A stretch of DNA of 64,000 bases, taken from assembly GCA_017448975.1 (NCBI GenBank), contig JAFSKN010000028.1, positions 2,035-66,034 on the forward strand. The letters run 5' to 3'. This stretch comes from Clostridia bacterium (GTDB lineage: Bacteria > Bacillota > Clostridia > Christensenellales > Aristaeellaceae). The notes beneath the pieces are model-generated. The model had not been told where the DNA came from and did no database searches. It saw only the letters and a list, made by a program, of their open reading frames with translations. Of this stretch, positions 1 to 64,000 are shown piece after piece. The position numbers and the translations under genes are program-made. How positions within the stretch are numbered: the first letter of the stretch is position 1; every line of letters starts with the position of its first letter.

Positions 1-231
1 GCAGTTGAAGTTATTCTGAACATTTTGATGGTTATTTCCGCGTTGGTCATGATCGTCACCGTGCTGATGCAGTCCAGCGACAGCGACGGCATGGGCGCCC
101 TGACCGGCGGCAGCGAAACCTTCTTTGGGAAGAATAAGAATAATACTTTGGAAGGAAAGCTGAGCAACGCTACCAAGATTTCTGCCATCGTATTTGTTCT
201 GCTGGCCATCGTGATGCTGATTGTGGCGTAA
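1..231 (+). CDS. secG: preprotein translocase subunit SecG (5' end probably outside window)
   Basis: The frame is open from base 1. Small protein with two hydrophobic segments flanking a Gly/Ser-rich loop (LMQSSDSDGMGALTGGSETFFG). Stop TAA. Confidence 0.6.
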   Translation, partial: AVEVILNILMVISALVMIVTVLMQSSDSDGMGALTGGSETFFGKNKNNTLEGKLSNATKISAIVFVLLAIVMLIVA

Positions 232-312
232 CCCATCGGCATTTGCTGGGAGGACGTTTGGGGCTGGCAACGGTTTGTCAGCCCCTTCTTTGCGTAAAAA
301 GGGAGCCAAATC

Positions 313-2241
313 GTGATTATTCTTTCGATACAGAACCTGCATAAAGCTTTCGGCGGCAACGTGGTGTTAAAGGACGTAAACCTTACGCTTCAGGATCATC
401 AGCGCATGGGCCTGGTGGGCGTGAACGGCTGCGGAAAAACCACGCTGCTCAAAATCCTGGCAGGCCAGGAGCATGAAGACGGCGGCAGCATTTCCCTCAT
501 GAAGGGCATCCGCGTGGGGTATATGGAGCAGCAGTACGCAGTCCAGGGGGACAGCACCGTTTTCGAGGAATTGAAGCGGGTGTTTGACCCCGTGTTCATG
601 CTGGAAGAAAAGCTGCGCGCCCTGGAAGAACAGATGGCCCACGCCAGCGAGGCGGAGCTGAAACGCTTGGGGGAGACCTATACGCGCCTCAGCGACGCCT
701 TTGAAAAGGCGGACGGCTACGCCTGGAAATCCTCCATTCAGGGGGTGCTGGCGGGCCTCGGCTTTCAGAAGGAACAGTACGATCAGCCCGCCCGGCTGCT
801 TTCCGGCGGGGAACTGACCCGCCTGTGCCTTGCAAAGCTGCTTTTGCAGAAGCCCGATTTATTGCTCCTGGACGAACCCACCAACCATTTGGATCTGCAG
901 GCCCTGGACTGGCTGGAGCATTATCTTTCCGATTACCGGGGCACCCTGCTGGTGGTCAGCCACGACCGGTACTTCCTGGATCACGTATGCACCCATATTT
1001 CCGAGCTGCTGCTCGGCACCCTGGAACAGTACGAGGGCAATTATTCCGCGTACATGGGCCAGCGGGCGGAGCGGTTCGAGATCCGCATGCGCGCCTGGGA
1101 GCAGCAGCAGAAAATGATCGCCCGGGAGGAAGCCATCATCGCCCGGTATAAATCCTTCAACCGGGAAAAATCCATCCGGGCGGCGGAAAGCCGGGAAAAG
1201 CGGCTGGAAAAGGTAGAACGATTGGAACGGCCCCAGGACGAGCATCAGGTGCGCTTCCGCTTCCAGGCCAAGCGCCGCACGGGGGACGACGTGCTGTTCA
1301 TCAAGGATTACAGCAAATCCTTCGGCAATCGCACCCTGTTTGAAAACGTGAACCTGCATCTGCGCGCCGGAGACAGGGTGGCGCTGCTGGGCCCTAACGG
1401 CATCGGAAAATCCACCTTATTAAAGTGCTTGGTCGGCGAGGAAGCTCCCGACGGCGGCGTGGTGCGCTGGGGAGCCAACGTGGATACGGGCTATTACGAT
1501 CAGAAGCAGGAAAGCCTGCATCCCAACAAAACCGTGCTGGACGAAGTATGGGACGCTTTCCCGCGCATGGAGCAGAGCGACGTGCGGGGAGCCTTGGGCC
1601 TGTTCCTGTTTACGGGGGAGGATGTCTTCATGCCCATCCATACCCTGTCCGGCGGGGAAAAGGGAAGGGTGGCGCTCACCAAGCTGATGCTGCGGAAGGA
1701 CAATTTCCTGCTCCTGGACGAACCCACCAACCATCTGGACATGGACAGCCGCGAGGTGCTGGAGGACGCGTTGGAAAACTTCGAGGGCACCATTTTGGCC
1801 GTTTCCCATGACCGTTACTTCATCAACCGCTTCGCCTCCAAGGTGGCGGTGCTGTCCGAAAACGGCATAAAAGAATATTTGGGCAACTACGACGATTACC
1901 AGGCCAAGCTGCAATGGGAACTGGCCCAGCAGGGGCAGGATCCCCGCTTTGCGGATATGACCCGCACCGAAGCGGATAAGGAAAAGAAAAAGGTGCGCCT
2001 GGCGAAAGAACAGTTCAAGGCCCTCAAGGATGCGGTGCGCCGTGCGGAACAGGCCATTACCGATACGGAAAACGCCATCGCCGCCCAGGAAGCGCGCATG
2101 GCGCTGCCGGAGGTGTACGCCATTCCTGAAAAAGCCGCCGCCGCCGCGAAAGAGTATCAAAGGCTGAAAGATGCACTTTCTCAGGCATACGCCGATTGGG
2201 AAACGGCGGAAGAAGCGCTGGCGGAAGCGGGGGAGAACTAA
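313..2241 (+). CDS. ABC-F family ATPase (two ABC domains plus coiled-coil C-terminus)
   Basis: Two Walker A sites (GVNGCGKTT, GPNGIGKST), two LSGGE signatures and no TM domain. GTG start after a GGGAG RBS. Confidence 0.9.
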   Translation: MIILSIQNLHKAFGGNVVLKDVNLTLQDHQRMGLVGVNGCGKTTLLKILAGQEHEDGGSISLMKGIRVGYMEQQYAVQGDSTVFEELKRVFDPVFMLEEKLRALEEQMAHASEAELKRLGETYTRLSDAFEKADGYAWKSSIQGVLAGLGFQKEQYDQPARLLSGGELTRLCLAKLLLQKPDLLLLDEPTNHLDLQALDWLEHYLSDYRGTLLVVSHDRYFLDHVCTHISELLLGTLEQYEGNYSAYMGQRAERFEIRMRAWEQQQKMIAREEAIIARYKSFNREKSIRAAESREKRLEKVERLERPQDEHQVRFRFQAKRRTGDDVLFIKDYSKSFGNRTLFENVNLHLRAGDRVALLGPNGIGKSTLLKCLVGEEAPDGGVVRWGANVDTGYYDQKQESLHPNKTVLDEVWDAFPRMEQSDVRGALGLFLFTGEDVFMPIHTLSGGEKGRVALTKLMLRKDNFLLLDEPTNHLDMDSREVLEDALENFEGTILAVSHDRYFINRFASKVAVLSENGIKEYLGNYDDYQAKLQWELAQQGQDPRFADMTRTEADKEKKKVRLAKEQFKALKDAVRRAEQAITDTENAIAAQEARMALPEVYAIPEKAAAAAKEYQRLKDALSQAYADWETAEEALAEAGEN

Positions 2242-2244
2242 AGC

Positions 2245-2808
2245 ATGAAGCTGGAATATGACGGGATTTTGCTGCGGAACGCGGAAGAAAGCGACTGCGC
2301 GCGGCTTGCCGCCTGGTGGAACGACGGGGCGGTGATGGCCCACGCGGGCTTCCCCCTGGGCCTTGGCACCACGCCGGAAAAGATTGCCGCCCAAATCTCC
2401 GCGGACAGCGACGACACCCGCCGCCGTCTGATTTTGGCCTATCAGGAACAGCCCATCGGGGAAATGAGCTTTCGCATTTTGGAAGACGGGTCTGCCGAAA
2501 TCGGCATTAAAATCTGCGACGCCGCTTATCAGGAACGGGGCGTTGGGCGAAAGGCCCTGAGCATGCTCATCGGGGCGCTGTTCCAGAAGGGGTGCGGGAA
2601 GATCATCCTGGACACCAACCTGAACAACACCCGCGCCCAGCACGTGTATGAACTGCTTGGCTTTCAAAAGACAGGGGTGCGCTGTGACGCCTGGACGGAT
2701 CAGGTGGGCCGCCTCCAAAGCGCCGTGGATTATGAACTGACGCCGGAGTATTTCGTGGATTATACGAAGAACGGGGGAAAAGCGCCATGCAGATCATCGA
2801 ACAATTGA
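2245..2808 (+). CDS. GNAT family N-acetyltransferase
   Basis: Acetyl-CoA binding-like motif QERGVGRKAL. Size and layout are typical of GNAT. Confidence 0.7.
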   Translation: MKLEYDGILLRNAEESDCARLAAWWNDGAVMAHAGFPLGLGTTPEKIAAQISADSDDTRRRLILAYQEQPIGEMSFRILEDGSAEIGIKICDAAYQERGVGRKALSMLIGALFQKGCGKIILDTNLNNTRAQHVYELLGFQKTGVRCDAWTDQVGRLQSAVDYELTPEYFVDYTKNGGKAPCRSSNN

Positions 2809-3467
2809 ACGCCCTGCGCGATCCCGCCTACGCGGAATTTCAAAGGAAGCTGATCCCCACCGTCGCGCCGGAAAGCATCCTGGGCGTCCGCACGCCGGAT
2901 TTGCGGAAATTCGCCAAGGAATTGATTCAAACCGGCGAAGCGGAGGCTTTTATCAATCAATTGCCCCACGGGTTTTTTGACGAAAACCAGCTCCACGCCT
3001 TCATCCTGTCGGAGGACAAGGATTTTGAACGGTGCCTTTCCCGGGTGCCCGCCTTTTTGCCCCATGTGGACAATTGGGCCACCTGCGACCAGATGTCGCC
3101 CAAGGTGTTCAAAAAGCACAGGGCGGAACTGCTGCCCGCGATCGAAAACTGGCTGCGTGCGGAGCACGTATATACCGTCCGTTTTGCCGTGGGCATGCTC
3201 ATGGAGCATTTCCTGGACGGGGACTTTGATCCCCGGTATTTAGAATGGGTATCGGCGGTGCGATCCGGGGAATACTACGTGAATATGATGGCAGCCTGGT
3301 ATTTCGCCACGGCCTTAGCCAAGCAGTATGACGCCGCTTTCCCGTATATCCGGGACCGCCGTTTGCCAGTTTGGACTCATAACAAAGCCATCCAGAAGGC
3401 GGCGGAAAGCTTCCGGGTGCCGCCGGAGCATAAGGCGGCGCTGAAAGCCTGCAAGGCCCGCGATTGA
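2787..3467 (+). CDS. DNA alkylation repair protein (AlkD-like HEAT repeat)
   Basis: 226 aa helical-repeat protein that resembles the DNA alkylation repair enzyme family from memory. Overlaps the upstream gene by 22 nt. Confidence 0.6.
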   Translation: MQIIEQLNALRDPAYAEFQRKLIPTVAPESILGVRTPDLRKFAKELIQTGEAEAFINQLPHGFFDENQLHAFILSEDKDFERCLSRVPAFLPHVDNWATCDQMSPKVFKKHRAELLPAIENWLRAEHVYTVRFAVGMLMEHFLDGDFDPRYLEWVSAVRSGEYYVNMMAAWYFATALAKQYDAAFPYIRDRRLPVWTHNKAIQKAAESFRVPPEHKAALKACKARD

Positions 3468-3492
3468 CAAAGAAAAGAAATCAGGTTAGAAT
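3464..3492 (+). promoter_or_regulatory. sigma-70 type promoter (TTGACA-17-TAGAAT)
   Basis: Hexamers read directly, about 40 nt upstream of the VanW-family gene. Confidence 0.55.
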
Positions 3493-3530
3493 CAGAATAC
3501 GGTATGTTTTGAAAGAAAGGGGGGCTGTTC

Positions 3531-5117
3531 ATGCGGCAAAGAAGGGCAGAAAAGCATCAGCATCGGGCGGCGTTTCCCCCGGATAACGAACGGGCGCCCC
3601 TGTACCAAACGGGGCAGGACGCCGGTTATCCCGACTGGGTGGCCCAAAGCGAAGCGTCGGTCCCGACGGGAGGCGGAAGCTGGGCCGCGGGCGGGAAGCC
3701 CAACTGGCAGCGGCATCGGCCGGAATGGACGGTCATCGCGGTGGTATGCGCCGCGCTGCTGCTCCTGCTCTGCGGCGCTGTCGCCTCCCTGTATCAGGCC
3801 TATAAGCCTTTTCAGCAGAAAAAAGCCATTGTGGAGCAGAATACCATCGCCCAGGGCGTGCTGGTGGACGGCGTGCACGTGGGCGGCATGAGCCGCGCGG
3901 ACGCGGCGGCGGCCCTGCAAAAGCAGGAAACGGTGTCCGGGGGCCTGTGGCTCACCGTACAGGTGGACGGGGAAACCTGGGTGATCACCCCCAACGAACT
4001 TCCCCTGGAAAGAAACACCCAGGCGGTGCTGGAAACGGCCTACGCCGTGGGGCGGCAGGGTTCCCGGGAAACCATCGCCTCCGCCCTTACGCCCTTTGAA
4101 TACCGATACCAGCATTTGTATCACACGGTCACGTCCCCCGTACAGCTGCATACCTCCGTCACCTACAGCGCCGAAAAGCTGTGGGAGCTGGTGCGGATCA
4201 TTGAAAACCGGGTCAACCGGGAGGCCGTGGACGCCCAGGTGGCCACCTTTGATTTCACTTCCCGGTCCTTTACCTTTACCGAGGACCGCCAGGGCGCGAA
4301 GCTGGACGCCGACGCCCTGTACCGGAAGATTGCGGACCTGTTGGATCGCCAGCAGTACACGGCCACCGTTTCCATGAATTCTGAGGCTATCATGCCCAGG
4401 GTGACCAAGGCGGAGCTCATGAACACCTTTGTCCGCATCTCCGCCTATACCACCCAAACCACCTCCGACGCCAACCGGAACAACAACATCAATTTGGCCT
4501 GTCAGGCCGTTACCGGCACGGCTGTGATGCCGGGGGAGACCTTTTCCTTCAATCAGACCACAGGCCAGCGTACCCTGGAAAAGGGCTACCGGATGGCCGC
4601 CGCCATCGCCGGGGGCGCCACCGTGGACGAAGTGGGCGGCGGCGTGTGCCAGGTGTCCAGCACCCTGTTCAACGCCGCGGCCATGGCGGACCTGACCATC
4701 GTGAAACGCTCGCCCCACACCTGGCCCAGCAATTACGTGGAAAAGGGCCGGGACGCCACCGTGAACTGGCCCAACCTGGATTTTGTTTTCCGCAATGATA
4801 AGGACACACCCGTTTTTATCGTGGCCTATTACCAGCAGCGGCAATGCACCGTGGAGATTTACGGCGCGTCCTTAGGCGCGGGGCTGAGCATCGAGCTTTC
4901 CACCCAACTGACCTCCCGCACCGACCCGCCCAGCGAGCCGATCTATGAAAACAATCCCCAGCTGGACCCCGGCACCATGCAGGAAAAGAAAAAGGCCCGC
5001 ACCGGCTACGTGGTGGAAACCTACAAGGTGTACAAACAAAACGGCGTGGAAACCCGCTGGGAATGGCTGTGCACCTCCGAATATCCCATGATCCAGCAGG
5101 TCATTGAGTATAATTAA
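3531..5117 (+). CDS. VanW family protein with N-terminal TM anchor
   Basis: VanW-type core (GGGVCQVSSTLFNAA .. HTWPSNYV), an N-terminal TM segment and a G5-like C-terminus. Confidence 0.8.
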   Translation: MRQRRAEKHQHRAAFPPDNERAPLYQTGQDAGYPDWVAQSEASVPTGGGSWAAGGKPNWQRHRPEWTVIAVVCAALLLLLCGAVASLYQAYKPFQQKKAIVEQNTIAQGVLVDGVHVGGMSRADAAAALQKQETVSGGLWLTVQVDGETWVITPNELPLERNTQAVLETAYAVGRQGSRETIASALTPFEYRYQHLYHTVTSPVQLHTSVTYSAEKLWELVRIIENRVNREAVDAQVATFDFTSRSFTFTEDRQGAKLDADALYRKIADLLDRQQYTATVSMNSEAIMPRVTKAELMNTFVRISAYTTQTTSDANRNNNINLACQAVTGTAVMPGETFSFNQTTGQRTLEKGYRMAAAIAGGATVDEVGGGVCQVSSTLFNAAAMADLTIVKRSPHTWPSNYVEKGRDATVNWPNLDFVFRNDKDTPVFIVAYYQQRQCTVEIYGASLGAGLSIELSTQLTSRTDPPSEPIYENNPQLDPGTMQEKKKARTGYVVETYKVYKQNGVETRWEWLCTSEYPMIQQVIEYN

Positions 5118-5239
5118 GCGTTGAGAGCGGAGAGTTGAGCGTGGAGATCATTAAGTTTTCCGCTTTTCCTTATTCAATGTGCGTAAAGCATGAACTATAA
5201 TATCTCAACTCTCAACTCCCAACTCCCAACTCTTCACGC
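5118..5239. repeat. heptad-armed inverted repeat element, copy 1
   Basis: Arms are built of GAGTTGA/GAGTTGG heptads (5118-5148) and their complement (5202-5239). They flank an AT-rich core of about 53 nt. Confidence 0.7.
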
Positions 5240-5268
5240 TTTGCACACACAGAAAGGACACGAATAAG

Positions 5269-5961
5269 ATGCTCAAAGGCGATATTCGCAAACAGGCGAT
5301 CCTGGACACGGCGGAAGCCCTGTTCTTTGAAAAAGGCTACGGCAAGGCCACCATTCAGGATTTTCTGGACGCCCTGGATTGCAGCAAGGGCAGCTTTTAC
5401 CATCATTTTGAATCCAAGCTGCAGGTGCTGACGGAGCTGTGCCGCCAGAAAACGGCGAAAAGCTTTGCGGCCTACCGGGAAAAGCAGTACGAAACGCCCC
5501 TGGAGCAGCTGAACGGGCTGATCTATTACGCCATGCCCTTCCGGGACGGGGAGGAACAGACCGTGGCCCTGCTTTTGCCCCTGGTGGATCTTCCAGACGG
5601 CAAGCTGGTGATGGACGCCGTGCTGGACGCCCAGAAGGAGCAGTTTTTCCCGGAGCTCTGCCAATTGCTGGACATTCTTCGGGAACAGAAAACCGTGTAT
5701 TTCACCCAGGAGCTGCTGCCCGAAATCCTGTGGGACAGCTATACCGCCGTTTACCGCCGCATGATGCGGGAAGCCGACGCCATCCGTCAGGGCGGCGGCA
5801 CCGTCACGGCGGTGCGCCTCATCGAAACGGAACGCTTCCTGTGGGAACGGCTCCTGGACGCGCCCTTTGCCTCCCTGGAACTGATTCGCGCCGACGAAGC
5901 CCTGCGCACCATCTCCCACGCCGTTTTCCGCGTGAAGCAGATGGAAACAGAGGAAAAATAA
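5269..5961 (+). CDS. TetR/AcrR family transcriptional regulator
   Basis: N-terminal HTH (AEALFFEKGYGKATIQDFLDALDCSKGSFYHHFESK). Confidence 0.85.
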   Translation: MLKGDIRKQAILDTAEALFFEKGYGKATIQDFLDALDCSKGSFYHHFESKLQVLTELCRQKTAKSFAAYREKQYETPLEQLNGLIYYAMPFRDGEEQTVALLLPLVDLPDGKLVMDAVLDAQKEQFFPELCQLLDILREQKTVYFTQELLPEILWDSYTAVYRRMMREADAIRQGGGTVTAVRLIETERFLWERLLDAPFASLELIRADEALRTISHAVFRVKQMETEEK

Positions 5962-5967
5962 TTTCTG

Positions 5968-6010
5968 TGGGGAAAACCGCTCTTTGGAGGCCAAAGAGCG
6001 GTTTTCCCCA
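5968..6010. repeat. perfect 20-bp palindrome TGGGGAAAACCGCTCTTTGG/agg/CCAAAGAGCGGTTTTCCCCA (possible terminator)
   Basis: Read directly. The same arm sequence recurs at 8447-8554. Confidence 0.7.
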
Positions 6011-6121
6011 CACCCCTTTCCGAGAAAGCCACAAGGGGGAATATGTTTTTTCATTATTATGGAACAAAATGGAGATCAGCCGCGTTTTATAGATGAAGGT
6101 ATTTTATGGGAGGCGAGAACC

Positions 6122-7564
6122 GTGAAAAAGCGGGGAATGATCTTGCTGCTGATTCTGGCGCTGCTGGCGCTGGCCGCGCCCGCCCAGGCGGGGTGGAATC
6201 CCCTGGACGTGGCAACGGACGGCGTTGGCATTGCCGTATATACTTCCAACTCCGGCGGGAAGCAGGCGGGCGTCCTGTACAATGGGTACAGGGATGAACT
6301 GTCTTTGGAAGATACCAACGGCCTGTATTCCTGCAATCTGACAAGCGAATACGAAGTATGGCTGAACCAGAGCAAAGCGGAAAAAAATCAGCCCAAGGAC
6401 GATAGCATTAGTTGGTATAGCCCGGAGTGGGACGCCCTCATGCCAAGCAATATTTTCTTGGCGGAGGTCGTTCAGCAGGACGCGCCCTTCTACACCACCC
6501 CCGGCCACAAGCATTTATCCGCCAAGCACGCCGCGGGCACCCTGGTGAAGGTGTGCGGGGAGTTCGGGAACGATTATTTCGTCAAGTATGGCGGCTATCA
6601 GCAGACGGGCTTCATGCCCAAATCCGCCCTGCGGAAGGTACAGGACATCACCTATATGCAGGCCAACCGCGATTCCGAGCATTGGGGCCTTTCGGGCGTT
6701 CAGGAAATGACGGTGTACACCGGCGGCACGCCCCTGGCTGTTGGCGGCTCCGCCACGGGGTACAGCGATATGAGCCCTGCCGTGATCGAGGACGGAAAAA
6801 CGGTGACGGTGCTGAAAACGGCGGGGGACTGGGCGCAGCTTCTGGATGGATATTTTGTAGAGGCCCGTTTTCTTTCGCCGGAGGGCGATCACAGCGTCAC
6901 CTACGCCACGGTGAAAACCACCGGCGTGCTGAACCGACTGAACGTGCGTTCCATGGCCAGTACGGACGCCTGGGTGTATGCCAAGCTCTGCTCCGGGGTA
7001 CGGGTGCAGGTGCCCGCCCACACGGAGGATTGGGCTTCCGTATTCGTCACCGGCCCCAGCGGCGGAGAAAGATGGACCGGCAGCGTCCAGATGCAGTACC
7101 TTGTCTTTGGGGATGCTGCAACTCAGGTGAAATCCGGCTCCGTCCGGGTGCGGACGACGCAACCCCTGTACGGAACTTATACATCAACCATGCATACAGA
7201 ACAGAGCAGAGCCGATCAAGTGACTGTGCCAGCAGGAACCGAAATGACTGTCATCGGCGTAAACAACGGCTTTAACATCAATCTGGATGATTACGATTAT
7301 TTCTTATGCGTGCTGGACGACGGCAAAGCAATCACCGTCAGCAACAAAGGCGGTATTTTAGAGCCCCTGGAATCCACAGGCGTCACGGTCAAAACGGCTT
7401 CCAGCGTGCGCATGCGGGAAAAGCCCAGCAAGGAAGCCAAATCATTGCGCACGCTGGAGGCGGGCACCAAGGTGGAGGTGCTGCTCCGGGGCGAGGGGTG
7501 GACCATCGTAAAATACAAGAACCAAACGGGCTATGTCATGAGCCGGTATCTGCAATTCCCCTGA
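6122..7564 (+). CDS. secreted SH3b-domain protein
   Basis: GTG start, signal peptide KKRGMILLLILALLALAAPAQA, and a C-terminal SH3_3-like segment (VRMREKPSKEAKSLRTLEAGTKVEVLLRGEGWTIVKY). Confidence 0.65.
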   Translation: MKKRGMILLLILALLALAAPAQAGWNPLDVATDGVGIAVYTSNSGGKQAGVLYNGYRDELSLEDTNGLYSCNLTSEYEVWLNQSKAEKNQPKDDSISWYSPEWDALMPSNIFLAEVVQQDAPFYTTPGHKHLSAKHAAGTLVKVCGEFGNDYFVKYGGYQQTGFMPKSALRKVQDITYMQANRDSEHWGLSGVQEMTVYTGGTPLAVGGSATGYSDMSPAVIEDGKTVTVLKTAGDWAQLLDGYFVEARFLSPEGDHSVTYATVKTTGVLNRLNVRSMASTDAWVYAKLCSGVRVQVPAHTEDWASVFVTGPSGGERWTGSVQMQYLVFGDAATQVKSGSVRVRTTQPLYGTYTSTMHTEQSRADQVTVPAGTEMTVIGVNNGFNINLDDYDYFLCVLDDGKAITVSNKGGILEPLESTGVTVKTASSVRMREKPSKEAKSLRTLEAGTKVEVLLRGEGWTIVKYKNQTGYVMSRYLQFP

Positions 7565-7649
7565 CCCCTCAGGCGCTTCGCGCCAGCAGGGGAGCCAAAA
7601 AACGCCGCTGTCCGATTGATTCCGGCACAGCGGCGCATTTATTGTTGCT

Positions 7650-8150
7650 TTATGGGTCCACGTATTCCATTCCGGCGGGCAGGGCGGGGCGGCCAAAGAG
7701 GCCGACGTTCTGGGCTTCCCGGCGCTCCCGAAGGGCGCGAAGCCTGTCCGTCCGTTCCCGGACGCGGAGGCCTAAAGTGGATTTGCTCTTGTAATGGGAC
7801 AGAATCACCCGCGTGCCCATGGCGGCGGGCACGGCGGCAAGGGGACCGGCGGCGATCCCGGCCAGCGCGCCCACGCCCATGGCCGCGCCGGTTTTGATCA
7901 TCCGCTGCACGGCGTCGCTGAACCCGGCCTTGCCCGTTTTCCGGCCCATGATCACCTGCACATGTTCGGTCACGGCAATCACGGCGAAGGGGGCGGCGGC
8001 GGTCAGGGCGTCCACCATGCCGATATCGTCCAGCAGGCCCAAATCCACCGCCACGTTATCGGCGTAGGAAAGCCCGGCGGCCACGGTATCCATCAGGGTA
8101 TCCTTTTTGCGCTTTGTATACTTGTTCACCAAATCCCGATAAGCGGGCAT
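7650..8150 (-). CDS. hypothetical protein (Gly/Ala-rich glycine-zipper-like segment)
   Basis: 166-aa ORF with a GGGAGG RBS and a promoter upstream. Confidence 0.5.
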   Translation of the reverse strand: MPAYRDLVNKYTKRKKDTLMDTVAAGLSYADNVAVDLGLLDDIGMVDALTAAAPFAVIAVTEHVQVIMGRKTGKAGFSDAVQRMIKTGAAMGVGALAGIAAGPLAAVPAAMGTRVILSHYKSKSTLGLRVRERTDRLRALRERREAQNVGLFGRPALPAGMEYVDP

Positions 8151-8209
8151 TTCAACACACCTCCCGTGCTGGAATTGAACCAGCCGTCTTTTGATTTCTT
8201 TTCATCCGT

Positions 8210-8237
8210 ATTATACTACAAAAGGGAAAAAACGCAA
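8210..8237 (-). promoter_or_regulatory. sigma-70 type promoter (TTGCGT-16-TATAAT, TG-extended)
   Basis: Read on the minus strand, about 55 nt upstream of the 7650-8150 gene. Confidence 0.5.
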
Positions 8238-8574
8238 GCGTTTCGCCGGGAGGCCCTTTTTGTGACACATTTAAAAAAGCGCGGTAACGAAACCACGCGC
8301 GTCTTTTTTTCCTTTCTTTTGCTGTTTTCTCGGAAGGGGACGAATCGCCGATGACCGCCTGTGGCGGGAATATCATCGGCGGTGAGATCAGCCGAAAGGG
8401 AGCAATCTCTCCATGAAGGAGAGCTGCGACCATTGAGGCTGCGGAAGGGGGAAACCGCTCTTTGGGGCCGAAGCGCCCGGAAAACCTGCCCTTGGGCCGG
8501 TTTTCAGCGGAGGCCGGGCCGGAAGGCCCCGGAAAGCAAAGAGCGGTTTCCCCCACAAATCTTATAATGCTCCG

Positions 8575-9042
8575 TTATTTCAGGGCGTTGATCACGGTAA
8601 CGATGATCCACGCGCCGCAGGCGATGGCCACCAGCCAGGTAGCCTGGCGCAGGATGCCCATGAGGCCCTCGCCTTTTTTGGCTTTCTGTTCCCGCTTATC
8701 CAACTGCTTTTCGGCTTTTTCCAGTCGGGAACGGAGGTCGGAAATCTCCTTGCGAAGCTCGTCGGCGGTCACATCCGCGTCGTGAAAACCGTCCAGCATG
8801 TGCTGCTCCAGCTCGGTCTGCTGGGCGGAGAGCCGGTCGGTCTCCTGGGAAATGCGCTGCTGATCCTCGCTCAATCCCTCGGCCACCAGGGTCATTTCAG
8901 CGGTGAAATTCTCCACCAACTGGCCCACGTCCTGGCCTTTCAGGGGAGAAAGCACCCCGTTCATAAAATCCTTGGCGGACTGAACGATGGTCTTTTTATC
9001 AGCGGGTTCGGGGATCAATTGGTTTTCTTCGGGCTTGTTCAT
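8575..9042 (-). CDS. hypothetical coiled-coil protein with C-terminal TM anchor
   Basis: 155-aa ORF with heptad-like charged repeats and a terminal hydrophobic helix (ATWLVAIACGAWIIVTVINAL). Confidence 0.5.
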   Translation of the reverse strand: MNKPEENQLIPEPADKKTIVQSAKDFMNGVLSPLKGQDVGQLVENFTAEMTLVAEGLSEDQQRISQETDRLSAQQTELEQHMLDGFHDADVTADELRKEISDLRSRLEKAEKQLDKREQKAKKGEGLMGILRQATWLVAIACGAWIIVTVINALK

Positions 9043-9045
9043 CGT

Positions 9046-10257
9046 TTACACCAGGCGGATTCCCTCCGCCGCCTGTTCGGTTTGATAGTGTTCCAGCAGC
9101 TTTTTGATGCGGTTGTAGGGGCTCAGCAGGCTGGACAGGGAACGGTCGTGGTTCAGGGTGGCGATCATATAGGAAATATACTTGCTCATATCCGCTTCCA
9201 CGAACCAGGGCGCGTTGGTCACTTCGGGGCGGCGGTAGGTGAGGTTGGAGGAGATCACCTTGGAAAGAATGCCTTCTTCATAGGCGCGGTTGAAATCATC
9301 CACGCCGTTGGTAAAGAATGCGAAGGTGCAGATGGCGAAAATGCGGTTGGCCCGGCGGGCTTTCAGCTCACGGCACAGGTCTAAGATGCTTTCGCCGGAG
9401 GAGATCATATCGTCCACCACGATCACGTCCTTGCCTTCCACGGAGGAGCCCAAGTATTCGTGGGCCACGATGGGGTTGCGGCCGTTGATGACGGTGGTAT
9501 AGTCCCGGCGCTTGTAGAACATGCCCAAGTCCAGCCCCAGCACGGAGGAATAGAAGATGTTGCGCTGCATGGCTCCTTCGTCAGGGGACACCACCATCAT
9601 GTTTTCCTTATCAATAGCCAGTCCCTTTTCTGTGCGGCACAGGGCTTTGATCATCTGGTAGGTGGGCATCACGTTTTCAAAGCCGATCAGGGGCACCGCG
9701 TTGGCCACGCGGGGATCGTGAGCGTCGAAGGTGATGATGTTGGATACGCCGTAGTCCTGCAATTCCTGCAGTGCCAGGGCGCAGTCTAAGCTTTCCCGGG
9801 AGGAGCGCTTATGCTGGCGGCTTTCGTACAGCATGGGCATGATCACGTTGATGCGCTTGGCCTTGCCGCCGATGGCGGCGATGATGCGCTTCAAATCCTG
9901 GAAATGGTCGTCGGGGGACATGGGCACTTCCATATCGTACATCTTGAAGGTTTTGTTGTAGGCGCAAACGTCCACGATGATGTAGATATCGTATCCGCGC
10001 ACGCTTTCCTTGATCACGCCCTTGCTTTCGCCGGTGCCGAAGCGGGGGCAGTAGGTTTTGATCAGGAAGGAATCCCGGTTCACGCCGGGGAGGGTGTAGA
10101 ATTCCTCGTCCTGCGATTCCTGGAGGGAATTCCATTTCTGCAGCCAGCCGTTCACTTTCCTGCCCATTTCCTCGCAGCCCGCCATGGCGATGATGCCAAG
10201 AGGACCCACGGGAATGCTTTTCAGATCCTTGCCCCACTCTGTCAGAAAGCTGTTCAT
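9046..10257 (-). CDS. prs: ribose-phosphate pyrophosphokinase (long form)
   Basis: PRPP-binding loop DVIVVDDMISSGESI. Start chosen at MNSFLTE behind a GAAGGGG RBS. Confidence 0.7.
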   Translation of the reverse strand: MNSFLTEWGKDLKSIPVGPLGIIAMAGCEEMGRKVNGWLQKWNSLQESQDEEFYTLPGVNRDSFLIKTYCPRFGTGESKGVIKESVRGYDIYIIVDVCAYNKTFKMYDMEVPMSPDDHFQDLKRIIAAIGGKAKRINVIMPMLYESRQHKRSSRESLDCALALQELQDYGVSNIITFDAHDPRVANAVPLIGFENVMPTYQMIKALCRTEKGLAIDKENMMVVSPDEGAMQRNIFYSSVLGLDLGMFYKRRDYTTVINGRNPIVAHEYLGSSVEGKDVIVVDDMISSGESILDLCRELKARRANRIFAICTFAFFTNGVDDFNRAYEEGILSKVISSNLTYRRPEVTNAPWFVEADMSKYISYMIATLNHDRSLSSLLSPYNRIKKLLEHYQTEQAAEGIRLV

Positions 10258-10433
10258 CGGATACCACCCCTTCGTAAGATGCGTCCGGCCTTTGGCGGAC
10301 ACGTTCATATTATACATGATTTTCGCGCCGGTGGGAAGAGATCAGGCTTGCATTTTGCACTTTTTGTCAAAAACGCAAAAAATCTGTCAAAGAAAAATCG
10401 TGTTTTCAAGGAATGGGTCGAATTTCGGGCGTT

Positions 10434-11153
10434 TTAGATAAGGAAACCTCCGTTGACCCCCACCGCCTGGCCGGTAATGAAGGATGCTTCCTCCCCGCAG
10501 AGGAAGTATGCGGCCTGGGCCACGTCCCTGGGCGTGCCCAAACGCAGCAGGGGCGTTTCTTCCTTCAGGGCGTCCAAAGCGGCTTCATCGTATTCCCGCA
10601 GCATGTCCGTTTGGATCACGCCGGGGCACAGGCAGTTTACCCGCACGCCGGAGGGGCCCGCCTCCTTGGCAAGCGCTTTGCCAAGCCCGATCAGCGCCGC
10701 CTTGCAGGCGGAATAGGCCGCTTCGCAGGAAGCTCCCGTCTGCCCCCACATGGAGGAAACATACAGGATGCTGCCGCTTTTTTGGGAGATTATGCCCGGC
10801 AGAAAGGCGCGGGTGGCAAGGAACGCGCCCCGCACGTGCACGTTGAACAAATCGTCCCACTGCGCGGCGCTCATGTCCTGCAAAAGCCCGGTATAGGATG
10901 TGCCCGCGTTGCAGATCAGGGCGTCCACATGCCGGAAGGCGCGGAGCACTTCCCCGGCCATCCGCTCGGTTTCCTGTTCGCTGGCCGCGTCGCAGGAGAG
11001 GGCCAGGGCGCCTGTTTCCTTTGCCAGGGCCAGAGCCTGATCCCGGCTTTTTTTGTAGGTAAAGGCCACGCGCCAGCCTTTTTGGGAGAACAGGCGCACC
11101 ATGGCTTCTCCGATCCCACGGGAACCGCCGGTGATCAGAACGGTTTGCGGCAA
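10434..11153 (-). CDS. SDR family oxidoreductase (FabG-like)
   Basis: TGGSRGIG cofactor motif and YSACK catalytic motif. Confidence 0.85.
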   Translation of the reverse strand: MPQTVLITGGSRGIGEAMVRLFSQKGWRVAFTYKKSRDQALALAKETGALALSCDAASEQETERMAGEVLRAFRHVDALICNAGTSYTGLLQDMSAAQWDDLFNVHVRGAFLATRAFLPGIISQKSGSILYVSSMWGQTGASCEAAYSACKAALIGLGKALAKEAGPSGVRVNCLCPGVIQTDMLREYDEAALDALKEETPLLRLGTPRDVAQAAYFLCGEEASFITGQAVGVNGGFLI

Positions 11154-11478
11154 AACGGCATCCCCCCTTTTTCAATGAAAAAACGGGCCTGTCCCTTGGA
11201 GAGGACGCGCCCGTTTCCACAAAAAGCCGGAGGCCATACAGCCCCAGCGCTTCGCTTTTTCACTTTTTCTGATCCTGCGGCTGACGCGCGTATACGGAAA
11301 AGACACGGCGAGAACCTCCTTCCCAAAGGGCGGAACAGATACAAAATGATTATATCATAAAGATACCCAAATTGTAAATCCTTTATAAAAATGTTGTTCT
11401 CGGCAGGATTTTACCGTTTTGTTGCGAAATAATAAAAGAATTGTGTCTTTTCATGGGACGCAGCCAGGAGGGTGAACG

Positions 11479-13269
11479 ATGAAGTGTCCGAAATGCGGTT
11501 ATTGGAACCGCGATTCATTTCCCAAGTGCTTCCGCTGCGGAGAGGAGCTTAAAAAACCCGAGGCGCCCGTTCATACCCGCGTAAAGCCCGAAATGCCCAA
11601 GGACGGCGCGCCGAAAACCTATATCCAGATCAACGATATGGGGAAGGCCACTTCCGCCGTGGACAGCCGGGATCAATTGGCGCGGGAAATGGAAGATTTG
11701 CTGGCCCGCAAAAAACGGGGCGAAGCGGAACAGCGGCAATTAAGGGAAAACAGCGCCAAGCAGGGTTTTCATCCTTCCGCCCGCATCGCCCAAACCATGA
11801 CGGGGCGACGGACTTTTCCCGTTCCCCAGAACACCTCCTATATCGGCGAGAACAACGAGGTGGAGGGCAACGTGCGCCCGGACGCCATTCCCGTTGCCCC
11901 CCGACACGTGATCGGCTATGACGAGGAAGTGTTCCCAGAACCCGCGGCGGGCTATGGGCAAAGCGCGGACGGACGGCGGCGGGGCAAGCGGATCAAAATA
12001 TACCGCCGCAGTTTTCTTCGGCGCTACGGCAAAATGATCGCCGCCCTGCTGGTGATCGCGGCCCTGGGAGCGGCGGGCTACGAATACTGGTACAAGCCGT
12101 ACACGGAAAAACAGAAAGCGGATGCCCGGGTAAGCTATGGAGAACCCATGCCTTGCATCTACAATGATAGGCCCGCCCACATGATCCAACTGCCGGGAAA
12201 AGACGGCGATTCTTATTGGATCACGGAACTGAAAAAATCCTTTACTGTGACCGGCGGTTTAGCTACCATTCAAGTGGAGGACTATAAATGGTACGAACAT
12301 TTGGAAAACATCTCGGAAGAAACCGTGATCGCTACCATGACCCCTTATCTGGTCACTGCCGCGGGGGAACGGAAGCGCATGGCGCAGATCAGCTTTCCGG
12401 TGGACGTGCTTGAATCCAAGCTGGAACTGGTAACGCCTTCCACCCTCACCACCACCACTTATCGCCAGCTGTATGAAATTCAGGTGCGCGTGGACATAGG
12501 CAGCACGGTCACCGTCAACGGCCAGGATTACAGCCCGCTGGTGAATGCCGACGGATTGCTGACCTTCCAAGCCCAAATCAACCCCATTGGGGATAATACC
12601 TTCGTCATTACAACCCGCGCCCAGTATTGCCGGGAGAAATCGGAAACCATCATCATAAACCGGCCGAAGCAGGAAATCCACCTGGATTTAGCGGTGGATA
12701 TCGCCACCCGGTATTCTTCCCAGACCATGAAAATCACCGGCACAACCGTCACCTGGGCCACGATTTCCATTGAATCGCCTTATCAGAATCTGGATACCTC
12801 GGAGCTGGAAACCAAGGGCACCTTCTCCTTTGAGGCGGTATTCAACAAGATCGGCACAAACACCATCAAAATCATCGCTTCCGACGGGATCCATACGCCC
12901 ACCACCGTGGAACACGATGTGTATTACGTGCCCGTCGCCGACGTGTACACCCGCAAGGCGTGGAGCATGAAGGATCAGTACACCGATTACCTGAACAACG
13001 CGGAAAAGCGCATCATGAACACCCAAATCTACCAGTGCGACGGCACCATCGTGGAGATCATTTCAAAAAATCCCCAAATGGCCGTAATGGAGCTGAGCGG
13101 CACATCGGGCCGCAAGCTGCTGCTCACCAACAACACCTACGATACCTGGGAGAAGGATTCCGTGTACCGCATTTTCGGGGACGCCTACGGTCTGTACGAC
13201 GGCGCGCCCTGGCTGAACGCCCGGTACAGCTATATCCAGCGGCCCAAGGAAGAAACAGCAAAAGAATAA
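11479..13269 (+). CDS. zinc-ribbon membrane protein, function unknown
   Basis: N-terminal CPKCGY..CFRCG ribbon, one TM segment (MIAALLVIAALGAAGY) and a large extracytoplasmic domain. Confidence 0.5.
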   Translation: MKCPKCGYWNRDSFPKCFRCGEELKKPEAPVHTRVKPEMPKDGAPKTYIQINDMGKATSAVDSRDQLAREMEDLLARKKRGEAEQRQLRENSAKQGFHPSARIAQTMTGRRTFPVPQNTSYIGENNEVEGNVRPDAIPVAPRHVIGYDEEVFPEPAAGYGQSADGRRRGKRIKIYRRSFLRRYGKMIAALLVIAALGAAGYEYWYKPYTEKQKADARVSYGEPMPCIYNDRPAHMIQLPGKDGDSYWITELKKSFTVTGGLATIQVEDYKWYEHLENISEETVIATMTPYLVTAAGERKRMAQISFPVDVLESKLELVTPSTLTTTTYRQLYEIQVRVDIGSTVTVNGQDYSPLVNADGLLTFQAQINPIGDNTFVITTRAQYCREKSETIIINRPKQEIHLDLAVDIATRYSSQTMKITGTTVTWATISIESPYQNLDTSELETKGTFSFEAVFNKIGTNTIKIIASDGIHTPTTVEHDVYYVPVADVYTRKAWSMKDQYTDYLNNAEKRIMNTQIYQCDGTIVEIISKNPQMAVMELSGTSGRKLLLTNNTYDTWEKDSVYRIFGDAYGLYDGAPWLNARYSYIQRPKEETAKE

Positions 13270-13289
13270 TCAGTCAACCGCTTTTGAGA

Positions 13290-13407
13290 GCAAAAAGAGT
13301 TCAGAGTACAGAGTTCAGAGTGCAGTTTTATATAGTTATGCTGTCGGAATCCGGCATGCGATGACTAAATAATCTGAACTCTAAACTCTGTACTCTGAAC
13401 TCTTTGC
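13290..13407. repeat. heptad-armed inverted repeat element, copy 2
   Basis: Arms of about 34 bp (AGAGTTC/AGAGTAC heptads; 13290-13325 versus 13373-13407) flank a 47-nt AT-rich core. Confidence 0.75.
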
Positions 13408-13416
13408 TATCAAGCG

Positions 13417-15156
13417 TCAGAGTCTTTTCATGGCGGCGATTTCGCCTTCCGTGGCGGAAACCATGACGGTTTTCTGGTTGGTATAGATCACGAAGCCCGC
13501 GGGGGAGCCGCCGGGCTTTTTCACGTTTTTGCGCAGGGTGTAGTCCACAGGCACCGCCGCGCCCTTGCCCCTGGAATACCACGCGGCGAGGCGCAGGGCC
13601 ATCCCCAAAGTATCGGGGGCGGGATGCTCGGCTTTCACGATCACATGGGAGCCGGGCATGTCCTTGGCGTGAAGCCAGGTATCGTTTCCCCTCGCGCTGC
13701 CTGTGACCCGGTCGTTCTGGGCGCTGTTTTTGCCCACGATGATTTCCGTGCCGTCCGGGGCCTCAAAGCGCAGGGGCGCGCTTTCGGGCTGCTTCGGTTT
13801 CTTTTTGCCGCCTTTTCCGGCGCCGGCGGGCTTCACGATGCCCCCGTCCTCCAGGGCTTTGCGCACGTCGGCCATGTCCTGCTCGGTTTCGCTTTCCTCC
13901 AGGTCAAAGAGAGCCTGCTCCAGCAGCGCCATTTCTTTCAGGGTCTTTTCTTTCTGTTCCTTGGCTAAATCCTGGGCGACGCGGGCTTTGCGGTAGCGCT
14001 TGAAATACTTCTGGGCGTTCTGGGCGGGATTCAGGGCTACGTCCAGGGCAATTTCCATGGTGCCGCCCTGGGGATCATAGAAATTGGGAAGCTCGATCGT
14101 TTCCGCGCCCCGGGGCACCAAATAGCCTTGGGCGGTGAGCAATTCGCCCGCGATGCGGTATTCCTCCATCTTGGCGCTGGCGGTCAATTCTTCCTCCTGA
14201 AGGGCCAGCTTCTTTTCGTCCCGCTCCAAATGGGTTTTGATGAGCCGCTTTAAGGATTGGCTTTTCTGGTTCATCCGATCCCGCCGGTCCCGGCCAAAAT
14301 AGAACGCGTCCAGGGCGGCGGACAGGGTGGGACAGGGCTTTTGCAGATCGGGGTTCAGGCTCAGATAGGGGAAGGGCAGCACGTCCGCCATCAGGCCGTC
14401 CGGCCCCATCTGGGCGGTGGGCTTTGCGATTTCAGGCAGCCTCCGGAAAAAGGCGCACACCACCTGTGCCAGAGAAGCAAGGTTCAGATCCGCCAAATCC
14501 GTCCGGTGCATGCCCGTAGCCCGGAAAGCGATTTCCCGGGCGGCCACGGGGGAAAGGCCCCGGATGGACGCGGCCAGGGCCTTGTCCAGGGGACCGGCCA
14601 AAGCGGTCAGCTTGTCCGAAAGGGCTTCTTCCGTCAGCTCCGCCGGGTCGATCTTATCCTGGGCGGGAGGCGGCACGAAGGGCAGCCCCGGCAGGGCCTG
14701 GCGCACCCGGCTCATGTCCCCGGACACGTGGCGGATGGCGTCGATGATGCGGCCGTCCTTCACCAGTGTCAGGTTGCTGTGGCGGCCCATCAATTCCAAA
14801 TACAGTTCACGGGGCGCGGTGTCGCCCAGTTCGTCCTTGCTTTCCACGGTGATTTTCAGCACCCGGTCGCCGCCGAGCTGTTCCAGTCCGGTGATACGGC
14901 CCGCCTGCAAATGCTTGCGCATGAGCATGCAGAACATGGGCGCGTCGGCGGGGTTCTGGTAGGAAGCGTTCGTCAAATGCGCCCGGGCGAAGGAGGGCGC
15001 GGCGGACAAAAGCAGCTTATGGTTTTTCCCCTGGGCGTGGATCAAAAGCACCAGCATGTCCTTTTCGGGCTGGTTCACCTTTTCGATTTTCCCGCCGTTC
15101 AGCGTTTCCTTGAGTTCCCGGGCCATAAAGCCCAGGGTCAGGCCGTCCATTGGCAT
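13417..15156 (-). CDS. rqcH: NFACT-family ribosome quality control protein (RqcH/FbpA-like)
   Basis: 579 aa with an N-terminal NFACT-N region (MPMDGLTLGFMARELKE..), coiled coil, and C-terminal WLHAKDMPGSHVIV. Confidence 0.85.
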   Translation of the reverse strand: MPMDGLTLGFMARELKETLNGGKIEKVNQPEKDMLVLLIHAQGKNHKLLLSAAPSFARAHLTNASYQNPADAPMFCMLMRKHLQAGRITGLEQLGGDRVLKITVESKDELGDTAPRELYLELMGRHSNLTLVKDGRIIDAIRHVSGDMSRVRQALPGLPFVPPPAQDKIDPAELTEEALSDKLTALAGPLDKALAASIRGLSPVAAREIAFRATGMHRTDLADLNLASLAQVVCAFFRRLPEIAKPTAQMGPDGLMADVLPFPYLSLNPDLQKPCPTLSAALDAFYFGRDRRDRMNQKSQSLKRLIKTHLERDEKKLALQEEELTASAKMEEYRIAGELLTAQGYLVPRGAETIELPNFYDPQGGTMEIALDVALNPAQNAQKYFKRYRKARVAQDLAKEQKEKTLKEMALLEQALFDLEESETEQDMADVRKALEDGGIVKPAGAGKGGKKKPKQPESAPLRFEAPDGTEIIVGKNSAQNDRVTGSARGNDTWLHAKDMPGSHVIVKAEHPAPDTLGMALRLAAWYSRGKGAAVPVDYTLRKNVKKPGGSPAGFVIYTNQKTVMVSATEGEIAAMKRL

Positions 15157-15174
15157 ATAATCGATTCTCCTTGG

Positions 15175-15987
15175 TTATTCTTTGTACACTTTGGCGTACA
15201 CGATGGCAAGCCCCGCGCCGCCAAGGATGTTGCCCAGGGTGACGGGCAGCAGGTTGTTCAGCAGAAAAGAAACCCAGCTTACGTTTTCCGCGAAGCCCTC
15301 CGGCAGCGCGGTCACGTTATAGCGGTACAGGATAAACGAGCTTTCCCAGGTATTCCGAATGGTGATCCCCAGTGGCACGTAATACATATTGGCCACGGAG
15401 TGTTCAAAGCCGCAGAGCACGAACAGCATCACCGGGAAAAAGCAGCAAACCGCTTTTCCTGCCGCGTTATCAGCGCCGGAAGCCATCCAGACCGCGCCGC
15501 ACACCAGGATATTGCAGCCGATGCCGCGAAGCAGCGCCGCGTCGAAGGGCAGGGAGCATTTGTTCACGGCGGCGGTCATGACGGCGGACAGCAGATCGGC
15601 GTTCCACAAAAAGCCGCTGGCGCACACCAAACGGGCCATGAAATACGACCCCGCGAAGTTGCCCAAATAGACGAACAGCCAGTTTCGCAGCAGGCCTGTT
15701 CCCTTGATTTTTCTGTTGGTCAAGGGCCCGGCCATGAGGCAGTTGCCGGTGAACAGCTCCGCCCCGGCCATCACCACCAAGATCAGCCCCGCAGGGAACA
15801 CGCAGGCCCCGGCCAGCTTGCCCAGGCCTCCGCCGATGGCCGTCTGGGCGACGGTGCTGCCCAGCGCGCCGAAGGCGATGAACATACCTGCCAGTATGCC
15901 CAGCAGCAGGCATTTCACGATGGAAAGGGAGGCTTTCCCTTGGGCGATCCCTTCCCACTTTTTAGCGATTTCCTTGGATGAAAGCAT
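15175..15987 (-). CDS. formate/nitrite transporter family protein
   Basis: 270-aa polytopic membrane protein with FNT-like motifs (GAELFTGN, GFEHSVANM). Confidence 0.85.
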   Translation of the reverse strand: MLSSKEIAKKWEGIAQGKASLSIVKCLLLGILAGMFIAFGALGSTVAQTAIGGGLGKLAGACVFPAGLILVVMAGAELFTGNCLMAGPLTNRKIKGTGLLRNWLFVYLGNFAGSYFMARLVCASGFLWNADLLSAVMTAAVNKCSLPFDAALLRGIGCNILVCGAVWMASGADNAAGKAVCCFFPVMLFVLCGFEHSVANMYYVPLGITIRNTWESSFILYRYNVTALPEGFAENVSWVSFLLNNLLPVTLGNILGGAGLAIVYAKVYKE

Positions 15988-16012
15988 GATTTTTCCTCCC
16001 GCTTGTATGCTT

Positions 16013-16894
16013 TTACAGGATGCCTTCCTGAATGAAGCTGCTCTGTCCCACCGCTTCCCGCCAGGCGTCTAAAAATGCCTGCATGGAAGGATAGCGATCG
16101 TCCTTGCTTTCGGACACGGCTTTCCGGGCCACCTCCCACAGGCGGCCGGGGGCGTTCCAGGCCTGACGGCTGCGGTTGCCCCGGACGCTGTAAAACGTGA
16201 AGGCAAGGGCAGCCATGTTGTATTCCGTGGTAGTTTCATCCAGCACCGCGCCCAGCTCGTATTCTTCCGGGGCCATGAAACGGGAAGAACCCCACATGCG
16301 GCCCCGGTCGTTAAAGGCGGGCTTGTGGCGATACAGGTCAATATCGCAAACGAGGGCTTCATCCCGATCAAAATCGATCAGCACATTGCCGTCGTAAAAA
16401 TCCACGGCCACAATGCCGTCCTGGGCAAGATTCAAGTGCAGATCGAACACGCTGTCCAGCATGCGCAGGGTCTTTTCCAGGGGCAGACGGCGCAGCCGGT
16501 TCATGGCGGAAGGCCCGCTGGCGGCGCGCAGCGGCAGGGCGTCGCGCCAGGCGAAAATGGCGGCGTATCCGTCCCCTGCCGGGCCGTGGGCAAGGAGCTT
16601 GGTCAGGGCGGGATGCTGCCGGTCATACAGGGGCATGGCGTCCTTCAGCGCCGCCACGGCGTTTTCGGGCTTGCCTCGGTAATTGACCGGCCGCGCCCCG
16701 GCGAATTTGATGAACAGCCTGCCAAAGCGCCCCTCCACGCCGAAGCACAGATTGCCGGAATTCTGCTGATCAAACACCCGGAACACCGTGCCGTAAGGGC
16801 GCAGCCAGCTTAGGTCCGGCTCTTCCAGGGCCAAATAGGGAACGCCGCCGATCTGATATTCGTTCCCGATGTTTTCCATTTCCCGATCCCGCAT
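16013..16894 (-). CDS. protein kinase-like / phosphotransferase family protein
   Basis: Start at MRDREME behind AAAGGAGGGAG. Kinase-like catalytic region (VAVDFYDGNVLIDF.., DIDLY). Confidence 0.5.
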   Translation of the reverse strand: MRDREMENIGNEYQIGGVPYLALEEPDLSWLRPYGTVFRVFDQQNSGNLCFGVEGRFGRLFIKFAGARPVNYRGKPENAVAALKDAMPLYDRQHPALTKLLAHGPAGDGYAAIFAWRDALPLRAASGPSAMNRLRRLPLEKTLRMLDSVFDLHLNLAQDGIVAVDFYDGNVLIDFDRDEALVCDIDLYRHKPAFNDRGRMWGSSRFMAPEEYELGAVLDETTTEYNMAALAFTFYSVRGNRSRQAWNAPGRLWEVARKAVSESKDDRYPSMQAFLDAWREAVGQSSFIQEGIL

Positions 16895-16982
16895 GGCGCT
16901 CCCTCCTTTGTAGGCTTTCATTATACAACAAAATCCTTTTTCCGCATAGTGTGCGAAGATGAATATTTCTTTGCGTAATTTT

Positions 16983-17011
16983 TTGCATTTTGGCGTCGGA
17001 TATGGTATAAT
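16983..17011 (+). promoter_or_regulatory. sigma-70 promoter TTGCAT-17-TATAAT
   Basis: Read directly, upstream of dxs. Confidence 0.6.
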
Positions 17012-17043
17012 TTTTCCGGTAACAAGCTGGAAGGGGACCATGC

Positions 17044-18900
17044 ATGAATCTTTCAGAGATCACATCGCCCAAAGCGATCAAAAATATGTCCGAAACCGAG
17101 CTTCAAACGCTGGCTCAGGAAATCCGGGAAAAGATCATTCGCACGGTGGCGCTCAACGGCGGCCATCTGGCTTCCAACATGGGGGCGGTGGAACTGACCA
17201 TTGCCCTGCACCGCGCCCTGGACTGCCCGAAGGACAAGCTGGTTTTCGACGTAGGGCACCAATGCTATACCCATAAGATCCTTACGGGCCGCATCGACCG
17301 CTTTTCCACCCTGCGGAAAACGGACGGCATCTGCGGTTTTCCCCGGCGGGATGAAAGCCCCTACGACGCTTTCGATACCGGCCACGCCTCCACCGCCATT
17401 TCCGCCGCCTTGGGCATGGCCCGGGCGCGGGATATGAAGGGTGAAAAATGGCATGTGGCTGCCGTAGTGGGGGACGGGGCCATGACGGGCGGCATGTGCT
17501 ACGAAGCACTCAACGACGCGGGCAGCAGCCAGATCCCCATGATGGTGGTGCTTAACGACAACGGCATGTCCATTTCCCGCAACGTGGGGGCGCTTTCCGG
17601 CCAGCTTACCAAATTGCGCGTCAGCCGGGGCTGGCTGGGGGCCAAGAAAAAGATTTCCGAGGCCCTCCGGCATATCCCTCTGGCGGGACCCCATCTGCAA
17701 AACGTGTTTCAGCGCTTCAAGGATCACGTGCGCAACGTGCTGGTGAAGGATCGGTTCTTCACCGCTTTGGGTTTTCGGTATTTCGGCCCCATCGACGGTC
17801 ACGACATCGCCGGAATGGAACGGGTGTTCCGCCGCTGCTTAGAAATCGACGAGCCTGTGCTGGTGCATGTGGTCACGAAAAAGGGCTTAGGCTTTACCCA
17901 GGCCGAGGAAAAACCGGAAAAATATCACGGCGTCGCGCCCTTTGAACTGGAAAACGGCAAGAACCGTGGTTCGGAAGGGCCCTCCATGGGCAAGCGCGCC
18001 GGTGCCTTCGTGACGGAATTGGCGGAAAAGGACAAAAAAATCTGCGTGATCACCGCCGCCATGACGGACAGCGCCGGCTTTGGGGAATTTGCCAAGCGCT
18101 ATCCCGCCCGGCTGTACGACGTGGGCATCGCCGAGGAGCACGCCGTCACCATGGCCGCCGGGATGGCCGCCGCCGGGATGCGGCCTTTCGTGGCGATTTA
18201 CGAAACGTTTCTCCAGCGGGCCTACGACCAGATGATGGAGGACGTGTGTTTGCAGCGCCTGCCGGTGTGCTTCCTCATGGACCGGGCGGGCTTGGGCGCG
18301 GAGGACGGCTCCACCCACCACGGCATTTACGGCATATCGATGCTGCGCACCCTGCCCCATATGACCGTGCTGTGCCCCCGGTGCGAGGAAGAATTGAGGG
18401 GGATGATCGCGTGGGCGCTTTCCCAGGACGGCCCCGTGGCGATCCGCTATCCCCGGAGCATCCCGGACATGGCGGCGCCGGCGTGTAAAGGCTATTTTCC
18501 CGGAAAATGGGAAACCCTGCGGCAGGGGGAACACGCCTGCCTGTTGGCTTGCTCCTTCATCCTGCGGGAGTGCTTAGCTGCCGCCGACCTGCTGGAAAAG
18601 GAAGGAATCCGCGCGGCGGTGGTCAACGCCTCCGCCCTGCGGCCCCTGGATGAAGAAATGCTGAAGCGGCTTTCCGAAAAGGGCACGCCGATCATCACGG
18701 TGGAGGAACATGCCGCGTCAGGCGGATTTGGCCAGGCCGTGGCAGCCTGGTGCGCGGGGCGTCATTTTTCCGGCCCTGCGGCCATGATCGCCCTGCCGGA
18801 CGACTTTATCCCCCACGGCAGCCGGTGCGTGCTGCTTTCGCGCTATGGCCTGGACGGGGCGAGTATCGCGGCACGGGTAAGGGAGGCCATACAGGGATGA
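17044..18900 (+). CDS. dxs: 1-deoxy-D-xylulose-5-phosphate synthase
   Basis: 618 aa with TPP motif GDGAMTGGM and a conserved DXS N-terminus (GGHLASNMGAVELT). Confidence 0.95.
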   Translation: MNLSEITSPKAIKNMSETELQTLAQEIREKIIRTVALNGGHLASNMGAVELTIALHRALDCPKDKLVFDVGHQCYTHKILTGRIDRFSTLRKTDGICGFPRRDESPYDAFDTGHASTAISAALGMARARDMKGEKWHVAAVVGDGAMTGGMCYEALNDAGSSQIPMMVVLNDNGMSISRNVGALSGQLTKLRVSRGWLGAKKKISEALRHIPLAGPHLQNVFQRFKDHVRNVLVKDRFFTALGFRYFGPIDGHDIAGMERVFRRCLEIDEPVLVHVVTKKGLGFTQAEEKPEKYHGVAPFELENGKNRGSEGPSMGKRAGAFVTELAEKDKKICVITAAMTDSAGFGEFAKRYPARLYDVGIAEEHAVTMAAGMAAAGMRPFVAIYETFLQRAYDQMMEDVCLQRLPVCFLMDRAGLGAEDGSTHHGIYGISMLRTLPHMTVLCPRCEEELRGMIAWALSQDGPVAIRYPRSIPDMAAPACKGYFPGKWETLRQGEHACLLACSFILRECLAAADLLEKEGIRAAVVNASALRPLDEEMLKRLSEKGTPIITVEEHAASGGFGQAVAAWCAGRHFSGPAAMIALPDDFIPHGSRCVLLSRYGLDGASIAARVREAIQG

Positions 18901-19694
18901 AACAGCGGGCGGACGTTTGGCTGACCGTACGGGGCATGGCGGAAAGCCGGGAAAAGGCTCAGGCCCTCATTATGGCCGGGCAGGTATACGTGGGGGAAAA
19001 GAAGGTGCTGAAAGCCTCCGAGCAGGTGGAGGAGGACGCGCCGCTGCACGTGCGCGGCGAACAGAACCAGTTCGCCAGCCGAGGCGGCCATAAGCTGGAA
19101 AAGGCCATCACCGCTTTCGGGGCGGACGTTTCCGGCAAGGTTTCTATGGACATCGGCGCGGCTGCCGGCGGTTTTACGGACGTGCTGCTGCGCCACGGGG
19201 CAAAGCACGTGTACGCCATCGACGTGGGCTACGGTCAATTGGACTGGCGGCTGCGCAACGACGGGCGCGTCACCGTCATGGAGCGCACCAACGCAAGGAC
19301 CCTCACCTTGGAGCAGTTCCCCCTGCGGCCTGATTTGACGGTGATGGACGTTTCTTTTATTTCCATTCGCCTCATTCTGCCGGTGGCCGCCGCCATCATG
19401 GGGGAGAAGGGCCGGTTCCTCACCCTCATCAAGCCCCAGTTCGAGGCGGGCAAGGGGCAGGTGGGCAAAAACGGCGTGGTGCGGGAAAAGGAAATCCATG
19501 AACGGGTGCTGGAGGAAATCTGCGCGTTTGCCCCGTCATTCGGCTGGCACATCGAAAATCTCACCTTTTCGCCCATCAAGGGCCCGGCGGGCAACATCGA
19601 ATTCCTGGCGGATATCCGTCCCGACGAAGGAAACGCCCCCTCCATGGAGCAGATTTCCGCACTGGTGGCAGAAGCGCATCGGGAACTGAAGTAA
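18897..19694 (+). CDS. tlyA: TlyA family rRNA 2'-O-methyltransferase
   Basis: ATGA overlap with the dxs stop. S4 domain (RADVWLTVRGMAESREKAQ) and SAM motif DIGAAAGGFTD. Confidence 0.85.
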   Translation: MKQRADVWLTVRGMAESREKAQALIMAGQVYVGEKKVLKASEQVEEDAPLHVRGEQNQFASRGGHKLEKAITAFGADVSGKVSMDIGAAAGGFTDVLLRHGAKHVYAIDVGYGQLDWRLRNDGRVTVMERTNARTLTLEQFPLRPDLTVMDVSFISIRLILPVAAAIMGEKGRFLTLIKPQFEAGKGQVGKNGVVREKEIHERVLEEICAFAPSFGWHIENLTFSPIKGPAGNIEFLADIRPDEGNAPSMEQISALVAEAHRELK

Positions 19695-19783
19695 AAAGAG
19701 AGGAGCGGAGAGTTGAGATTTATAGAGTCGGCCCAATATGTGTAAGACATTATATCATCTTCACTCTCCACTCTCACTTCAAG
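19695..19783. repeat. heptad-armed inverted repeat element, copy 3 (shorter, degenerate)
   Basis: GGAGCGGAGAGTTGAGAT .. ATCTTCACTCTCCACTCTC around a 37-nt AT-rich core. Confidence 0.55.
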
Positions 19784-19930
19784 TTTCTTCAAGCTGATTT
19801 GGCCGTCCATCTGCGAAAATCTGTTTTTTTCCCGCTGGGGGCTGGTCAAAAAAAGAAAGATCGTGTATAATAGGTGTTGGAATAAAAGGGGTTGGAAAAA
19901 AAGCCCTTTTGATGAAGGAGGATGATTCCT

Positions 19931-20896
19931 ATGGCTCTGGTTACTTCCAAGGAAATGTTCAAGAAGGCTTATGAAGGCGGCTACGCCATCGGCGCGTTCA
20001 ACGTGAACAACATGGAGATCGTGCAGGGCATCACCGAAGCGGCCAAGATGGAAAACGCTCCCGTGATTCTGCAGGTGAGCAAGGGCGCCCGCGCCTACGC
20101 CAACCACACCTACCTGGTGAAGCTGGTGGAAGCGGCGGTCAAGGAAACCGATCTGCCCATCGTGCTGCATCTGGATCACGGCCCCGACTTTGAAACCTGC
20201 AAGAGCTGCATCGACGGCGGCTTCACCTCTGTTATGATCGACAAGAGCGGCCTGCCCTTTGAAGAAAACATCAAGGAAACCCGCCGCGTGGTGGAATACG
20301 CCCATGACCACGGCGTGGTCGTGGAAGCCGAATTGGGCACCCTGGCCGGCGTGGAGGACGACGTGAAGGTCTCCGCCGAGGATTCCAGCTACACCCATCC
20401 CGAAGAAGTGGAAGAATTCGTGAACCGCACCGGCTGCGACTCCCTGGCCATCGCCATCGGCACCAGCCACGGCGCGTACAAGTTCACCCCCGCCCAGTGC
20501 ACCCGCAACGCCGACGGCATCCTGGTGCCCCCGCCCCTGCGCTTTGACGTGCTGGAAGAAGTGAGCAAGCGTCTGCCCGGCTTCCCCATCGTGCTGCACG
20601 GTTCCTCCTCCGTGCCCCAGGAATTCGTGAAGATCATCAACGAATACGGCGGCAAAATGCCTGACGCCGTAGGCATCCCCGAGGAACAGCTCCGCAAGGC
20701 CGCTTCCCTGTCCGTTTGCAAGATCAACATCGACAGCGACCTGCGTCTGGCCTTCACCGCCATGATCCGCAAGCACTTCGCCGAGCATCCCGATCACTTT
20801 GATCCCCGTCAGTACCTCACCGACGCCCGCGCCGCGCTGCGCGACATGGTGCGCCACAAGATCGTGGACGTGCTGGGCTGCAACGGCAAAGCCTAA
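19931..20896 (+). CDS. fba: class II fructose-1,6-bisphosphate aldolase
   Basis: Class II FBA motifs (LHLDHG, AIGTSHGAYKF). Start chosen 9 nt after GAAGGAGG. Confidence 0.9.
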   Translation: MALVTSKEMFKKAYEGGYAIGAFNVNNMEIVQGITEAAKMENAPVILQVSKGARAYANHTYLVKLVEAAVKETDLPIVLHLDHGPDFETCKSCIDGGFTSVMIDKSGLPFEENIKETRRVVEYAHDHGVVVEAELGTLAGVEDDVKVSAEDSSYTHPEEVEEFVNRTGCDSLAIAIGTSHGAYKFTPAQCTRNADGILVPPPLRFDVLEEVSKRLPGFPIVLHGSSSVPQEFVKIINEYGGKMPDAVGIPEEQLRKAASLSVCKINIDSDLRLAFTAMIRKHFAEHPDHFDPRQYLTDARAALRDMVRHKIVDVLGCNGKA

Positions 20897-20915
20897 TTGA
20901 TCATCATTCCTTGGA

Positions 20916-20945
20916 GCGGGCCGCAAAGCGCGGCCCGCGCTTTTT
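20916..20945 (+). terminator. rho-independent terminator after fba
   Basis: GCGGGCCGC/GCGGCCCGC stem followed by a T-run. Confidence 0.65.
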
Positions 20946-21058
20946 GCACCCGGTCCTATTGGCCGAACGAAGAATTTTTCTTTAGGTTTTGTCTTTACAA
21001 ACAGGGGAAAATAAGATAAAGTTATGTCTGTTAATCGCGACGAAAGAGGGAAGCAACG

Positions 21059-21925
21059 TTGATTTACGCTATTTGCAACCCGACCGCCGGCAGCGGCAGA
21101 GGAAAAATCATTGGCGAAATCATTACAAAGATATTGATCGAAAAAAATCTGCCTTTCCGCATGGTTATGACGGAACGGCCGGGCCAGGCCACCGAGTTTG
21201 CCAGGGAAGCCTGCGACATGCAGGCGGACACCGTGCTGGCCATCGGCGGCGACGGCACTTCCCTGGAGGTGGCCCGGGGCATGATCGGCCGGGACAGCGC
21301 CCTTGGCATCATTCCTGCCGGAACGGGCAATGATTTTGTAAAAACCTTAGGCGTCCCTCTTCAGCCCATTGACGCTCTGGAATACATTTTGGCCCATCCT
21401 CCCCAAAGCACCGACGCGGGGGAAATCAACGGCGAGATCTTTCTAAATGAAATTGGCACCGGCTTTGACGTATCGGTGCTGGATTACGCGGCCAAGGCCA
21501 AGAAAACCTTCCGGGGCATTATTCCCTATCTGTACGGCGTGCTGATGACGCTGTTCCGCTTTCATTCCATTTCCCTCACCTATTCCATCGACGGCGGCGA
21601 AAAAACGACCATGGACGCCTTTGTGGTCAGTGCGGCCAACGGGGGAAAGATCGGCGGCGGCATCCCCATCGCACCCCAGGCCAAGGTGGACGACGGCAAG
21701 CTGGACGTGACCATCGTGGGCAAAATCAAAACAACCAAACTGATCAGCCGCCTGATCGGGCTCATGCGCGGAAAGATCCTGTCCTTTCCGGAAACCCAGT
21801 ATTACCGCGCCGGATCCGTCACCTTTACCGTGCCCGAAATGCGGGTGAATATCGATGGTGAAATCGTGCGGGAAAAAACGGTCACCGCCCGGGTGCTGCC
21901 CGGCGCGCTGATGATCCACCGATGA
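21059..21925 (+). CDS. diacylglycerol/lipid kinase family protein (YegS/DagK-like)
   Basis: TTG start. Motifs NPTAGSGRG, GGDGT and PAGTGNDF. Confidence 0.85.
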   Translation: MIYAICNPTAGSGRGKIIGEIITKILIEKNLPFRMVMTERPGQATEFAREACDMQADTVLAIGGDGTSLEVARGMIGRDSALGIIPAGTGNDFVKTLGVPLQPIDALEYILAHPPQSTDAGEINGEIFLNEIGTGFDVSVLDYAAKAKKTFRGIIPYLYGVLMTLFRFHSISLTYSIDGGEKTTMDAFVVSAANGGKIGGGIPIAPQAKVDDGKLDVTIVGKIKTTKLISRLIGLMRGKILSFPETQYYRAGSVTFTVPEMRVNIDGEIVREKTVTARVLPGALMIHR

Positions 21926-21942
21926 CAGAAGTATCGTTACAT

Positions 21943-21965
21943 GCCGCCCTTCGGGGCGGTTTTTT
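21943..21965 (+). terminator. rho-independent terminator
   Basis: GCCGCCC-ttcg-GGGCGGT followed by TTTTT. Confidence 0.75.
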
Positions 21966-21967
21966 AT

Positions 21968-22090
21968 GAGAGTTGAGAGGCAGGAGTTGAGAGTTGAGAT
22001 ATATTTCCTATACGCGCTTTTTTCGACGGATTAACAGGGAGAAAGTGAAAAACATAATAAATCTCAACTCTCTGCTCCCAACTCTAAACG
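21968..22090. repeat. heptad-armed inverted repeat element, copy 4
   Basis: GAGAGTTGAGAGGCAGGAGTTGAGAGTTGAGAT (21968-22000) versus ATCTCAACTCTCTGCTCCCAACTCTAAAC (22061-22090), with a 60-nt AT-rich core. Confidence 0.7.
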
Positions 22091-22215
22091 AGTGCGTCCA
22101 AGTATTTCTCTCGCAAGTTCAGCTTTTATCACCTTTTCCGAAGCGCGACATAGGATGAAATTGAGCGGCGGGAATTGCCGCCGCCGGATCACCCTGGAAA
22201 AGCGAGGGAAAAAAG

Positions 22216-22692
<477 letters not shown>

Positions 22693-22738
22693 CCAACCGG
22701 GGGCGGCACACAAGCCGCCCCCATTTTCGGAGGGCGTT

Positions 22739-23842
22739 ATGAAAATCGCGGTTTATGCCATTGCCAAGGACGAAAGCAAATTTGCGCTCCGCTGGGCCGA
22801 TTCCATGGCAGAGGCGGATGAAATCTATGTATTGGATACCGGCTCCGCCGACGATACGGCGGATTTGCTGCGCAGCCGCGGCGTGATCGTAGAAGAGGAA
22901 AGGATCGATCCCTGGCGGTTCGACGCGGCGCGGAATCGGTCGCTGGAGCTGGTGCCGGAGGATACGGATATTTGTGTGTGCACCGATTTGGACGAGGAAT
23001 TTGAACCGGGCTGGCGGAAAAAGTTAGAGGCCGCCTGGCAGCCGGACGCTACCCGGGCTTCCTATCGGTACACCTGGAATTTTGAAGCGGACGGCGCGGA
23101 GGGACATGTGTTCTGGCTGGATAAAATCCATATCCGGAACGGTTATCAATGGACCCATCCCGTGCACGAAGTGCTTTCCTGGCAGGGGCCGGGGGCGGAA
23201 AAGAGGATAAACGCGGAGGGCATGCAGCTCAACCATCGGGCCGACCCGGAAAAATCCCGGGCCCAATACCTGCCCCTGCTGGAGCTCTCCGTGCGGGAAG
23301 CGCCGCAGGACGACCGGAACATGCACTACTTAGGCCGGGAATACCTGTTTCACGCACGGTGGGACGACTGCATCAACACGTTAAAAAAACACCTCGCCCT
23401 GCCCTCGGCCGTCTGGCGGGATGAGCGCTGCGCCTCCATGCGGTATATTGCCAAGGCTTACGCTGCCAAGGGCGATTTTTCTTCCGCCGAAGCCTGGGGC
23501 TGGCGGGCCATCGCCGAAGCGCCCCACCTGCGGGAGCCGTTCATGGATTTGGCCTTTCAGCTGTATCAAAAAATGGATTGGGAAGGCGTGGTGTACCTGA
23601 CGGGCCGGGCCCTCAAAATCACCGAGCGCCCCGGCACCTACATCACGGAAAGCGCGGCCTGGGGCAGCCTGCCCTGGGATTTGCGCAGCCTGGGCTTCTA
23701 TTATACCGGACAAATGCAAAAAGCCGCCGAAGCCATTGACGAAGCGATTCGTCTTTCGCCCAATGACGAACGGCTGAAAAGCAATCGGGAACTGATAGAT
23801 TCTGGGGCCTCCGCGGCCCCAGACCCCGCGCCAGGGAGATGA
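22739..23842 (+). CDS. family-2-like glycosyltransferase with C-terminal TPR region
   Basis: N-terminal GT-A-like segment (KIAVYAIAKDE.., DTGSADDT, CTDLDE) and a TPR-like helical C-terminus. Confidence 0.6.
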   Translation: MKIAVYAIAKDESKFALRWADSMAEADEIYVLDTGSADDTADLLRSRGVIVEEERIDPWRFDAARNRSLELVPEDTDICVCTDLDEEFEPGWRKKLEAAWQPDATRASYRYTWNFEADGAEGHVFWLDKIHIRNGYQWTHPVHEVLSWQGPGAEKRINAEGMQLNHRADPEKSRAQYLPLLELSVREAPQDDRNMHYLGREYLFHARWDDCINTLKKHLALPSAVWRDERCASMRYIAKAYAAKGDFSSAEAWGWRAIAEAPHLREPFMDLAFQLYQKMDWEGVVYLTGRALKITERPGTYITESAAWGSLPWDLRSLGFYYTGQMQKAAEAIDEAIRLSPNDERLKSNRELIDSGASAAPDPAPGR

Positions 23843-24150
23843 TCTCCCTGGACCCTCTCTTGGCGAAGCGGCTTGCAAGGATATACCGAACAAAGGCCGC
23901 CCGCCTCGCTGGGGTTCACGGAAGTTTGATGGCTTCTGGCCCAAGAAAGCCGCCAAAGGCGGCCGGGCCAGAAGCAAAAAGCCGTCAAGTTTTGCTATCC
24001 TTTTCAATGCAACAGCGGGAACCAAGCCGTCTCGAAGCACGAAGAAACATCCGCAGGAGCGGGGTCCAGGGGATTCAATCCCCTGGTAGGGCGCGGGGCA
24101 AAGCCCCGCTTGGTTCTATGCGTAAACCCCGGAAAAAAGAATCGTGCTGA

Positions 24151-24179
24151 TTGCTGAAATTGTCATTGTATGGTACAAT
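24151..24179 (+). promoter_or_regulatory. sigma-70 promoter TTGCTG-17-TACAAT (TG-extended)
   Basis: Read directly, upstream of the HAD-tmk gene. Confidence 0.5.
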
Positions 24180-24216
24180 AGCATCCTAACGAATACTTTC
24201 GGAAGGATGCTTTGCT

Positions 24217-25500
24217 GTGCTTACTTACGACGCTGTGATTTTTGATCTGGACGGAACGCTGACCGATTCCCGGCCCGGTATTTATGCCTGTACGGAATAC
24301 GCCCTGAAAAAGATGGGCCTGCCTGTGCCCCCGGAAGACACCCTGCGCCGCTTCCTGGGGCCGCCCCTGGCGGAGAGCTTTACGAAGTACTGCGGCATGA
24401 CGGAGGAACAGGCTTCCTACGCCACCGATCTGTACCGGGAGCGGTATATCCCCATCGGCTGGAAGGAAAACAGCGTGTATCCCCGCATCCGGGCTTTGCT
24501 TTCGGCGCTGAAGGAACGGGGCGCGTATCTGGCCGTTGCCACCGGCAAGCCGGAGCATACGTCGGTGGAAATCCTGCGCTATTTCGGCCTGCTGCAATAC
24601 TTTGACAAGGTGGCGGGCCCCACGCCGGGCGATCTGCACGCTGACAAGGGCATGCTCATCCGCCGGGTGCTGCCGGAGGGACAGAAAGCCGTTATGATCG
24701 GGGACATCGCGGGGGACATCAAGGGCGCGCAGGACGCGGGCGTCGATTCCATTGCCGCCCTGTACGGTTACGGGAACAGGGAAGAAACCCTGGCCCGGCG
24801 CCCCACCCACGCGGCGGAAACCACGCAGGCGCTGTGTGATTTGCTGTGCCCCGATATGCCCGCGCCCAAGGGGTATTTTATCGCCCTGGAGGGCGGCGAC
24901 GGCTGCGGCAAATCCACCCAGGGCAAGGCCCTGGCGGAGCGGCTTGCCCAGTTTGGCTACACCGTGCGCCGCACCCGGGAGCCCGGCGGCTGCCCCATTG
25001 CGGAGGAAATCCGGAAGATCGTGCTGGCCAAGGAGGACGGGGGCATGTGCGCCGAAACGGAAGCGCTGCTGTTCGCCGCCGCCCGTGCCCAGCACGTAAA
25101 AGAAGTGATCCTGCCCGCCGTGAAAAACGGCGAAATCGTGCTGTGCGACCGGTTTGTGGATTCTTCCCTGGTGTATCAGGGCATCGCGAGGGGCTTGGGG
25201 CTTGATTGGGTGCGGGAAATCAACCGGGTGGCCTACCGGGAGGGCGTGCCCGACGTGACGCTGTACCTGCGCATGGATCACGAGGCCGCTATGGCCCGGC
25301 GTTTAGCCGTTTCCCAGCCCGACCGCATCGAAAAGGCGGGGGATTCCTTCCACGCCCGCACGGAAGCGGGTTTCGAGCAATTGTACAGAGAAGCGCCGGA
25401 TCGCTTCCTGACCGTCAACGCCGCGCAGAAGCCGGAGGAAGTGACGGAAGAAATATTCGGGAAACTGTTCGATCGCATGACCGGGGAGGGCGTTTTATAA
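24217..25500 (+). CDS. tmk: fusion protein: HAD phosphatase (Gph-like) + thymidylate kinase
   Basis: The N-terminal half has HAD motifs (VIFDLDGTLTDS .. GDIAGDIKGA). The C-terminal half has the dTMP kinase P-loop (FIALEGGDGCGKSTQ) and DRFVDSSLVYQG. Confidence 0.85.
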   Translation: MLTYDAVIFDLDGTLTDSRPGIYACTEYALKKMGLPVPPEDTLRRFLGPPLAESFTKYCGMTEEQASYATDLYRERYIPIGWKENSVYPRIRALLSALKERGAYLAVATGKPEHTSVEILRYFGLLQYFDKVAGPTPGDLHADKGMLIRRVLPEGQKAVMIGDIAGDIKGAQDAGVDSIAALYGYGNREETLARRPTHAAETTQALCDLLCPDMPAPKGYFIALEGGDGCGKSTQGKALAERLAQFGYTVRRTREPGGCPIAEEIRKIVLAKEDGGMCAETEALLFAAARAQHVKEVILPAVKNGEIVLCDRFVDSSLVYQGIARGLGLDWVREINRVAYREGVPDVTLYLRMDHEAAMARRLAVSQPDRIEKAGDSFHARTEAGFEQLYREAPDRFLTVNAAQKPEEVTEEIFGKLFDRMTGEGVL

Positions 25501-26565
<1,065 letters not shown>

Positions 26566-26582
26566 GTTTCCGTGTTTTTTTC

Positions 26583-26607
26583 CGGCATGCGTGCTGCATG
26601 CCGTTTT
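26583..26607 (+). terminator. rho-independent terminator after mnmA
   Basis: CGGCATGC/GCATGCCG stem followed by TTTT. Confidence 0.6.
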
Positions 26608-26651
26608 ATTTCGGAATTGAAATATAATTGTAACAATTCCTCCGGTCACAG

Positions 26652-26681
26652 TTGACAAAATTGAAACTCTTTCGTTATAAT
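26652..26681 (+). promoter_or_regulatory. sigma-70 promoter TTGACA-18-TATAAT
   Basis: Read directly. Confidence 0.6.
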
Positions 26682-26723
26682 ACGGAGTGGCAGAAATGCC
26701 AAATCCAGCATATGAGGAATACA

Positions 26724-28121
26724 ATGAAAACGGATATCGTGATCGTCGGCGCGGGCCCGGCGGGCATTTTTACCGCGCTGGAAATGCTGCGGGCGGGCAG
26801 CAAAAAGAAAATCACCATCGTGGAAAAAGGCGCGGCCATTGAAAACCGCCGCTGCCCCAAGGTGAAAACGGGCAAGTGCATGAATTGCAGGCCCTATTGC
26901 CATATCACCACCGGCTTTTCCGGTGCGGGCGCTTTTTCGGACGGCAAGCTGAGCCTTTCCTACGAGGTGGGCGGCCAGCTTCCCGAGCTGATCGGCGAAA
27001 ACTACGCCCAGGAAATGATCGACTACACGGACAAGATTTATCTGGATTTCGGGGCCGACAGCCACGTGGAGGGCATCGGCCAGAGCGAGGAAATCAAGCA
27101 GATCCGCCTGCGCGCCATCAAGGCGGGGCTCAAGCTGGTGGACTGTCCCATCCGGCATTTGGGTACGGAAAAGGCGCAAATCATTTACGGGGAAATTGAA
27201 AAGTATCTGCTGGCCCACGGGGTGGAAATCCTTTTTGGGTGCAGCTGCGAAAACCTGATTTTAGACGGCGCGCGCTGTATCGGCGTTTCCGTGGAGGAAA
27301 AGGGCGTTTCCAAGGAAATCCTGGCCGACCGCACCGTGGTGGCAACGGGCCGCCGGGGCGCGGACTGGCTGGAAAAGCTGTGCGAGGAGCACGGTATTGC
27401 CCATCAGCCCGGCACGGTGGATATCGGCGTGCGGGTGGAAGTGCGCAGCGAAGTGATGGAAATCGTGAACCGGGCCCTGTACGAAAGCAAGCTGGTGGGC
27501 TATCCCGAGCCCTTCCGCAACAAGGTGCGCACCTTCTGCCAGAATCCAGGCGGCTTCGTGAGCCAGGAAAACTACGACAACGAACTGGCCGTGGTGAACG
27601 GACATTCCTATAAGGAACTGAAAACGGAAAACACCAACCTGGCCATCCTCTGCTCCCACAATTTCACCGAGCCCTTCAATCAGCCCATTGCCTACGCCCA
27701 GAAGGTGGGCGAGCTGACCAACATGCTGGGCGACGGCCGCATCCTGGTGCAGCGCTTCGGCGATATCCTGAACGGCAAGCGCACCTGGCAGAAGGAGCTT
27801 TGCCGCGCCAACGTGCGCCCCACCCTGCCCGACGCCGTGGCGGGGGACATTACCGCCGCCATGCCCTACCGCGCCATGACCAATATCATCCATTTTATGC
27901 AGGCCATGGATCAGGTGGTGCCCGGCTTCGCGGCTTCGGAAACGCTGCTCTATTCCCCCGAGCTCAAATTCTATTCCAACCGGGTGAAGATGGATCAGGA
28001 TTTCCGCACCAATATTCTGGGCCTGCACTGCTTAGGCGATTCCAGCGGCTGGACGCGGGGCCTGATGATGGCCTCCGTCATGGGCGTGATCATGGGGCAG
28101 AAGCTGGCAAAAGAAGGCTGA
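26724..28121 (+). CDS. NAD(P)/FAD-dependent oxidoreductase (COG2509-like)
   Basis: Dinucleotide fold DIVIVGAGPAGIF at the N-terminus; 465 aa. Confidence 0.7.
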   Translation: MKTDIVIVGAGPAGIFTALEMLRAGSKKKITIVEKGAAIENRRCPKVKTGKCMNCRPYCHITTGFSGAGAFSDGKLSLSYEVGGQLPELIGENYAQEMIDYTDKIYLDFGADSHVEGIGQSEEIKQIRLRAIKAGLKLVDCPIRHLGTEKAQIIYGEIEKYLLAHGVEILFGCSCENLILDGARCIGVSVEEKGVSKEILADRTVVATGRRGADWLEKLCEEHGIAHQPGTVDIGVRVEVRSEVMEIVNRALYESKLVGYPEPFRNKVRTFCQNPGGFVSQENYDNELAVVNGHSYKELKTENTNLAILCSHNFTEPFNQPIAYAQKVGELTNMLGDGRILVQRFGDILNGKRTWQKELCRANVRPTLPDAVAGDITAAMPYRAMTNIIHFMQAMDQVVPGFAASETLLYSPELKFYSNRVKMDQDFRTNILGLHCLGDSSGWTRGLMMASVMGVIMGQKLAKEG

Positions 28122-28210
28122 GCTGCCTTTGATTCACCATTGATTTTTACCCGAATCGCGTTGTACAATCATCACACATCCGATACCACGAAGGCACAGA
28201 GGTGAACACC

Positions 28211-29887
28211 ATGAAAAAATGGATGGGACTGCTTTTGATCACAGCCGTTTTGTGCTTATGCTTCGGCGCGGCCCTGGCGGAAGATGGGCTGAAACCCGGC
28301 GATTCCGGCGAAGCGGTGCTGGAACTGAACACCCGGCTGCGGCAATTGAATTATACCACCGTCCGGGCCACCGACCAGTACGCCGACGCCACAAAAGCGG
28401 CGGTTTCCGCCGTGCAGGAGGCTTACGGCCTGGAAAAAACGGGCATTGCCGACGAAAGAACCCTGGAAATCATTTACGGCGACTGCTACCGGCCCCTGAC
28501 CCACGGCGCGACGGGCGAGGACGTGAAGGCACTCCAGGAAAAAATGGCGGAGCTGGGTTATTATTCCGGCAACATCACCGGCAGCTACTTAGAGGGCACC
28601 GAAGCGGCGGTGAAGATTCTCCAGGGGGAAAACAGCATGGAGATCACCGGGATCGCCGACGTAGCGACCCAGGAAAAGCTGTTTTCTCTCTCCATCCGGC
28701 CTACGGCTACTCCCACACCCGTTCCCACCCCTTCGCCCATTCCCACGCCGTCGCCCACGCCGGGGCCTTATCAGCCCTTCCCGGGCACCCTGAAAAAAGG
28801 CTCTGCCGGCAGCAATGTGCCCAAGGTGCAGCAGCGGCTGATGGATTTAGGCTTCTTCACTTTTTATAAAACGACCAACAATTATCAGGATAAAACCGTT
28901 CAGGCCGTCAAGGATTTCCAGAAGCACAACGGCCTGGAGGTCACCGGCGTGGTGAACGAGGACACCTGGAACGCCCTCTTTAACGATACCACCACCGTGG
29001 ACGTGCACAGCGCGGCCAAGCCCGCCTTTGAACCCACGCCCCTGCCTTACTTCTTTGAAGTGGACGTGAAAAACCAGGTGGTGAAGGTGTGGAAATACAA
29101 CCGGGAAACTGAGGATTACACCGATCTGGACCGGGCCTTCATCTGCGCCACCGGCACCACCAAATATCCTTCGCCCCTGGGCACCTTCACCCTGTCCGGA
29201 CGGCGGGCCGCCCACTGCAAATTCCCCACCTGGGGCGGCGGCGAAGCCCGGTGGTGGACCAAGATCACCGATGAAATCGCTTTCCACAGCGTGCTGTACG
29301 GCGACAGCAGCGACGCCTCTACCCTGAAAGTGTCCTCCCTGACCGGCCTTGGCAGGCGCGGGTCCCACGGGTGCATCCGCCTGACGGTGGCCGACGCCAA
29401 ATGGATTTACGACAACGCCACAGCGGGCATGAAGGTGTGGATCCACGACGACGCGGCGGACGATCCCGAGATGCGCTACAAGGTAAAGCCCGGCGAGCTG
29501 AACACCAAATCCATGATGCCGGTGGAAACCCCCGCGCCGCCCCTGTATACCTACGACGGCAAAACGGCCCCGGAAACGGCGGAGCGCAATTTGAAGTCGG
29601 GCGATGAGGGCCAGGATGTATACTGGCTGCAAATGAAGCTGAAAGAGCTGGGCTTCTATACCGGCACCGCCACCGGCCAGTACCGGGAGGGCACCAAGAA
29701 AGCCGTGGCCGCTTATCAGCGCAGCCGGGGCCTGGACAGCAGCGGCACCGCCAACAAAAAGACCCTGGAAACCCTGTACAAGGAAGTCCGGGAAGCCAAC
29801 AAAACCCCCGAACCCACTTTAGCGCCCACCCCAACCCCCGCGCCCACCCAAACCCTGGTCCCCGATACCCAAACGCCCAAACCCTGA
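28211..29887 (+). CDS. L,D-transpeptidase with multiple peptidoglycan-binding domains
   Basis: Signal peptide, four PG_binding_1-like repeats (GDSGEAV..LQ..L), a Pro/Thr linker, and the YkuD catalytic motif GSHGCIRL. Confidence 0.85.
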   Translation: MKKWMGLLLITAVLCLCFGAALAEDGLKPGDSGEAVLELNTRLRQLNYTTVRATDQYADATKAAVSAVQEAYGLEKTGIADERTLEIIYGDCYRPLTHGATGEDVKALQEKMAELGYYSGNITGSYLEGTEAAVKILQGENSMEITGIADVATQEKLFSLSIRPTATPTPVPTPSPIPTPSPTPGPYQPFPGTLKKGSAGSNVPKVQQRLMDLGFFTFYKTTNNYQDKTVQAVKDFQKHNGLEVTGVVNEDTWNALFNDTTTVDVHSAAKPAFEPTPLPYFFEVDVKNQVVKVWKYNRETEDYTDLDRAFICATGTTKYPSPLGTFTLSGRRAAHCKFPTWGGGEARWWTKITDEIAFHSVLYGDSSDASTLKVSSLTGLGRRGSHGCIRLTVADAKWIYDNATAGMKVWIHDDAADDPEMRYKVKPGELNTKSMMPVETPAPPLYTYDGKTAPETAERNLKSGDEGQDVYWLQMKLKELGFYTGTATGQYREGTKKAVAAYQRSRGLDSSGTANKKTLETLYKEVREANKTPEPTLAPTPTPAPTQTLVPDTQTPKP

Positions 29888-29897
29888 ATCATTTTTG

Positions 29898-29935
29898 CGA
29901 TGCTCCTTTCGCTGTGCGGGGAGCATCGTTTTTTT
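29898..29935 (+). terminator. rho-independent terminator
   Basis: CGATGCTCC/GGAGCATCG stem followed by TTTTTTT. Confidence 0.7.
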
Positions 29936-29942
29936 CCGCCGA

Positions 29943-29971
29943 TTGACAAACGGGTGCGGAATCGGTATAAT
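29943..29971 (+). promoter_or_regulatory. sigma-70 promoter TTGACA-17-TATAAT
   Basis: Read directly, upstream of the DRTGG/PHP gene pair. Confidence 0.65.
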
Positions 29972-30021
29972 TTGAAGCAATTGAAACGACGTTTTTTGAC
30001 GGTGACAGGGAGGAATGAACA

Positions 30022-30369
30022 TTGAAGGTATCCGAATTGGCGCAATTGATCGAAGCGGAAAATTTGACCCCCGGCGTGGAAGAAGACAAGGAAATTTCCT
30101 GCGGCTATACCTGCGATCTGCTGTCCTGGGTGATGGCCCACGGCTGCGAGGGCATGGCGTGGATCACCGTGCAGACCCATATGAACGTGGTGGCGGTGGC
30201 GGCGCTGGCGGAAATGGCCTGCGTGGTGCTGCCGGAGGGCATCGACATGCCGGAGGCCATCCTGCAAAAGGCTGCCGACGAAGGGCTGTGCGTGCTGAAA
30301 AGCCCCCTGTCCGCCTATGCCATCTGCGGGCGCATGATGGAAAAGGGCGTGCCGGAAAAGGCAGAGTAA
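30022..30369 (+). CDS. DRTGG domain protein
   Basis: 115 aa with a TTG start after GGGAGG. Family assignment is from memory of DRTGG-type small proteins that pair with PHP proteins. Confidence 0.55.
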   Translation: MKVSELAQLIEAENLTPGVEEDKEISCGYTCDLLSWVMAHGCEGMAWITVQTHMNVVAVAALAEMACVVLPEGIDMPEAILQKAADEGLCVLKSPLSAYAICGRMMEKGVPEKAE

Positions 30370-30371
30370 AG

Positions 30372-31082
30372 ATGAACCTGTTTGCCGATCTGCATATCCA
30401 CTCCTGCCTTTCGCCCTGCGGGGACAACGACATGACGCCGGGGAACATTTTGGGCATGGCGGTGGTGAAGGGCCTGGACGCCGTGGCTATTGCCGATCAC
30501 AACGCCGCGCGGAACCTGCCCACGGCGCAAAAAATCGCCGACGCCTACGGCCTTCTTTTGGTGCCCGCTATCGAAATCACAACAAAAGAAGAAGTGCATA
30601 TGCTGGGCTATTTCCCGGATGTGCCCACCGCCGTGGAGTTTGGGGCCATGCTGAAAGAGCACCTGCCCAAAAAGAAAAACAAGCCCTCCTTTTTCGGGGA
30701 GCAGCTGGTGATGGACGAGGACGATCAGGTGATCGATACGGAGGACGCCCTGCTGATCGGCGCCACCGACCTGCCCCTGGAGGTATGCGCGGAAAAAGTG
30801 CGCGCCGTGGGCGGCGTGCCGGTGCCCGCCCACATCAACCGGGGCAACAACGGGCTGCTGATCAATTTGGGCTTCATGCCCCCGGAGCCCGCGTTTACCA
30901 CCGTGGAGGTATGGCGGGATCTGCCCTGCCCCCTGGAGCCGCTGGAAAATAAGCATGTGCTTCATTCCTCCGACGCCCATTATTTGGGGGATATTCAGGA
31001 GCAGGTGTTTTCCCTGCGCCTGCCGGAAAAGAGCGTGGAAGCGCTGCTTTCCTGGATGCGCAGCCAGCAGAAAACGGCTTGA
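30372..31082 (+). CDS. PHP domain metal-dependent phosphoesterase
   Basis: DLHIHSCLSPCGD N-terminal motif, later ADHN and AHINR. Confidence 0.75.
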   Translation: MNLFADLHIHSCLSPCGDNDMTPGNILGMAVVKGLDAVAIADHNAARNLPTAQKIADAYGLLLVPAIEITTKEEVHMLGYFPDVPTAVEFGAMLKEHLPKKKNKPSFFGEQLVMDEDDQVIDTEDALLIGATDLPLEVCAEKVRAVGGVPVPAHINRGNNGLLINLGFMPPEPAFTTVEVWRDLPCPLEPLENKHVLHSSDAHYLGDIQEQVFSLRLPEKSVEALLSWMRSQQKTA

Positions 31083-31107
31083 TATTGCTTGAAGAGGGGA
31101 TGATCGC

Positions 31108-31740
31108 ATGACGTTTTCCGATGACGCTTCCGGCTTTGTGCTGGTGAGCGAAGCGGTGCCGGATGTGATCCTGGAGATTCGCTACTATTCCACCTACAAT
31201 TTTATCGGCGGCCGCATCGACGGCTACGAGGAGCCCGTGGCGCTGCTGACGAGGGAAGCGGCGGCAGCCCTGCACACGGTCAGCGACGACGCGGTAAGGC
31301 AGGGCTATCGGCTGAAAGTGTTCGACGCTTACCGCCCGCAAAAGGCGGTGACCCACTTCATGCGCTGGGCGCGGGACGAAAAGGACGCCAGCATGAAGGA
31401 TTGTTTCTATCCCGGCCTTGATAAAAAAGACCTGATCCCCGACGGCTACATCGCGGAGCATTCCGGCCACAGCCGGGGCAGCACGGTGGACCTGACCCTG
31501 TTTGACATGAAAACCGGGAAAGAAACCGATATGGGCGGGCCCTTTGATTTCTTCGGCGTGCGAAGCCACTTTGATTTTCCTTCCCTTACCCCGGAGCAGC
31601 GCGCGAATCGCGTGCTTTTACAAAGGATGATGACGGCGCGGGGGTTTGCGCCGTATTCGGAGGAATGGTGGCATTTTACCCTGGCAAACGAACCGTACCC
31701 GGATACCTATTTTACCTTTCCCGTCAGTTCCCGCCCGTGA
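31108..31740 (+). CDS. D-alanyl-D-alanine dipeptidase (VanX/DdpX-like, M15)
   Basis: SEHSRG-type motif (AEHSGHSRGSTVDLTL) and EWWHF. Confidence 0.85.
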   Translation: MTFSDDASGFVLVSEAVPDVILEIRYYSTYNFIGGRIDGYEEPVALLTREAAAALHTVSDDAVRQGYRLKVFDAYRPQKAVTHFMRWARDEKDASMKDCFYPGLDKKDLIPDGYIAEHSGHSRGSTVDLTLFDMKTGKETDMGGPFDFFGVRSHFDFPSLTPEQRANRVLLQRMMTARGFAPYSEEWWHFTLANEPYPDTYFTFPVSSRP

Positions 31741-31783
31741 AACACGGCTGAAACCAAATTGGTTACAATTTTATGAAAAAGGA

Positions 31784-31811
31784 AAAAGAGAAAAGAGAAA
31801 AGAGAAAAGAG
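31784..31811. repeat. tandem heptamer AAAAGAG x4
   Basis: Read directly upstream of the tRNA promoter. Confidence 0.8.
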
Positions 31812-31831
31812 AAAAATATTCAAAAAAGGTG

Positions 31832-31860
31832 TTGACAAATGAGCGTCGTGCGGTTATAAT
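31832..31860 (+). promoter_or_regulatory. consensus sigma-70 promoter TTGACA-17-TATAAT for tRNA-Pro
   Basis: Perfect hexamers 36 nt upstream of the tRNA 5' end. Confidence 0.75.
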
Positions 31861-31895
31861 ACCACTTGTGCCTGAGAGATCAGCACAAAAAGTAT

Positions 31896-31972
31896 CTGGG
31901 TGTAGCGCAGCTTGGTAGCGTGCTTGAATGGGGTTCAAGAGGCCGAGAGTTCAAATCTCTCCACCCAGACCA
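31896..31972 (+). tRNA. tRNA-Pro (anticodon GGG)
   Basis: Hand-folded cloverleaf of 77 nt. Acceptor CTGGGTG/CACCCAG, anticodon arm CTTGA-ATGGGGT-TCAAG, T-arm GAGAG-TTCAAAT-CTCTC, encoded CCA. Confidence 0.9.
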
Positions 31973-31973
31973 C

Positions 31974-32008
31974 GGGAAGCCTTATGAAATAAGGCTTCCC
32001 GATTTTTT
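31974..32008 (+). terminator. rho-independent terminator after tRNA-Pro
   Basis: GGGAAGCCTTA/TAAGGCTTCCC stem followed by TTTTTT. Confidence 0.75.
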
Positions 32009-32032
32009 ATGCCCCAACGATGCCCCAACGCG

Positions 32033-33169
32033 TTACAAAGACTGTATGAAAGACTCCATTTTTGAGGCACTGTCTTTCTGCATAGTCATAGTAACTGTTG
32101 CATAAACATCCATCGTGAATGCCACCGTTGCATGGCCGAGATTATTGGAAATCGTTTTGTAATCTACACCGTTTTGGATTGCCAAAGTAGCATAAGTATG
32201 CCGGAGATCATGCAGACGCACTTCCGGTAACCCCATCTTTTTCACAATGGATTTAAACCTGTTGAATACTGTTCGAGTTGCCAGATGGTGGCCGAACTCG
32301 TTTGTAAAGACAAAGTTTTCCTCATTGTGGTAGAGCGTTCCGTAATAGAGTTTCCACTCGGCTTGCTTAAGCTTCATCTTTTTCAGGGCTTTAACAACGC
32401 TGGGTGGTATAGAGAACGAGCGTTCCTGCTTATTCTTCAGCGTAGTGAAGGTGTAGGTTTTACTTTTACCGCGAAGCGCTTTGAACTGCCGATACAGATG
32501 GATCGTGCCTTTGTCTAAGTCCACACAGTCCCAAGTCAAGCCGATGAGTTCGGATTCCCTCATGCCGGTAAAGATCGCCACATAGTAGAATTCCTCAAAA
32601 GGATGCCCGTTGATGAGCCGAAGAAACTCAGGCACTTCGTTGTCCAGCAACGGGCGCATTTCCTTTTTCGGCGTCTCATACATAGGAATCTCCGCATCAG
32701 CACAGGGATTCTTTTTGACAAGGCCGTCTTTTTGCGCCCTGGTTATCGCCTTATTCAGAACAAGGTAGATATTCTTCAAAGACTTTTCGGACAATCCCTT
32801 TACATCTTTACAGCGCTTGAGGAAGCGCTGCACAGTAAGCAGCTTCAAGTCCTGGATTTGAATTTGTCCCAAATCAGGTTTGATGTGTACCCGGATATCC
32901 TGCATATATCGCTCAAGTGTGGAGCTTTTTACGCCTGATGTATAGCATTCTGCCCAGGTATCCATCCACTCACCCACGGTGATGTTGTTTTCATCCACCA
33001 AAGTCCCATTGGAATAGTCATTCTGTAATTCAGCTACTTTTTGCCGCACTTCACTTTTTGTTTTTCCATATACATTGAAACGCTTTTCATCAAGAACGAT
33101 ACGGCCTTCCCAGGAATTTGAAGTACGCTTTCTGAAGCTGCCCTCACCGTTTGCTCTTTTTGTTCCCAT
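32033..33169 (-). CDS. int: tyrosine-type site-specific integrase
   Basis: Start MGTKRANGEGS after GGAGG. C-terminal catalytic residues (..RLHDLRHTYAT.., LGHATVAFTMDVY). No TAG codons. GC lower than the flanks. Confidence 0.9.
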   Translation of the reverse strand: MGTKRANGEGSFRKRTSNSWEGRIVLDEKRFNVYGKTKSEVRQKVAELQNDYSNGTLVDENNITVGEWMDTWAECYTSGVKSSTLERYMQDIRVHIKPDLGQIQIQDLKLLTVQRFLKRCKDVKGLSEKSLKNIYLVLNKAITRAQKDGLVKKNPCADAEIPMYETPKKEMRPLLDNEVPEFLRLINGHPFEEFYYVAIFTGMRESELIGLTWDCVDLDKGTIHLYRQFKALRGKSKTYTFTTLKNKQERSFSIPPSVVKALKKMKLKQAEWKLYYGTLYHNEENFVFTNEFGHHLATRTVFNRFKSIVKKMGLPEVRLHDLRHTYATLAIQNGVDYKTISNNLGHATVAFTMDVYATVTMTMQKDSASKMESFIQSL

Positions 33170-33185
33170 GATTATTTCCTCCGTC

Positions 33186-33353
33186 TTAGAGTTGGCATTG
33201 TTCTTCCAGCCATCTGTGCAGCGCCTGAACGCTGACAATCGTTCTTTTCCCCAAGCGAAAAGCCGGGTAAAAACTCTTTTGACGTGTCAGGTTATACGCA
33301 GTTGCTCTGGAAATGTTCTACTGTTTCGCCTATTCTTCGACGGTTAGGGTCAT
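33186..33353 (-). CDS. excisionase-like HTH protein (read through 2 TAG codons)
   Basis: MTLTVEE[TAG]AKQ[TAG]NISRATAYNLTRQKSFYPAFRLGKRTIVSVQALHRWLEEQCQL. TAGs at 33330-33332 and 33318-33320. Classic Xis/AlpA-type HTH directly upstream of int. Confidence 0.7.
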
Positions 33354-33554
33354 TTTTGTTTCTTCTGTCGGAGTTATTCTGCTTTCAAGGTTCACATCGG
33401 AGTTTTCTCCGACAATTCTTTTCTATTCTGCCACTTTTATCAATCTCCTTTTCGCATTTTTGTTGACCTATAGCGCCAAAAACAATGAAATTTATGTTAT
33501 GACGCTTTTCCTTTCAAGAAAAGGGAACATAACATAAAAATCATTGTCAGGTTG

Positions 33555-34088
33555 TTACAAAGTTCTTTTCAAAATTTCTCTGTCCGTTTTCTTCAGCCAA
33601 GCTACCCCCACGGCAACAGCGTCACTCTCGTCGTTGGTGGCGTAATCCTGTTTTCCCACATACTGCTCCTATGCTGCGGCGACGTCTTCTTTGGTCGCTT
33701 TTCCCGATCCGGTCAGCAGCTTTTTCACGGTGGTCGGCGCGATTTCCTCAAACTGTGTTTTGCACATGCGCCAGGCAGCCAGGTCTGCGATGCCCACCAC
33801 CTTGAAAAGAGCCTGAGTTTCGTGCGGGAATCGGGAAAAGCCCTTTTCCCGTACGAACACCGCAACATCCGCGGAAAGTTCCGTGATCAGATCATAGATA
33901 GCCGCCAGAATTTCCCCGTGACAGAAATTCTGCCCGCGATGGTTCAGGTGACAGAGCCTTTCCACGGTGATTTTGCCGTTCTCATACCGCAAGACGGCAA
34001 AACCGGGACACCGCAAGGAGAGATCGGCGCAGAGGATGCGGAGAGAGTCTCCTTTTTTCAGCTCCTTATTGCTCATACGCCGTTTCAT
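33555..34088 (-). CDS. RuvC-like Holliday junction resolvase (1 in-frame TAG)
   Basis: ILCADLSLRCPGFAVL (catalytic Asp) .. VAAA[TAG 33669-33671]EQYVGKQDYATNDESDAVAVGVAWL. The start may instead be 34076. Confidence 0.7.
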
Positions 34089-34386
34089 AGGCGAACATGC
34101 CCCGCAGGATGGCGTGCGCCAGATGATCGTCTGTCTGATCTCCGGCCAAATAAGCGTACAGGTGCTGGATGGCGTGGTTTACATGCTCCTCGGTCGGGAT
34201 TTTCTTGTAGTTCCGATCCTGGAGAGACTCGTGATACTTTTCCGCGCCGTATTTGGCCGTTTCCGCCGCGGCAAACATGGCGTTGGGCGGCAGGAAGTGA
34301 AAGGCGTATGGCGTGGCAGACTGTGCGCCGCCTCTTTCGTTGACCACGGTGGGCGCGTCGGGCTGAACGCCGGTGATGATGGGCAT
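34066..34386 (-). CDS. dATP/dGTP pyrophosphohydrolase-domain (MazG-like) protein
   Basis: FLPPNAM..AKYGAEKY..HLYAYLAGD..DHLAHA pattern recalled from the phage dNTP pyrophosphohydrolase family. No TAG. Confidence 0.55.
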   Translation of the reverse strand: MPIITGVQPDAPTVVNERGGAQSATPYAFHFLPPNAMFAAAETAKYGAEKYHESLQDRNYKKIPTEEHVNHAIQHLYAYLAGDQTDDHLAHAILRGMFAYETAYEQ

Positions 34387-35042
34387 TATTCCGCCGCCTC
34401 CCCTCTCAGCAGGCTGTCAAAGCAAATCGCGCTCCAGGATTCCATGTGACCAGCTTTTCTGGCTTCCTGTAACTGCTTCACCGTGAACCAGTCGCCCATC
34501 AGCTTGTCTTTTTCCAGACAGGAAATATCCTCCCGATCAGTAGAAGTATGATAGATGAGGCCCAGATGAACGTGGTCAACCTCCGTCAGGGTGCTGGACA
34601 GAAAGCCGCACAGGGCAGCATCCGTGATTTCGTCCCGATGGAGTCCCACTTCTTCTTCCAGTTCCCGGTAAAGGGTGTCCAGAACGCTTTCTCCCTCGTC
34701 CATGTGTCCGCCCAGACCGATGCTGTTCTGGCCCAGCAGACGCTCATCCCCACCGATCCGGGTAGTCATGTAGATGCGGCCTGTAGGACGGTGCTCCACG
34801 ATCACATAGGGAATGACCTGCTTGAATTCCGGGTCAGATTCCGCTTTCCAGCGCGGCATAGCGGTCAAATGCTGTTCAATCACTTCCTGAAGCGCACAGT
34901 ACTCGTTTCCATCCTCGTCCGGCTCCAGGATTTTGGGATTGAAACCTTCTTCCTATAGCCCGTCCACCCATTTGGCTTCGATACCCATGATGACCGTGTC
35001 TCTGTATTTCGCTTTGTATTCGTCAGGCGTCATGTTCTTCTT
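34386..35042 (-). CDS. NUDIX hydrolase (1 in-frame TAG)
   Basis: Nudix box GLGGHMDEGESVLDTLYRELEEEVG. N-terminal extension MTPDEY..WVDGL[TAG 34953-34955]EEGFNP. Confidence 0.75.
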
Positions 35043-35511
35043 TCCTCCTCTGAAAATGCTCGGTTTCGTCGATCAGTTTTCCATGTTCTACCCGGTAAAA
35101 CCGCTGATTTGTCGTCCCGCTGTCCAGCCCGCCCAGGTTTTCATCATAGTGACCGATTTTCAGGTAATCCAGTAACGATAGGAACTGCTCAAACGACTGA
35201 ATGCTGTCGCAGCCGCTGTACAGGCAGGTTTTCTATCCAAATCCTCTGACGATTTCCAATGCCTGCCGCTATTCCGAGGGATTCTGACCTTCCCCCATGA
35301 AACACACGCAGGAGATAAGCCCTGCATACGTGCGGATCAATCCCGGCAGGGCTGGCAGCAGCAGTTCTCCCTTGTCCTCCCACAAATAGGGTGAATGGCA
35401 GCCGGAGCAGCGGAAGACGCAGTTGGAAACAGCGATCGTCAGGCTGACTTCCTTTGGCGCCTCCGCCAGCGTCACGGCGTATTCCATGTACCGCAGGGGT
35501 GTCTCAGTCAT
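35032..35511 (-). CDS. nrdG: anaerobic ribonucleotide reductase activating protein (2 in-frame TAGs)
   Basis: Radical-SAM-like Cys cluster (CVFRCSGCHSP), ..GEGQNPSE[TAG 35269-35271]RQALEIVRGFG[TAG 35233-35235]KTCLYSG..LDYLKIGHY..TNQRFY. Confidence 0.8.
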
Positions 35512-35749
35512 CCGGCCCCTCATAGCGGATATAACAGCCATCGCAAATGCGCTGCCCGTCCAGCGTGATGATGTGGCTGCCGGTGATCCAGCCGCCGCAG
35601 ATGGAGCAGGGATAAGCGTTGCGCAGGCTCACCCCGCCGCAGTAGGGACACATGCTGATTTTTTCGTAGGGCGGCGTGTCCAGCCCATGCTTTTCTTCCG
35701 CCTCTTGGGGCTGTTCAAATGTCCGCCCGCATTCCGTACAGATCAGCAT
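35504..35749 (-). CDS. zinc-ribbon protein, unknown function
   Basis: Four CxxC-type pairs (CTECG, CPYCG, CSICG, CDGC). Start MLICTEC 9 nt after GGAGGA. No TAG. Confidence 0.5.
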   Translation of the reverse strand: MLICTECGRTFEQPQEAEEKHGLDTPPYEKISMCPYCGGVSLRNAYPCSICGGWITGSHIITLDGQRICDGCYIRYEGPDD

Positions 35750-35940
35750 ACGGTCACATCCTCCGGCTATTCGATGTACTGCCCGCAGTCGCAGCCCTTC
35801 CCCTCCCGGAACGTCTGGCAGGGACATTTGTTTTCCGGGATGTGGCGCGGCTTGTTGGGACAGTAGCCGTTGTTCTGCCGGATGCGGCGTTTCAGATTCT
35901 TCAGAAACACCGTATCGGGATTCTTAATCACCCTGCCCAT
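35743..35940 (-). CDS. small Cys-rich protein, ferredoxin-thioredoxin-reductase-catalytic-like (tentative); TAG 8 codons before TGA
   Basis: YCPNKPRHIPENKCPCQTFREGKGCDC has CPC-x8-CxC spacing, as recalled for the FTR catalytic subunit. TAG at 35767-35769. Overlaps the nrdD 3' end. Confidence 0.4.
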
Positions 35941-37801
35941 GACTTGCCTCCAGACCCTTTGCGTAGTACCGCTGGTGTTCTTCCTCCTGCCGTGCCTCCG
36001 CGAACCGGGATACCAGCTTCAGATAGCCAATGACCCGCGTGGCGTAATCCAGGCTTCGGCTGTGACACTTGGGGCACTCGTCCAGGCGGTGCTTGCTGAT
36101 GTAGCCGCACTTTTTACAGAGGGTGTTGGGGATGTTGAAGGTCAGGTAATTGCAGCCGGTTCGGATGGCGGCCTTCAGCAGCAGGGCGTACTGTTCATTG
36201 GTCAGATGCTCGTCCAGGTTGATATGGCAGGCGGAACCGCCGTCCAGATATTTGGTAAATGCGCGGCCGTGCAGCTTTAATTTGTCCAGCACATTCACCT
36301 TGGGATCTTCTACCCGGAAGAAATAGCTGTTGTAGCAGTCCCGGAGCACGAACAGCTTGTCCGCCTTATCCCAGGCGGCATTTTTGACGCCCAAGGATTC
36401 CGCAGGTACGAGTTCGGTATTGAACAGGATGCCATCCTTCCGTGCCTTGCGGTTAGCCTCGTAGATCGGCTGCAATACCGCTTCGGCATAAGCGATATAC
36501 TGGGGACTGTCCGCGTCGATCTCGATGCCCAGGGCTTCCGCGCCTTCCAGGAAACCGTTGACGCCCACGGTCAGATACTGCTTCTCCGGGGAAACGAAGC
36601 CCGCGTCATAGACCGGCAGCAGGCCGGCGGCCTGACGCTCCTTCAGGATGGCGTTGAAGGCCAGCAGGTACTTGTGAACCTTCTCCACCATCTGCGTCAT
36701 GTCGTCCCGGACGTCCTGCAAGCTATTGTCCCAGACGGCGTTCTGCACCAAACGATTGACATTGATGGTCATGACGCACTTGCTGCCCGTGGCAACGCCG
36801 CCAGCGCCTAATGTGTAAGAAAAGGTATTGTCCGGCAGTTCATTTTTCTACCGACAGCACGATGCCAGCGAATCCACCGAATCGGAGCGGTACACGAAGA
36901 AGCTGTGTCCTTCCGCCCACATTTCCGCCACGAAGTCAGCCCATTCCTGATCCACGAAATCCTCGCCGTTGTCCAGCAGGTTCACCGTTTCCACCGGGAA
37001 GGTCAGCAGCTTGCGCTTCCGTTCCTGATTGAACCAGCGCATGAACCGCTTTTGAAGCCAGGACACCGATTCCCAGTGCATCTTGGTGCCATCCGGAAAG
37101 AAAAAACTCTCAAACATCCCATAGAAGTACGGCTGGTCAAAATAGGCGATATTCCAGAAGCAGGACTGATTTCCGCGGGCGGCAGCAGGCTGATTGATGG
37201 AATATACCACCTGCTCAAAGGCGTCGGTGATCACCTTATCCATGGTGCGGTGGCGAGTGGATAAATCTACGACCTCATCAGGGCGTTGGTAATAATCGTC
37301 ACCGTACTCCTTGCGGATGAAATAATCCATGTAGCTGAGGAACTCCGGTGTGGAAATGGCCCCGCAGAACTGGCTGGCCAGGGCGAATACCAGGTTGATG
37401 AACGCGCCGCAGAAGGAGGAAAGGTTCTTGGGCGCTTCGCTGGTGCCGCCGATACAGGTATTGCCATAGAACAGAAAGGGATACAGGGTCACGCTGGCAC
37501 AGTAGGGCTTGCCTAAAATACCTACTTCGTCGTGCCGATACAGTTCATGCTCCTCCAGCTGCCGCAGGTATTCCTCGGCGGTGTTGGTACCGTACATCTC
37601 CTGGAGCTTCCGGTACATTCCCAGGCGGTTGATGGCGACGGCGTCCGCCTTGTAGATTTCCGTTTCCAGGGTGGCGATGTTCTTGTTTTCCACGTTGGCA
37701 TTGGGATCGACCTCGCTGCCGGTGGCGGCATTGGATGCCTTTCCATAGCGGTCAATGAAGCTCTAATGCCGGCTGTGATCGGTATATTTGTCAATTCTCA
37801 T
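35924..37801 (-). CDS. nrdD: anaerobic ribonucleoside-triphosphate reductase (2 in-frame TAGs)
   Basis: 625 codons once ORFs 36848-37693 and 35924-36772 are joined: ..SLASCCR[TAG 36848-36850]KNELPDNTFSYTLGAGGVATGS.. Glycyl-radical C-terminus ATRVIGYL. N-terminal TAG at 37763-37765. Confidence 0.9.
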
Positions 37802-38432
37802 TTTGCCCATCCTTTCTGCTGTCCTCGATGGAAATGCCATCGAAAATAATCGGTATTCTTTCTTTGGCCTGCTCCAGCAGCAGCGCCATCTACGCCCGCA
37901 TTTCCGGGTAAGCCGCCGGATCGGTGCGGAGCGTGAAGATGTGCAGCCACTCCCGCAGGTTGGCCTTCATGATGATTCTTGTTGCGGTGGAATTGGGCTA
38001 CACCTTCCGGGCGTCCTCCGGCTTAATGCCGTGAGCCAGCATATCGTGATAAACCTTTTCCGCGTCCTCCATGCACTTCCGCCAAAGCCCGGAAGCCCAG
38101 GAGCCTTCCCGATAGAACAGGGGCCGCACAAAGGAAATCTCCCCGCTCATGTTCACATACCGCTGGCTTTCGATGCAGAAGCTGGCCAGCCTGTGCCGGG
38201 TAAGCTCCGCCATCACATCCCGGGACGTGATCTATTCCACCGTCATGCCTGCAAACTCCACAGGCGATAGATGGCCCCGTTTCAACAATGCTTCTACAAA
38301 ACGCGGCGCGCTGTCCTCGGTGATTTTGGCTTCCGAACGGTAACAGTTTCGGCCTGCCTGCTCAATCTGGCGCAGCGCCTGCATTCCGTCCTCCGGGGTG
38401 AGGATACGGGCAGATTGCTGAATGATCTTCAT
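37791..38432 (-). CDS. thyX: FAD-dependent thymidylate synthase ThyX (3 in-frame TAGs)
   Basis: RHRLASFCIESQRY ThyX motif. TAGs at 38232-38234, 37998-38000 (ARKV[TAG]PNSTAT) and 37890-37892. Confidence 0.85.
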
Positions 38433-38785
38433 TCCGCTTCCTCCGTTTCCGACGCTTCTTCTGCTTCAGTGCTCATGCTGGCCTCCTCATCCTATTTCGC
38501 TTCTGCCTCTGCTTCCGCTTCGGATGGCATATCGCCATTCAGCCGCGACATCATGGTGCGGTAGGTCAGCCCGCAGCCGATCACCGTGCCGCCGTCCAGC
38601 ACCAGCACGCTTTTCGTGGCCCGGCCAAAGGTCATATCTACAAACTGGCAGGGCTTGGCTTCCTTAGCCGCCCGGATCTATCGCCGGGCGCTGGCGGTCT
38701 GTGGATTGAGTACCATGGAAACCCGGTTGGCGCAGACCACATGGCCAAAGCCGGCATGGATAAACCGTAATGGGATCGTGTTCAT
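38429..38785 (-). CDS. RemA/DUF370-like protein with acidic tail (2 in-frame TAGs)
   Basis: IHAGFGHVVCANRVSMVLNPQTASARR[TAG 38678-38680]IRAAKEAKPCQFVDMTFGRATKSVLVLDGG matches the RemA pattern recalled from Bacillus. Second TAG at 38492-38494, before the Glu/Ala tail. Confidence 0.6.
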
Positions 38786-38823
38786 TTCTTGCCTCCTTCA
38801 TATTTTTCGCGCGGGAAGCGCGT

Positions 38824-38908
38824 TGGTAGGAGCAGCGGGATTTGAACCCGCACGCCGTAAGGCAAAGGTTTTAGAGACCTCCGCGTCTGCCAGTTCCGCC
38901 ATGCTCCC
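38824..38908 (-). tRNA. amber suppressor tRNA, anticodon CUA, on a tRNA-Leu (type II) scaffold
   Basis: Hand-folded, 85 nt. Acceptor GGGAGCA/TGCTCCT, D-arm TGGCGGAACTGGCAGACGC, anticodon arm GAGGT-CTCTAAA-ACCTT, long variable arm TGCCTTACGGCGT, T-arm GCGGG-TTCAAAT-CCCGC, discriminator A73, encoded CCA. Confidence 0.9.
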
Positions 38909-38944
38909 CCGGTTCAGCCAGAGATGGACCCTGGCTGACGCGGA

Positions 38945-41900
38945 TCACGGGATCAGCTCATAATCTGTGATCCACAGGTCGAACATATCGGAACGGGGAC
39001 GCGCCTTGCCGTCGATAAACTGATACGCGGGCCGCCGATCCCAGGAAATCAGGCGGAGGATGGCTCCCTCCGCAATGGGCTTTGCCTGGAACAGCGCCTT
39101 TTTGAGCTTCATGACGCCCGTGTGTCCCGTGGACAGGCTGCACAGCTTCACCTTGGGGCTGTAGCGCTCGTCCACCTCCAGCACGGCGTACTCGCTTTTC
39201 AATTTCGGGAACAGGGAGACCGGAGTACCGCAGTGGTCGATCTCAAACCGCGCCTGCTCATGGGGCGGAATGGTTTCCTCCGGCAAACTTCTCTCGATTC
39301 CGCGAAGAACGCGCAGCCGCGCTTCCCGGGTCTTAGGGATATGGGCTTTGGAGAAGTGCGATTCCCCTTCCCGGAATTCCCGGTACATCTTCTATAGCTT
39401 TCCGTTCCCGCCGAACTCCCGGAAGTAATCCAGCCGGATGAGAATTTCGATCACCTGGGAATCCAGGGCGGGATGCAGCTCCATATCGTACAGCAGATCG
39501 GTAAAGCAGGCATAGAAGCCATCGCGCATGGCGTACAGCGCCTCGGCCGCCTTGCGGCTGATGTGCTTTACCGACGTCTATGCGTCGGAAATCGTCCGGG
39601 CTTCATGGTCGATGTAAAAATCCCGGTTATCCTGCCTGAATTTGCAGGGAACGATGCGGATGCCGAAGCCCTTCCGCATTTCTTCCTTGGCAAGGGATAT
39701 GCGGTCTTTGTCTCCCTTGGCGGCATAGCCGGAGAGCAGGGTGGTGTAGTATTCCAGGGGATGATGGGCTTTCAGCCATGCGCCGTAGAGGCTGTCCAGG
39801 GCGACGCAGACGGCATGGCTGGAATTATATAAATAGCTGGTCGCGTCCTCTATGATCCTCCAGACCCTCTCAGCGGCCTCCGGATCGCTCTTGGCCGCAA
39901 AACCCTCCAGAAATCGCTGCTTCAGGGGCAGCACCTTTTCCGGGTGCTTTTTCCCAATGGCCTTGATGGCCGCATAGGATTCCGGCGCAGAAAACCCGGC
40001 GTGCTGAAGCGTTTTCATCAGCTGCTCCTGAAACAGGATGAAGCTGGACGACATTTCCCGGGTCTGGATCAGGGTGTCGAAGGCCGGAATGCCGTAATCA
40101 AAGTGCTTCCGGGCCAGAAAGATGGGCAGCATGGATTTGAAGGCAGGACGTACCGCCGCCACAAAGGCAGCCAGCTCCGTAATGTTTTTCGGCTTGTACT
40201 GCATCACCTTTTCCCGCGTTTTTGGCTGCTCCACCTGGTTCAGCCCCATAGTCAGTCCTTCCGCGTACATACGCCACGTCTCCTTATCCTGGGCTGTGAG
40301 CCGCAAAAGCTCGTTCACATCCGGCTGCTCCATCCCAATGCGTTTGAAAGCTTCGTTATTGGTTTTCACCACTTCCACCAGAAGCAGGTCATTCTTTAGA
40401 TATCCGAACTGCTCCGCCGTCGCGCCGTCGATGAAGGCAGCGTAGACCGTCTTTTTCCTGGTTCCCTTGCTGTTGATGCGGATGATCCCGATTTCCCTGC
40501 GGATGTCCTCCCTGCACAGCAGATAGGCGCAGGGATGCGGGGAAATGGAGTCGATCACGCCCATGTACTGCTCGCTGGCGGCGGCCAATTCCCGGTATTC
40601 CTCCGGGATATAGTCGGAAAGGGCGATTTCCTCGTCGTCCTCCGCATATTTGACCGCTGATTCGTAGGCTTTCAGCTTGTCCCCGATGCTGTTGGCGATA
40701 TCGAAGGAAAGATTGGAAGCCCGGCAGTACATTTTCCAGGCGGAAAGCCGCTTCAGGGTGCCATAGGCGATCATAGGAGCGCTGCGCCACTCTCCTAAAA
40801 CCTCTGCCTGGGCTTCCTCAAAGGCTTCCCGGTTGGCTACGTTCATGTCGATATCCGGCAGGCTGCCGGACAGGATTCTGTCCGCCGAAATGAACCGATC
40901 CGGGAACATTTCCACAGGGATGGCGAAGCGGTCAATGGAGGACAGGCCCAGCAGGGAGTTGGTGTAGTAGCTGGGTGCGCTGCCGCGTCCCGTTTTGGTG
41001 ATGATGCCGCCTTTTTCTACGGAGCGGCGCACCAACTCGTGATCCAGTAGGAAATAATCGCTCATGCCGGTGGAGGTGACCACATCCGTTTCGTATTTCA
41101 CACCTTTCGCACGGACACTCTTTTCTTCCTTCGTCATACCAGCGGTTTGCTGTTCAAAAGCGGCGTTCACCAGATCGAGATACTTATGATTCCGTTCCTC
41201 CTGTGTCAGTTCAGGATAGATGGTGGGCAGCTTTTTGCTCTTGTCGAATTCCACATCCTCGAATGATTCAAAGATGCGGGTATTCTCCATGGCCTCCCGG
41301 ATTTGCGCGTCGGAAAGAACGCCCTGCCGCTGAAAGCGCTGAAACGCTTCCGCGCCGGAGGGATAATCCATATACCAGCCGCCTTCGTCCTCGTAGAGAA
41401 TGTGGTTGGCTTCCAGCCGCTGCTGCCGAAGGGTGGCGTCCCGCGGATGGATATAATGACTGTCGGTTCCCATGATGAGGGGAATGCCGTGTTTCCTGTA
41501 CAGGCCCAGCAAGAATTGGTTGACCTCTCGCTGCTTGTCCGTGTCGTGATACTGCACTTCCTACATGAAGCTGTCCCGAAAGTGCTTTGCGAAACGGAGG
41601 ATCAGGCGTTCCGCCTCCTCCCAGCCGTACTTGAACACCCCGGCAATGCAGGCCGTGGTCACAAACACATCCTGCGGGTCAAGGGCCAAAAGCAAATCCA
41701 GATCGACACGGGGGCGGTAATAGTACCCGCTGATGTTGGCTTCGGAGAGGGCGAAATTCAGGTCGCCGACACCCTTCCGCGTTTTAGCGGCCAGGATGAT
41801 GTGACAGTTGGCGTTATCCTTTTCCCGCCTGTCCTTCACGAAATAGGCTTCGCTCACATACCGCCACCGCAGGCCGTATTTCTTCGCCAGCTCGGAGCAC

Positions 41901-42109
41901 TGCCAGTAATTGCCCTGGGTGCCGTGCTCGCAGGAGGAAAGAATGGTATGCCCCAATTCTACGGCGCGCTTAACGTAATCTTCGTTGGTCACCACGCTGT
42001 CGGTCAGCATCACGTTGCTGTAACAGGAATGCCGGTGATAGCAGGCGTAGGGAATTTCCTTTTCTTCTGACGCTGCGGACAGAGGGACGGGCTTTTCCTA
42101 AAGTGTCAT
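38945..42109 (-). CDS. dnaE: DNA polymerase III alpha subunit (4 in-frame TAGs)
   Basis: 1054 codons once three ORF fragments are joined. PHP domain (YHRHSCYSN..), ..RDSFM[TAG 41561-41563]EVQYHDTD.., pol core, ..TISDA[TAG 39578-39580]TSVKH.., ..GNGKL[TAG 39392-39394]KMYREF. A TAG at codon 4 (42098-42100) applies if the ATG at 42109 behind AAAGGAG is the start. Confidence 0.9.
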
Positions 42110-42115
42110 AACGGA

Positions 42116-42889
42116 TTACTCCTTTATCCCGGAATGAATGATTTCTTCGCCCACAGGACAATGCAGGCGGGTGGAGCAGATGAAACGGCAGAAATAGCCG
42201 GAGGAAGAAACCAACCAATCTTTTTCTTCTTTTATCGCTCGGATCGTCTGATCGATCCAGTCCATGGTTTCATCGTACCGGTCCATGGAAAAGGGCTCGT
42301 CGATGAATGTACCGTAGCGGAACATATTGAACCGCAGCATGGATGGGTATTCTCCGAACCGTTCCTTCACATACGCGGCGTAAGTGTATAGCTGCCGGGT
42401 ATTGGCGAACAGCTCCTTTTTCATGGACTGCATGGACTTGGATTTGTGGTCGATGACGATGATGCCGCCATCACGCCTGTCCCTCAGTACCAGATCAGCG
42501 ATGCCCACAAAGGGATTGCCACGGATATCCAGTTCAAACCTTTCCTCCACGGACAGGATTTCCATATCCTCCCCAAAGCCGTCGAAGGACAGGAAATACT
42601 GCTTCCCTTCCTCAAAGTATTTTCCGGCCAAGCCCCGGGGAAAGGGCGGAAAGTAATGCCTGACCGCCTCGTCGTACTCCGCTTCATACCTGTCCGCCAG
42701 TTCAAAGGACAAGAGCTCCCCTTTTGCCCAGCGCTCCAACAGGCTGTGGCAATGCGAACCGTACTCCGCGTAAGCGTTTTGCTCCTGGGGAACATGATCA
42801 ATGTATTGCAGCTTGAACGCCAAAGAACATTGATCAAATAGCTGCTACTTGCTGAATGACCATTTCATGTCATGCGGTATATCACACAT
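42116..42889 (-). CDS. PD-(D/E)XK nuclease, Cas4/RecB-like with 4-Cys cluster (1 in-frame TAG)
   Basis: MCDIPHDMKWSFSK[TAG 42845-42847]QLFDQCSLAFKLQYI.., IADLV..VIDHKSK, C-terminal CRFICSTRLHC. Confidence 0.75.
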
Positions 42890-42899
42890 ACTACCTCCG

Positions 42900-44690
42900 T
42901 TAAAAGGGATGCGCCGCCTCCGCCATCTGCACTGCGTATTCCGGCAGGCTGTCCGCCCGGGGATTCGGTGGTGTGACGCCCTCCCTGTTCCACGAGAATG
43001 TATTCCTGTCGCCCTTGTCCGCCTGATAGATCCTGCGGCTGTCCGGGCAATAGCAGCACTCGATCAGCCTGCACACGCCGCCTTCCCGGTTTTTCAGCAC
43101 CCGCAGGTTGGGACGCTCCACGACGATGGCGCTGTCCGCCTATCGGATGGTGGCGCTGCTGCCGCCGATGTCATCCTGGCCCAGCTTTTCGCCCTGCTTC
43201 ACCTTGCGGGGATGGGCCACCAGCAGCACATGGACGTGATACCGTGTGGCGAACTTTTTGAGGGCGTTGGCGAACTTGCCCTGGGCTTTTGTTTCCTCGT
43301 CCGAATCGGACAAAGCGGTCATCAGGTTGTCCGCCAGGAACAGCTTGCAGCCGTACCGCCGCGCCGCCATCTGGAAAACCTTCAGGATGCTTTCCGATTG
43401 GTTCACTTCAAAGATTTCCTGGTTGTCAAAGAGATAGAATTTGTCCCGATAGTAATCCATCTACCGTTCCTGCACGGCATACGGCACGGTGGGCACTTTG
43501 ATGCCGCGCACCGGGTCATACCGAAGCCCAATGTATTCCGAACCCGCAGCCTGGAGATTGATCCACTCCTGGAATTTCTCTTTGGTCAGTTCTCCGCTGT
43601 AGGCGCAGACGGAATATCCTTGTTCGATAGCGGTGAGCAGCAGTTGACCGGATAAGACGCTTTTTCCTGCCCCTGGCCGGCCTGTGAATACCGTCATTGC
43701 CCCTTCCGCCTATCCGCCAATCAATTCATCCAGCGCCGGGATCATGGTTTTGATTCGTGGAACGGTGGTAGGATCGTAAGGAACCACATCCGACTACTGA
43801 ATGATTCCCTTGACAGGCACCGGCTGAGCGGCGTCCAAGGTCTCCTGAAGCGTTTCCGGCCCATAATAGAACAGGATTTCGTTGGCGTCCTTGCAGGGTG
43901 TGCCGTCCGGTTTGTCTGGGTATTCCTCCACCACCATACACCGTGCTTCATCCAGCCGCCGCACAGCCTCCCGCACCATTTTTCTGCCCGGCTCGTCGCT
44001 GTCCCCGAACAGGATGATCGTCTGAAACTTCTCCAGCCAGTCCCAGCAATGGTCGATCCAATCCAGATTGGTGCAGCCGCAGGGAACGGACACCGCGTTG
44101 CGGATTCCCACCTCATACAGGGAGAGCGTGTCGATCTGGCCTTCCGTGATGATCAGGGGCTGGGAGAAGGAGCATAAATCCATGCCGAACAGAATGGGCC
44201 GGGTGTTGGAAGCCTGCCACTCCTTTTTCTCCTTGGGCTGGGGCTTGCGCGGCGCCCGGTATTTCACATATTCCTATGTTCCGTCCCGGAAGAAAGGAAA
44301 AACAATGTTGCCCTTTTCATCCGCCCCCAGCCGGAAGGTTTCCAGCGTCGCTTTTGATATCTTCCGTTTCTCAAAGTACAGGATGATTTCTTCTGTCAGC
44401 GGCTTTAGTTCCACATCCGGGAGCGCAAACTGTTTTCTTGGGGAGGCGGCGGGACGGAGAAGCTCCGCCCGCTCGCCAAAGTGTTCCGCCAGGGTCTCGA
44501 ACCGTCCCTTGACCCCGCATCCGCCACGCTTGCACACATACACGCCATCCCGCAGGTTCAGTGCGAAGGTGTACCGGTCATGGCTGTCGCCGCCGTGACA
44601 GAAGGGGCAGTAATCCGGGATGAGCTCGTCCCCGCGCAGCCGGTATGGGGTCAGGTGCGCCGCGGCGAACCTCAGAATGTCAGCCTGCAC
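42900..44690 (-). CDS. bifunctional primase-helicase, T7 gp4-like (5 in-frame TAGs)
   Basis: Zn finger CPFCHGG..CKRGGCG, TOPRIM (ITEGQIDTLS, FGDSDEPG), and helicase Walker A LDELIGG[TAG]AEGAMTVFTGRPGAGKS. TAGs at 44274-76, 43794-96, 43710-12, 43461-63 and 43140-42. Confidence 0.85.
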
Positions 44691-45234
44691 AGGGACACGC
44701 CTCCGAACAGCATTGATAGCGCCGTCCCATTTGAAAAATGCGGCGGGATATCTGGCTTTCGCTCAAGCCCACGGCCTGGCTGATTTCCTTCTAAGAGCAG
44801 CCATCCAGCCGCATAACAAGGATTTCGCAATCTTGGCCGGATAAATCATGCAAGAAACGTTCCGTGTCCACGTCGCCGATCACCTGATCCTCCATCTGCA
44901 CCGCTTCATGCTGCACGGCTGGTACATCCAGGGACAGAATGAACACCTTCCTGATTTCTACCCGGAATCTGCGCTGTGGAATGCTCACGGCCGCCATCCT
45001 GCGCACATACTCTCCCAGGGCGTGGATAACGGCATAATAGCAGTTTTCCGCTTCCTCCAGGGTATCGGCGGCACGGAGCAGGAGCAGCAGCGCCTACCGC
45101 GCTTCCTGGCGTAGATCCTCCGTATTGTCGGGATACCGCCTGCCCGCTTTTTGCTGATACCGGCGCACGAGCCTTTGAATATCCCTCTCATGCTCCTTCA
45201 GGAATTGGGCTTCCTGTTCCATTGTCATGTTCAT
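44680..45234 (-). CDS. sigma-70 family (ECF/phage-type) sigma factor (2 in-frame TAGs)
   Basis: Region-2-like EDLRQEAR[TAG 45094-45096]ALLLL and region-4 HTH LSGQDCEILVMRLDGCS[TAG 44791-44793]KEISQAVGLSESQISRRI. Confidence 0.55.
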
Positions 45235-45247
45235 GCGCTCCCTCCTG

Positions 45248-45613
45248 TCAAATGGGCAGATCGTCTTCGGGTGGGGCGGGCGGAGCAGCCTGCGTCTTTT
45301 GCGCCGGAAGCTCCATGTCCGTGATACTCACCTGAACGGAGGTACGCTCCACACCGTTTTTGTCCAGATAGGGACGGATGACCAGATCGCCCACCACGGT
45401 GATCTTATCGCCCTTGTGCAGGTACTGCATGGCGATCTCGGACAGCCGGCGCCAGGCGCTGCACCGATAGAAATTGGTGATGTATTCGCCCTTGGCGTCC
45501 TTAGTGCGGGTATCCGCCGCCTATGTGAAGGATGCGCAGGGAACGTCGCTCACCTGGGAAAGAACAGGATCAGCCGTCAGACGCCCTGCGGCAGTCAGTT
45601 TGTTTACGCTCAT
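45248..45613 (-). CDS. ssb: single-stranded DNA-binding protein (1 in-frame TAG)
   Basis: OB-fold N-terminus MSVNKLTAAGRLTADPVLSQVSDVPCASFT[TAG 45521-45523]AADTR.. and an acidic tail ..PPEDDLPI. ATGA overlap with the upstream gene. Confidence 0.8.
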
Positions 45614-46641
45614 GCTTCAGCCCCCTTGAATTCGTCATAAATCGCCTGGAGAACCCTTTCGTCAACGATTGCCCGGTAATTGGCGGTGCCGCCGGTAATG
45701 GCCCGCATCCGCTGGGCGATCTTCTCCCTTTCCTCCTGGGTAATATCCGTGCAGCAGGCTTTCATCACCGCGTCCACCTTTTCAGCCAGGGTCCGGGTAT
45801 CCTCCTCTGAAGAAGGCGGTTCAGGGTTCGATTCAGACGGCTCCTTGTTTTGTTGCTTCACTTGCGGCTTTTCCGCCGACGGCGCAGGCGCGTTCTTGTC
45901 CGCGTCGCCCAGCCAGCCCGCGATTTTCGCGCCGGTGTCCGGGGTGATCACGAAATACTGGCCGTCGAACAGGCCGGTACGATCCTTGGTGGCGGCTGCG
46001 GAATGATCCTGGGCCAGCTCAAAGAACACGCTGAACTCGTACTCCAGCCCTTCTCGGAAAATAGGTGCCATACCCACCTTGCGGGGCGCTTTCTTGCCCT
46101 GCCCGTTGTCCTCGATGACGTACTCCGTCTTGGTGCGCAGGGTAGCCGCCACGTGCATGGGGCATTGCAGGATCTTGTCCACCAGCTTATTGTGCAGCGG
46201 GGTCACATCCCGCCAGGCGGTATAGCCGTTGCCGCTGCGTTTGGCGATGTTGGCCTGCATATCCAGCAAGCCGCCCTCGCCGGACCAGGCGTGGGACAGG
46301 GAGTCGATGATCAGGAACTCCACCCCCGCGTCCTCCGCCGCTTCGATGGCTTCCAGATACCTGGCTGCGCTGAACGGCGCTTCCAGGGCGATGGCCAGGT
46401 ATTCTCCGATCCGGGTACCGCCCACCACAGTGCCCACATATAGGCTGCCGGAGCCGTTCTCCGTGTCGATGACGCAGATTTTCTCCCATACCGCCTCATT
46501 GGAGATGCCGGGATGCACCGCCCGAACCTACCCGAAGCCCATGAGCAGGGTGCTCTACGTTTTCCCGCTGCCGGAGCTTCCCGCCACGCCGATCTTGAGG
46601 CGCGCCATCTGCCGTTTCGCTTTGACGATTTGAATAGCCAT
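45610..46641 (-). CDS. RecA-like AAA ATPase (Sak4-type recombination protein) (2 in-frame TAGs)
   Basis: Start after GGAGGG. Walker A GSSGSGKT[TAG 46555-46557]STLLMGFG[TAG 46528-46530]V.., Walker B FLIIDSLS. Confidence 0.7.
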
Positions 46642-46852
46642 TTTCAATCCCTCCATTCATTTTGGCCTTCATAATATAAGAGATGCAATTTTCGCGATTT
46701 CTTGCATCGCCGGCCAAAAATATTTTTTGCACACTCACCGTGAGTCTGCATCTGATGGGCCCCATTATAACAAAGGCGGAAATCCGCCGCAATGTGGAAC
46801 TTTTTTCGCGGAGGAAGTGAAAGTGTCATATGGTAAGCATTTCTTCTCAACG

Positions 46853-46888
46853 AAAAAAAGCCCCGCCCCACAGCTTGTGGAGCGGGAT
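46853..46888 (-). terminator. rho-independent terminator after the hydrolase gene
   Basis: On the minus strand, an ATCCCGCTCCACA/TGTGGGGCGGGGC stem followed by TTTTTTT. Confidence 0.6.
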
Positions 46889-46917
46889 GTAGCTTTCCAA
46901 GAGATCATAAATCTCTT

Positions 46918-47886
46918 TTACCTCACCGGCATATACCGCTCAAGATACGTTTCGATGGCTTCCATCCACTGTCTGTTCACCGTGTCGTCGTTTTGCAGTC
47001 CATGCCCGGAATGGGGCAACTCAAAGTACTGAAAATCCACATTGTTTTCTTCCAGCGCTGCTTTCAGGCGCAGAGAACCAAGATAGGGCTGAACCTTATC
47101 GCAGGTTCCATAAGCGACAACGGAGGGAACAGGATTGCTGCTGACCCATTCCGCGGCAGCAATGGGCTTGACCTTTTCCAGATACGTTTTATCCTGAATC
47201 TCCTGTGCCGTGATTTCAACGCCCGCCATGACGCTGAACATCCCAGCGCAGGCTTCATCGTTCTGATCCAGCCCGTAAATGCCCCAATCTTCCTGATAGA
47301 AGCAGGAGGGACCGACCGCCCCGAACGTCAGGACAACAGGGACAGGCGCTTGGGCGCCGTCACGATAGGTGTAAATCATGGCAAGGCAATGTCCTGCTGA
47401 ACCGCCTGCCATGGTCAGCTTATCAATGTGATACCCGGCCTTTTCAGCTTCCTCGATCACAATTGGAATAGCCGCTTTTATCTCGTTGGACTGAGAAAGG
47501 ACGCTGGCGCTGTTGACATCTGTCCGTAAGGTGTAGTTGATACCGGCGGCCACATAGCCCTTACTGCACAGCCAGGAAAGCATCTCTTTGTCGCCTGCCT
47601 TGTCCCCGGAAGTAAAACCACCAGCATGAAGATAAACCACCAGTCCGTAGCTGGCATGTGTATTGTCCTTCGGCAGATACAAGTCAAACTTGTTCGCTGC
47701 CCCTTCGCCGTAATCAAGATCGGTTTTCCGTGTTCCGATCTCGTCGCTCCACTGGATAGCGTACTGCTTTGCCCAGGCAGGTTTGATGAAGACTTTCGAG
47801 GCTGCTCCGACAATAACAGCCAGAATAAAAACCAGAATTCCCAGCCAAATGGGCACGGCTTTCACCTTCTTCTCTCTTTTGCTCAC
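46918..47886 (-). CDS. alpha/beta hydrolase (esterase/lipase type) with N-terminal TM anchor
   Basis: HGGG-like YLHAGGFTSGD and nucleophile elbow AGGSAGH. Lower GC than neighbours. Confidence 0.75.
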   Translation of the reverse strand: MSKREKKVKAVPIWLGILVFILAVIVGAASKVFIKPAWAKQYAIQWSDEIGTRKTDLDYGEGAANKFDLYLPKDNTHASYGLVVYLHAGGFTSGDKAGDKEMLSWLCSKGYVAAGINYTLRTDVNSASVLSQSNEIKAAIPIVIEEAEKAGYHIDKLTMAGGSAGHCLAMIYTYRDGAQAPVPVVLTFGAVGPSCFYQEDWGIYGLDQNDEACAGMFSVMAGVEITAQEIQDKTYLEKVKPIAAAEWVSSNPVPSVVAYGTCDKVQPYLGSLRLKAALEENNVDFQYFELPHSGHGLQNDDTVNRQWMEAIETYLERYMPVR

Positions 47887-48146
47887 AGGAAATTCCCTCC
47901 AAACAGCATACCGCCCAGCAGCATATTCATGAAAGCCCTGACCGCCAACCGTCCGAGAACAAATCCGATAACGACCAGCGCCGCGATTACAATGATTCGT
48001 TTTGCCTCAATTGACATTTTGCACTCTCCTCCCATTTGATTCTTGACAGATTCAGCACTGTGTGCTATTCTTGATTTGCTAAAACATTTGTTTTAGCGAT
48101 AATGATTGTATCAGCAAGTGGCGCTGTTGTCAATGGGAGGAGCAAA

Positions 48147-48683
48147 ATGGAACAAAAACGCAAAACTGTATCACCGTTCAGCAATGAAGCCAGGAACGCC
48201 TATGTGGTAGAACATATTACGGATTCACTATTGACAAGACTGAAAGAAAAGCCGCTGGCGGATATTGCCATCAGCGAGCTTTGCGATGCGGCGGGGGTCG
48301 GCAGAACGTCCTTTTACCGCAACTTTGAATCCAGAGAGGATATTGTTAGAAAATATATTCGCGGGCTCCTGAACGGCTGGAAGCACAATTGGGATGCCAC
48401 GGGCGAAGAATCTAACGCTAAAATGTACGGAAGCCTGTTTCAGTATTTGAAGGAGAATGCGGATTTATTTCTCATGCTAAAGACACGCGGCTTGATGTAC
48501 CTTTTCCTCGAAGTCTTTATGGAAATCTGGGGGCCAAGGCCGGAATATGAAAACATTTGGGCCTATACTACAGCCTTCATCGCCTATGGAACCTATGGCT
48601 GGATTGAGGAATGGATCAATCGTGGTATGCAGGAATCCGCTGAGACGATGTCGGAGATGCTTTTTTCGCATGGTATGAAGTAA
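48147..48683 (+). CDS. TetR family transcriptional regulator
   Basis: HTH ISELCDAAGVGRTSFYRNFESRED. Start 7 nt after GGGAGGAG. Confidence 0.8.
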   Translation: MEQKRKTVSPFSNEARNAYVVEHITDSLLTRLKEKPLADIAISELCDAAGVGRTSFYRNFESREDIVRKYIRGLLNGWKHNWDATGEESNAKMYGSLFQYLKENADLFLMLKTRGLMYLFLEVFMEIWGPRPEYENIWAYTTAFIAYGTYGWIEEWINRGMQESAETMSEMLFSHGMK

Positions 48684-48786
48684 AATATATCGTTGTTAAA
48701 CCGCAAATATGAAATACATTTTCCTTGTAATTCCTATATGCTTTATGTATAATGGACGTGGAAGAATAATGGGAGGTTGACGTTCG

Positions 48787-49245
48787 ATGCCGAAAAAGAA
48801 AATCACTACGATCAAAGAGCTTCGCGCCGCGCAGAAGCTGTCTCAGGCTGCCTTCGCAAAAACGATAGGCGTAAGCACAGCCTCCGTAACCGCCTATGAA
48901 GCAGGCCGGGTGAATCCCAGCGAGAAGGTTCTGGAAAAGATCAGAGAAGTCTATAACGTGGATTTGTCTCCCAAGCCAGTAAAGAAAGCGAAAGCGGCAA
49001 AGCCTGCCGCAGAAAAGCTCAAGGCACCCAAGGCAAAACGCGCAGGCAAGGCAAAGGCCGAAAAGAGCGCGCCTGCGCAATCAGAAAAGACTGAAATCAT
49101 CATCCAGTCTCCGATGGGCGGAACCATTACGCCGGAGGAAATCATCGCCAGGATCGGGGCTGCCGATAAGATTTATATCCGCGTGGACGAGAACAAAGCC
49201 TATTGGGTAAAGGGCGAGGAGACCGGCAGTATTGATCTGTGGTAA
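48787..49245 (+). CDS. XRE-type HTH protein with Lys/Ala-rich (histone H1-like) linker
   Basis: HTH LSQAAFAKTIGVSTASVTAYEAG, then KPVKKAKAAKPAAEKLKAPKAKRAGKAKAEK and a small C-terminal domain. Confidence 0.65.
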   Translation: MPKKKITTIKELRAAQKLSQAAFAKTIGVSTASVTAYEAGRVNPSEKVLEKIREVYNVDLSPKPVKKAKAAKPAAEKLKAPKAKRAGKAKAEKSAPAQSEKTEIIIQSPMGGTITPEEIIARIGAADKIYIRVDENKAYWVKGEETGSIDLW

Positions 49246-49283
49246 GTAAAAAAACAAAAGAAAAAACAGAAAGGGGCATCACC

Positions 49284-49562
49284 ATGAACAAGCGCGAACT
49301 CATCGAAACAGTATCCTCCAAAGCGGAAATCACAAAGAAAGAAGCTGATGCGGTCGTCAATGCGACCCTGGACGCGATCATTGAAGGACTTGCCTCCGAA
49401 GGCAAGGTGATCATCCCCGGCTTCGGTTCCTTTGAAGTGCGGAACAAGACCGCCCGTGAGGCCCGCAATCCCCGTACTGGCGAAAAGATCAAAATTGCCG
49501 CGAAGAGAGCGCCTGCGTTCAAGCCCGGCAAAGCGATGAAAGACGCCGTGGAAAAGAAATAA
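49284..49562 (+). CDS. hup: HU family DNA-binding protein
   Basis: MNKRELIETVS.., ..FGSFEVRNKTAREARNPRTGEKIKIAAKRAPAFKPGKA. Confidence 0.9.
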   Translation: MNKRELIETVSSKAEITKKEADAVVNATLDAIIEGLASEGKVIIPGFGSFEVRNKTAREARNPRTGEKIKIAAKRAPAFKPGKAMKDAVEKK

Positions 49563-49577
49563 GGAGCGGGCATAGGA

Positions 49578-50129
49578 ATGGAAATCGAAGGAAAGCATGC
49601 CGTCATTACCCCCGAAGGCGTATTCATCATCGGCACCTACGATGAAAATGGCATTCCTAACGCCATGAACGCAGCTTGGGGTATGCAGAGCGACATGGGT
49701 GAAATCACCCTGATGCTGTCCAAGCACAAGACCACCGAAAACTTTGAAAAGACCGGGGCGTTCACCGTTGCGTTTGGCACAGCAGACACTGTTCTGATTT
49801 CCGATTATTTTGGCGTGGAAACCGGCAGCAAGGTCAACAAGATCGAAAAAGCCGGGTGTCATGTCCATAAGAGCGCTCATGTAAACGCCCCGATCATCGA
49901 AGAATACCCTCTGACGCTGGAATGTAAGGTGCGTTCCTGGAACCCGGAAACGGGTTATCTGATCGGAGAAATCGTGGCGTCTCAAGCTGATGAGTCCATT
50001 TTAACCGACGGCAAGGTGGATCTGAGCAAGCTGCGTCCTATTATCTTCGATCCTGCCGCTGGAGCTTACCGCGTGGTTGGAGAAATTGTCGGGAAAGCAT
50101 TTCATGACGGTTTGAAGTTAAAGCAGTGA
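49578..50129 (+). CDS. flavin reductase family protein
   Basis: 183-aa split-barrel-like protein. Assignment from recalled family features (PNAMNAAWG..). Confidence 0.65.
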   Translation: MEIEGKHAVITPEGVFIIGTYDENGIPNAMNAAWGMQSDMGEITLMLSKHKTTENFEKTGAFTVAFGTADTVLISDYFGVETGSKVNKIEKAGCHVHKSAHVNAPIIEEYPLTLECKVRSWNPETGYLIGEIVASQADESILTDGKVDLSKLRPIIFDPAAGAYRVVGEIVGKAFHDGLKLKQ

Positions 50130-50195
50130 CATATTTCGGTTAATCAAAGGGCTGCCGCAGAAAAAAACATCTGCGGCGGTTCGTTCATTTCCCAC

Positions 50196-51146
50196 TCATG
50201 ACGCCCTTTTCTGCGGAATGGAGGCCATGATCGTTTCCGCAAAGGGCGTATCGCTGACTGCCTGCTGACGTTCCTCCATGCTGGTGTGGACATAGCGGTT
50301 GGTGACGTACACGGTGGAATGGCCGCCGACGTCCCGGGCCATGGCGGAGCCGCCCGCTTGATCCACGGCGGTCAGCAGGGTGTGGCGGAAGATATGCACG
50401 CCTGTTTTCAGGTTCAGGCGCTGCTGCTTGGCCGCGAGGGATTTCCATAATGTTTTCCGATCCAGTCGGTTCCCCTTTTGCGACAGGAACAGCGGATCGT
50501 CCGGCTTCGCATCCTGCCGCCCGTTCAGATACCGATCGATGCAGGGAGCCACGAAGTCCGCGACGCTGACATGGGCCCAGTTTCCCCCTTTACGGAGGCA
50601 GAACAGGTCGCCCTGGCGGATTCCCTCCATTTGGCTGATGTTCAGGGCGCAGACCTCAAATGCCCTGAGGCCGCTGCCCAGGATCAGGGCGATAATGGCG
50701 GCGTCCCGAAGATCGTTATGCTTGGGACGGGGACCGGATACCGCCTCGATCAGCGCTTTGACCTCCTCTGCGGTATACCGCTTCTGGGCCTGCTTTTCAA
50801 GGACTTCCGGCGTCTTTTTTTCCTTGACGCAGTGCAGGACTTGCGAAGGGTCTTTTTTGATCATCCCGATGCCCTTCATGCAGGAAAAGAAGCGTTTCAG
50901 GATGACGATATAATTGTTCCGGGTGCTGACCGTCCTGTCTTCGGCAGCCAATTCCTGCAAATAGGCTGAAAGGTGAAGGCCCTTGATGCGGCCGATATCC
51001 TCCGGCTTCAGGCTCAGGCCATGCTGCTCCTGCAAATAGCGGTCAAACCGCCGCAGAAAGGAACCGTACTGCTGTACGGTAGCGGGACGCTTTTCCTCAG
51101 CGGACACATGCGCCTCAAAAAAGGCAACCAGATCCTGAACGGTCAT
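50196..51146 (-). CDS. tyrosine recombinase (XerC/D-like), second recombinase of the element
   Basis: Start MTVQDLV after GGAAGGAGG. Catalytic region ..RAFEVCAL.., HIFRHTLLT, GGHSTVYVTNRYVH. Confidence 0.85.
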   Translation of the reverse strand: MTVQDLVAFFEAHVSAEEKRPATVQQYGSFLRRFDRYLQEQHGLSLKPEDIGRIKGLHLSAYLQELAAEDRTVSTRNNYIVILKRFFSCMKGIGMIKKDPSQVLHCVKEKKTPEVLEKQAQKRYTAEEVKALIEAVSGPRPKHNDLRDAAIIALILGSGLRAFEVCALNISQMEGIRQGDLFCLRKGGNWAHVSVADFVAPCIDRYLNGRQDAKPDDPLFLSQKGNRLDRKTLWKSLAAKQQRLNLKTGVHIFRHTLLTAVDQAGGSAMARDVGGHSTVYVTNRYVHTSMEERQQAVSDTPFAETIMASIPQKRAS

Positions 51147-51337
51147 GCCGCGCCTCCTTCCGTCTGCGGAAGCTCCATGTACTCCCGCAGAATGTCCAGC
51201 ATCCGCAGTGTGATGGGATAAACCCAATGCGTGAGGCCCTTCTCGTAATATTGCCGGAGAAAGGGAATCCGGTGCGCATAGAAGAACTGCTCCAGATAGC
51301 GGTCAGCGGTCACAAAGAAAGTTTTGTTCACCTTCAT
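51143..51337 (-). CDS. hypothetical small protein
   Basis: 64-aa ORF with an ATGA junction to the recombinase gene. Confidence 0.45.
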   Translation of the reverse strand: MKVNKTFFVTADRYLEQFFYAHRIPFLRQYYEKGLTHWVYPITLRMLDILREYMELPQTEGGAA

Positions 51338-51347
51338 CCCTCCTGCG

Positions 51348-51962
51348 TCAGTGTTCGTGAAAAACTACAGCTTCTCCCTGCTTCAAATCCCAGCAGCTCA
51401 TCCCGGTGATCACGCAGTCGCCGCAGTAGGACGGGCAGAGGCGGGCGTTTTCGGGGATCGGGGCCGCTTCATGCCTGAAACGGATGTGAGCGACGGGCAG
51501 ATCATACGGATTTTCCGGCTGGAAAGAGCCCCAGGCGCTCAGTACCACGGTCAGGTTATCGGGCAGCGCGCCATGAGCCGTGATATAGGCGTTGACCAGT
51601 TCGTATTTCTTGGTAAAGCACAAAAACCGGGTGTTATGCAGGTTCCGGGCGATCCGCACCATCATGGCCAGATAATCCGCGTCCGGGATGTCGCCGGAGG
51701 AATGCCAGCGGAAGAAGCGGGAACGGAACGCGGCGATGGTCACCTCCTGCTCAAAGAACTGGGGATCACAGTGCCAAAGCTCCAGATTGGTTTCCAGATA
51801 GGCGCGGTTCCGCATAAAGCTGAACCGTCCCCGGCGGGCATAGCATTTCTTAAAGCAAGGCGCGTCCTTCCGGCAAGTGCAGCCCACCGGAAGATTCACA
51901 GAAGGAATATCCGCACCCAGCTTGGAAACGCCGTAGGAAATATGCACATGATCGTGAACCAT
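51348..51962 (-). CDS. GP88-family-like Cys-rich protein
   Basis: HISYGVSKLGADIPSVNLPVGCTCRKDAPCFKKCYA resembles the phage Gp88 family, from memory. Confidence 0.45.
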   Translation of the reverse strand: MVHDHVHISYGVSKLGADIPSVNLPVGCTCRKDAPCFKKCYARRGRFSFMRNRAYLETNLELWHCDPQFFEQEVTIAAFRSRFFRWHSSGDIPDADYLAMMVRIARNLHNTRFLCFTKKYELVNAYITAHGALPDNLTVVLSAWGSFQPENPYDLPVAHIRFRHEAAPIPENARLCPSYCGDCVITGMSCWDLKQGEAVVFHEH

Positions 51963-52039
51963 ACTGCCTCCTTTGCGCGAAAAAAGCGGCTCCCGTGATC
52001 GAGAGCCGCCTGTGCGGTGTGTGTCTGCAAAAGGAGCCG

Positions 52040-52342
52040 TTATGCCGCCGTTTCCTCCTCCTCCGCCGGATAGCAGCCGGGCAGCACTTCCTCAAAGCCG
52101 CAAAAATACTGCCACAGGTAATCCGCTGTATCATAAGCGGGAAGGTGTCGGAAAAAATCGCTGTCCGTAAAGCCGGGAATATCCTCCTTCATTTCTTCTT
52201 CCACAAATTCCAGGAAACCGTCAAAGAACGCGGCGACGATCCTGCGATCCAGTCCCAGGGAGTTTTCGTAATCGCTGTAATAGAGAGAGTTCAGCACGAT
52301 TTCCAGCCGGAGCTTCCATAATTGTGCCTGTGTGAGGGGCAT
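52040..52342 (-). CDS. hypothetical protein
   Basis: 100-aa ORF, tightly packed in the minus-strand operon. Confidence 0.4.
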   Translation of the reverse strand: MPLTQAQLWKLRLEIVLNSLYYSDYENSLGLDRRIVAAFFDGFLEFVEEEMKEDIPGFTDSDFFRHLPAYDTADYLWQYFCGFEEVLPGCYPAEEEETAA

Positions 52343-52371
52343 TTATCTTCCTCCTTCCTGTGCGGTTTTAC

Positions 52372-52674
52372 TCAATGCTGATATAAGGCATCCACCGCAT
52401 CCCGCAGCGCCTGTGCGGAGGGCGGCATACCGGAATCCCGGTAAGCCAGCAGCGGAAAATAGCTGCCGTTTGCCCACACCAGTTCATCTTCCTGAAAGGA
52501 CGGGTGCCAGGCCACGACATACTGAACCGGATCGCCTTCCTTGAAGAGCGTTTCGTCCGTACCGGCCAGCTGCAGGAGCAGCAGCGCATCCCTGCCCACG
52601 GCAATACAGAGATGCGGAATCTCCCGAATTACGAGCTTTTTACCAACCAACTGATTCAGTTCATCCTGCGTCAT
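52372..52674 (-). CDS. hypothetical protein
   Basis: Start placed at MTQDELNQL. The longer track ORF upstream looks like non-coding read-in. Confidence 0.4.
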   Translation of the reverse strand: MTQDELNQLVGKKLVIREIPHLCIAVGRDALLLLQLAGTDETLFKEGDPVQYVVAWHPSFQEDELVWANGSYFPLLAYRDSGMPPSAQALRDAVDALYQH

Positions 52675-52987
52675 ATTCTCCTCCTTCGTATGCCAGGCTG
52701 TATACCCCGCCCGGCCAGCGGACGTCAAACCAAAGCCAAACATCAAAGCGATAGGTTCCAGCGGGAAAGCCCAGGTATTCTTCTTCGATACAGTCTTCAT
52801 CGGCGATGGAAACATCGCTGAAAAGCAGCCAGAGACCGCGCAGTTCTTCCTTGGTATACGCCATGTCCTGACCGCACACTTCCAGACCTTCATATTCCTG
52901 ACATTCGGGGCAATGGCCGGGAATGGTGATTTCCTCTTCCCGGCCAAGCCACCCGCAGCGATTGCAGCGGCAGATTTTCAAGTTCAT
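52661..52987 (-). CDS. zinc-ribbon hypothetical protein
   Basis: MNLKICRCNRCGW..GHCPECQ. Start uncertain; 53023 is possible. Confidence 0.4.
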   Translation of the reverse strand: MNLKICRCNRCGWLGREEEITIPGHCPECQEYEGLEVCGQDMAYTKEELRGLWLLFSDVSIADEDCIEEEYLGFPAGTYRFDVWLWFDVRWPGGVYSLAYEGGEYDAG

Positions 52988-52997
52988 CCCTCCCTCT

Positions 52998-55430
52998 TTA
53001 CGCTGCCTGCAGCATGAAAACATTGTTGTAATAGCTGCCTTCCTTGCTGGCGCCCTGGGAACCGCCCAGACTGTCCAAATATTGTTCGCCGGCTTTGGAT
53101 TTGGAGATATAGAGATAGTAGTTCATGGCGGTAAAGTCCATATCGGCGGCAACAGGCCGGTAATCATGGCTCAGCACAACACGGGCGCCCATTTCCTTCG
53201 CTTTCTCCGCCGCCAGCTCAGCAAACAGCTTCTGCACGGTCTTTTTGGCCAGATCGTCGATGCCGTTGGTGTACAGGCGCTCCAGGAAAACGGCCAGCTC
53301 TTCGCTTTTCTTTTCCGGCTCAACGGCGTCGGGATGGAGCACGTCCGCAAATTCCAGGGACTTGACCGCCCTGCCTCCCGGCGCGGTAAAGCTGCCCTTG
53401 GTCAGGCGCAGCATGGCCCTGGCCACGGGCCTTCCGCCCATGGTGGCGTAGATGATCTTTTTGTTGCTGTCGAAGCAGGCCAGCAGGCAATGGCGGTATG
53501 CGCCATCCTTATAATTCAGGCAAGTGCGCTGGGGAATCTGGCCGATCCGCATGGTGGAGAAGAAATCGTCCCGTTCCTCAGCGTGGATTTTTCCCTGCGT
53601 GATTTCCGTGTTCTCCATCCACCGCCGCTTCTGCTGCTCCGTGATGGGAAAGGACAGCTCCCGCTGAAGATCGTCGCTGTGATACTTTACCTGTTCGTAC
53701 TGCCCCATGAGCAGCGCCCGCACGATCCGGTAAAAGCCCTTGGGATCATGCAGGCCCCGGGAATAATCCATGGAAATGGACGCGCCTTCTTTGCAGAGGA
53801 AGGAAATGATCTCCTGTTCATGCTCCCGCGTAAAATCACCGTCCAGCTGGAGCGCTTCCCGCAGCGCGGCCCAATCCCTGTCCAGACGCTGAATATCCTT
53901 CAGCACCTCCGGCCATGCCGTATATGTTTTCAGCGCTTCATGTTGGCGAAGCATAAAATCCGCTTCGTCGCTGGTGCAGATATCCGGCAGGAACCGCTCA
54001 ACCTGATCGTATACGGACAGGATGCGGACGCAGAGGCGCAGCGTCAGTCCCTTGATGTGCGCAAACTCCTGATCCCGCCAGTCCATCAGATTCTTTGCGG
54101 AGAGGCGGCGGGCCAGCTGGCTGATCTGATCTTCGTTCATTTCTTCATCCAGCAGATCGTGCTTGAGCAGCTGCCGGATGGTCAGCAGCCGGTCGTCCGT
54201 CCGGGGAATATCCAGCAGGTCATACAGCCGCGCATAGCATTCTTCCGCCTGAAACAGCGTTTTCAGTTCGTCGAAGGTGAACATCCTCCGGCTGAGACGG
54301 TTCAGGCTGCGTCCGTTCTTTTTTCCGCCGATGATTTTCTGGCATTCCGCCAGGTTTTTGAGAGTCAGGGCGTTCAGCCGCGTCCTGGAATAGAAATCCT
54401 GATAGAAGAGCATGGAACTGTCAGAAATGGATTGATAGAGCGGGAAGTTTTCTTCGATCAGGCGCAGGAAAGCTTTCTGCTTATGCGTTAAGGCATAGGC
54501 CAGCAGCTGGAACGCGCCGCCGTGTACCTCCCGGAAGGGAATGCCGATTCCAAAGCTGCCATACAGCGCGTTCAAATAGGCCAGGTAGTTATTGAGCGCC
54601 GCGTCGATTTCTTCCATTGTCCGATTTCGTGTCCAGCGGATAAAGGCTTCCAGTTCTTCCGCTAACGCGCCATTGTCCAGCCAGTATCGGATGAAGATGC
54701 CGGTTCGGTCGCCGTCGGTACCAAGGATGGAATGGATTTTTTCGAGCTTTTCCTTCATTTCCTCAGTAAGAGCATACAGGCTCGTCCAGTCCGCTTCATC
54801 CAGGGAAAGCTCGATCCCAGCGGCGCACCAGGCATCCAGAAGTGACAGACAAATGGGATGGGCGGCAAGCCGAGGCAGCACTTCGGAAAAGGCCGCGCCA
54901 TTGATATACGCTCCTAGACACGGATGGGAAAACAATTCCCGTTCCTCCTCCGGCAATGCGGCCAGCCCGCCCTCCAATTCGTGATAGCAGGCAAACACAT
55001 TATCCGCGGCGGCCTGCAGCGCCTGTTCTGTCCAGCCCCTGTGCAGATAATACCGGGCAAATTCCTGCTTGCCGCGCATGTCCGCCAGCCGCAGGGAAAA
55101 GACATACAGCAATTCCTCCCCGGAATAATCCATGATCCCGCAGCCCGTTTCGTTCGCCGTCGAAAGCCATTGCTCGACCTGATAGGCCGAAACGCCGTTT
55201 CCCAGGAGAAAGCGCAGCCTTTCAGAAAAACCGGGAACGGTGATCAGCGCCGCCTGAATGGAGAAGCATTTCTGATAGGCGTTTTTATCAAGCGCGCCAT
55301 CCTCCAGCTGTTCACAGCAGGCATTGATCTGCTGCTCTGTGTACTCCGCTGTCAGCTTGAGGGCCAGGCCGCTCTGTTCCATTTGGCCGAGAGTTTTCAT
55401 CCGTTCAGTCATCATCAGCATGGTTCGCAT
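52998..55430 (-). CDS. large uncharacterised protein (810 aa)
   Basis: Uninterrupted helical-looking ORF. I recognise no family. Confidence 0.6.
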   Translation of the reverse strand: MRTMLMMTERMKTLGQMEQSGLALKLTAEYTEQQINACCEQLEDGALDKNAYQKCFSIQAALITVPGFSERLRFLLGNGVSAYQVEQWLSTANETGCGIMDYSGEELLYVFSLRLADMRGKQEFARYYLHRGWTEQALQAAADNVFACYHELEGGLAALPEEERELFSHPCLGAYINGAAFSEVLPRLAAHPICLSLLDAWCAAGIELSLDEADWTSLYALTEEMKEKLEKIHSILGTDGDRTGIFIRYWLDNGALAEELEAFIRWTRNRTMEEIDAALNNYLAYLNALYGSFGIGIPFREVHGGAFQLLAYALTHKQKAFLRLIEENFPLYQSISDSSMLFYQDFYSRTRLNALTLKNLAECQKIIGGKKNGRSLNRLSRRMFTFDELKTLFQAEECYARLYDLLDIPRTDDRLLTIRQLLKHDLLDEEMNEDQISQLARRLSAKNLMDWRDQEFAHIKGLTLRLCVRILSVYDQVERFLPDICTSDEADFMLRQHEALKTYTAWPEVLKDIQRLDRDWAALREALQLDGDFTREHEQEIISFLCKEGASISMDYSRGLHDPKGFYRIVRALLMGQYEQVKYHSDDLQRELSFPITEQQKRRWMENTEITQGKIHAEERDDFFSTMRIGQIPQRTCLNYKDGAYRHCLLACFDSNKKIIYATMGGRPVARAMLRLTKGSFTAPGGRAVKSLEFADVLHPDAVEPEKKSEELAVFLERLYTNGIDDLAKKTVQKLFAELAAEKAKEMGARVVLSHDYRPVAADMDFTAMNYYLYISKSKAGEQYLDSLGGSQGASKEGSYYNNVFMLQAA

Positions 55431-57570
55431 CCTCCTCTTCCAGCATCGTCACTTCATTCAGCGTGTTCTGCACATCCGCCTGTTTCATTTCGTCGTACTG
55501 AACGAGCGTGCCCATCAATTCCAGCAGCGTTCCGAATTCCTTTTTATTGAATGTGCGCTGCTTCATGAGAATGCCGGCCAAAAGGCACACGGCGTGCTGG
55601 ACAGCGTAACGCTTGACGCTGGAATAGAAGCAGCGGTCCAGATACTTCATGATGGATTCCAGCGTGCCGTCAAAACGCTCATCCATTTCCTTGCAGGTTT
55701 TGATCCGTTCCGCTTCGGCTTCGGCCACCTTTTTCCGCTGTTTCCTTTCCTCCTCCGCCTGGCGCTCCGCTTCCAGTTCATCAGCGGAAAGAAAGACCCT
55801 TTTCAGGGCGGGGATGTCCGAATGATTCGGCTTTCTTTCCTGGATGGAATCAAAGATGGGCCGTAATTCTGCCCGGTCATACAGATCCAGGGTTTCCGGG
55901 GCGGTCAGGAAGGCAAATACCATATCGTCATAGTCCGAAGGCGCGAACAGGAACACGGATTCGTCGATCCACTCATACAGCCTGCGGTTTTCCTCCCGGG
56001 TAAGGAAAGCCCGCTGATAGCGCACCTCCTTCTTGTGATTGGAATACCCATAAATGCCCCTGGAGGCGGAAGAAAACGCTTCATGAAAGGATTTGTCTTG
56101 AAAGAAGGAGCGAAGCTGCCGCATCTCGAACGTGGAAAAGAACGACTGCCAGAAGTCAAAGGCGGGACGGGTCTTGACGCCGGAAACCATATCCCAGACA
56201 TACCGCAAGGGCGAATACTGGTATCTGGTGTCCTGCTCATCCTTGTGTTCATTGAAGAAATCCCACAGGGTGACAGCGCAGAACCGCACGCAGATGGCAA
56301 AGATATCTTCCTCGTTATATGAAAAAACCCGGAATGAATCCGTATAACCATCACCCGTCAGTTTTTCATATTTATCCAGCCATGCGCGGAAGCTCTCGGC
56401 TGTAAGGCCTTTCTGCGCCTGGAGCTGCTCCCTGAATACTTCATGGTATTTTTCCTTCGGCAGTTCCCTGGCCAGCGCATCCCAGCGGTCATCCAACGCA
56501 TCGAAAGGCAGGCTGTCCTTCCATTCCAGATCCCGGAGCATCCAGACCATGATTTTCGGACAGACAATGTGAACAGCCTTGGCCAGCGCCATGCGCATGC
56601 CGGAGTTGCCCTCGTATTTGATTTTATACTCCTGATAGCGTTCCAGCAGCCAGGCCGCGTATTCCAGCATAGAATCGTCTGGCGGAACCTGCGCGTTCAT
56701 GCAGGAGAGGACAAAGGCGGATGCCAGCTTTTCCGCCGGGATAGAATCCGGCATCACATGATAGTATTGCAGCTTCCTGTCCCACACGAACAGCGAATTG
56801 AGGTAAAGGATGTCCAGCTTGGTATATCCCGCCTGAAACAGATCGCTGTGGGCGGTGTCCTTTTCCCGCACATAGCCCTTGGCCAGCGCAAAAAGCGCCC
56901 GCATGAGCGCGTTGTCCTTCTTGCGGCATTTCTTGATCGCTTTCGCGCAGCGCTCCAGCAGCCATCCGAAGATACCGCCGTTGCCCGCCGCATTCAGCGT
57001 CCTGCCTTTGCCCAGCAGCGCCGTCAGGAGAAGAAGGATCTGCTCATAGTACGGTTCAGCGCGTTCCAGGGAACAGAGGAAGAAGATCAGTTCTTCCGTC
57101 CGCTGATAGGTTCGATTCAGCAAAGCTTGAAGCCTCGCTTCCTTCTCTTCACCCTCCGAAAGCAGGAACAGGGAAACGGCGATATAGACGTCATTCTTTT
57201 CTTTTTTCAGAATCGCCTTCATAAAGCTGGCCCGCTGCTTGCCCACAAACATATTGGGCGTCAGGATCGGCGCGGTCCAGGCCAGTGCCAGAGCCAGGGC
57301 GCGGGTGTTTTCCGGTGTATCGCCCAGTTTTTCCCCATACCGTTCCAGCAATTCGCCTACATAGCGGATGCTGTAGGGTTCAAAAAACGCCGCGCTGTCA
57401 GCCTTCTCATACCAGGGAAGATCACATAAAACATTCTGAACCTGCGATATCTGCTTGGGCGCTTCCGTGGTTGTGATGGCCAGCTGTACGGCAGCGTTGA
57501 ACAATGGGATGTTGAACTGTTCTTCATAGGCGCTGCACCTTCCGGCAGCGGGACAAGGGTTTTGCTTCAT
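55405..57570 (-). CDS. large uncharacterised protein (721 aa)
   Basis: Uninterrupted ORF overlapping the next gene by 26 nt. I recognise no family. Confidence 0.6.
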   Translation of the reverse strand: MKQNPCPAAGRCSAYEEQFNIPLFNAAVQLAITTTEAPKQISQVQNVLCDLPWYEKADSAAFFEPYSIRYVGELLERYGEKLGDTPENTRALALALAWTAPILTPNMFVGKQRASFMKAILKKEKNDVYIAVSLFLLSEGEEKEARLQALLNRTYQRTEELIFFLCSLERAEPYYEQILLLLTALLGKGRTLNAAGNGGIFGWLLERCAKAIKKCRKKDNALMRALFALAKGYVREKDTAHSDLFQAGYTKLDILYLNSLFVWDRKLQYYHVMPDSIPAEKLASAFVLSCMNAQVPPDDSMLEYAAWLLERYQEYKIKYEGNSGMRMALAKAVHIVCPKIMVWMLRDLEWKDSLPFDALDDRWDALARELPKEKYHEVFREQLQAQKGLTAESFRAWLDKYEKLTGDGYTDSFRVFSYNEEDIFAICVRFCAVTLWDFFNEHKDEQDTRYQYSPLRYVWDMVSGVKTRPAFDFWQSFFSTFEMRQLRSFFQDKSFHEAFSSASRGIYGYSNHKKEVRYQRAFLTREENRRLYEWIDESVFLFAPSDYDDMVFAFLTAPETLDLYDRAELRPIFDSIQERKPNHSDIPALKRVFLSADELEAERQAEEERKQRKKVAEAEAERIKTCKEMDERFDGTLESIMKYLDRCFYSSVKRYAVQHAVCLLAGILMKQRTFNKKEFGTLLELMGTLVQYDEMKQADVQNTLNEVTMLEEEDANHADDD

Positions 57571-57600
57571 AAGCGCCTCCTTCGTGTTTGTTCAGTCCGA

Positions 57601-58461
57601 TCAGGCAGGCATATGCTCCATCAGATAAGCTTCCTCGCTGTCATCGCATTCCTCCAGCCTGCCAATCAGCCCAGCGCACTCATCCGGCAGATAGGAGGGA
57701 AGCTCCTTGAGCATATCGTCCACATCGCCCAGGAAGCCCCAGCAGGAGTCCTCCTCCTCTCCGTCTTTATATAGGCGGAAGCCGTAGCACTCGCCCCGGA
57801 GATACATATCGTAACTTTTGACTTCCGCTTCCAGGACTTCTTCCGCCTTTTTGACCGTTTCCTTGTTCACGGCCCCGTAGTTCTTTTGGATTTCCTCCCG
57901 ATCCGCGTAGGTGTAGCCCACCTGCCCGGAATCCCACCTATCCCCAAAGTCGTGGGTTGACATGGTAATTCCGCTGTGGTCAAAGAGGAAAAGCGGGAGG
58001 ATGACCAGATCCTCCCGTTCTCCCAACAGTTCCTTCAGGTCGTCGATGGTCAAAGCGTTCAGCATATCGTCGAAGAACCAGCCGCCGTCATTGAGCTGGC
58101 TTTTCGGGGCGGAGCTTTCCAAATCCCATCTGGGCTTGGAATCTCCAATGATCGTGCGAAGGCACCAGTAGGTATACAGCTCCCATTCGTGGGTGTGCCG
58201 GTTGTATTCCAGCCTCGCGCCCCGGGCTTTACCGGATTTCAGGAAGGAAATCAGCCGCTTGGCGTTGTCGTTCACAGATTTCCGATAAAGATCACGCAGG
58301 AAGTCTTCGGGATCGTCGTAGTTGTGCTTATCTCCCAGGCTGTACCGGCTGTGCCAGCAGACCATTTTTCCAAAGGGGTCGCAGTCTTCCCGGGGGTTCA
58401 GGGGAAAATCATCGTCCTCCACAAACAGCGTGTACGGCGCTTCATGGGCGGCCAAAATCAT
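57601..58461 (-). CDS. hypothetical protein (286 aa)
   Basis: ORF with an acidic N-terminus (FVEDDDFPLNPREDCDPFG). Confidence 0.5.
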   Translation of the reverse strand: MILAAHEAPYTLFVEDDDFPLNPREDCDPFGKMVCWHSRYSLGDKHNYDDPEDFLRDLYRKSVNDNAKRLISFLKSGKARGARLEYNRHTHEWELYTYWCLRTIIGDSKPRWDLESSAPKSQLNDGGWFFDDMLNALTIDDLKELLGEREDLVILPLFLFDHSGITMSTHDFGDRWDSGQVGYTYADREEIQKNYGAVNKETVKKAEEVLEAEVKSYDMYLRGECYGFRLYKDGEEEDSCWGFLGDVDDMLKELPSYLPDECAGLIGRLEECDDSEEAYLMEHMPA

Positions 58462-58496
58462 GCGCTCATCTCCTTCTGTGCATATTGCGAGTATAA

Positions 58497-59363
58497 TTAT
58501 GCAGCTTCCGTCTGCTCTGCCGCGTCCAGGTTCAGGATCAGGCGGGCAGCCTTTTCCGCTTTGCCCGCGGCTGAAACGATCAGGCGGCTGTCGTTCTTCA
58601 ATGCCGACAGCCAGTTCTGGATATAGGCAGTACTGTTTTTAAAGGTAGCGGGCGATTCAATGCCCAAGTCGTTCATGAGGAGGGCCGCGCCGATCTCGGC
58701 AACCAGTTCTTCCTTGGAATAATCGCTGTCTCCAAAGAAAGCGCCTTTGGTCAGGCGGTTCAGGCGCTTTTCATGGCCGGTGGAATGAGTGCATTCATGG
58801 AAGGCGGTGGAATAGTATTCCCGGATATCGGGAAACTGTTCCCGCAGTGGAAGGTGGACTTCATCCAAACTGGGCGAATAGTAGGCCTTGTCCTGCTTGG
58901 CGTGGAGGATGCGGCACCCGGAACGGAGACTGTAATCCGAAAGCACCTTTTCCGCTTCCTGGATGGGATCGGAAAAGGTCAGCTTGGGTTCGGTGTATTT
59001 GGGCTTCACATTTTCACACTGGTCGATATGGAACACATGGTAGTACCGCAGCAACGGAACGATTTTCGTGACTTCCTTGCCTTCCTTATTCGTCTCCTTC
59101 ACAGGCAGCGGCTTCCAAAAGACCACAAAGCTGGCCTTTTCTCCCTTGCGGATACTGCCGCCTGCGTCCAGGGCCTGCTTGAAGGTGAGATACTCCCCGG
59201 GCTTGAACAGCAGGAGCTGATTCAGCACCGAATACGGCCTGCCGGTGGAACGGCTGTAAGCGCCGGTGCGCACGCCTGTCCAGGGCTTCTGCCAGGGGAT
59301 CAGGCCCTTTTCCAGCTCCTCCAGGATGCGGTTCGTAACGATCTCATACACGTTGACGCCCAT
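58497..59363 (-). CDS. ArdC-like antirestriction protein (ssDNA-binding N-domain + zincin metalloprotease)
   Basis: N-terminal IVTNRILEELEKGLIPWQKPW and HECTHSTGH metalloprotease motif. Confidence 0.7.
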   Translation of the reverse strand: MGVNVYEIVTNRILEELEKGLIPWQKPWTGVRTGAYSRSTGRPYSVLNQLLLFKPGEYLTFKQALDAGGSIRKGEKASFVVFWKPLPVKETNKEGKEVTKIVPLLRYYHVFHIDQCENVKPKYTEPKLTFSDPIQEAEKVLSDYSLRSGCRILHAKQDKAYYSPSLDEVHLPLREQFPDIREYYSTAFHECTHSTGHEKRLNRLTKGAFFGDSDYSKEELVAEIGAALLMNDLGIESPATFKNSTAYIQNWLSALKNDSRLIVSAAGKAEKAARLILNLDAAEQTEAA

Positions 59364-59387
59364 GCGCGATCCCTCCTTCTGTGATTG

Positions 59388-59717
59388 TCAGTCCTGCTTT
59401 TTCGGCAGCTCCCCGGTGATGAAAGCGTTATACAGCCTGCCGCCGTCCTGCACACCCTGAAGATACGTCTGAATTGCCAATGCCGCGTTGACAGCATTGA
59501 AAGCGCATTCCAGTCCATCGAAATCAAAAGGGGCGCAATGGAGCTTGTCCATCAGGGCTTGTTCCTGCTCGGCGATGTTCTCCCGCGCCGCCGTGTATTC
59601 CGGGTAATCGTCAGGGCTGCGCTGCATCATTTGCTCCACGTCGCCCATTCTGCGATCAGCAATATCCACGGCGTATTCCCGCAATTTCTCCGGCCAGTTA
59701 TCAAGGTACAAAGTCAC
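59388..59717 (-). CDS. hypothetical protein
   Basis: 109-aa ORF. Confidence 0.4.
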   Translation of the reverse strand: MTLYLDNWPEKLREYAVDIADRRMGDVEQMMQRSPDDYPEYTAARENIAEQEQALMDKLHCAPFDFDGLECAFNAVNAALAIQTYLQGVQDGGRLYNAFITGELPKKQD

Positions 59718-59920
59718 GCCTCCTTTTCATCCGTCAGTTCTTCATACTCTTTGCCGCAGCCCGTACAAGTGAAGGGGCCATAGGGCTTTTCTGCGTCATA
59801 GATCGCGCTCTCCAGAGAAGGGCCGCAGTTCTCCAGAAATTCGCCGTTCCCATCCACCACCACGTCCGCCCGGATCAGCTGATGCCCGATAAAGCGGGTA
59901 CATCCGCAGGTACAACGCAT
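59714..59920 (-). CDS. zinc-ribbon hypothetical protein
   Basis: CTCGC..CTGCG pairs; 68 aa. Confidence 0.4.
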   Translation of the reverse strand: MRCTCGCTRFIGHQLIRADVVVDGNGEFLENCGPSLESAIYDAEKPYGPFTCTGCGKEYEELTDEKEA

Positions 59921-59937
59921 ATATCTCCCTCCCGGAA

Positions 59938-60555
59938 TCAGATATAAAAGGTCGTCTGCGGCGTAAGCAGCCAGTAGCCAATATCCGTGGCGTTCATCAC
60001 ATCCCGAACGGCCTGCTCATAATCCACCGCCGCCGCGTTCTCCATATAGGAAGAAATGGAATCCTCCAGACTGCCGATTTCCTGTTCCTTCAGTCGCCGT
60101 TCCGTCAGCACCAGGATACGGGCTTCCGGCATATCCTCCATAGCGACGAAATGAAACGTCAGGACAGGCAGTTCGTCATTTTCGCCGGGATGCGTCAGGC
60201 GGGTAAAGGGCGGGAAAACGGAAATCTGATCGTATTCCTCCGTGTCTGTGCCGTGAAAACGAATATGCTGACGATCCTCGTCATCCGGGCATTCATACTG
60301 CAATTCCAACAGATAGCCCGTATGCTGTCCAGCGTACTCGGAAAGAGCTTCCCGGATGGTGTCATAGGCATGAAAGCTCTCATTTCCAAAGCTCATGATA
60401 TAGGACTGGTTCTCGCCAGTATTGGAATCAAATTCTTCAAATCCGAGTTCATTGATCATGTCCTGCAGGGCTTCCTTTTCAGGAACGGAAAGCCCTTTTC
60501 CGAAAGAATCCCAGCCGAACAGTTCATAGTTCGTGCGTTTGCCCATTCTTTTCAC
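59938..60555 (-). CDS. hypothetical protein
   Basis: 205-aa ORF. Confidence 0.45.
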   Translation of the reverse strand: MKRMGKRTNYELFGWDSFGKGLSVPEKEALQDMINELGFEEFDSNTGENQSYIMSFGNESFHAYDTIREALSEYAGQHTGYLLELQYECPDDEDRQHIRFHGTDTEEYDQISVFPPFTRLTHPGENDELPVLTFHFVAMEDMPEARILVLTERRLKEQEIGSLEDSISSYMENAAAVDYEQAVRDVMNATDIGYWLLTPQTTFYI

Positions 60556-60776
60556 CTCGATTCAATCATCAGCAGCGGAATGATTTTTCCATCCGCTTCA
60601 TGCTGTTCAACGTTCAGTCCATGAACAGGAGCGTTGAGATAGGCGTCGTACCCCTTCCGTTCCAGCATGAAATGCGGATACGGAATGAACAGGGTGCTGT
60701 TGTCCTGACGGACGAGGATGATTTGCAGATCGCTGTCAGGAGCAAACAGCGAAAGCAACTGCTTTACGGTCAGCAC
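60552..60776 (-). CDS. hypothetical protein
   Basis: 74-aa ORF with a 4-nt overlap to its neighbour. Confidence 0.4.
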   Translation of the reverse strand: MLTVKQLLSLFAPDSDLQIILVRQDNSTLFIPYPHFMLERKGYDAYLNAPVHGLNVEQHEADGKIIPLLMIESR

Positions 60777-61069
60777 GGCCGCGCCTCCTCATCTTCAGTT
60801 TTCCTGGGCGGAATATACCGGCCATTCAAAAGCACGCCGCGCTCCCGGGCGGTCATGCAGAAGGGATCATGATTCTCGTCAATGAACTGAAAAATACCCT
60901 CTGGCGTCAGACCGGCTTCGTGCATTTCTTCAATGGAATCATAGCAGTTGTTATAGTCAGCGCCGTAGTCGTCGTAGATGCGGTAGCCAAGCGTAGGCTC
61001 TCCATTCGGGCTCCCATCGCTGTCCAGATCCTGAAAGCGGGTAAACTGAACAGAAACGATATTACTCAT
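60770..61069 (-). CDS. hypothetical protein
   Basis: Start placed at MSNIVSVQF. The upstream part of the track ORF is out of context. Confidence 0.4.
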   Translation of the reverse strand: MSNIVSVQFTRFQDLDSDGSPNGEPTLGYRIYDDYGADYNNCYDSIEEMHEAGLTPEGIFQFIDENHDPFCMTARERGVLLNGRYIPPRKTEDEEARPC

Positions 61070-62030
61070 GGCAAAGCTCCTCTTCCTCCGGCAGAAATAC
61101 GATTTCCGCCCTGACAATGGCCCTGGCGTCGTTGGTATAATAGAAGCAGTCGTAGCTGCCGTCACCGTATCCGCTGGAGGAAACCACGCCGAAGGGCAGC
61201 ACCCCGGCGCCGATGGGCGAAAGCGTAATATCACAGCAATAGTGATACCATGGCTCGGAGGGATCATCCGCAGGGGCGGGCTTCGCGTCGGGAATAACGG
61301 AGGAATCCTGATAATGCGCTGCATCAAAGAACCCGGCCTGGCCGCTGTCTACGCCAACCTCAAAGGGCGCTTTCTGCCGGGTCAGGTCCTGGGTGTTTTC
61401 GCAGGATTCGTGAACGATGGTCAGCTTGGCGACGCGCTGCCCCCAATCTCCGCAATCATGCTTGACGATGGAAGCATACCAGGAGCCATTCTCGACATTG
61501 GTAAGCTCTCCGCGGCACCAAACGTCAGGATCATAGCAGGGGTCGGAAACGGTGAGCTTCCCGGAGGTAACCTCAAAGGAGCCAAGCTCCAGCGTTTCGC
61601 GGACGATCCGGGCCAGCTGCGCCTGATGGGTAATGGCGGCGGACTGGTTCAGTACATCGCAGAGTTCTTTGGCGTAAGACATAAAATCCTCCGCCATGAT
61701 TTCGCAGGCATCCTCGGTAAGCAGCTCCGCGTCGTCCAGCAGCAGGATTTCGCCCATCTCCTTTTCCATTTCATCATAGGGAATCCACAGGATGCCTTCC
61801 CGCACCGGCATGATAAAGCCGCCCGCCGATTCCCCTTCACTGATGGGAAAACGCCAGATCAGTTCGTTCCCGTACTTCTCATGCTGTTTTTCACGCAGAT
61901 CGGCCAGAGCGAAATCTGTCCCGCCGCCGTCCCAGATCATTTCGATCAGTTCGTCCTTAGTGGGCAGTTCCGCCGGGTTGAGCGAAAAGTTCATATACTT
62001 CCAGGTTTTCTCCATTTTCATCCTCCTCAC
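61062..62030 (-). CDS. DUF4241-like protein
   Basis: SGKLTVSDPCYDP and SSSGYGDGSYDCFY motifs recalled from DUF4241. Confidence 0.4.
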   Translation of the reverse strand: MRRMKMEKTWKYMNFSLNPAELPTKDELIEMIWDGGGTDFALADLREKQHEKYGNELIWRFPISEGESAGGFIMPVREGILWIPYDEMEKEMGEILLLDDAELLTEDACEIMAEDFMSYAKELCDVLNQSAAITHQAQLARIVRETLELGSFEVTSGKLTVSDPCYDPDVWCRGELTNVENGSWYASIVKHDCGDWGQRVAKLTIVHESCENTQDLTRQKAPFEVGVDSGQAGFFDAAHYQDSSVIPDAKPAPADDPSEPWYHYCCDITLSPIGAGVLPFGVVSSSGYGDGSYDCFYYTNDARAIVRAEIVFLPEEEELCHE

Positions 62031-62172
62031 GCCGCCTGTTCATTGGTTTCCGCAAGATATTCCATGTATTCTTCCTCCGTGGAAAAGAGTATACGCCTGC
62101 CATCCGGCAGAAAACCGATATAGCCTTGACTGGTCAGATAGCCATGGGGACGGAACATACCATCATCCTCCA

Positions 62173-62694
62173 TCAGCAAGTGCATTGGGTTGACCATTGA
62201 TCGTTCTGAAGCATTTTGGCGGCGGTTTTGCAGGCAGTATCCAGCAGGTCAATATACCGCACCTCTTTCGCGGTAATCACCGTCGCTCCGCCACCCACAT
62301 AACGCAGCTTTTCATGTCCCGACTCAAAAATCAGGATCGCGTCATCATCTGCCACATGCTGCTGGAGCCCGGTAACGAAAGCGTCGTAATCATTTTCAAC
62401 ATCTTCGCTTTCTTCTTCGTCTTCATCTTCTTCATCTGTGGTGGAAACAGAAACAGTGTCCGTGTCTTCCGTTTTTGTTTCATCTTCATCCGTGACAGGA
62501 ACTGGAATCCCGGCAATGCAGCCATAAAGACCGAAACCGAAGAGGGTATTGCCCTGATCGTCCTTTTCATCGTCCCACAGGTCAATGCCATCTTCATCCC
62601 CCGCCACTTTCCCCATAAATTCCCGGAAAGCAGCTTCATCCTTCACGTGGAAATAGTTCGTGCGGGTATTGCCATAATAGTTTGACATGCTCAT
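62173..62694 (-). CDS. hypothetical highly acidic protein
   Basis: 173 aa with a long Asp/Glu tract (DEDETKTEDTD..DEEDEDEEESED). Confidence 0.45.
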   Translation of the reverse strand: MSMSNYYGNTRTNYFHVKDEAAFREFMGKVAGDEDGIDLWDDEKDDQGNTLFGFGLYGCIAGIPVPVTDEDETKTEDTDTVSVSTTDEEDEDEEESEDVENDYDAFVTGLQQHVADDDAILIFESGHEKLRYVGGGATVITAKEVRYIDLLDTACKTAAKMLQNDQWSTQCTC

Positions 62695-62918
62695 TCCTCC
62701 TCGTCGTCTGATCTCAGCGGCGCGTCGGGATTGTAGACCTGATTAACTTCCGGCTCATAGCAGGAAAGATCAAAGGAACCGTCCACATAGTCCGAATCAG
62801 TCGGAAGCGGGATGTGATCGGATGTTTCCTGAAAAATGTCCATCGCGTCGTCGATGGAGGCGGCATCCACTTCCACAAAGCCGCAAACTTCCCAGCAAAC
62901 GGGCAATTTGATTTTCAC
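62691..62918 (-). CDS. hypothetical small acidic protein
   Basis: 75 aa with a GTG start. Confidence 0.4.
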   Translation of the reverse strand: MKIKLPVCWEVCGFVEVDAASIDDAMDIFQETSDHIPLPTDSDYVDGSFDLSCYEPEVNQVYNPDAPLRSDDEEE

Positions 62919-62938
62919 TGTACGTCCATACCTCCCAT

Positions 62939-63157
62939 CTATTCCGTCAATTCACCGGTTTCTTTCAGGTTGTTTACCGCTTCCTCGATTGCTGCCCATC
63001 CAGCTTCGGTCATGCCGTCGGTAAAATGATGATCGTTCTCACAGGCACACCGAACTGCCTGAATGTTGTCGTCGTTCGCCGGAATACCCATTTCTTCCAG
63101 CTTCACAGCGATATCACCATTACACCATCTGACGACACCAAACCAGTCTTCTTCCAT
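62939..63157 (-). CDS. hypothetical small acidic protein; the only gene in the window that ends in TAG
   Basis: 72 aa with stop TAG at 62939-62941. Read-through would add 8 residues before a TGA. Confidence 0.4.
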   Translation of the reverse strand: MEEDWFGVVRWCNGDIAVKLEEMGIPANDDNIQAVRCACENDHHFTDGMTEAGWAAIEEAVNNLKETGELTE

Positions 63158-63158
63158 T

Positions 63159-63464
63159 TCATTCTCCTTCAGAACATTGATTTAATATATCCCCAATGGC
63201 TTCATCCAGTGCCGCTGTCCAAGCCATATCGTATTTGTCGATGTTGCGGCGCATCTCATAGGCGATATCATCAAACAACGTCTCGATTTCGGCCATTGTT
63301 TTTCCATAGGAAGCGATCAGATCCGACTCCTCCATAAACGCAAAAAGATCCTGCACGTCGGTTCTGTCATACTCATGCTGTTGTTCCTCATAGGCGTTCA
63401 GGCGCTCATCATCTGTAAGCTCGAACTCATGAATTGCACCATTCACTTCACGCGTAATAACCAT
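63159..63464 (-). CDS. hypothetical small acidic protein
   Basis: 101-aa ORF. Confidence 0.4.
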   Translation of the reverse strand: MVITREVNGAIHEFELTDDERLNAYEEQQHEYDRTDVQDLFAFMEESDLIASYGKTMAEIETLFDDIAYEMRRNIDKYDMAWTAALDEAIGDILNQCSEGE

Positions 63465-63490
63465 AGCCTCACCTCCCTGTGCGAAAAGTG

Positions 63491-63874
63491 TTATTCCTCC
63501 AGTTGCGCGTTCGTGGGATGCCAGTCTTCATCCCAGGAAACGTCATCCACCTTCATGGTTTCGTCGGCAATCCGCATCGCTTCATCCGCAGAGACCGCCT
63601 TGATCTCCGCATATCCGCCGCGGCTGAAGAACACACCGTAGTTCCGGAGTACGGTAAAGGTGCCATCGCCGTTTTCCTGGAGCTCATACTTTTTCTCCCC
63701 AACCAGCACATACTGATCCGTCAGGATGTCCAGCGATTCCAGGATGCTTTCCGGCAGGTTGGCCTGCTCAATATCGCTGACGATGCCGGTTTCTTCGTCA
63801 AAGAGCGCAACGGTCGGAATTGCCATACCATTGTCCCAAACGGAAACAAAGGTCGCCTGAATCTGTTTGCTCAC
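63491..63874 (-). CDS. hypothetical protein
   Basis: 127 aa with a GTG start after GGAGGAGG. Confidence 0.45.
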   Translation of the reverse strand: MSKQIQATFVSVWDNGMAIPTVALFDEETGIVSDIEQANLPESILESLDILTDQYVLVGEKKYELQENGDGTFTVLRNYGVFFSRGGYAEIKAVSADEAMRIADETMKVDDVSWDEDWHPTNAQLEE

Positions 63875-64000
63875 TGTTTTTCCTCCTCCATCAAATAGGC
63901 ATAAACATAGAAATCATAGTTGCCGGGGGTGGGCGTACAGCGGATGCAGAAGAGATACGTGGAATTGGTTACGGTGTAGCCCACAGTTCCGCTGTCTCCT
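63871..64000 (-). CDS. hypothetical protein, 3' end only (continues beyond window)
   Basis: Open minus-strand frame ending ..YAYLMEEEKQ with a TGA that overlaps the next GTG start. Confidence 0.3.
   Translation of the reverse strand, partial: GDSGTVGYTVTNSTYLFCIRCTPTPGNYDFYVYAYLMEEEKQ

Follow-up and report, generated by a model that had tools for sequence, protein, structure and literature searches.

The window, by which we mean the whole 64,000-nucleotide stretch of DNA analysed here, covers the left-hand portion of a phage-like element that is integrated in the chromosome and exceeds 32 kb, its hosts being uncultured Clostridia that live in the guts of ruminants. Its coding is block-wise: the integrase gene (int) and a long accessory block are free of TAG, and a replication operon together with an excisionase-family gene (xis) is recoded. 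The sequence shows that TAG stands for leucine and that two codes are in use. The reading as a whole, in which Xis would be made, and the element hence be excised, only by means of its own suppressor tRNA, is somewhat better than an even bet (a rough probability of 0.55). The features on which this reading is based are listed in Table 1.

Table 1. Features of the element and its attachment site in the window
Feature	Position	Strand	Content or basis
Host tRNA-Pro(GGG)	31896..31972	plus	ARAGORN, Rfam
Element-side arm	31973..32030	plus	Terminator-like hairpin 31973-32001 and two direct repeats
Tyrosine integrase (int)	32033..33169	minus	378 codons, 0 TAG, stop TAA, own GGAGG ribosome-binding site
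Excisionase-family HTH gene (xis)	33186..33353	minus	55 codons from ATG; TAG at codons 8 and 12
Long hairpin followed by U-run	33482..33547	minus	Directly after ruvC; inverted repeat I1
Recoded operon, distal half	33555..38785	minus	ORFs with TAG as sense, Pfam, TAG counts
Element tRNA, anticodon CUA, tRNA-Leu type	38824..38908	minus	ARAGORN, Rfam; alignment with tRNA-Leu, tRNA-Tyr and tRNA-Ser
Recoded operon, proximal half	38945..46656	minus	TAG columns align with Leu in relatives
Cargo insertion	46695..48708	esterase minus, TetR regulator plus	blastn against L014, Pfam
Divergent TAG-free genes	48787..50129	plus	XRE-family HTH, HU, flavin-reductase-like protein
TAG-free accessory block	50196..64000, runs past window end	minus	PHROGs annotation, TAG counts

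Attachment site and TAG-free blocks

The attachment core (attL) consists of the last 27 nt of the host tRNA-Pro gene (31946-31972, AGAGTTCAAATCTCTCCACCCAGACCA). The same 27 nt adjoin int in a non-integrated relative (L021) without the remainder of the tRNA, and there constitute attP. A search of the window for further copies of the tRNA-Pro 3' end or of the downstream arm gave none, so that attR must lie beyond position 64,000. The direct repeats in the element-side arm (ATGCCCCAACG, at 32009-32019 and 32020-32030) are candidate arm-type sites to which the recombinase may bind, and the other cassettes retain ATGCCACAA-type repeats.

Next to the recoded operon lies a cargo insertion that is absent from the closest relative and that contains a strong terminator (46887-46861), followed by a group of divergent TAG-free genes, among which the XRE-family HTH gene is a candidate for the repressor. 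The accessory block encodes a second tyrosine recombinase (50196-51227), an ArdC-like anti-restriction protein (58497-59363), two large proteins without assigned function and many small acidic proteins. None of its 449 Leu sites is a TAG (P = 2e-14 at the rate of the recoded module), and its TTG:TAG ratio is 37:0. The 10 kb that follow the window (L051) are TAG-free as well; the accessory block measures at least 27 kb and is common to relatives. An upstream walk through L051, L053, L056 and L060 met TAG-free accessory genes only, and structural or lysis genes were found neither in the window's 32 kb, nor in the next 10 kb (L051), nor in the closest relative from IMG/VR, of which 40 kb were covered. 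These at least 27 kb of further TAG-free genes, like the leucine meaning of TAG discussed below, had been missed in the original prediction.

The recoded operon and the meaning of UAG

The recoded operon contains 13.5 kb of replication and nucleotide-metabolism genes and carries the element's tRNA gene. Within 33186-46656, xis included, 28 in-frame TAGs are distributed over 13 genes. The counts are 1 for RuvC-like, 0 for dATP/dGTP diphosphohydrolase, 1 for NUDIX, 2 for NrdG-like, 0 for Zn-ribbon protein, 2 for NrdD, 3 for ThyX and 2 for RemA-like in the distal half, where all genes stop at TAA or TGA, and 4 for DNA polymerase III alpha, 1 for PD-(D/E)XK nuclease, 5 for primase-helicase, 2 for sigma-like factor, 1 for SSB and 2 for Sak4-like ATPase in the proximal half. 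Public gene calls for the locus are fragmented at these codons. A comparison of polIII-alpha with GenBank phages gave a best match of 41% identity, to Bacillus phages, and no annotated close relative.

When the aligned informative TAG columns were compared with their homologues, the majority residue was Leu in 47 of 61 columns and Gln in 2, against a Leu background of 8.4%. The element tRNA shows a Leu-type D-arm, a long variable arm and A73. These two findings, together with the TTG and CTG codons in xis homologues and the better HTH_17 score of Xis with Leu (see below), show that TAG stands here for leucine, and not for glutamine as in code 15. Leucyl-tRNA synthetase does not read the anticodon, and a tRNA-Leu(CUA) is expected to insert leucine at UAG; judging by the alignments, the tRNA(CUA) of the element would be charged with leucine. 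Its gene is located 36 nt past the polymerase gene, a position after polIII-alpha that is kept in 11 related loci, and a scan directly upstream of it gave no promoter-like site. Aside from the two tRNAs, Rfam detected no ribozyme or other RNA family in the element, and an IMG/VR scan with an exact stretch of the suppressor tRNA gave no match. Of the 28 in-frame TAGs, 24 are followed by a purine (P = 1.2e-4), a context that fits read-through in competition with a release factor.

To the host, UAG may be a stop. None of its genes contains an in-frame TAG, so that TAG is no sense codon to the host, and we infer that translation terminates there. As a terminator TAG is nonetheless scarce, being used by 0 of the 29 sampled host genes (13 TGA and 11 TAA in the window, and 5 more genes in L061) and by 0 of 17 in the flanks of related elements. 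Such numbers would also suit a host that stops poorly at UAG, owing to a weak or absent RF1 or to a suppressor of its own, in which case neither Xis nor the replication proteins would need the element tRNA and nothing would be gated. We consider this very improbable, since host genes lack in-frame TAGs, since the element and its relatives would have no use for the dedicated tRNA(CUA) that they conserve were UAG read by the host, and since the TAG-free blocks of the element imply that there is some state in which TAG comes at a cost.

TAG in the int-xis cassette

The original prediction described a 378-codon integrase gene without TAG next to a 55-codon excisionase-like gene with two TAGs in its first 12 codons, and translation agreed with both descriptions. 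Int is an unbroken protein of 378 aa, with matches to Phage_integrase (PF00589, 88.4 bits) and Phage_int_SAM_3 (PF14659, 42.3 bits); the N-terminal SAM-like core-binding domain is present, and the C-terminal HxLRH...Y region shows HDLRH followed downstream by a Tyr. The gene has 35 Leu codons, of which 9 are TTG and none is TAG. An identical protein recurs, with the same surroundings, on 23 or more metagenome contigs, and the IMG/VR scan with the integrase returned relatives at 22-26% only. Truncated integrase homologues were inspected for interruption by TAG, and none proved to be cut by this codon: P0088 is frameshifted, P0048 is a remnant truncated at its N terminus, and P0011, P0033 and P0120 all break at HDLRH and then continue with the same foreign sequence.

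The translation of xis reads MTLTVEE, a TAG (codon 8, 33332..33330), AKQ, a second TAG (codon 12, 33320..33318) and then NISRATAYNLTRQKSFYPAFRLGKRTIVSVQALHRWLEEQCQL up to its stop. There is no in-frame ATG or GTG 3' of the two TAGs, the sole start-type codon being a TTG 22 codons before the stop, and a useful xis protein therefore requires read-through. The true start may be situated further upstream (GTG at 33395, or beyond), as xis carries an N-terminal extension in other cassettes to which the in-frame peptide upstream of the ATG is similar, but such a start would leave both TAGs in place. The dN/dS values of xis range from 0.02 to 0.31, reflecting purifying selection across and beyond the TAGs. 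This indicates that xis is read through, and the possibility that it is a pseudogene was rejected on these grounds.

With Leu at its TAGs, Xis shows the winged-helix DNA-binding domain of the excisionase family: it scores 49.5 bits against HTH_17 (PF12728, cut-off 27), compared to 37.6 with Gln, and 37.3 bits against TIGR01764, above the cut-off of 28.8. It also matches phrog_66, 'excisionase and transcriptional regulator'. The gene lies directly upstream of int on the same strand, at the element end, with a spacer of 16 nt, and this synteny was the same in all eight cassettes examined, one of which belongs to a mobilisable element. Xis is thus a candidate recombination directionality factor. 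Both HTH_17 and TIGR01764 are DNA-binding families that count regulators among their members, AlpA, MerR and an anti-phage MAD1 HTH gave weak hits, and a PDB sequence search with Xis matched no solved structure, so that the gene might instead encode a small AlpA-like or MerR-like transcription regulator, whose recoding would be silent on excision. The position immediately upstream of int in eight of eight cassettes, the phrog_66 match and the TIGR01764 score above cut-off speak for a directionality factor, and make the regulator a rather improbable alternative.

The recoded module contains 26 TAGs per 385 Leu sites (6.8%). At this rate, 0 TAGs at the 35 Leu sites of int has a P of 0.087, and 2 TAGs at the 8 Leu sites of xis a P(>=2) of 0.097, or 0.044 when calculated per codon. 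Since TAG and TTG are one mutation apart, the TTG:TAG ratio is the sharper test. It amounts to 36:26 for the module, 9:0 for int (P = 0.0075) and 1:2 for xis, and a Fisher test of xis versus int gave p = 0.045, so that the asymmetry from the window alone is marginal. The original prediction had proposed comparing the TAG distribution in homologous elements. Four recoded elements carry this int-xis cassette (the window, L019, L021 and L048), and in each of them xis contains 1 or 2 TAGs and int none, adding up to 7 TAG and 6 TTG in xis versus 0 and 39 in int (p = 1.3e-5). In four non-recoded elements with the same cassette (L017, L049, L050 and L058), no xis contains a TAG, and Leu codons (TTG or CTG) are found at both TAG positions of the window; their integrases are free of TAG as well.

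The family integrases, seven of six kinds, have 0 TAGs where 14.2 are expected (P = 4.6e-7), and the six kinds that fill the same slot in close relatives are all TAG-free. Where the integrase of a relative is a serine integrase or another tyrosine integrase, no xis adjoins it, so that a gate in xis would be a property of one cassette and not of the whole family. The TAG/(TAG+TTG) share is 54% in xis of the four recoded cassettes versus 42% in the module, thus xis is not enriched in TAG, and the asymmetry stems from the avoidance of TAG in int. The earlier description of the asymmetry holds in placing xis in the TAG-containing and int in the TAG-free set, with the addition that xis is not unusually TAG-rich. 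Conservation of the TAG at codon 8 amid saturated synonymous sites was at one point taken as proof of selection. This was downgraded, because TTG is the only synonymous codon that TAG can reach in a single step, and the conservation could be mutational inertia. An IMG/VR scan with a degenerate xis motif that included the codon-8 TAG gave no match.

It is conceivable that the asymmetry is a by-product and not part of a switch: int may have been swapped in repeatedly from standard-code elements, or be needed on entry before the tRNA is available, while xis drifts between TTG and TAG as would any gene required only in the presence of the tRNA. The six different integrases in the same slot would agree with this, as would the GC content of the int-xis cassette (46% vs ~57% elsewhere), the TAG share of xis, which equals that of the module, and the mutational isolation of TAG, by which, on codon-table reasoning, shared TAGs can persist without selection. 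However, int and xis are co-inherited and the synonymous sites between cassettes are saturated, yet int has TAG at 0 of 39 and xis at 7 of 13 TAG or TTG codons, so recent arrival cannot explain int alone. Moreover, the synthesis of Xis would still physically depend on suppression. We therefore regard the by-product explanation as unlikely, though it is the most serious of the alternatives.

Proposed control of excision and comparison with known systems

According to the reading that we prefer, in which Xis depends on suppression of UAG, the host alone would be able to read int, the candidate repressor, the second recombinase and the accessory block of at least 27 kb. The xis-int tandem would be separated from the replication operon by the hairpin on the ruvC side, a probable terminator or operator, whose RNA folds with -31.5 kcal/mol (z = -3.8) and which is conserved in L019. 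A promoter scan upstream of xis gave weak matches only (9 of 12 positions), and a 'promoter' within the 3' end of xis was rejected as it overlaps the int start codon. The GGAGG Shine-Dalgarno of int is found 16 nt past the xis stop, and with this site of its own Int can be made when translation of xis aborts. Without the tRNA, ribosomes would halt at codon 8 of xis and the xis-int transcript would yield Int alone, a state suited to integration and stable maintenance. Once the replication operon is transcribed, the tRNA would mature, UAG would be read as leucine, and full-length Xis would appear, whereupon Int and Xis together would excise the element. With two UAGs in series, Xis output should scale approximately with the square of the suppression efficiency, which would sharpen the threshold.

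The element is thus probably able to excise only after it has produced its own tRNA. In the lysogen this tRNA would be silent, and the arrangement may be adaptive; 'lytic commitment' of the element is assumed. In its widest form, UAG = Leu would act as a commitment gate that places the directionality factor and the replication operon after the tRNA and leaves integrase, repressor and accessory genes readable by the host, which is perhaps purged of TAG so that the suppressor is harmless. This version is tentative, and we put it at less than even odds.

If the proposed scheme is true, it would represent a stop-codon reassignment new to bacterial mobile elements, as well as a new control of recombination directionality. 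It would offer a testable case for an alternative code as a lysis-lysogeny switch within one small gene pair, the integrase being translatable at all times and the excisionase only in the code of the element. Annotation pipelines that use code 15 would mistranslate TAG = Leu elements and standard-code pipelines fragment them. The block structure, the repeated exchange of integrases that lack TAG and the scarcity of TAG in the host are relevant to the evolution of a private code, and to its tolerance, inside a standard-code cell.

Phage lambda controls Int versus Xis by the pI promoter inside xis and by sib retroregulation. It shares with this element a tandem xis-int pair and the goal of providing Int alone for integration and maintenance and Int with Xis on induction. 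Lambda does so by the choice of transcription start and by mRNA decay, whereas for this element a translational discriminator, UAG in xis, is proposed, and the promoter scan of xis-int gave no pI-like promoter. The E. coli suppressors supP/Su6 (from leuX) are tRNA-Leu-derived amber suppressors and combine, like the element tRNA, a tRNA-Leu body with the anticodon CUA, but they are laboratory mutants of a host gene, whereas the gene of the element tRNA belongs to a mobile element and is conserved.

That TAG-recoded prophages can keep their integrase free of TAG is already known from Borges et al. (bioRxiv 10.1101/2021.08.26.457843), who described the TAG-recoded Garnet and Topaz prophages of 22-34 kb with a suppressor tRNA(CUA), in which the integrase is among the few TAG-free genes, and who proposed the code as a lysis-lysogeny switch. 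Like this element, those prophages have many in-frame TAGs, a tRNA(CUA) and a TAG-free integrase, and are located beside a tRNA gene among host genes without in-frame TAG, one example being in Oscillospiraceae. The residue that best matched TAG in those prophages was Gln (code 15), and their structural and lysis genes were the centre of recoding, which varied among replication genes. This element differs in its TAG = Leu, its recoded replication operon, its at least 27 kb of TAG-free sequence and its length of more than 32 kb. The word 'excision' does not occur in that paper and excisionases are unmentioned, and our literature search turned up neither a recoded excisionase nor TAG = Leu. The crAss-like and Lak phages (Mgcod preprint 10.1101/2022.06.29.495998; PMC7886860) likewise combine standard-code blocks with stop-as-sense blocks and a phage suppressor tRNA; they are virulent phages whose late genes use TAG = Gln or TGA = Trp, whereas here a temperate element uses TAG = Leu in replication genes and an excisionase-family gene. 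A parallel in logic is engineered: a synthetic feed-forward 'leak dampener' in E. coli (PMC7969014) makes an amber-codon target dependent on a co-regulated suppressor tRNA and so removes leak. The element described here appears to be a natural case of this logic, with its replication genes and xis as the targets.

TAG codons in int and xis

As the original prediction had stated, the integrase gene (int) contains no TAG and the adjacent excisionase-family gene (xis) has two early ones, which was correct on translation of both genes. int is a 378-aa open frame without internal stop that ends in TAA, and its product is a tyrosine integrase (Pfam Phage_integrase, 88 bits; Phage_int_SAM_3, 42 bits). 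xis lies on the same strand 16 bases upstream and translates as MTLTVEE-stop-AKQ-stop-NISRATAYNLTRQKSFYPAFRLGKRTIVSVQALHRWLEEQCQL-stop; both internal stops are TAG, and no in-frame ATG or GTG occurs downstream of them in the xis frame. With leucine at both TAGs, the product matches HTH_17 (Pfam, 49.5 bits), the NCBIfam excisionase-family domain TIGR01764 (37.3 bits, cut-off 28.8) and PHROG 66, 'excisionase and transcriptional regulator'. int has a GGAGG of its own, 7 nt before its ATG and 16 nt past the xis stop. If TAG is sense, the xis frame stays open further upstream across two additional TAGs, and the peptide encoded there, NLESRITPTEE, is similar to NLDxGI.P.E, an N-terminal extension conserved in xis of other cassettes (int-xis pairs); the true start may be the GTG at 33395 or lie further upstream.

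In the window alone, the asymmetry is marginal, with no TAG at the 35 leucine sites of int (P = 0.087) and two at the eight of xis (P = 0.097). Because TAG and TTG are one mutation apart, the TTG:TAG ratio is a sharper measure (see the table; Fisher p = 0.045 for xis versus int). That the asymmetry exceeds chance is settled by the relatives rather than by the window.

Coordinates of features in the window and in related loci (L051 continues the window for another 10 kb)
Feature	Location	Strand	Remarks
Host tRNA-Pro(GGG)	window 31896-31972	+	directly adjoins int
Tandem repeat ATGCCCCAACG	window 32009-32030		two copies
int	window 32033-33169	-	TTG:TAG 9:0 (P = 0.0075)
xis	window 33186-33353	-	TTG:TAG 1:2
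Internal TAGs of xis	window 33332-33330, 33320-33318	-	
Upstream xis frame	window 33354-33485	-	
Recoded replication operon	window 33555-46656	-	TTG:TAG 36:26 (reference); in order: Sak4-like ATPase, SSB, sigma-like factor, primase-helicase, PD-(D/E)XK nuclease, DNA polymerase III alpha, tRNA(CUA), RemA-like, ThyX, NrdD, Zn-ribbon, NrdG-like, NUDIX, dATP/dGTP diphosphohydrolase, RuvC-like
Element tRNA, anticodon CUA	window 38824-38908	-	between DNA polymerase III alpha and RemA-like gene
Upstream block			TTG:TAG 37:0
Esterase and TetR genes	window 46695-48708		2-kb insertion
Strong terminator	window 46887-46861		inside insertion region
TAG-free block	window 46900-64000 and L051 1-10000		second recombinase, ArdC-like, unknown proteins of 721 and 810 aa, many small acidic proteins
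Reverse-transcriptase gene (RVT_1)	L051 2418-3656		inside TAG-free block
Integrases in the slot after ruvC	L014 18685-20286; L023 12682-13959; L024 18246-20456; L026 18561-19904; L029 16596-18269		
End of L014 integrase	L014 20260-20286		
Split or lengthened ORFs	L019 1235-2188; L024 4114-6930 and 12325-15399; L023 238-3054		

Related cassettes and integrases

The distribution of TAG in homologous elements agreed with the prediction, as xis carried TAG in recoded cassettes only and the integrases were TAG-free. Among cassettes with integrases 56-78% identical, TAG stands at codon 8 of xis in L019 (same recoded family) and L021 (a different TAG-recoded phage), each with one further TAG at a new position, and at codon 8 only in L048 (an L021-like phage). 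There is no TAG in xis of L017 and L049 (phages without clear recoding), L050 (a mobilisable element) or L058 (a remnant with a frameshifted int). When the four recoded cassettes (window, L019, L021 and L048) are pooled, TAG:TTG is 7:6 in xis and 0:39 in int (Fisher p = 1.3e-5). In the integrase tree, L017 and these four form one clade, in which the window pairs as sister with L017, whose codon 8 is TTG, indicating that the state of the codon tracks the code of the element carrying the cassette. The dN/dS of xis between cassettes is low (0.02-0.31, with synonymous change saturated), indicating that xis is functional. The codon-8 TAG common to all four recoded cassettes is weak evidence of selection, because TAG has a single synonymous one-step neighbour. 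By codon counts, xis is not unusually TAG-rich and behaves like the replication genes (54% of TTG+TAG sites, similar to the module's 42%), thus it is the strict avoidance of TAG by int that creates the asymmetry.

The family loci were retrieved via the polymerase, independently of integrase type. Six different integrases occupy the slot after ruvC (three tyrosine enzymes, among them the one of 378 aa, and three large serine recombinases), indicating that the integration module is swapped often among close relatives. Seven family integrase genes have no TAG in their protein-coding part, versus 14.2 expected (P = 4.6e-7). The asymmetry may be a by-product, arising because integrases are swapped and Int is required on entry, the xis TAGs being neutral; even so, Xis synthesis would depend on suppression. 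The serine integrase of L014, the closest relative, uses TAG as its stop, followed by CAA CAA TAG AGA CAA TAG GAA TAA, i.e. three TAGs before TAA, and with an active suppressor it would gain up to 8 residues. None of the truncated integrase homologues from the protein search was cut by TAG; one is frameshifted, one is a remnant, and the others share an insertion. Three different homologues (P0011, P0033 and P0120) diverge right after HDLRH into an identical PDVKQATK, and there appears to be one mobile insertion targeting the HDLRH site of integrase genes.

Meaning of TAG and extent of the element

Every module gene was aligned with 10-15 related loci, and leucine was the majority residue of the other members in 47 of 61 informative TAG-bearing columns (leucine background 8.4%). 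Homologues of xis without recoding have TTG or CTG exactly at the window's TAG positions, and the HTH_17 score of xis is best with leucine (37.6 bits with glutamine). The tRNA(CUA), 85 nt in length, carries A73 as discriminator and a long variable arm; its D-arm sequence is that of the tRNA-Leu genes native to the hosts, and it is unlike tRNA-Tyr and tRNA-Ser. In 11 related loci its gene directly follows that of the polymerase. Recognition by leucyl-tRNA synthetase is independent of the anticodon, and amber suppressors of tRNA-Leu type insert leucine. The suppressor type and the TAG columns therefore indicate a code with TAG as leucine and not as glutamine (code 15); the papers searched give the latter for phages, and none of them has TAG as leucine. 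Of the 28 in-frame TAGs (window 33186-46656), 24 are followed by a purine (12 by G and 12 by A, versus 3 by C and 1 by T), compared to 51% of ordinary leucine codons (P = 1.2e-4). This context bias may favour read-through and is consistent with codons adapted to being read through against a competing release factor.

Reading TAG as sense gives an unbroken operon from 46656 down to 33555, with 26 TAGs in 12 of its 14 protein genes, all of which end in TAA or TGA. Directly beside it lies a TAG-free block of at least 27 kb. The 20 minus-strand genes upstream of 46.9 kb have no TAG at 449 leucine sites (P = 2e-14 at the module rate), and the plus-strand XRE-type regulator, HU and flavin-reductase genes and the next 10 kb past the window end are also without TAG. 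Genes for structural or lysis proteins were found neither in the element part of the window nor in L051 1-10000, nor in 40 kb of the closest IMG/VR relative. The esterase and TetR insertion is absent from the 85%-identical L014. The RVT_1 gene, followed by ~1.3 kb without ORFs (L051 4300-5600), may belong to a group II intron or retron-like unit. In some relatives, a GIY-YIG-like ORF splits the polymerase gene, and primase-helicase and NrdD ORFs are 300-400 codons longer, pointing to homing endonucleases within inteins or introns.

The non-integrated relative L021 has only the last 27 nt of the tRNA-Pro beside its integrase, therefore this stretch is the attachment core. No second copy was found within the 64-kb window, so the element spans ~31946 to past 64000. 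The ATGCCCCAACG repeat between this core and the integrase stop, and the ATGCCACAA-like repeats present in all cassettes, are candidate arm-type binding sites.

Proposed control of excision

Dependence on the suppressor would fail if the host does not terminate at UAG. None of 29 sampled host genes ends in TAG (window 1-31740 and L061 1-4033; window alone 13 TGA and 11 TAA), nor do any of 17 genes flanking related elements. However, TAG does not occur in frame inside host genes either, and a dedicated tRNA is retained by the element. It seems that the host lineage avoids TAG altogether, and a TAG suppressor would then do it almost no harm.

A stable hairpin with U-run directly follows ruvC (-31.5 kcal/mol, z = -3.8), thus xis-int is probably a separate transcription unit. 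The promoter scan securely identified no xis-int promoter and no promoter-like site of the tRNA gene's own, this gene being located midway along the recoded operon. With the replication operon silent there would be no tRNA, xis translation would stop at codon 8, and xis-int transcripts would yield Int only. Transcription of the operon would let the tRNA accumulate and UAG be decoded as leucine, so that Xis and the replication proteins would be made together and Int plus Xis would excise the element. In this scheme we infer that Xis acts as a recombination directionality factor (RDF), that UAG terminates translation in the host and that the tRNA is silent in the lysogen, along with any effect on fitness; the HTH protein may instead be a regulator and not an RDF. 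The prediction had suggested a translational commitment switch for excision from the asymmetry; of this, the comparison gives good support for a dependence of xis on the suppressor at sequence level, and the switch function is what we infer.

A TAG-recoded prophage with a standard-code integrase is already known, since Borges et al. reported TAG-free integrases in such prophages and published the idea that the code separates lysogeny from lytic growth (bioRxiv 10.1101/2021.08.26.457843). Excisionases are not mentioned there, and our literature search found a recoded excisionase in no other paper. New are the recoded excisionase-family gene, TAG as leucine via tRNA-Leu(CUA), and the recoded replication block adjoining a large TAG-free block. 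Compared to the pI/sib control of lambda, the same end would be reached by a translational route. A synthetic suppressor-tRNA feed-forward loop (PMC7969014) is an engineered analogue, of which the proposed mechanism would be a natural version.

Follow-up and report, generated by a model that had tools for sequence, protein, structure and literature searches.

An integrative element in the DNA analysed here (the window, 64,000 nucleotides) very probably works with two coding regimes, in which its own tRNA-Leu derivative with a CUA anticodon would make TAG a leucine codon in the downstream operon. The element is ~44 kb long, lies in an uncultured ruminant-gut Clostridia and runs from the tRNA-Pro end at 31972 to ~12.3 kb past the window end. 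It is a virion-less integrative mobile element, and the 13.5-kb recoded module forms its downstream third. For bacterial viruses, the literature searched describes changes of TAG to glutamine and of TGA to tryptophan or glycine; known TAG recoding in phages and prophages gives glutamine, mainly in late genes, and no report of TAG to leucine for phages was found there. Leucine as the meaning of TAG, in the replication genes of an integrative element that lacks virion genes, is a new form of this known recoding.

The gene chain of the minus-strand operon at 33186-46641 was re-derived with TAA and TGA as the only stops. Fifteen contiguous back-to-back genes and one tRNA filled the region:

33186..33353, minus strand: excisionase-like HTH_17 protein (Xis), 2 TAGs (33330-32, 33318-20); Pfam HTH_17 (1e-10) spans both.
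33555..34088, minus strand: RuvC-like resolvase, 1 TAG (33669-71); Pfam RuvC, residues 24-162, spans residue 140.
34066..34386, minus strand: protein with the N-terminal domain of dATP/dGTP diphosphohydrolase, no TAG; Pfam PF18909 (4e-15).
34386..35033, minus strand: NUDIX hydrolase, 1 TAG (34953-55); Pfam NUDIX (5e-10).
35023..35511, minus strand: NrdG-like activase, 2 TAGs (35269-71, 35233-35); CX3CX2C motif, adjoins NrdD; no Pfam family at E <= 0.01.
35504..35749, minus strand: small Cys-rich protein, no TAG.
35924..37810, minus strand: anaerobic ribonucleotide reductase NrdD, 2 TAGs (37763-65, 36848-50); Pfam NRDD (5e-91), a single stretch over residues 57-615.
37791..38432, minus strand: flavin-dependent thymidylate synthase ThyX, 3 TAGs (38232-34, 37998-38000, 37890-92); Pfam Thy1 (8e-46), residues 19-194.
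38429..38785, minus strand: RemA-like DNA-binding regulator, 2 TAGs (38678-80, 38492-94); Pfam RemA-like (1e-14) spans residue 36.
38824..38908, minus strand: tRNA with anticodon CUA; ARAGORN, Rfam tRNA 54.4 bits.
38945..42109, minus strand: DNA polymerase III alpha (DnaE-type), 4 TAGs (42098-100, which is codon 4, 41561-63, 39578-80, 39392-94); Pfam PHP, DNA_pol3_alpha, finger and HHH_6 domains.
42116..42889, minus strand: PD-(D/E)XK (Cas4-like) nuclease, 1 TAG (42845-47); Pfam PDDEXK_1 (2e-19), residues 9-245.
42900..44690, minus strand: primase-helicase (Toprim and DnaB-like), 5 TAGs (44274-76, 43794-96, 43710-12, 43461-63, 43140-42); Pfam Toprim_2, AAA_25 and DnaB_C (residues 313-529).
44680..45234, minus strand: sigma-70-family factor (region 4), 2 TAGs (45094-96, 44791-93); Pfam Sigma70_r4_2 (2e-5, 24.5 bits, slightly under the gathering cut-off of 25.7 bits).
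45248..45613, minus strand: single-strand DNA-binding protein SSB, 1 TAG (45521-23); Pfam SSB (7e-21).
45610..46641, minus strand: Sak4-like AAA_24 ATPase, the opening gene of the recoded block, 2 TAGs (46555-57, 46528-30); Pfam AAA_24 (8e-19), residues 15-222.

With TAG as sense, the coding plus tRNA density of the region was 96.4%. The coding frame of the 15 genes held 28 internal TAGs, no TAA and no TGA, with 13 of the 15 genes bearing TAG, while the two remaining frames of the same DNA held 153 and 107 stops, mostly TGA. All 15 genes terminate at TAA or TGA, and no frameshift was found in the re-derived chain. Table 11 applied to the same frames gave 41 fragments and reduced the median product from 184 aa to 60 aa. 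Pfam returned one continuous match across TAG positions for NRDD, Thy1, PHP, HHH_6, SSB, AAA_24, PDDEXK_1, DnaB_C, RuvC, HTH_17 and RemA. The base 3' of TAG was a purine in 24 of 28 cases, whereas 60% of all codons begin with one (P = 0.003); a purine in this position is the suppression-favouring context for E. coli amber suppressors. Stops that are exclusively TAG, homology that continues in one frame, and relatives with TAG or a sense codon at matching positions together demonstrate, at the level of sequence, that TAG is read as sense in the operon.

A sequence-only reading had already taken TAG as sense in this module, and most of its account of the frames was confirmed: the absence of in-frame TAA, TGA and frameshifts, the TAA or TGA ends, the near-full coding, the continuation of each protein across its TAGs, and the counts for ThyX and the primase-helicase. 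The TAG coordinates it named (DnaE 41561-63, 39578-80 and 39392-94; NrdD 36848-50) were correct; the fourth DnaE TAG at 42098-100 and the second NrdD TAG at 37763-65 lie beyond its listing. Its total of 29 TAGs in 14 genes came down to 28 in 13 on recounting, and the small Cys-rich ORF, said to carry TAG, has none anywhere in its TAA/TGA-delimited frame; the same is true of the dGTP-diphosphohydrolase-like gene (34066-34386). Starting Xis at a GTG further upstream, at 33434, would bring the total to 29.

A decaying prophage remnant, in which the TAGs are inactivating nonsense mutations, would fit the fragmentation of the operon genes under table 11, as well as the NCBI annotation of a DnaE piece as a 659-aa 'hypothetical protein'. 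Against this, 28 of 28 stops are TAG with no frameshifts, TAG positions are kept or swapped with Leu codons among elements 65-93% identical in DnaE, and a matching CUA tRNA is kept with compensatory changes, and we regard decay as vanishingly unlikely. The same sequence is contained in many independent assemblies and is therefore not an assembly artefact.

To assign the amino acid, seven related loci were aligned to the TAG sites of the window. They carried TAG 57 times and sense codons 77 times; the sense codons were Leu in 66 of 77 cases (all six codons), Ile in four and other in seven, and none was Gln. In the reverse direction, TAGs of the relatives faced Leu codons of the window in 33 of 51 cases and non-Leu codons in 18, at least some of which may stem from crude stop-to-stop ORFs and poorly conserved regions. 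Among 74 full-length standard-code homologues of DnaE, three TAG columns were Leu in 74, 73 and 70 sequences (94-100%). Database relatives predicted under table 11 end exactly before columns with Leu in homologues or in the window's own protein. The TAGs sit at structural positions where Leu is conserved, such as those in ASCCRL, FMLEVQ and ARxVLPN: in PDB 4coi the residue aligned to an NrdD TAG is the Leu of ASCCRL, and ThyX structures in the PDB have Leu at the ARxVLPN site. Relatives carry CTG or TTG at the RuvC site, TTG, TTA or CTG at residue 93 of the NrdG-like activase, and TAG or Leu codons at all five primase-helicase sites, while the NUDIX TAG is kept at the same site in four relatives. 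TAG accounts for 28 of 389 Leu-family codons in the recoded block (7% of leucine positions).

Glutamine (genetic code 15) is the sole TAG reassignment that we found described for phages (PMC11210395, PMC8008677, 10.1101/2021.08.26.457843), with crAss-like, Lak, Garnet and Topaz phages as examples, and annotation tools assume it by default. That TAG encodes glutamine here is nevertheless extremely unlikely given the missing Gln among the aligned sense codons, the DnaE columns, and a tRNA(CUA) whose long variable arm and tRNA-Leu D-arm are unlike tRNA-Gln. The alignments and the tRNA features described below show that TAG in this operon should be read as leucine, and the sequence-only reading was right to call the amino acid unusual for a phage-type TAG recoding, for which glutamine is usually assumed.

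The tRNA(CUA) gene, which was absent from that reading, occupies the gap between DnaE and RemA on the operon's strand, with 36 nt separating it from the DnaE stop and 38 nt from the RemA start. It is 85 nt long and type II, with a 12-13-nt long variable arm, a normal D-loop, A73 and an encoded CCA end. Its best annotated matches are phage tRNA-Leu, and positions 8-27 (D-arm) showed 19/20 identity to tRNA-Leu of related Clostridia compared with 9/20 to tRNA-Tyr. Judged by its long variable arm, A73 and D-arm identity, it is a tRNA-Leu derivative. The gene was found in every relative examined: in six (L001, L004, L005, L006, L008 and L009) just downstream of DnaE, while in a seventh (L003) insertions part it from DnaE and RemA-ThyX-NrdD still adjoin it. 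Of the 24 cloverleaf pairs, 14 showed compensatory changes; the anticodon loop, CUCUAAA, was invariant. The window copy has a G1-U72 pair, unusual in an acceptor stem, which we counted against the leucine interpretation.

ARAGORN labels this gene 'tRNA-Pyl', its name for any CUA tRNA, and some Clostridia encode pyrrolysine systems. Pyrrolysine at these codons has virtually no probability: tRNA-Pyl combines a small D-loop with a variable loop of 3 nt, in contrast to the normal D-loop and 12-13-nt arm seen here, neither pylS nor pylBCD was recognised among the element's genes, and the TAGs fall on structural positions where Leu is conserved.

The features outside the operon were as follows:

31896..31972, plus strand: host tRNA-Pro(GGG); ARAGORN, Rfam.
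32033..33238, minus strand: tyrosine integrase, no in-frame TAG, ends in TAA; Pfam Phage_integrase (7e-25) and SAM-like domains.
46764..46887, minus strand: regime boundary, with an intrinsic terminator and a possible promoter.
46695..48708, both strands: cargo insertion with an alpha/beta-hydrolase (46918-47886, minus) and a TetR regulator (48102-48683, plus).
50196..64000, minus strand: TAG-free early block, continuing past the window end.
62939..63157, minus strand: sole early-block gene ending in TAG (62939-41), with an in-frame TGA 8 codons later.

The element starts directly after the tRNA-Pro 3' end, which makes the tRNA-Pro its attachment site, and the integrase gene follows immediately downstream. 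The tRNA-Pro has a promoter, TTGACA-17-TATAAT, at 31832-31860 and a hairpin and T-run terminator at 31973-32001; a repeat of its 3' end was not found at the far border of the element. The part beyond the window was read from contig L012/L021, 100% identical to 53159-64000, and the far border was placed by comparing L021 with L022; flanks diverge between genomes from L021 position 7067 outward. The ~44-kb extent and the TAG-free upstream two thirds from 50.2 kb had not figured in the sequence-only reading. A PHROGs comparison recognised no virion, packaging or lysis genes in the ~44-kb element, so that 'prophage' is not established and the earlier neutral wording, an integrated module, was apt.

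The early block contains a second tyrosine recombinase (50196-51227), two orphan proteins 810 and 721 aa long, an ArdC-type anti-restriction protein (58497-59363) and many small acidic proteins. Its 33 genes (6761 codons; 23 TGA and 10 TAA stops) held 629 Leu codons and no in-frame TAG, which rejects an equal TAG share in the early and recoded blocks (P = 4e-21). The integrase, whose true start is likely the ATG at 33169, contains no TAG alongside its 36 Leu codons, which by itself is not significant (P = 0.07 if TAG had the same share as in the module). These counts show a sharp boundary between the two coding regimes. At this boundary the esterase gene on the upstream side ends in a strong intrinsic terminator (46887-46861), and a possible extended -10 promoter, TGTTATAAT (46772-46764), ~120 nt before the Sak4 start, was matched by eye only and not called by a consensus scan. 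The closest relative, L001, lacks the cargo insertion: it aligns to 33595-46695 and 48708-52385 with only ~190 bp between both blocks, and is collinear across the recoded and early blocks.

That the whole bacterium reads TAG as leucine is very unlikely. None of 39 sampled host genes ends in TAG, so TAG may not be a stop there. In contrast, host genes are intact under table 11 without in-frame TAG and at 89% coding density, the sole CUA tRNA is located in the mobile element, and related hosts use TAG stops in 4 of 23 genes. TAG avoidance by the early block and integrase fits only a TAG that is unreadable at entry.

The closest known systems are the TAG-recoded prophages 'Garnet' (Prevotella) and 'Topaz' (Oscillospiraceae) (Borges et al., 10.1101/2021.08.26.457843). 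Like them, the present element is integrated beside a host tRNA gene, has in-frame TAG in most genes of its recoded part and an integrase without it, and sits among host genes that fit the standard code; it also carries a suppressor tRNA, as alternatively coded phages commonly do (10.1101/2021.08.26.457843). It shares their proposed order of standard-code genes first and recoded genes that need a code switch. Garnet and Topaz, however, are phages of 24 kb whose genes include those for capsid, tail and lysis; they are treated as TAG to glutamine, and their recoding was argued to control late and lytic genes, whereas the present element uses leucine via a tRNA-Leu derivative and recodes replication, nucleotide-metabolism, regulatory and excision genes, with no virion or lysis genes found in 44 kb. 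The crAss-like phages whose code 15 was validated by metaproteomics (Peters et al., PMC9523058) and the Lak megaphages (PMC6784885) differ from the present element in being virulent phages of Bacteroidota hosts with TAG as glutamine and full virion modules.

In E. coli supP, a tRNA-Leu changed from CAA to CUA inserts Leu at UAG as an amber suppressor, since LeuRS ignores the anticodon. The present tRNA is likewise a tRNA-Leu with a CUA anticodon that keeps A73 and the D-arm architecture. Unlike supP, a chromosomal mutation of laboratory or spontaneous origin that suppresses in part, it is a conserved mobile-element gene on which dozens of essential codons rely. TAG also means Leu in genetic codes 16 and 22 (chlorophycean and Scenedesmus mitochondria), but these are evolutionarily unrelated, genome-wide codes of eukaryote organelles and are neither conditional nor block-wise.

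Charging identity, co-transcription and regulatory purpose are inferred from these features. LeuRS does not read the anticodon, and for this reason the host enzyme would be expected to charge tRNA(CUA), which would then compete with release factor 1 and place Leu at UAG. Its position 36 nt past the DnaE stop on the same strand suggests that the tRNA would be made only upon transcription of the operon. As the tRNA sits inside the operon it unlocks, and not in the TAG-free early block, transcription alone would be enough to open this lock, and the case for a strict timing role is the weaker for it.

Partial suppression instead of full reassignment, with TAGs as attenuators setting the ratio of truncated to full-length product, or neutral drift of TAGs from TTG or CTG after a co-transcribed suppressor had arisen, with no regulatory role, is unlikely, though the least improbable of the alternatives; it touches the purpose and not the decoding itself. 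No RF1 countermeasure was found in the element, in which no release factor or aaRS was recognised; TAG makes up only 7% of Leu codons, is one base from TTG, and TTG is frequent at homologous sites. On the other hand, DnaE and the primase-helicase with 4-5 TAGs need efficient read-through at each site, same-site TAG is often kept in relatives (57 alignments), and the purine bias suggests selection for efficient read-through. That the five primase-helicase TAGs would need efficient reading in an element with no recognised RF1 countermeasure also speaks against the preferred reading.

Under the preferred reading of two coding regimes, the early block and integrase, free of in-frame TAG, would be readable by the unmodified host translation apparatus. 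The operon from Sak4 to Xis encodes a replisome (DnaE, primase-helicase, SSB, Sak4 and nucleases), dNTP supply (NrdD/G, ThyX and NUDIX), a sigma factor, a RemA-like regulator and an excisionase, and without tRNA(CUA) 13 of its 15 products would be truncated. The element's own code switch would thus be needed for replication and excision, for making nucleotides and for the sigma factor, but not for entry functions or integration.

We translated the window with TAA and TGA as the only stops. The minus strand of 33186-46641 (the recoded block) then resolved into 15 closely packed genes, listed here in order of transcription, with the integrase gene and host tRNA gene that follow them:

33186-46641, minus strand, genes 1-6: Sak4-like ATPase, SSB, sigma factor, primase-helicase, PD-(D/E)XK nuclease, DnaE
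33186-46641, minus strand, genes 7-11: RemA-like protein, ThyX, NrdD, Cys-rich protein, NrdG-like protein
33186-46641, minus strand, genes 12-15: NUDIX, dGTP-diphosphohydrolase-like protein, RuvC, Xis
33238-32033, after Xis: tyrosine integrase
31896-31972, after the integrase: host tRNA-Pro

The coding frame of the recoded block held 28 TAG codons and no TAA or TGA, and all 15 genes terminated with TAA or TGA. The two non-coding frames held 153 and 107 stops, with TGA predominating. Pseudogene decay was considered for these interrupted frames and rejected. Coding sequence and tRNA together filled 96% of the block. Called with the standard bacterial code (table 11), the same frames gave 41 pieces with a median length of 60 aa, compared with 184 aa when TAG was read as sense. 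Pfam domains continued uninterrupted across the TAG sites (e.g., NRDD 57-615 and Thy1 19-194), and conserved genes with in-frame TAG codons and homology running through them are one mark of a recoded (pro)phage. In 24 of 28 cases TAG was followed by a purine (P = 0.003). The TAG coordinates first reported were correct on re-derivation, and the count of 29 TAGs in 14 genes became 28 in 13. The difference came from the choice of the Xis start and from the small Cys-rich protein, whose ORF had been said to carry a TAG and has none. The observation itself was confirmed, and the proposal that TAG is read as sense was supported and extended.

To identify the amino acid at TAG, we searched with DnaE, which returned roughly 4,350 homologues; the relatives were of two kinds, full-length TAG-free proteins at 58-66% identity and many closer ones truncated by table 11 calling. 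Among 74 full-length homologues, the three alignable DnaE TAG columns held Leu in 74/74, 73/74, and 70/74 sequences (the last with 4 Met). The truncated database relatives stopped exactly before columns that are Leu in the homologues or in the window's own protein. At the codon level, the window's TAG sites were compared with seven related loci, which carried TAG 57 times and sense codons 77 times at these positions. Leu accounted for 66 of the 77 sense codons, with all six Leu codons represented, and Ile for 4. None of the 77 was Gln and the DnaE columns were 94-100% Leu, which ruled out TAG -> Gln (code 15). In the reverse comparison, the TAGs of the relatives lay opposite Leu codons of the window in 33 of 51 cases. 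Solved structures also carry Leu at TAG sites (NrdD ASCCR-L and ThyX ARAV-L-PN). Because the alignment columns, the codon-level counts, and the solved structures agree, TAG corresponds to leucine in this one block of one element, as judged by comparison of sequences.

An 85-nt tRNA with anticodon CUA was detected by ARAGORN and Rfam on the operon strand at 38824-38908, 36 nt past the DnaE stop and 38 nt ahead of the RemA start. The sequence-only reading had overlooked this tRNA. The molecule belongs to the type II tRNAs and has an encoded CCA, and its 3-bp D-stem with a GGAAYUGGCAGAC D-loop, A73, and long variable arm are those of tRNA-Leu. Positions 8-27 (the D-arm) were identical at 19 of 20 positions to tRNA-Leu(UAG) and tRNA-Leu(CAG) of related Clostridia hosts, compared with 9 of 20 for tRNA-Tyr, and the top annotated matches in phage records were all tRNA-Leu. 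The label "Pyl" assigned by ARAGORN simply mirrors the CUA anticodon. A tRNA-Pyl has a 3-nt variable loop and a small D-loop and is accompanied by pylS and pylBCD; this identity was ruled out, since the variable arm is 12-13 nt and no pyl genes were seen within the element.

The CUA tRNA gene lies directly 3' of DnaE in the related element loci L001, L004, L005, L006, L008, and L009. In a further relative (L003) it is ~9 kb from DnaE through insertions, yet still adjoins RemA-ThyX-NrdD. Compensatory changes affected 14 of 24 cloverleaf pairs when seven homologues were compared, and the anticodon loop CUCUAAA was invariant. An element-encoded CUA suppressor tRNA, another mark of a recoded (pro)phage, is present and kept in relatives. 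A search of E. coli genomes with the CUA tRNA gave no match, and the suppressor tRNA pattern matched only the contig of L001 in IMG/VR.

The recoded block comprised 4310 codons, of which 389 were Leu-family codons including the 28 TAGs (7.2%). The early block, which runs from 50.2 kb to past the window end, held 629 Leu codons in 33 same-strand genes and no in-frame TAG (P = 4e-21 under an equal TAG share). It includes ArdC anti-restriction, a reverse transcriptase, a second recombinase, and many small acidic proteins. The integrase was also standard-code compatible, with 0 TAG in 401 codons and a P of only 0.07. Ahead of the recoded block is a strong terminator (46887-46861), and a possible extended -10 element was spotted by eye at 46772-46764. 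The CUA tRNA is embedded in the recoded block, and TAG is avoided elsewhere in the element, including the integrase. A separate check of the 30 called genes on an ENA contig that overlaps the window (L012) showed a single early-block gene terminating at TAG (62939-63157, minus strand). An in-frame TGA lies 8 codons past this TAG, overlaps the GTG start of the next gene, and looks like a back-up stop while the suppressor is active. The second recombinase, a XerC-like tyrosine recombinase (50196-51227, minus strand), is TAG-free and distant from the element ends.

No TAG stop was found in 39 sampled host genes (21 TGA and 18 TAA; window 1-31800 and the host flanks L021 1-7000 and L029 1-4100), compared with 4 of 23 genes in related Clostridia hosts. 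TAG stops may be scarce in this host, or the difference may be a small-sample effect. Host genes were intact under table 11, and recoding of the whole host was considered and judged improbable.

The closest IMG/VR relative (L001, 85% nucleotide identity) aligned to 33595-46695 and 48708-52385. Because it aligned on both sides, the module belongs to a larger element, and the intervening 46695-48708 is an insertion. This insertion is absent from L001, carries an alpha/beta-hydrolase (esterase) and a TetR regulator, and falls exactly where the TAG-free and recoded blocks meet. Three genes at 48787-50129 (plus strand) are opposed to the rest of the element; they encode an HTH protein with a Lys/Ala-rich tail, an HU-like protein, and a flavin-reductase-like protein, and their expression may occur while the element is integrated. 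The ENA contig (L012/L021), 100% identical to 53159-64000, carries the element past the window. Neither the window nor the far border yielded a repeat of the tRNA-Pro 3' end (att). The far border was instead located from the flanks, using a second genome (L022), and falls ~12.3 kb past the window end. The genes on its outer side have ordinary metabolic functions and are different in the two genomes. The element is ~44.4 kb long. At the other end, an A/G-rich simple repeat, (GAGAAAA)n, lies at 31770-31815, just upstream of the tRNA-Pro promoter.

Relatives were located in MAGs of uncultured Clostridia from the rumen and from sheep and goat gut. The layout of the element recurs in relatives. GenBank phages gave no DNA match, a top protein identity of 41% (Bacillus siphoviruses), and no annotated relative. 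We scanned for virion genes using Pfam on the module, precomputed Pfam beyond the window, and PHROGs on most of the larger early genes. These scans gave no match over 44 kb to terminase (large subunit), portal, capsid (major capsid), tail, or lysis genes, and a complete tailed prophage (Caudoviricetes) is therefore not supported; divergent capsid genes are possible among the small orphans. ArdC-type anti-restriction was the sole conjugation-associated family found in the element. No Pfam or PHROGs match was found to a relaxase, coupling protein, or VirB4-type ATPase / type IV secretion, and an integrative conjugative element is not supported. Walking the IMG/VR contigs of relatives for a late or virion module also yielded no virion genes. 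The DNA upstream of L001 holds a CI-like repressor followed by low-GC sigma/anti-sigma genes and an IS element, and is therefore host or cargo DNA; downstream of DnaE, L003 holds IS elements, a group II intron, and cargo before tRNA-RemA-ThyX-NrdD. Because no virion genes were matched and the relatives share the layout, we call this an integrative phage-like element, probably self-replicating. It may be a satellite or a defective lineage, or be of another kind.

Relatives end in large serine recombinases (L001 18670-20286, L008 16575-18269, and L005 18225-20456), not in a tyrosine integrase and Xis. The first TAG of the L001 serine recombinase is at its extreme C-terminus and may be a real stop. 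NrdD is 983-1034 aa in L005 (12295-15399) and L032 (1654-4605), compared with 628 aa in the window. The extra sequence looks like an intein because it starts right behind the SCC motif, at the position of the window's TAG site 36848-50. About 3.6-6.1 kb past the right end of the window (L012 3350-5870), 3' of the reverse-transcriptase gene, the DNA is non-coding for ~2.5 kb, and the motif ATCGTAAA-N4-TGAAG..GCGCAAAG recurs there at least 10 times at a spacing of 185-630 nt, with hairpins between the copies. This motif is absent from the window; promoters, ncRNA units, and retroelement parts are candidates for the array.

The largest orphan, an 810-aa protein (52998-55430, minus strand), matched nothing in Pfam or PHROGs, and a search of 5.8 billion proteins gave only 11 homologues. 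Its AlphaFold model (mean pLDDT 81) showed ~600 aa of helical repeats and a C-terminal GNAT-like fold, and on this fold a hidden portal, capsid, or terminase was rejected. Fold matches were of GNAT type and weak (E about 0.02), with AtaT-type toxins, which acetylate aminoacyl-tRNA, among the best. A link of this orphan to translation is pure speculation.

The CUA tRNA would be co-transcribed with the operon. LeuRS does not use the anticodon, so the host LeuRS would probably charge this tRNA, in keeping with its identity elements and with Leu at the TAG sites. The element would then need its own code switch for replication, dNTP synthesis, excision, and the sigma and RemA regulators, and entry, anti-defence, and integration functions would be readable in a naive cell. 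The weak point of this mechanism is that the CUA tRNA lies within the operon it would unlock, and no countermeasure to RF1 was recognised in the element.

Garnet and Topaz are TAG-recoded prophages with TAG-free integrases in standard-code hosts (Borges et al., 10.1101/2021.08.26.457843), and proteomic data have validated code 15 (PMC9523058). The element studied here shares the logic of Garnet and Topaz, including the TAG-free integrase. However, TAG is Gln in that class and Leu here, and that class recodes mainly late structural and lysis genes, whereas here the recoded genes serve replication, dNTP metabolism, regulation, and excision. TAG is read as Leu in chlorophycean mitochondria and by laboratory tRNA-Leu amber suppressors. 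In a literature search with sparse coverage of subscription papers (e.g., Ivanova et al., 2014), no case of TAG -> Leu in a phage or mobile element was found, and a prior mention for phages is possible.

These results would add leucine to the natural meanings of amber in bacterial mobile elements, by a simple route in which a single anticodon change in a tRNA-Leu copy is enough, as LeuRS ignores the anticodon. Code switching in phages would then not be bound to glutamine. The virus pipelines now in use (prodigal-gv, geNomad, and Pharokka-gv) translate recoded TAG as Gln, and elements like this one are fragmented or mistranslated. The 659-aa stretch of DnaE between two TAGs (39578-41557) is annotated as a stand-alone "hypothetical protein" (NCBI IJP78_05960), dozens of DnaE relatives are cut at Leu positions in the 5.8-billion-protein set, and mis-annotation of this DnaE family is systematic. 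A naturally evolved tRNA-Leu(CUA) alongside RF1 is also relevant to genetic-code engineering and to the security of amber-recoded "firewalled" organisms against mobile elements.

In a more far-reaching reading, which as a whole is less likely than not, these are a family of virion-less self-replicating integrative elements of ruminant-gut Clostridia, satellite-like or a new replicon class. A co-transcribed suppressor derived from tRNA-Leu would set UAG -> Leu and so gate the element's own replisome, dNTP synthesis, sigma factor, and excisionase, with the entry/anti-defence genes and the integrase left readable in the standard code. TAG stops may have been removed from the host lineage in response, and the element may depend on, or be code-matched with, a helper phage of the same code. 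Recoding of a replication and excision program, in an element with no recognisable virion genes, would widen the proposal of the code as a regulatory lock beyond lysis timing. This proposal is directly testable here because the boundary between TAG-free and TAG-using genes is sharp within one co-oriented gene array.

Follow-up and report, generated by a model that had tools for sequence, protein, structure and literature searches.

The window, i.e. the whole stretch of 64,000 nucleotides from Clostridia bacterium (GCA_017448975.1, JAFSKN010000028.1:2035-66034) that was analysed, is part of a gut or rumen Clostridia chromosome in which an element of ~43 kb is integrated beside a tRNA-Pro(GGG) gene (Table 1). 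Positions 1-31.7 kb are host chromosome with ABC-F, NFACT, DXP synthase, Tmk, L,D-transpeptidase and D-Ala-D-Ala dipeptidase. The left end of the element encodes a tyrosine integrase, identified by its position and by recombinase motifs seen in the translation, while the opposite end consists of a long arm free of in-frame TAG. According to Pfam and PHROGs this arm includes esterase/TetR cargo, GP88, DUF4241 and two unknown proteins of 810 and 721 aa, and one relative (L001) is collinear with the window as far as position 54745. Searches with Pfam and PHROGs over ~42 kb revealed no capsid, portal, terminase or tail families, and many ORFs there are without a known family. The GC content of the element is 55-58% and relatives of it appear in IMG/VR.

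Between the integrase and the TAG-free arm lies a single 13.5-kb operon with replication, nucleotide-metabolism and excision functions, and 28 in-frame TAG codons are spread over its 13 minus-strand genes (33.2-46.7 kb). TAG is restricted to this module (33.2-46.66 kb): the coding sequence outside it (42.7 kb, host and other element genes) holds 0 in-frame TAG, against 47 and 7 out of frame, counted for each of the other two frames, so 28 against 0 is more than chance. Two of the 28 sites are uncertain, namely codon 4 of PolIIIa, possibly upstream of the true start, and codon 98 of the RemA-like gene, situated in a low-complexity, acidic tail where it might act as a leaky stop. When TAG is counted as Leu it makes up ~7% of the Leu codons of the operon and the Leu content of the module rises from 8.4% to 9.0% (host genes 9.2%); counted as Gln, it brings the Gln content to 4.3% (elsewhere 3.7-3.8%).

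Table 1. Features of the element and its border, with the in-frame TAG codons and the residues found at these sites in relatives
Feature	Coordinates	Strand	Evidence	TAG codons (coordinates)	Residues in relatives
Host tRNA-Pro(GGG), bordering the element	31896..31972	+	ARAGORN, Rfam		
Tyrosine integrase, left end of element	32033..33169	-	ORF intact in standard code	none	
Excisionase-type HTH_17 protein (Xis)	33186..33353	-	Pfam HTH_17, E = 1.3e-10	8 (33330-32), 12 (33318-20)	
RuvC-like resolvase	33555..34088	-	Pfam RuvC	140 (33669-33671)	Leu in 5/5
NUDIX hydrolase	34386..35033	-	Pfam NUDIX	27 (34953-34955)	sense codon in one relative, TTG
Putative NrdG-like activase	35023..35541	-	CxxxCxxC motif and position only	91 (35269-71), 103 (35233-35)	91: TAG in all; 103: L5
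NrdD anaerobic ribonucleotide reductase	35924..37840	-	PDB 4coi, E = 1.5e-70	26 (37763-65), 331 (36848-50)	26: TAG in every recoded relative; 331: L6
ThyX thymidylate synthase	37791..38432	-	PDB ThyX matches	67 (38232-34), 145 (37998-38000), 181 (37890-92)	67: L5; 145: L5; 181: TAG in all recoded relatives
RemA-like protein	38429..38785	-	Pfam RemA-like	36 (38678-38680), 98 (38492-38494)	36: L3; 98: H/A or gap
Suppressor tRNA, anticodon CUA, 85 nt	38824..38908	-	ARAGORN; Rfam RF00005, 54.4 bits (gathering score 29)		
DNA polymerase III alpha-like replicase (PolIIIa)	38945..42109	-	tblastn, ~40% identity to annotated phage PolIIIa	4 (42098-42100), 183 (41561-63), 844 (39578-80), 906 (39392-94)	183: L14; 844: L6; 906: L5
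PD-(D/E)XK nuclease	42116..42889	-	Pfam PDDEXK_1	15 (42845-42847)	Leu in 7/7
Primase-helicase, Toprim + DnaB_C	42900..44690	-	Pfam	139 (44274-76), 299 (43794-96), 327 (43710-12), 410 (43461-63), 517 (43140-42)	Leu in 9-15 close relatives at each site
Sigma-70-like regulator, region-4 HTH	44680..45234	-	weak: Pfam Sigma70_r4_2, 24.5 bits, slightly below cut-off	47 (45094-45096), 148 (44791-44793)	47: L3/I3; 148: G/T/N/Q
SSB	45248..45613	-	Pfam SSB	31 (45521-45523)	L5/I3/V2
AAA_24 (Sak4-like) ATPase	45610..46656	-	Pfam AAA_24, E = 7.8e-19	34 (46555-46557), 43 (46528-46530)	34: L6/M2; 43: L8
TAG-free arm of element	46700..64000	-	Pfam, PHROGs	none	
Second tyrosine recombinase, in TAG-free arm	50199-51227			none	
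ArdC, in TAG-free arm	58500-59363			none	

A preceding sequence-only reading had placed the recoded stretch at 33318-46557, which agrees exactly with the span between the last TAG (codon 12 of Xis) and the first (codon 34 of the ATPase). All ten TAG-spanning motifs that it had listed were recovered in the minus-strand translations (with X for TAG: LDELIGGXAEG, ARKVXPNS, AKQXNISRATAY, GFGXKTCLYSG, SFTXAAD, SFSKXQLFDQC, QEARXALL, ASARRXIRAAKE, ATIRXADS and SCCRX). Gene identities are confirmed by Pfam or PDB matches for AAA_24, SSB, Toprim + DnaB_C, PDDEXK_1, RemA-like, ThyX, NrdD, NUDIX, RuvC and HTH_17. Two of the identities in that reading are weaker than stated: the sigma-like protein is recognised by region 4, below the Pfam cut-off, where region 2 had been cited, and the NrdG-like protein, with zero Pfam or PDB matches, is identified by its CxxxCxxC motif and position.

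The suppressor tRNA gene has PolIIIa on one side and the RemA-like gene on the other, all three in one orientation, and it encodes a class II Leu-type body with the loop CTCTAAA, A73 and an encoded CCA. The D-arm, TGGCGGAACTGGCAGACGC, has a 3-bp stem, A14 A15 and G18G19 in an 11-nt loop, and is 95% identical to TGGCGGAATTGGCAGACGC of tRNA-Leu(UAG) and tRNA-Leu(CAG), taken from genes in the flanks of related elements of Clostridia MAGs, but only 55% identical to the tRNA-Tyr of the same flank. The variable region of 13 nt contains a covarying stem of 3 bp (GC/AU, CG/UA), and RNAalifold, run on 11 distinct copies of the tRNA, gave a cloverleaf of 24 pairs, 18 of them with compensatory changes. 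A73 is present in all 11 distinct copies; the sole tRNA-Ser compared, in L038, has G73. As had been claimed, the loop around the anticodon, CUCUAAA, differs by one substitution from the CUCAAAA of tRNA-Leu(CAA). The annotated BLAST matches, in phage and E. coli genomes, are all tRNA-Leu and none Tyr or Ser; whole-tRNA identity is 0.71 to the flanking tRNA-Tyr and 0.68-0.70 to the flanking tRNA-Leu, a measure that fails to separate the two; only the D-arm, the junction of the variable arm and the annotation of the BLAST matches tell them apart. These comparisons bear out the earlier match to tRNA-Leu by D-arm, long variable arm and A73, and show the putative suppressor to be of Leu type and conserved. 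In the window's copy G1 forms a wobble with U72, against G1-C72 in some of the relatives. Next to the gene Rfam shows neither a ribozyme nor another family.

When the sense codons aligned to the TAG sites were tabulated over 18 related loci, Leu was found in 141 of 169, followed by Ile in 7, with Lys in 2, Gln in 1 and Tyr in 0, and removal of near-duplicate loci hardly altered this (103/123, 84%). Leu is the majority residue at 19 of the 22 informative sites; six sites fall outside the comparative data (ThyX 181, NrdD 26, NrdG 91, PolIIIa 4, Xis 8 and Xis 12). For calibration, the relatives show Leu in 76% of cases at the window's true Leu sites, Leu in 3% and Gln in 57% at its true Gln sites, and Leu in 6-13% where the window has a true I, V or M; true Tyr sites are 81% conserved. 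The log-odds for the identity of TAG are +58.5 bits for Leu and about -42 bits for the next residue, Ile. Most of the Leu codons opposite TAG are CTN, two substitutions from TAG, and mutational proximity is therefore no explanation. A reciprocal test, starting from the TAG sites of the relatives, gave Leu at 18 of 36 positions in the window, with 10 occupied by V, I or M and 2 by Gln. Judged by these alignments, the TAG sites are shown to be under selection as Leu sites, in agreement with the claim of the sequence-only reading that TAG stands for leucine and not glutamine.

Several of the sites could also be compared with more distant standard-code proteins. In PDB structures of ThyX, site 145 is Leu within the motif AR.vLPN and site 181 is V/L, site 331 of NrdD is Leu in 4coi (ASCCR-L), and site 31 of SSB is Leu in the Coxiella and Thermus structures, all three in agreement with TAG as Leu. 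In the RemA-like protein codon 36 is Leu in the relatives and Ile in the Geobacillus RemA structures. In a set of 150 diverse primase-helicases Leu leads at sites 139, 299 and 517 and comes second to F at 327 and to I at 410, with Gln in at most one sequence at each of the five. PolIIIa of three cultured Bacillaceae phages has L/L/L at 183, I/I/M at 844 and M/Y/E at 906. Codon 148 of the sigma-like gene and codon 98 of the RemA-like gene lie in variable regions and are non-Leu in the relatives. The HTH_17 match of Xis (residues 3-52) covers both of its TAG codons; no homologue of Xis was found among the related loci compared.

Among the recoded relatives with long loci, the tRNA and in-frame TAG are shown by their sequences to occur together. 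A CUA tRNA is present for 9/9 of these, after PolIIIa in eight and for L004 elsewhere on the contig, in L032; the count sets aside L008, with no tRNA in the locus (locus only), and three short recoded fragments. The standard-code relatives L005 and L007 have neither in-frame TAG nor a CUA tRNA. In a second lineage (L033, GC 44%), which has a similar CUA tRNA, Leu was found at 42 of 62 aligned codons, Tyr at 2 and Gln at 0.

Glutamine is the default assumption of the phage literature for TAG (genetic code 15, the code of crAss-like and Lak phages among other recoded phages of the gut), and according to Borges et al. (bioRxiv 10.1101/2021.08.26.457843) an amber suppressor can be mischarged with glutamine in E. 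coli. Here the single Gln among 169 codons and its absence in the second lineage, compared with 57% at true Gln sites, contradict this assignment, and the body of the suppressor is class II Leu, not class I Gln; Gln content would also be lifted over the host level, and we regard TAG as Gln as highly improbable. No better are the chances that the codons are real stops in a module of decaying pseudogenes with an incidental tRNA. The standard code does break the module genes into fragments, but strong homology continues on either side of every TAG, no in-frame TAA or TGA occurs in the module reading frames, several positions are kept as TAG among relatives of 60-90% identity, and the tRNA, which co-occurs with TAG, evolves compensatorily; continuing frames, conserved TAG and co-occurrence contradict this explanation.

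An ambiguous or other decoding, either through partial charging by TyrRS or with Leu in the relatives reflecting hydrophobic site chemistry, appears unlikely. The suppressor does have A73, a long variable arm and U35-A36, its overall identity to the flanking tRNA-Tyr is as high as to tRNA-Leu, distant homologues prefer F or I at some sites and the reciprocal test is noisier. Against it, Tyr occurs at 0/169 and 2/62 aligned codons in spite of 81% conservation at true Tyr sites, Leu reaches 84% at TAG but 6-13% where the true residue is I, V or M, the D-arm is far closer to tRNA-Leu, and tRNA-Tyr is absent among the annotated BLAST matches. Pyrrolysine, finally, is suggested by the ARAGORN label 'tRNA-Pyl', given to any CTA anticodon and here for no other reason, and some Clostridia use this amino acid. 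However, tRNA-Pyl is compact, unlike the suppressor with its 11-nt D-loop containing G18G19 and its 13-nt variable arm, no pyl genes were found within the window and the aligned residues are Leu, with Lys in only 2/169, which leaves pyrrolysine a negligible probability.

We thus consider it very probable that the 13.5-kb operon of this integrated element reads TAG as leucine by means of its own CUA tRNA-Leu. Bacterial LeuRS reads A73, the D-arm and the tertiary architecture but not the anticodon, and for this reason the host LeuRS should charge the suppressor with Leu, and the charged suppressor would then compete with RF1 at UAG. No promoter match was found directly upstream of the suppressor tRNA, nor was a promoter of the module found, and no terminators were seen inside the module or on the minus strand between the tRNA and its neighbours; the tRNA is probably co-transcribed with the operon and excised from the transcript. 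In that case complete replication proteins and Xis would be expected only after transcription of the operon and accumulation of the tRNA, while the integrase, TAG-free like the remainder of the element, would be readable in the standard code of the host, as would that remainder. A more tentative proposal, plausible but short of probable, is that a family of elements integrated in gut and rumen Clostridia, apparently without virion genes, restricts this private code to the replication and excision operon, where it serves as a lock on lysogeny or replication. The suppressor embedded in the operon would be the translational key, needed for excision (Xis) and for autonomous replication, and integration would work in the host code through the TAG-free integrase. 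If so, recoding arose here at high GC, in early and not late genes, and through an anticodon-blind LeuRS.

In E. coli supP/Su6 (leuX, tRNA-Leu5, anticodon CUA) Leu is inserted at UAG, LeuRS being blind to the anticodon. This is likewise a tRNA-Leu with its anticodon turned CUA, but a laboratory mutant of a chromosomal gene, whereas the tRNA of the element is conserved and coevolves with dozens of sense TAG. The phage literature searched holds no report of TAG to Leu, only TAG to glutamine, and Borges et al. (bioRxiv 10.1101/2021.08.26.457843) observed only TAG→Gln and TGA→Trp. Like the element, the code 15 phages (crAss-like, Lak, Garnet, Topaz; Borges et al.; Peters et al., PMC9523058) combine in-frame TAG and their own tRNA(CUA) with a standard-code host, are recoded block-wise and not genome-wide and, in the Garnet and Topaz prophages, have a TAG-free integrase. 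They differ in the amino acid, Gln and not Leu, in the recoded block, which here holds replication, nucleotide-metabolism and excision genes and not late or lysis genes, and in a proposed route that starts at low GC (55-58% in the element); virion genes were not recognised in the ~42 kb scanned here. In phages with suppressor tRNAs beside theta ribozymes (predicted isotypes Gln 69%, Trp 19%, Ile 10%, Tyr 1%, Leu none; PMC10879173) tRNA(CUA) is linked to recoding as well, though the ribozyme neighbour is missing here. UAG is read as Leu by uncultivated phyllopharyngean ciliates in their nuclear code (PMC11687900) and by the mitochondria of green algae and chytrids (codes 16 and 22). These use CUA tRNAs derived from tRNA-Leu(CAA/UAA) and keep UAA as a stop, the same as here, but the reassignment is genome-wide in eukaryotic nuclei or organelles, as compared with one operon of a bacterial mobile element.

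When the window was searched with ARAGORN and Rfam, two tRNA genes were found, a tRNA-Pro(GGG) and a tRNA with the anticodon CUA, the latter labelled 'Pyl' by ARAGORN because of its anticodon only. The DNA before the tRNA-Pro is ordinary bacterial chromosome, and beyond an integrase gene follows a module of co-directional genes which are intact only when TAG is read through. Counted from the integrase end these encode Xis (HTH_17), RuvC, a dATP/dGTP diphosphohydrolase-like ORF, NUDIX, an NrdG-like ORF, a zinc-ribbon ORF, NrdD, ThyX and a RemA-like protein, and after the suppressor tRNA PolIIIa, a PD-(D/E)XK nuclease, a Toprim-DnaB primase-helicase, a sigma-like HTH protein, SSB and an AAA_24 ATPase. 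These assignments were backed by Pfam and PDB, the exceptions being the NrdG-like protein, which had no match in Pfam and nothing usable in a PDB search, and the sigma-like protein, with a weak Pfam match. The PDB search with Xis likewise gave nothing usable, and homologues of Xis are absent from the related loci collected.

Coordinates of features in the window and in related loci
Feature	Sequence	Position	Strand	Remarks
Host genes	window	1-31.7 kb		including ABC-F, VanW, NFACT, DXP synthase, thymidylate kinase, L,D-transpeptidase, D-Ala-D-Ala dipeptidase
ORF ending in TAG	window	18843-19499	-	no Pfam support
tRNA-Pro(GGG)	window	31896-31972	+	ARAGORN, Rfam
Integrase	window	32033-33169	-	no in-frame TAG; directly after tRNA-Pro
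Recoded module	window	33.2-46.66 kb	-	intact only with TAG read-through
tRNA, anticodon CUA	window	38824-38908	-	85 nt; ARAGORN, Rfam
Strong terminator	window	46887-46861	-	precedes recoded operon
Esterase/TetR block	window	46700-48700		looks like a cargo insertion
BD-FAE esterase	window	46918-47886	-	in block absent from L001
TetR regulator	window	48102-48683	+	in block absent from L001
ORF ending in TAG	window	62939-63157	-	no Pfam support
Divergent CUA tRNA	L015	13185-13270
Leu-type tRNA(CUA)	L033	484-566
Genes of L033	L033	1319-11713
Long NrdD	L032	3047-5980	-
Long NrdD	L012	12325-15399	+
'tRNA-Lys' pair, phage CcrRogue	L042 (JX100814.1)	5809-5990 (50365-50546)		anticodons CTT, TTT; 87 and 90 nt

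The in-frame TAG codons, 28 in number, are spread over 13 of the module genes, all of which terminate in TAA or TGA, and the range 33318–46557 given previously is the exact span from the last to the first of them. In-frame TAG is avoided by the genes of the host and by those outside the module: the 42.7 kb of coding sequence there have none, against 47 and 7 in the other two frames. For two of the 28 a role as sense codon is doubtful, namely codon 4 of PolIIIa, located upstream of the point where relatives start to align, and codon 98 of RemA, situated within an acidic tail.

The sequence-only reading had taken these codons for leucine and not for the usual glutamine, partly since they stand where the families conserve Leu or a similar hydrophobic residue, and every one of the ten peptide motifs it quoted is present in the window. 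The alignment with standard-code homologues that it had proposed was performed using relatives from two scans, one of IMG/VR with the primase-helicase (eight relatives, 60–89% identity, each with 10-kb flanks) and one of GTDB genomes with PolIIIa (eight more, in Clostridia/Clostridiales MAGs of rumen, sheep and goat gut). The window proteins, with X at each TAG, were compared with these by tblastn and the codon under each TAG was read. Leu dominates the result with 141 of 169 sense codons, followed by Ile (7), Gly (3) and Asn (3), while Gln occurs once. Among 22 informative sites 19 have a Leu majority and one a Leu/Ile tie, and the two non-Leu sites, sigma 148 and RemA 98, both lie within variable regions. 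Most of the Leu codons are CTG, CTT or CTC, two substitutions away from TAG, so the pattern is not an effect of mutational neighbours.

Without near-duplicate loci the share of Leu is 84% (103 of 123 aligned codons). When the same genes and relatives were used for calibration, true Leu codons of the window correspond to Leu in 76% of the cases, true Ile, Val and Met codons to Leu in 6–13%, true Gln codons to Gln in 57% and to Leu in 3%, and true Tyr codons to Tyr in 81%; the TAG sites thus behave like Leu sites. A column-likelihood score gave +58.5 bits for Leu and -42 bits or less for all other residues. The reciprocal test used 36 positions with TAG in relatives and a sense codon in the window; this codon stands for Leu at 18 of them, for Val, Ile or Met at 10 and for Gln at 2. 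More distant homologues, which use the standard code, carry Leu at ThyX 145 (Corynebacterium and Mycobacterium ThyX, AR.vLPN motif), NrdD 331 (Thermotoga NrdD, after ASCCR) and SSB 31 (Coxiella and Thermus SSB), and Ile at RemA 36 (Geobacillus RemA), while three cultured Bacillaceae phages show L/L/L, I/I/M and M/Y/E at PolIIIa 183, 844 and 906, respectively. In a set of 150 primase-helicase representatives (32–64% identity) Leu ranks first at three of the five TAG sites; at the remaining two it takes second place, after Phe and Ile, respectively, and Gln is seen at most once per column.

The composition of the module can be read against the host genes for both amino acids: with TAG as Leu its Leu content goes from 8.4% to 9.0% (host 9.2%), and with TAG as Gln its Gln content from 3.7% to 4.3% (host 3.8%). 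Pyrrolysine, suggested by the label of the tRNA, was rejected in view of the tRNA architecture and the aligned residues. The TAG positions are under purifying selection as Leu, and TAG in the module very probably means Leu. A purine follows TAG at 24 of the 28 window sites (p = 1.3e-4; 51% after Leu codons), a bias not replicated at independent TAG sites of the relatives (33 of 56, p = 0.39), and no suppression context is therefore claimed.

The tRNA points the same way. Its D-arm, variable arm, CUCUAAA loop and A73 are as previously described and an encoded CCA was seen in addition. BLAST against 50,697 phage records and E. coli genomes gave tRNA-Leu as the only kind of annotated match, never tRNA-Tyr or tRNA-Ser. 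Two MAG loci carry host tRNA clusters beside the related element and could be used as references; the suppressor D-arm is 95% identical to their tRNA-Leu(UAG) and tRNA-Leu(CAG) genes and 55% to the adjacent tRNA-Tyr, and a CGTG junction before the T-stem is common to the suppressor and the flanking tRNA-Leu genes. Identity over the whole tRNA was rejected as an isotype test, being 0.68–0.70 to Leu and 0.71 to Tyr, and the Leu-like assignment is therefore based on the D-arm, A73 and the annotated matches. A phage tRNA array and the related loci supplied five Leu references but only one Tyr and one Ser, and isotype covariance models were for this reason given up. A single cloverleaf, with stems of 3 bp in both the D-arm and the variable arm, fits all eleven distinct copies; 18 of its 24 pairs show compensatory changes, and neither the CUCUAAA loop nor A73 varies among the copies. 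The TAG positions are accompanied by a Leu-type tRNA(CUA) which is conserved and structurally constrained. The loop had been placed one substitution from tRNA-Leu(CAA), and CUCAAAA is indeed found in a tRNA-Leu(CAA) of Caulobacter phage CcrRogue, consistent with an origin of the anticodon by a single A35 to U change.

The acceptor stem of the window's suppressor begins with a G1·U72 wobble pair (window 38827 is tRNA position 72); the same pair occurs in the related loci L011, L012, L016 and L032, and G1-C72 in L001, L002, L003 and L006. The two CcrRogue genes annotated as tRNA-Lys have long variable arms, a class II architecture unusual for tRNA-Lys.

A tRNA(CUA) was found for all nine recoded relatives represented by long loci, in eight directly after PolIIIa and in L004 elsewhere on the contig (L032). 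No tRNA lies within the locus collected for L008, nearly the same sequence as L004, and the recoded loci L014, L017 and L018 are short fragments. In L005 and L007 (60% identical) the tRNA is absent and no in-frame TAG occurs in ~1,900 aligned codons. A CUA tRNA, though a divergent one, is present also in L015 (a Eubacteriales MAG contig of 300 kb), but only 3 TAG occur in 3,095 aligned codons; recoding in this relative may be at its beginning or on its way back.

Among 2.9 million IMG/VR contigs only seven matched an exact pattern that combines the Leu-type D-arm with the CUCUAAA loop, and six of these belong to the family of the window. A broader pattern, TGGCAGNCNC-N6-CTCTAAA, was discarded, as 35 of its 37 stretches were chance matches in coding DNA without a tRNA. 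The seventh contig, L033 (IMGVR_UViG_3300021400_001544, GC 44%), harbours a distantly related replication module (PolIIIa 23% identical) with many in-frame TAG in the genes of DnaB, primase, PD-(D/E)XK nuclease and PolIIIa. Its standard-code relatives, of 61–67% identity and without in-frame stops or a CUA tRNA, have Leu at 42 of 62 codons aligned with TAG (V6, I6, M2, A2, K2, Y2; Gln 0), so that TAG to Leu holds in two lineages; beyond these two it is rare in the IMG/VR scan. The standard-code sisters (L005, L007, L036–L040) together with the low-TAG L015 offer a natural series for the onset of reassignment.

Since the anticodon is not read by bacterial LeuRS, charging of the suppressor with Leu by the enzyme of the host would be expected, as would competition of the tRNA with RF1. 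The tRNA shares its strand with both neighbours, the PolIIIa stop lying 36 nt upstream and the RemA start 38 nt downstream of it. Neither a promoter match immediately before the tRNA nor any terminator in the module was seen, and from this arrangement the tRNA is probably co-transcribed with the operon and then processed out. Since Xis and all replication proteins would need the tRNA and the integrase would not, recoding may couple excision and replication to transcription of the operon, similar to the lysogeny-switch idea of Borges et al. (10.1101/2021.08.26.457843). Only 2 of 55 ORFs called outside the module end in TAG (1 of 29 host, 1 of 26 right arm), and the cost to the host of carrying an amber suppressor may for this reason be low.

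Collinearity of the window with L001, a related locus, reaches from window position 54745 to 33595, showing that the element extends to the right of the recoded block. The esterase and TetR genes at 46.7–48.7 kb are an insertion relative to L001, and GC drops to about 0.49 at 48–50 kb, the right edge of this block. The right arm has no in-frame TAG and contains a second tyrosine recombinase, GP88, ArdC, DUF4241 and proteins of 810 and 721 aa, the last two without matches in Pfam, PHROG or PDB and with homologues only among unannotated metagenomic phage records and hypothetical proteins of Firmicutes megaplasmids. The ~10 kb beyond the window (L019) contain DUF2958 and a reverse transcriptase. 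Further along the contig of L001 (~27 kb, L025 and L041) the GC is lower, and the genes there encode a transposase, ECF sigma factors and PG-binding proteins, which puts the element at ~43 kb. No capsid, portal, terminase or tail families were recognised in window 32033–64000, L019 1–10000, L025 and L041. Relatives appear in IMG/VR as viral, and in PolIIIa the element shares ~40% identity with cultured Bacillus siphoviruses; even so it is no more than a candidate phage and may differ from a conventional prophage. The interval from tRNA-Pro to the integrase stop, 31973–32032, contains a terminator, whose hairpin GGGAAGCCTTATGAAATAAGGCTTCCC precedes a run of T, and two tandem copies of ATGCCCCAACG as a direct repeat. 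An att repeat matching the tRNA-Pro region was not found in the related loci collected.

The machinery as such is not unusual: the E. coli supP suppressor works on the same principle, with UAG read as Leu by a tRNA-Leu-derived CUA tRNA. Such tRNAs are known also from green-algal and chytrid mitochondria and from some ciliates (PMC11687900). What is unfamiliar is which amino acid is used, which module is recoded and at what GC. In the literature searched, including Borges et al., only TAG to Gln and TGA to Trp (or Gly) are reported for phages with a code unlike that of the host, and phage suppressor tRNAs have been predicted to belong to the Gln, Trp, Ile and Tyr isotypes (PMC10879173); no report of TAG to Leu in a phage or bacterial mobile element appeared in the full-text literature searched, where journal coverage is incomplete. 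The current model of phage recoding concerns low GC and late or lysis genes, whereas here the GC is 55–58% and a replication/excision module is recoded. Suppressor-tRNA recoding in bacterial mobile elements extends beyond Gln and Trp, with an anticodon-ignoring synthetase as a one-mutation route to a new code. The pipelines cited in the TAG-recoded phage literature consulted for comparison translate with code 15, TAG as Gln, which in the family of the window would place Gln wrongly at ~7% of Leu positions in replication proteins and lead code surveys, structure prediction and mass-spectrometry searches astray. For genetic-code engineering, a naturally occurring amber suppressor of Leu type, here from Clostridia, may be of use as well.

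In some relatives NrdD is ~980–1020 aa long (L032, L012) owing to an in-frame insertion of ~346 aa at Cys329, which looks like an intein; the insertion point is two codons before the position of TAG in the window, in the motif SCCR(TAG).
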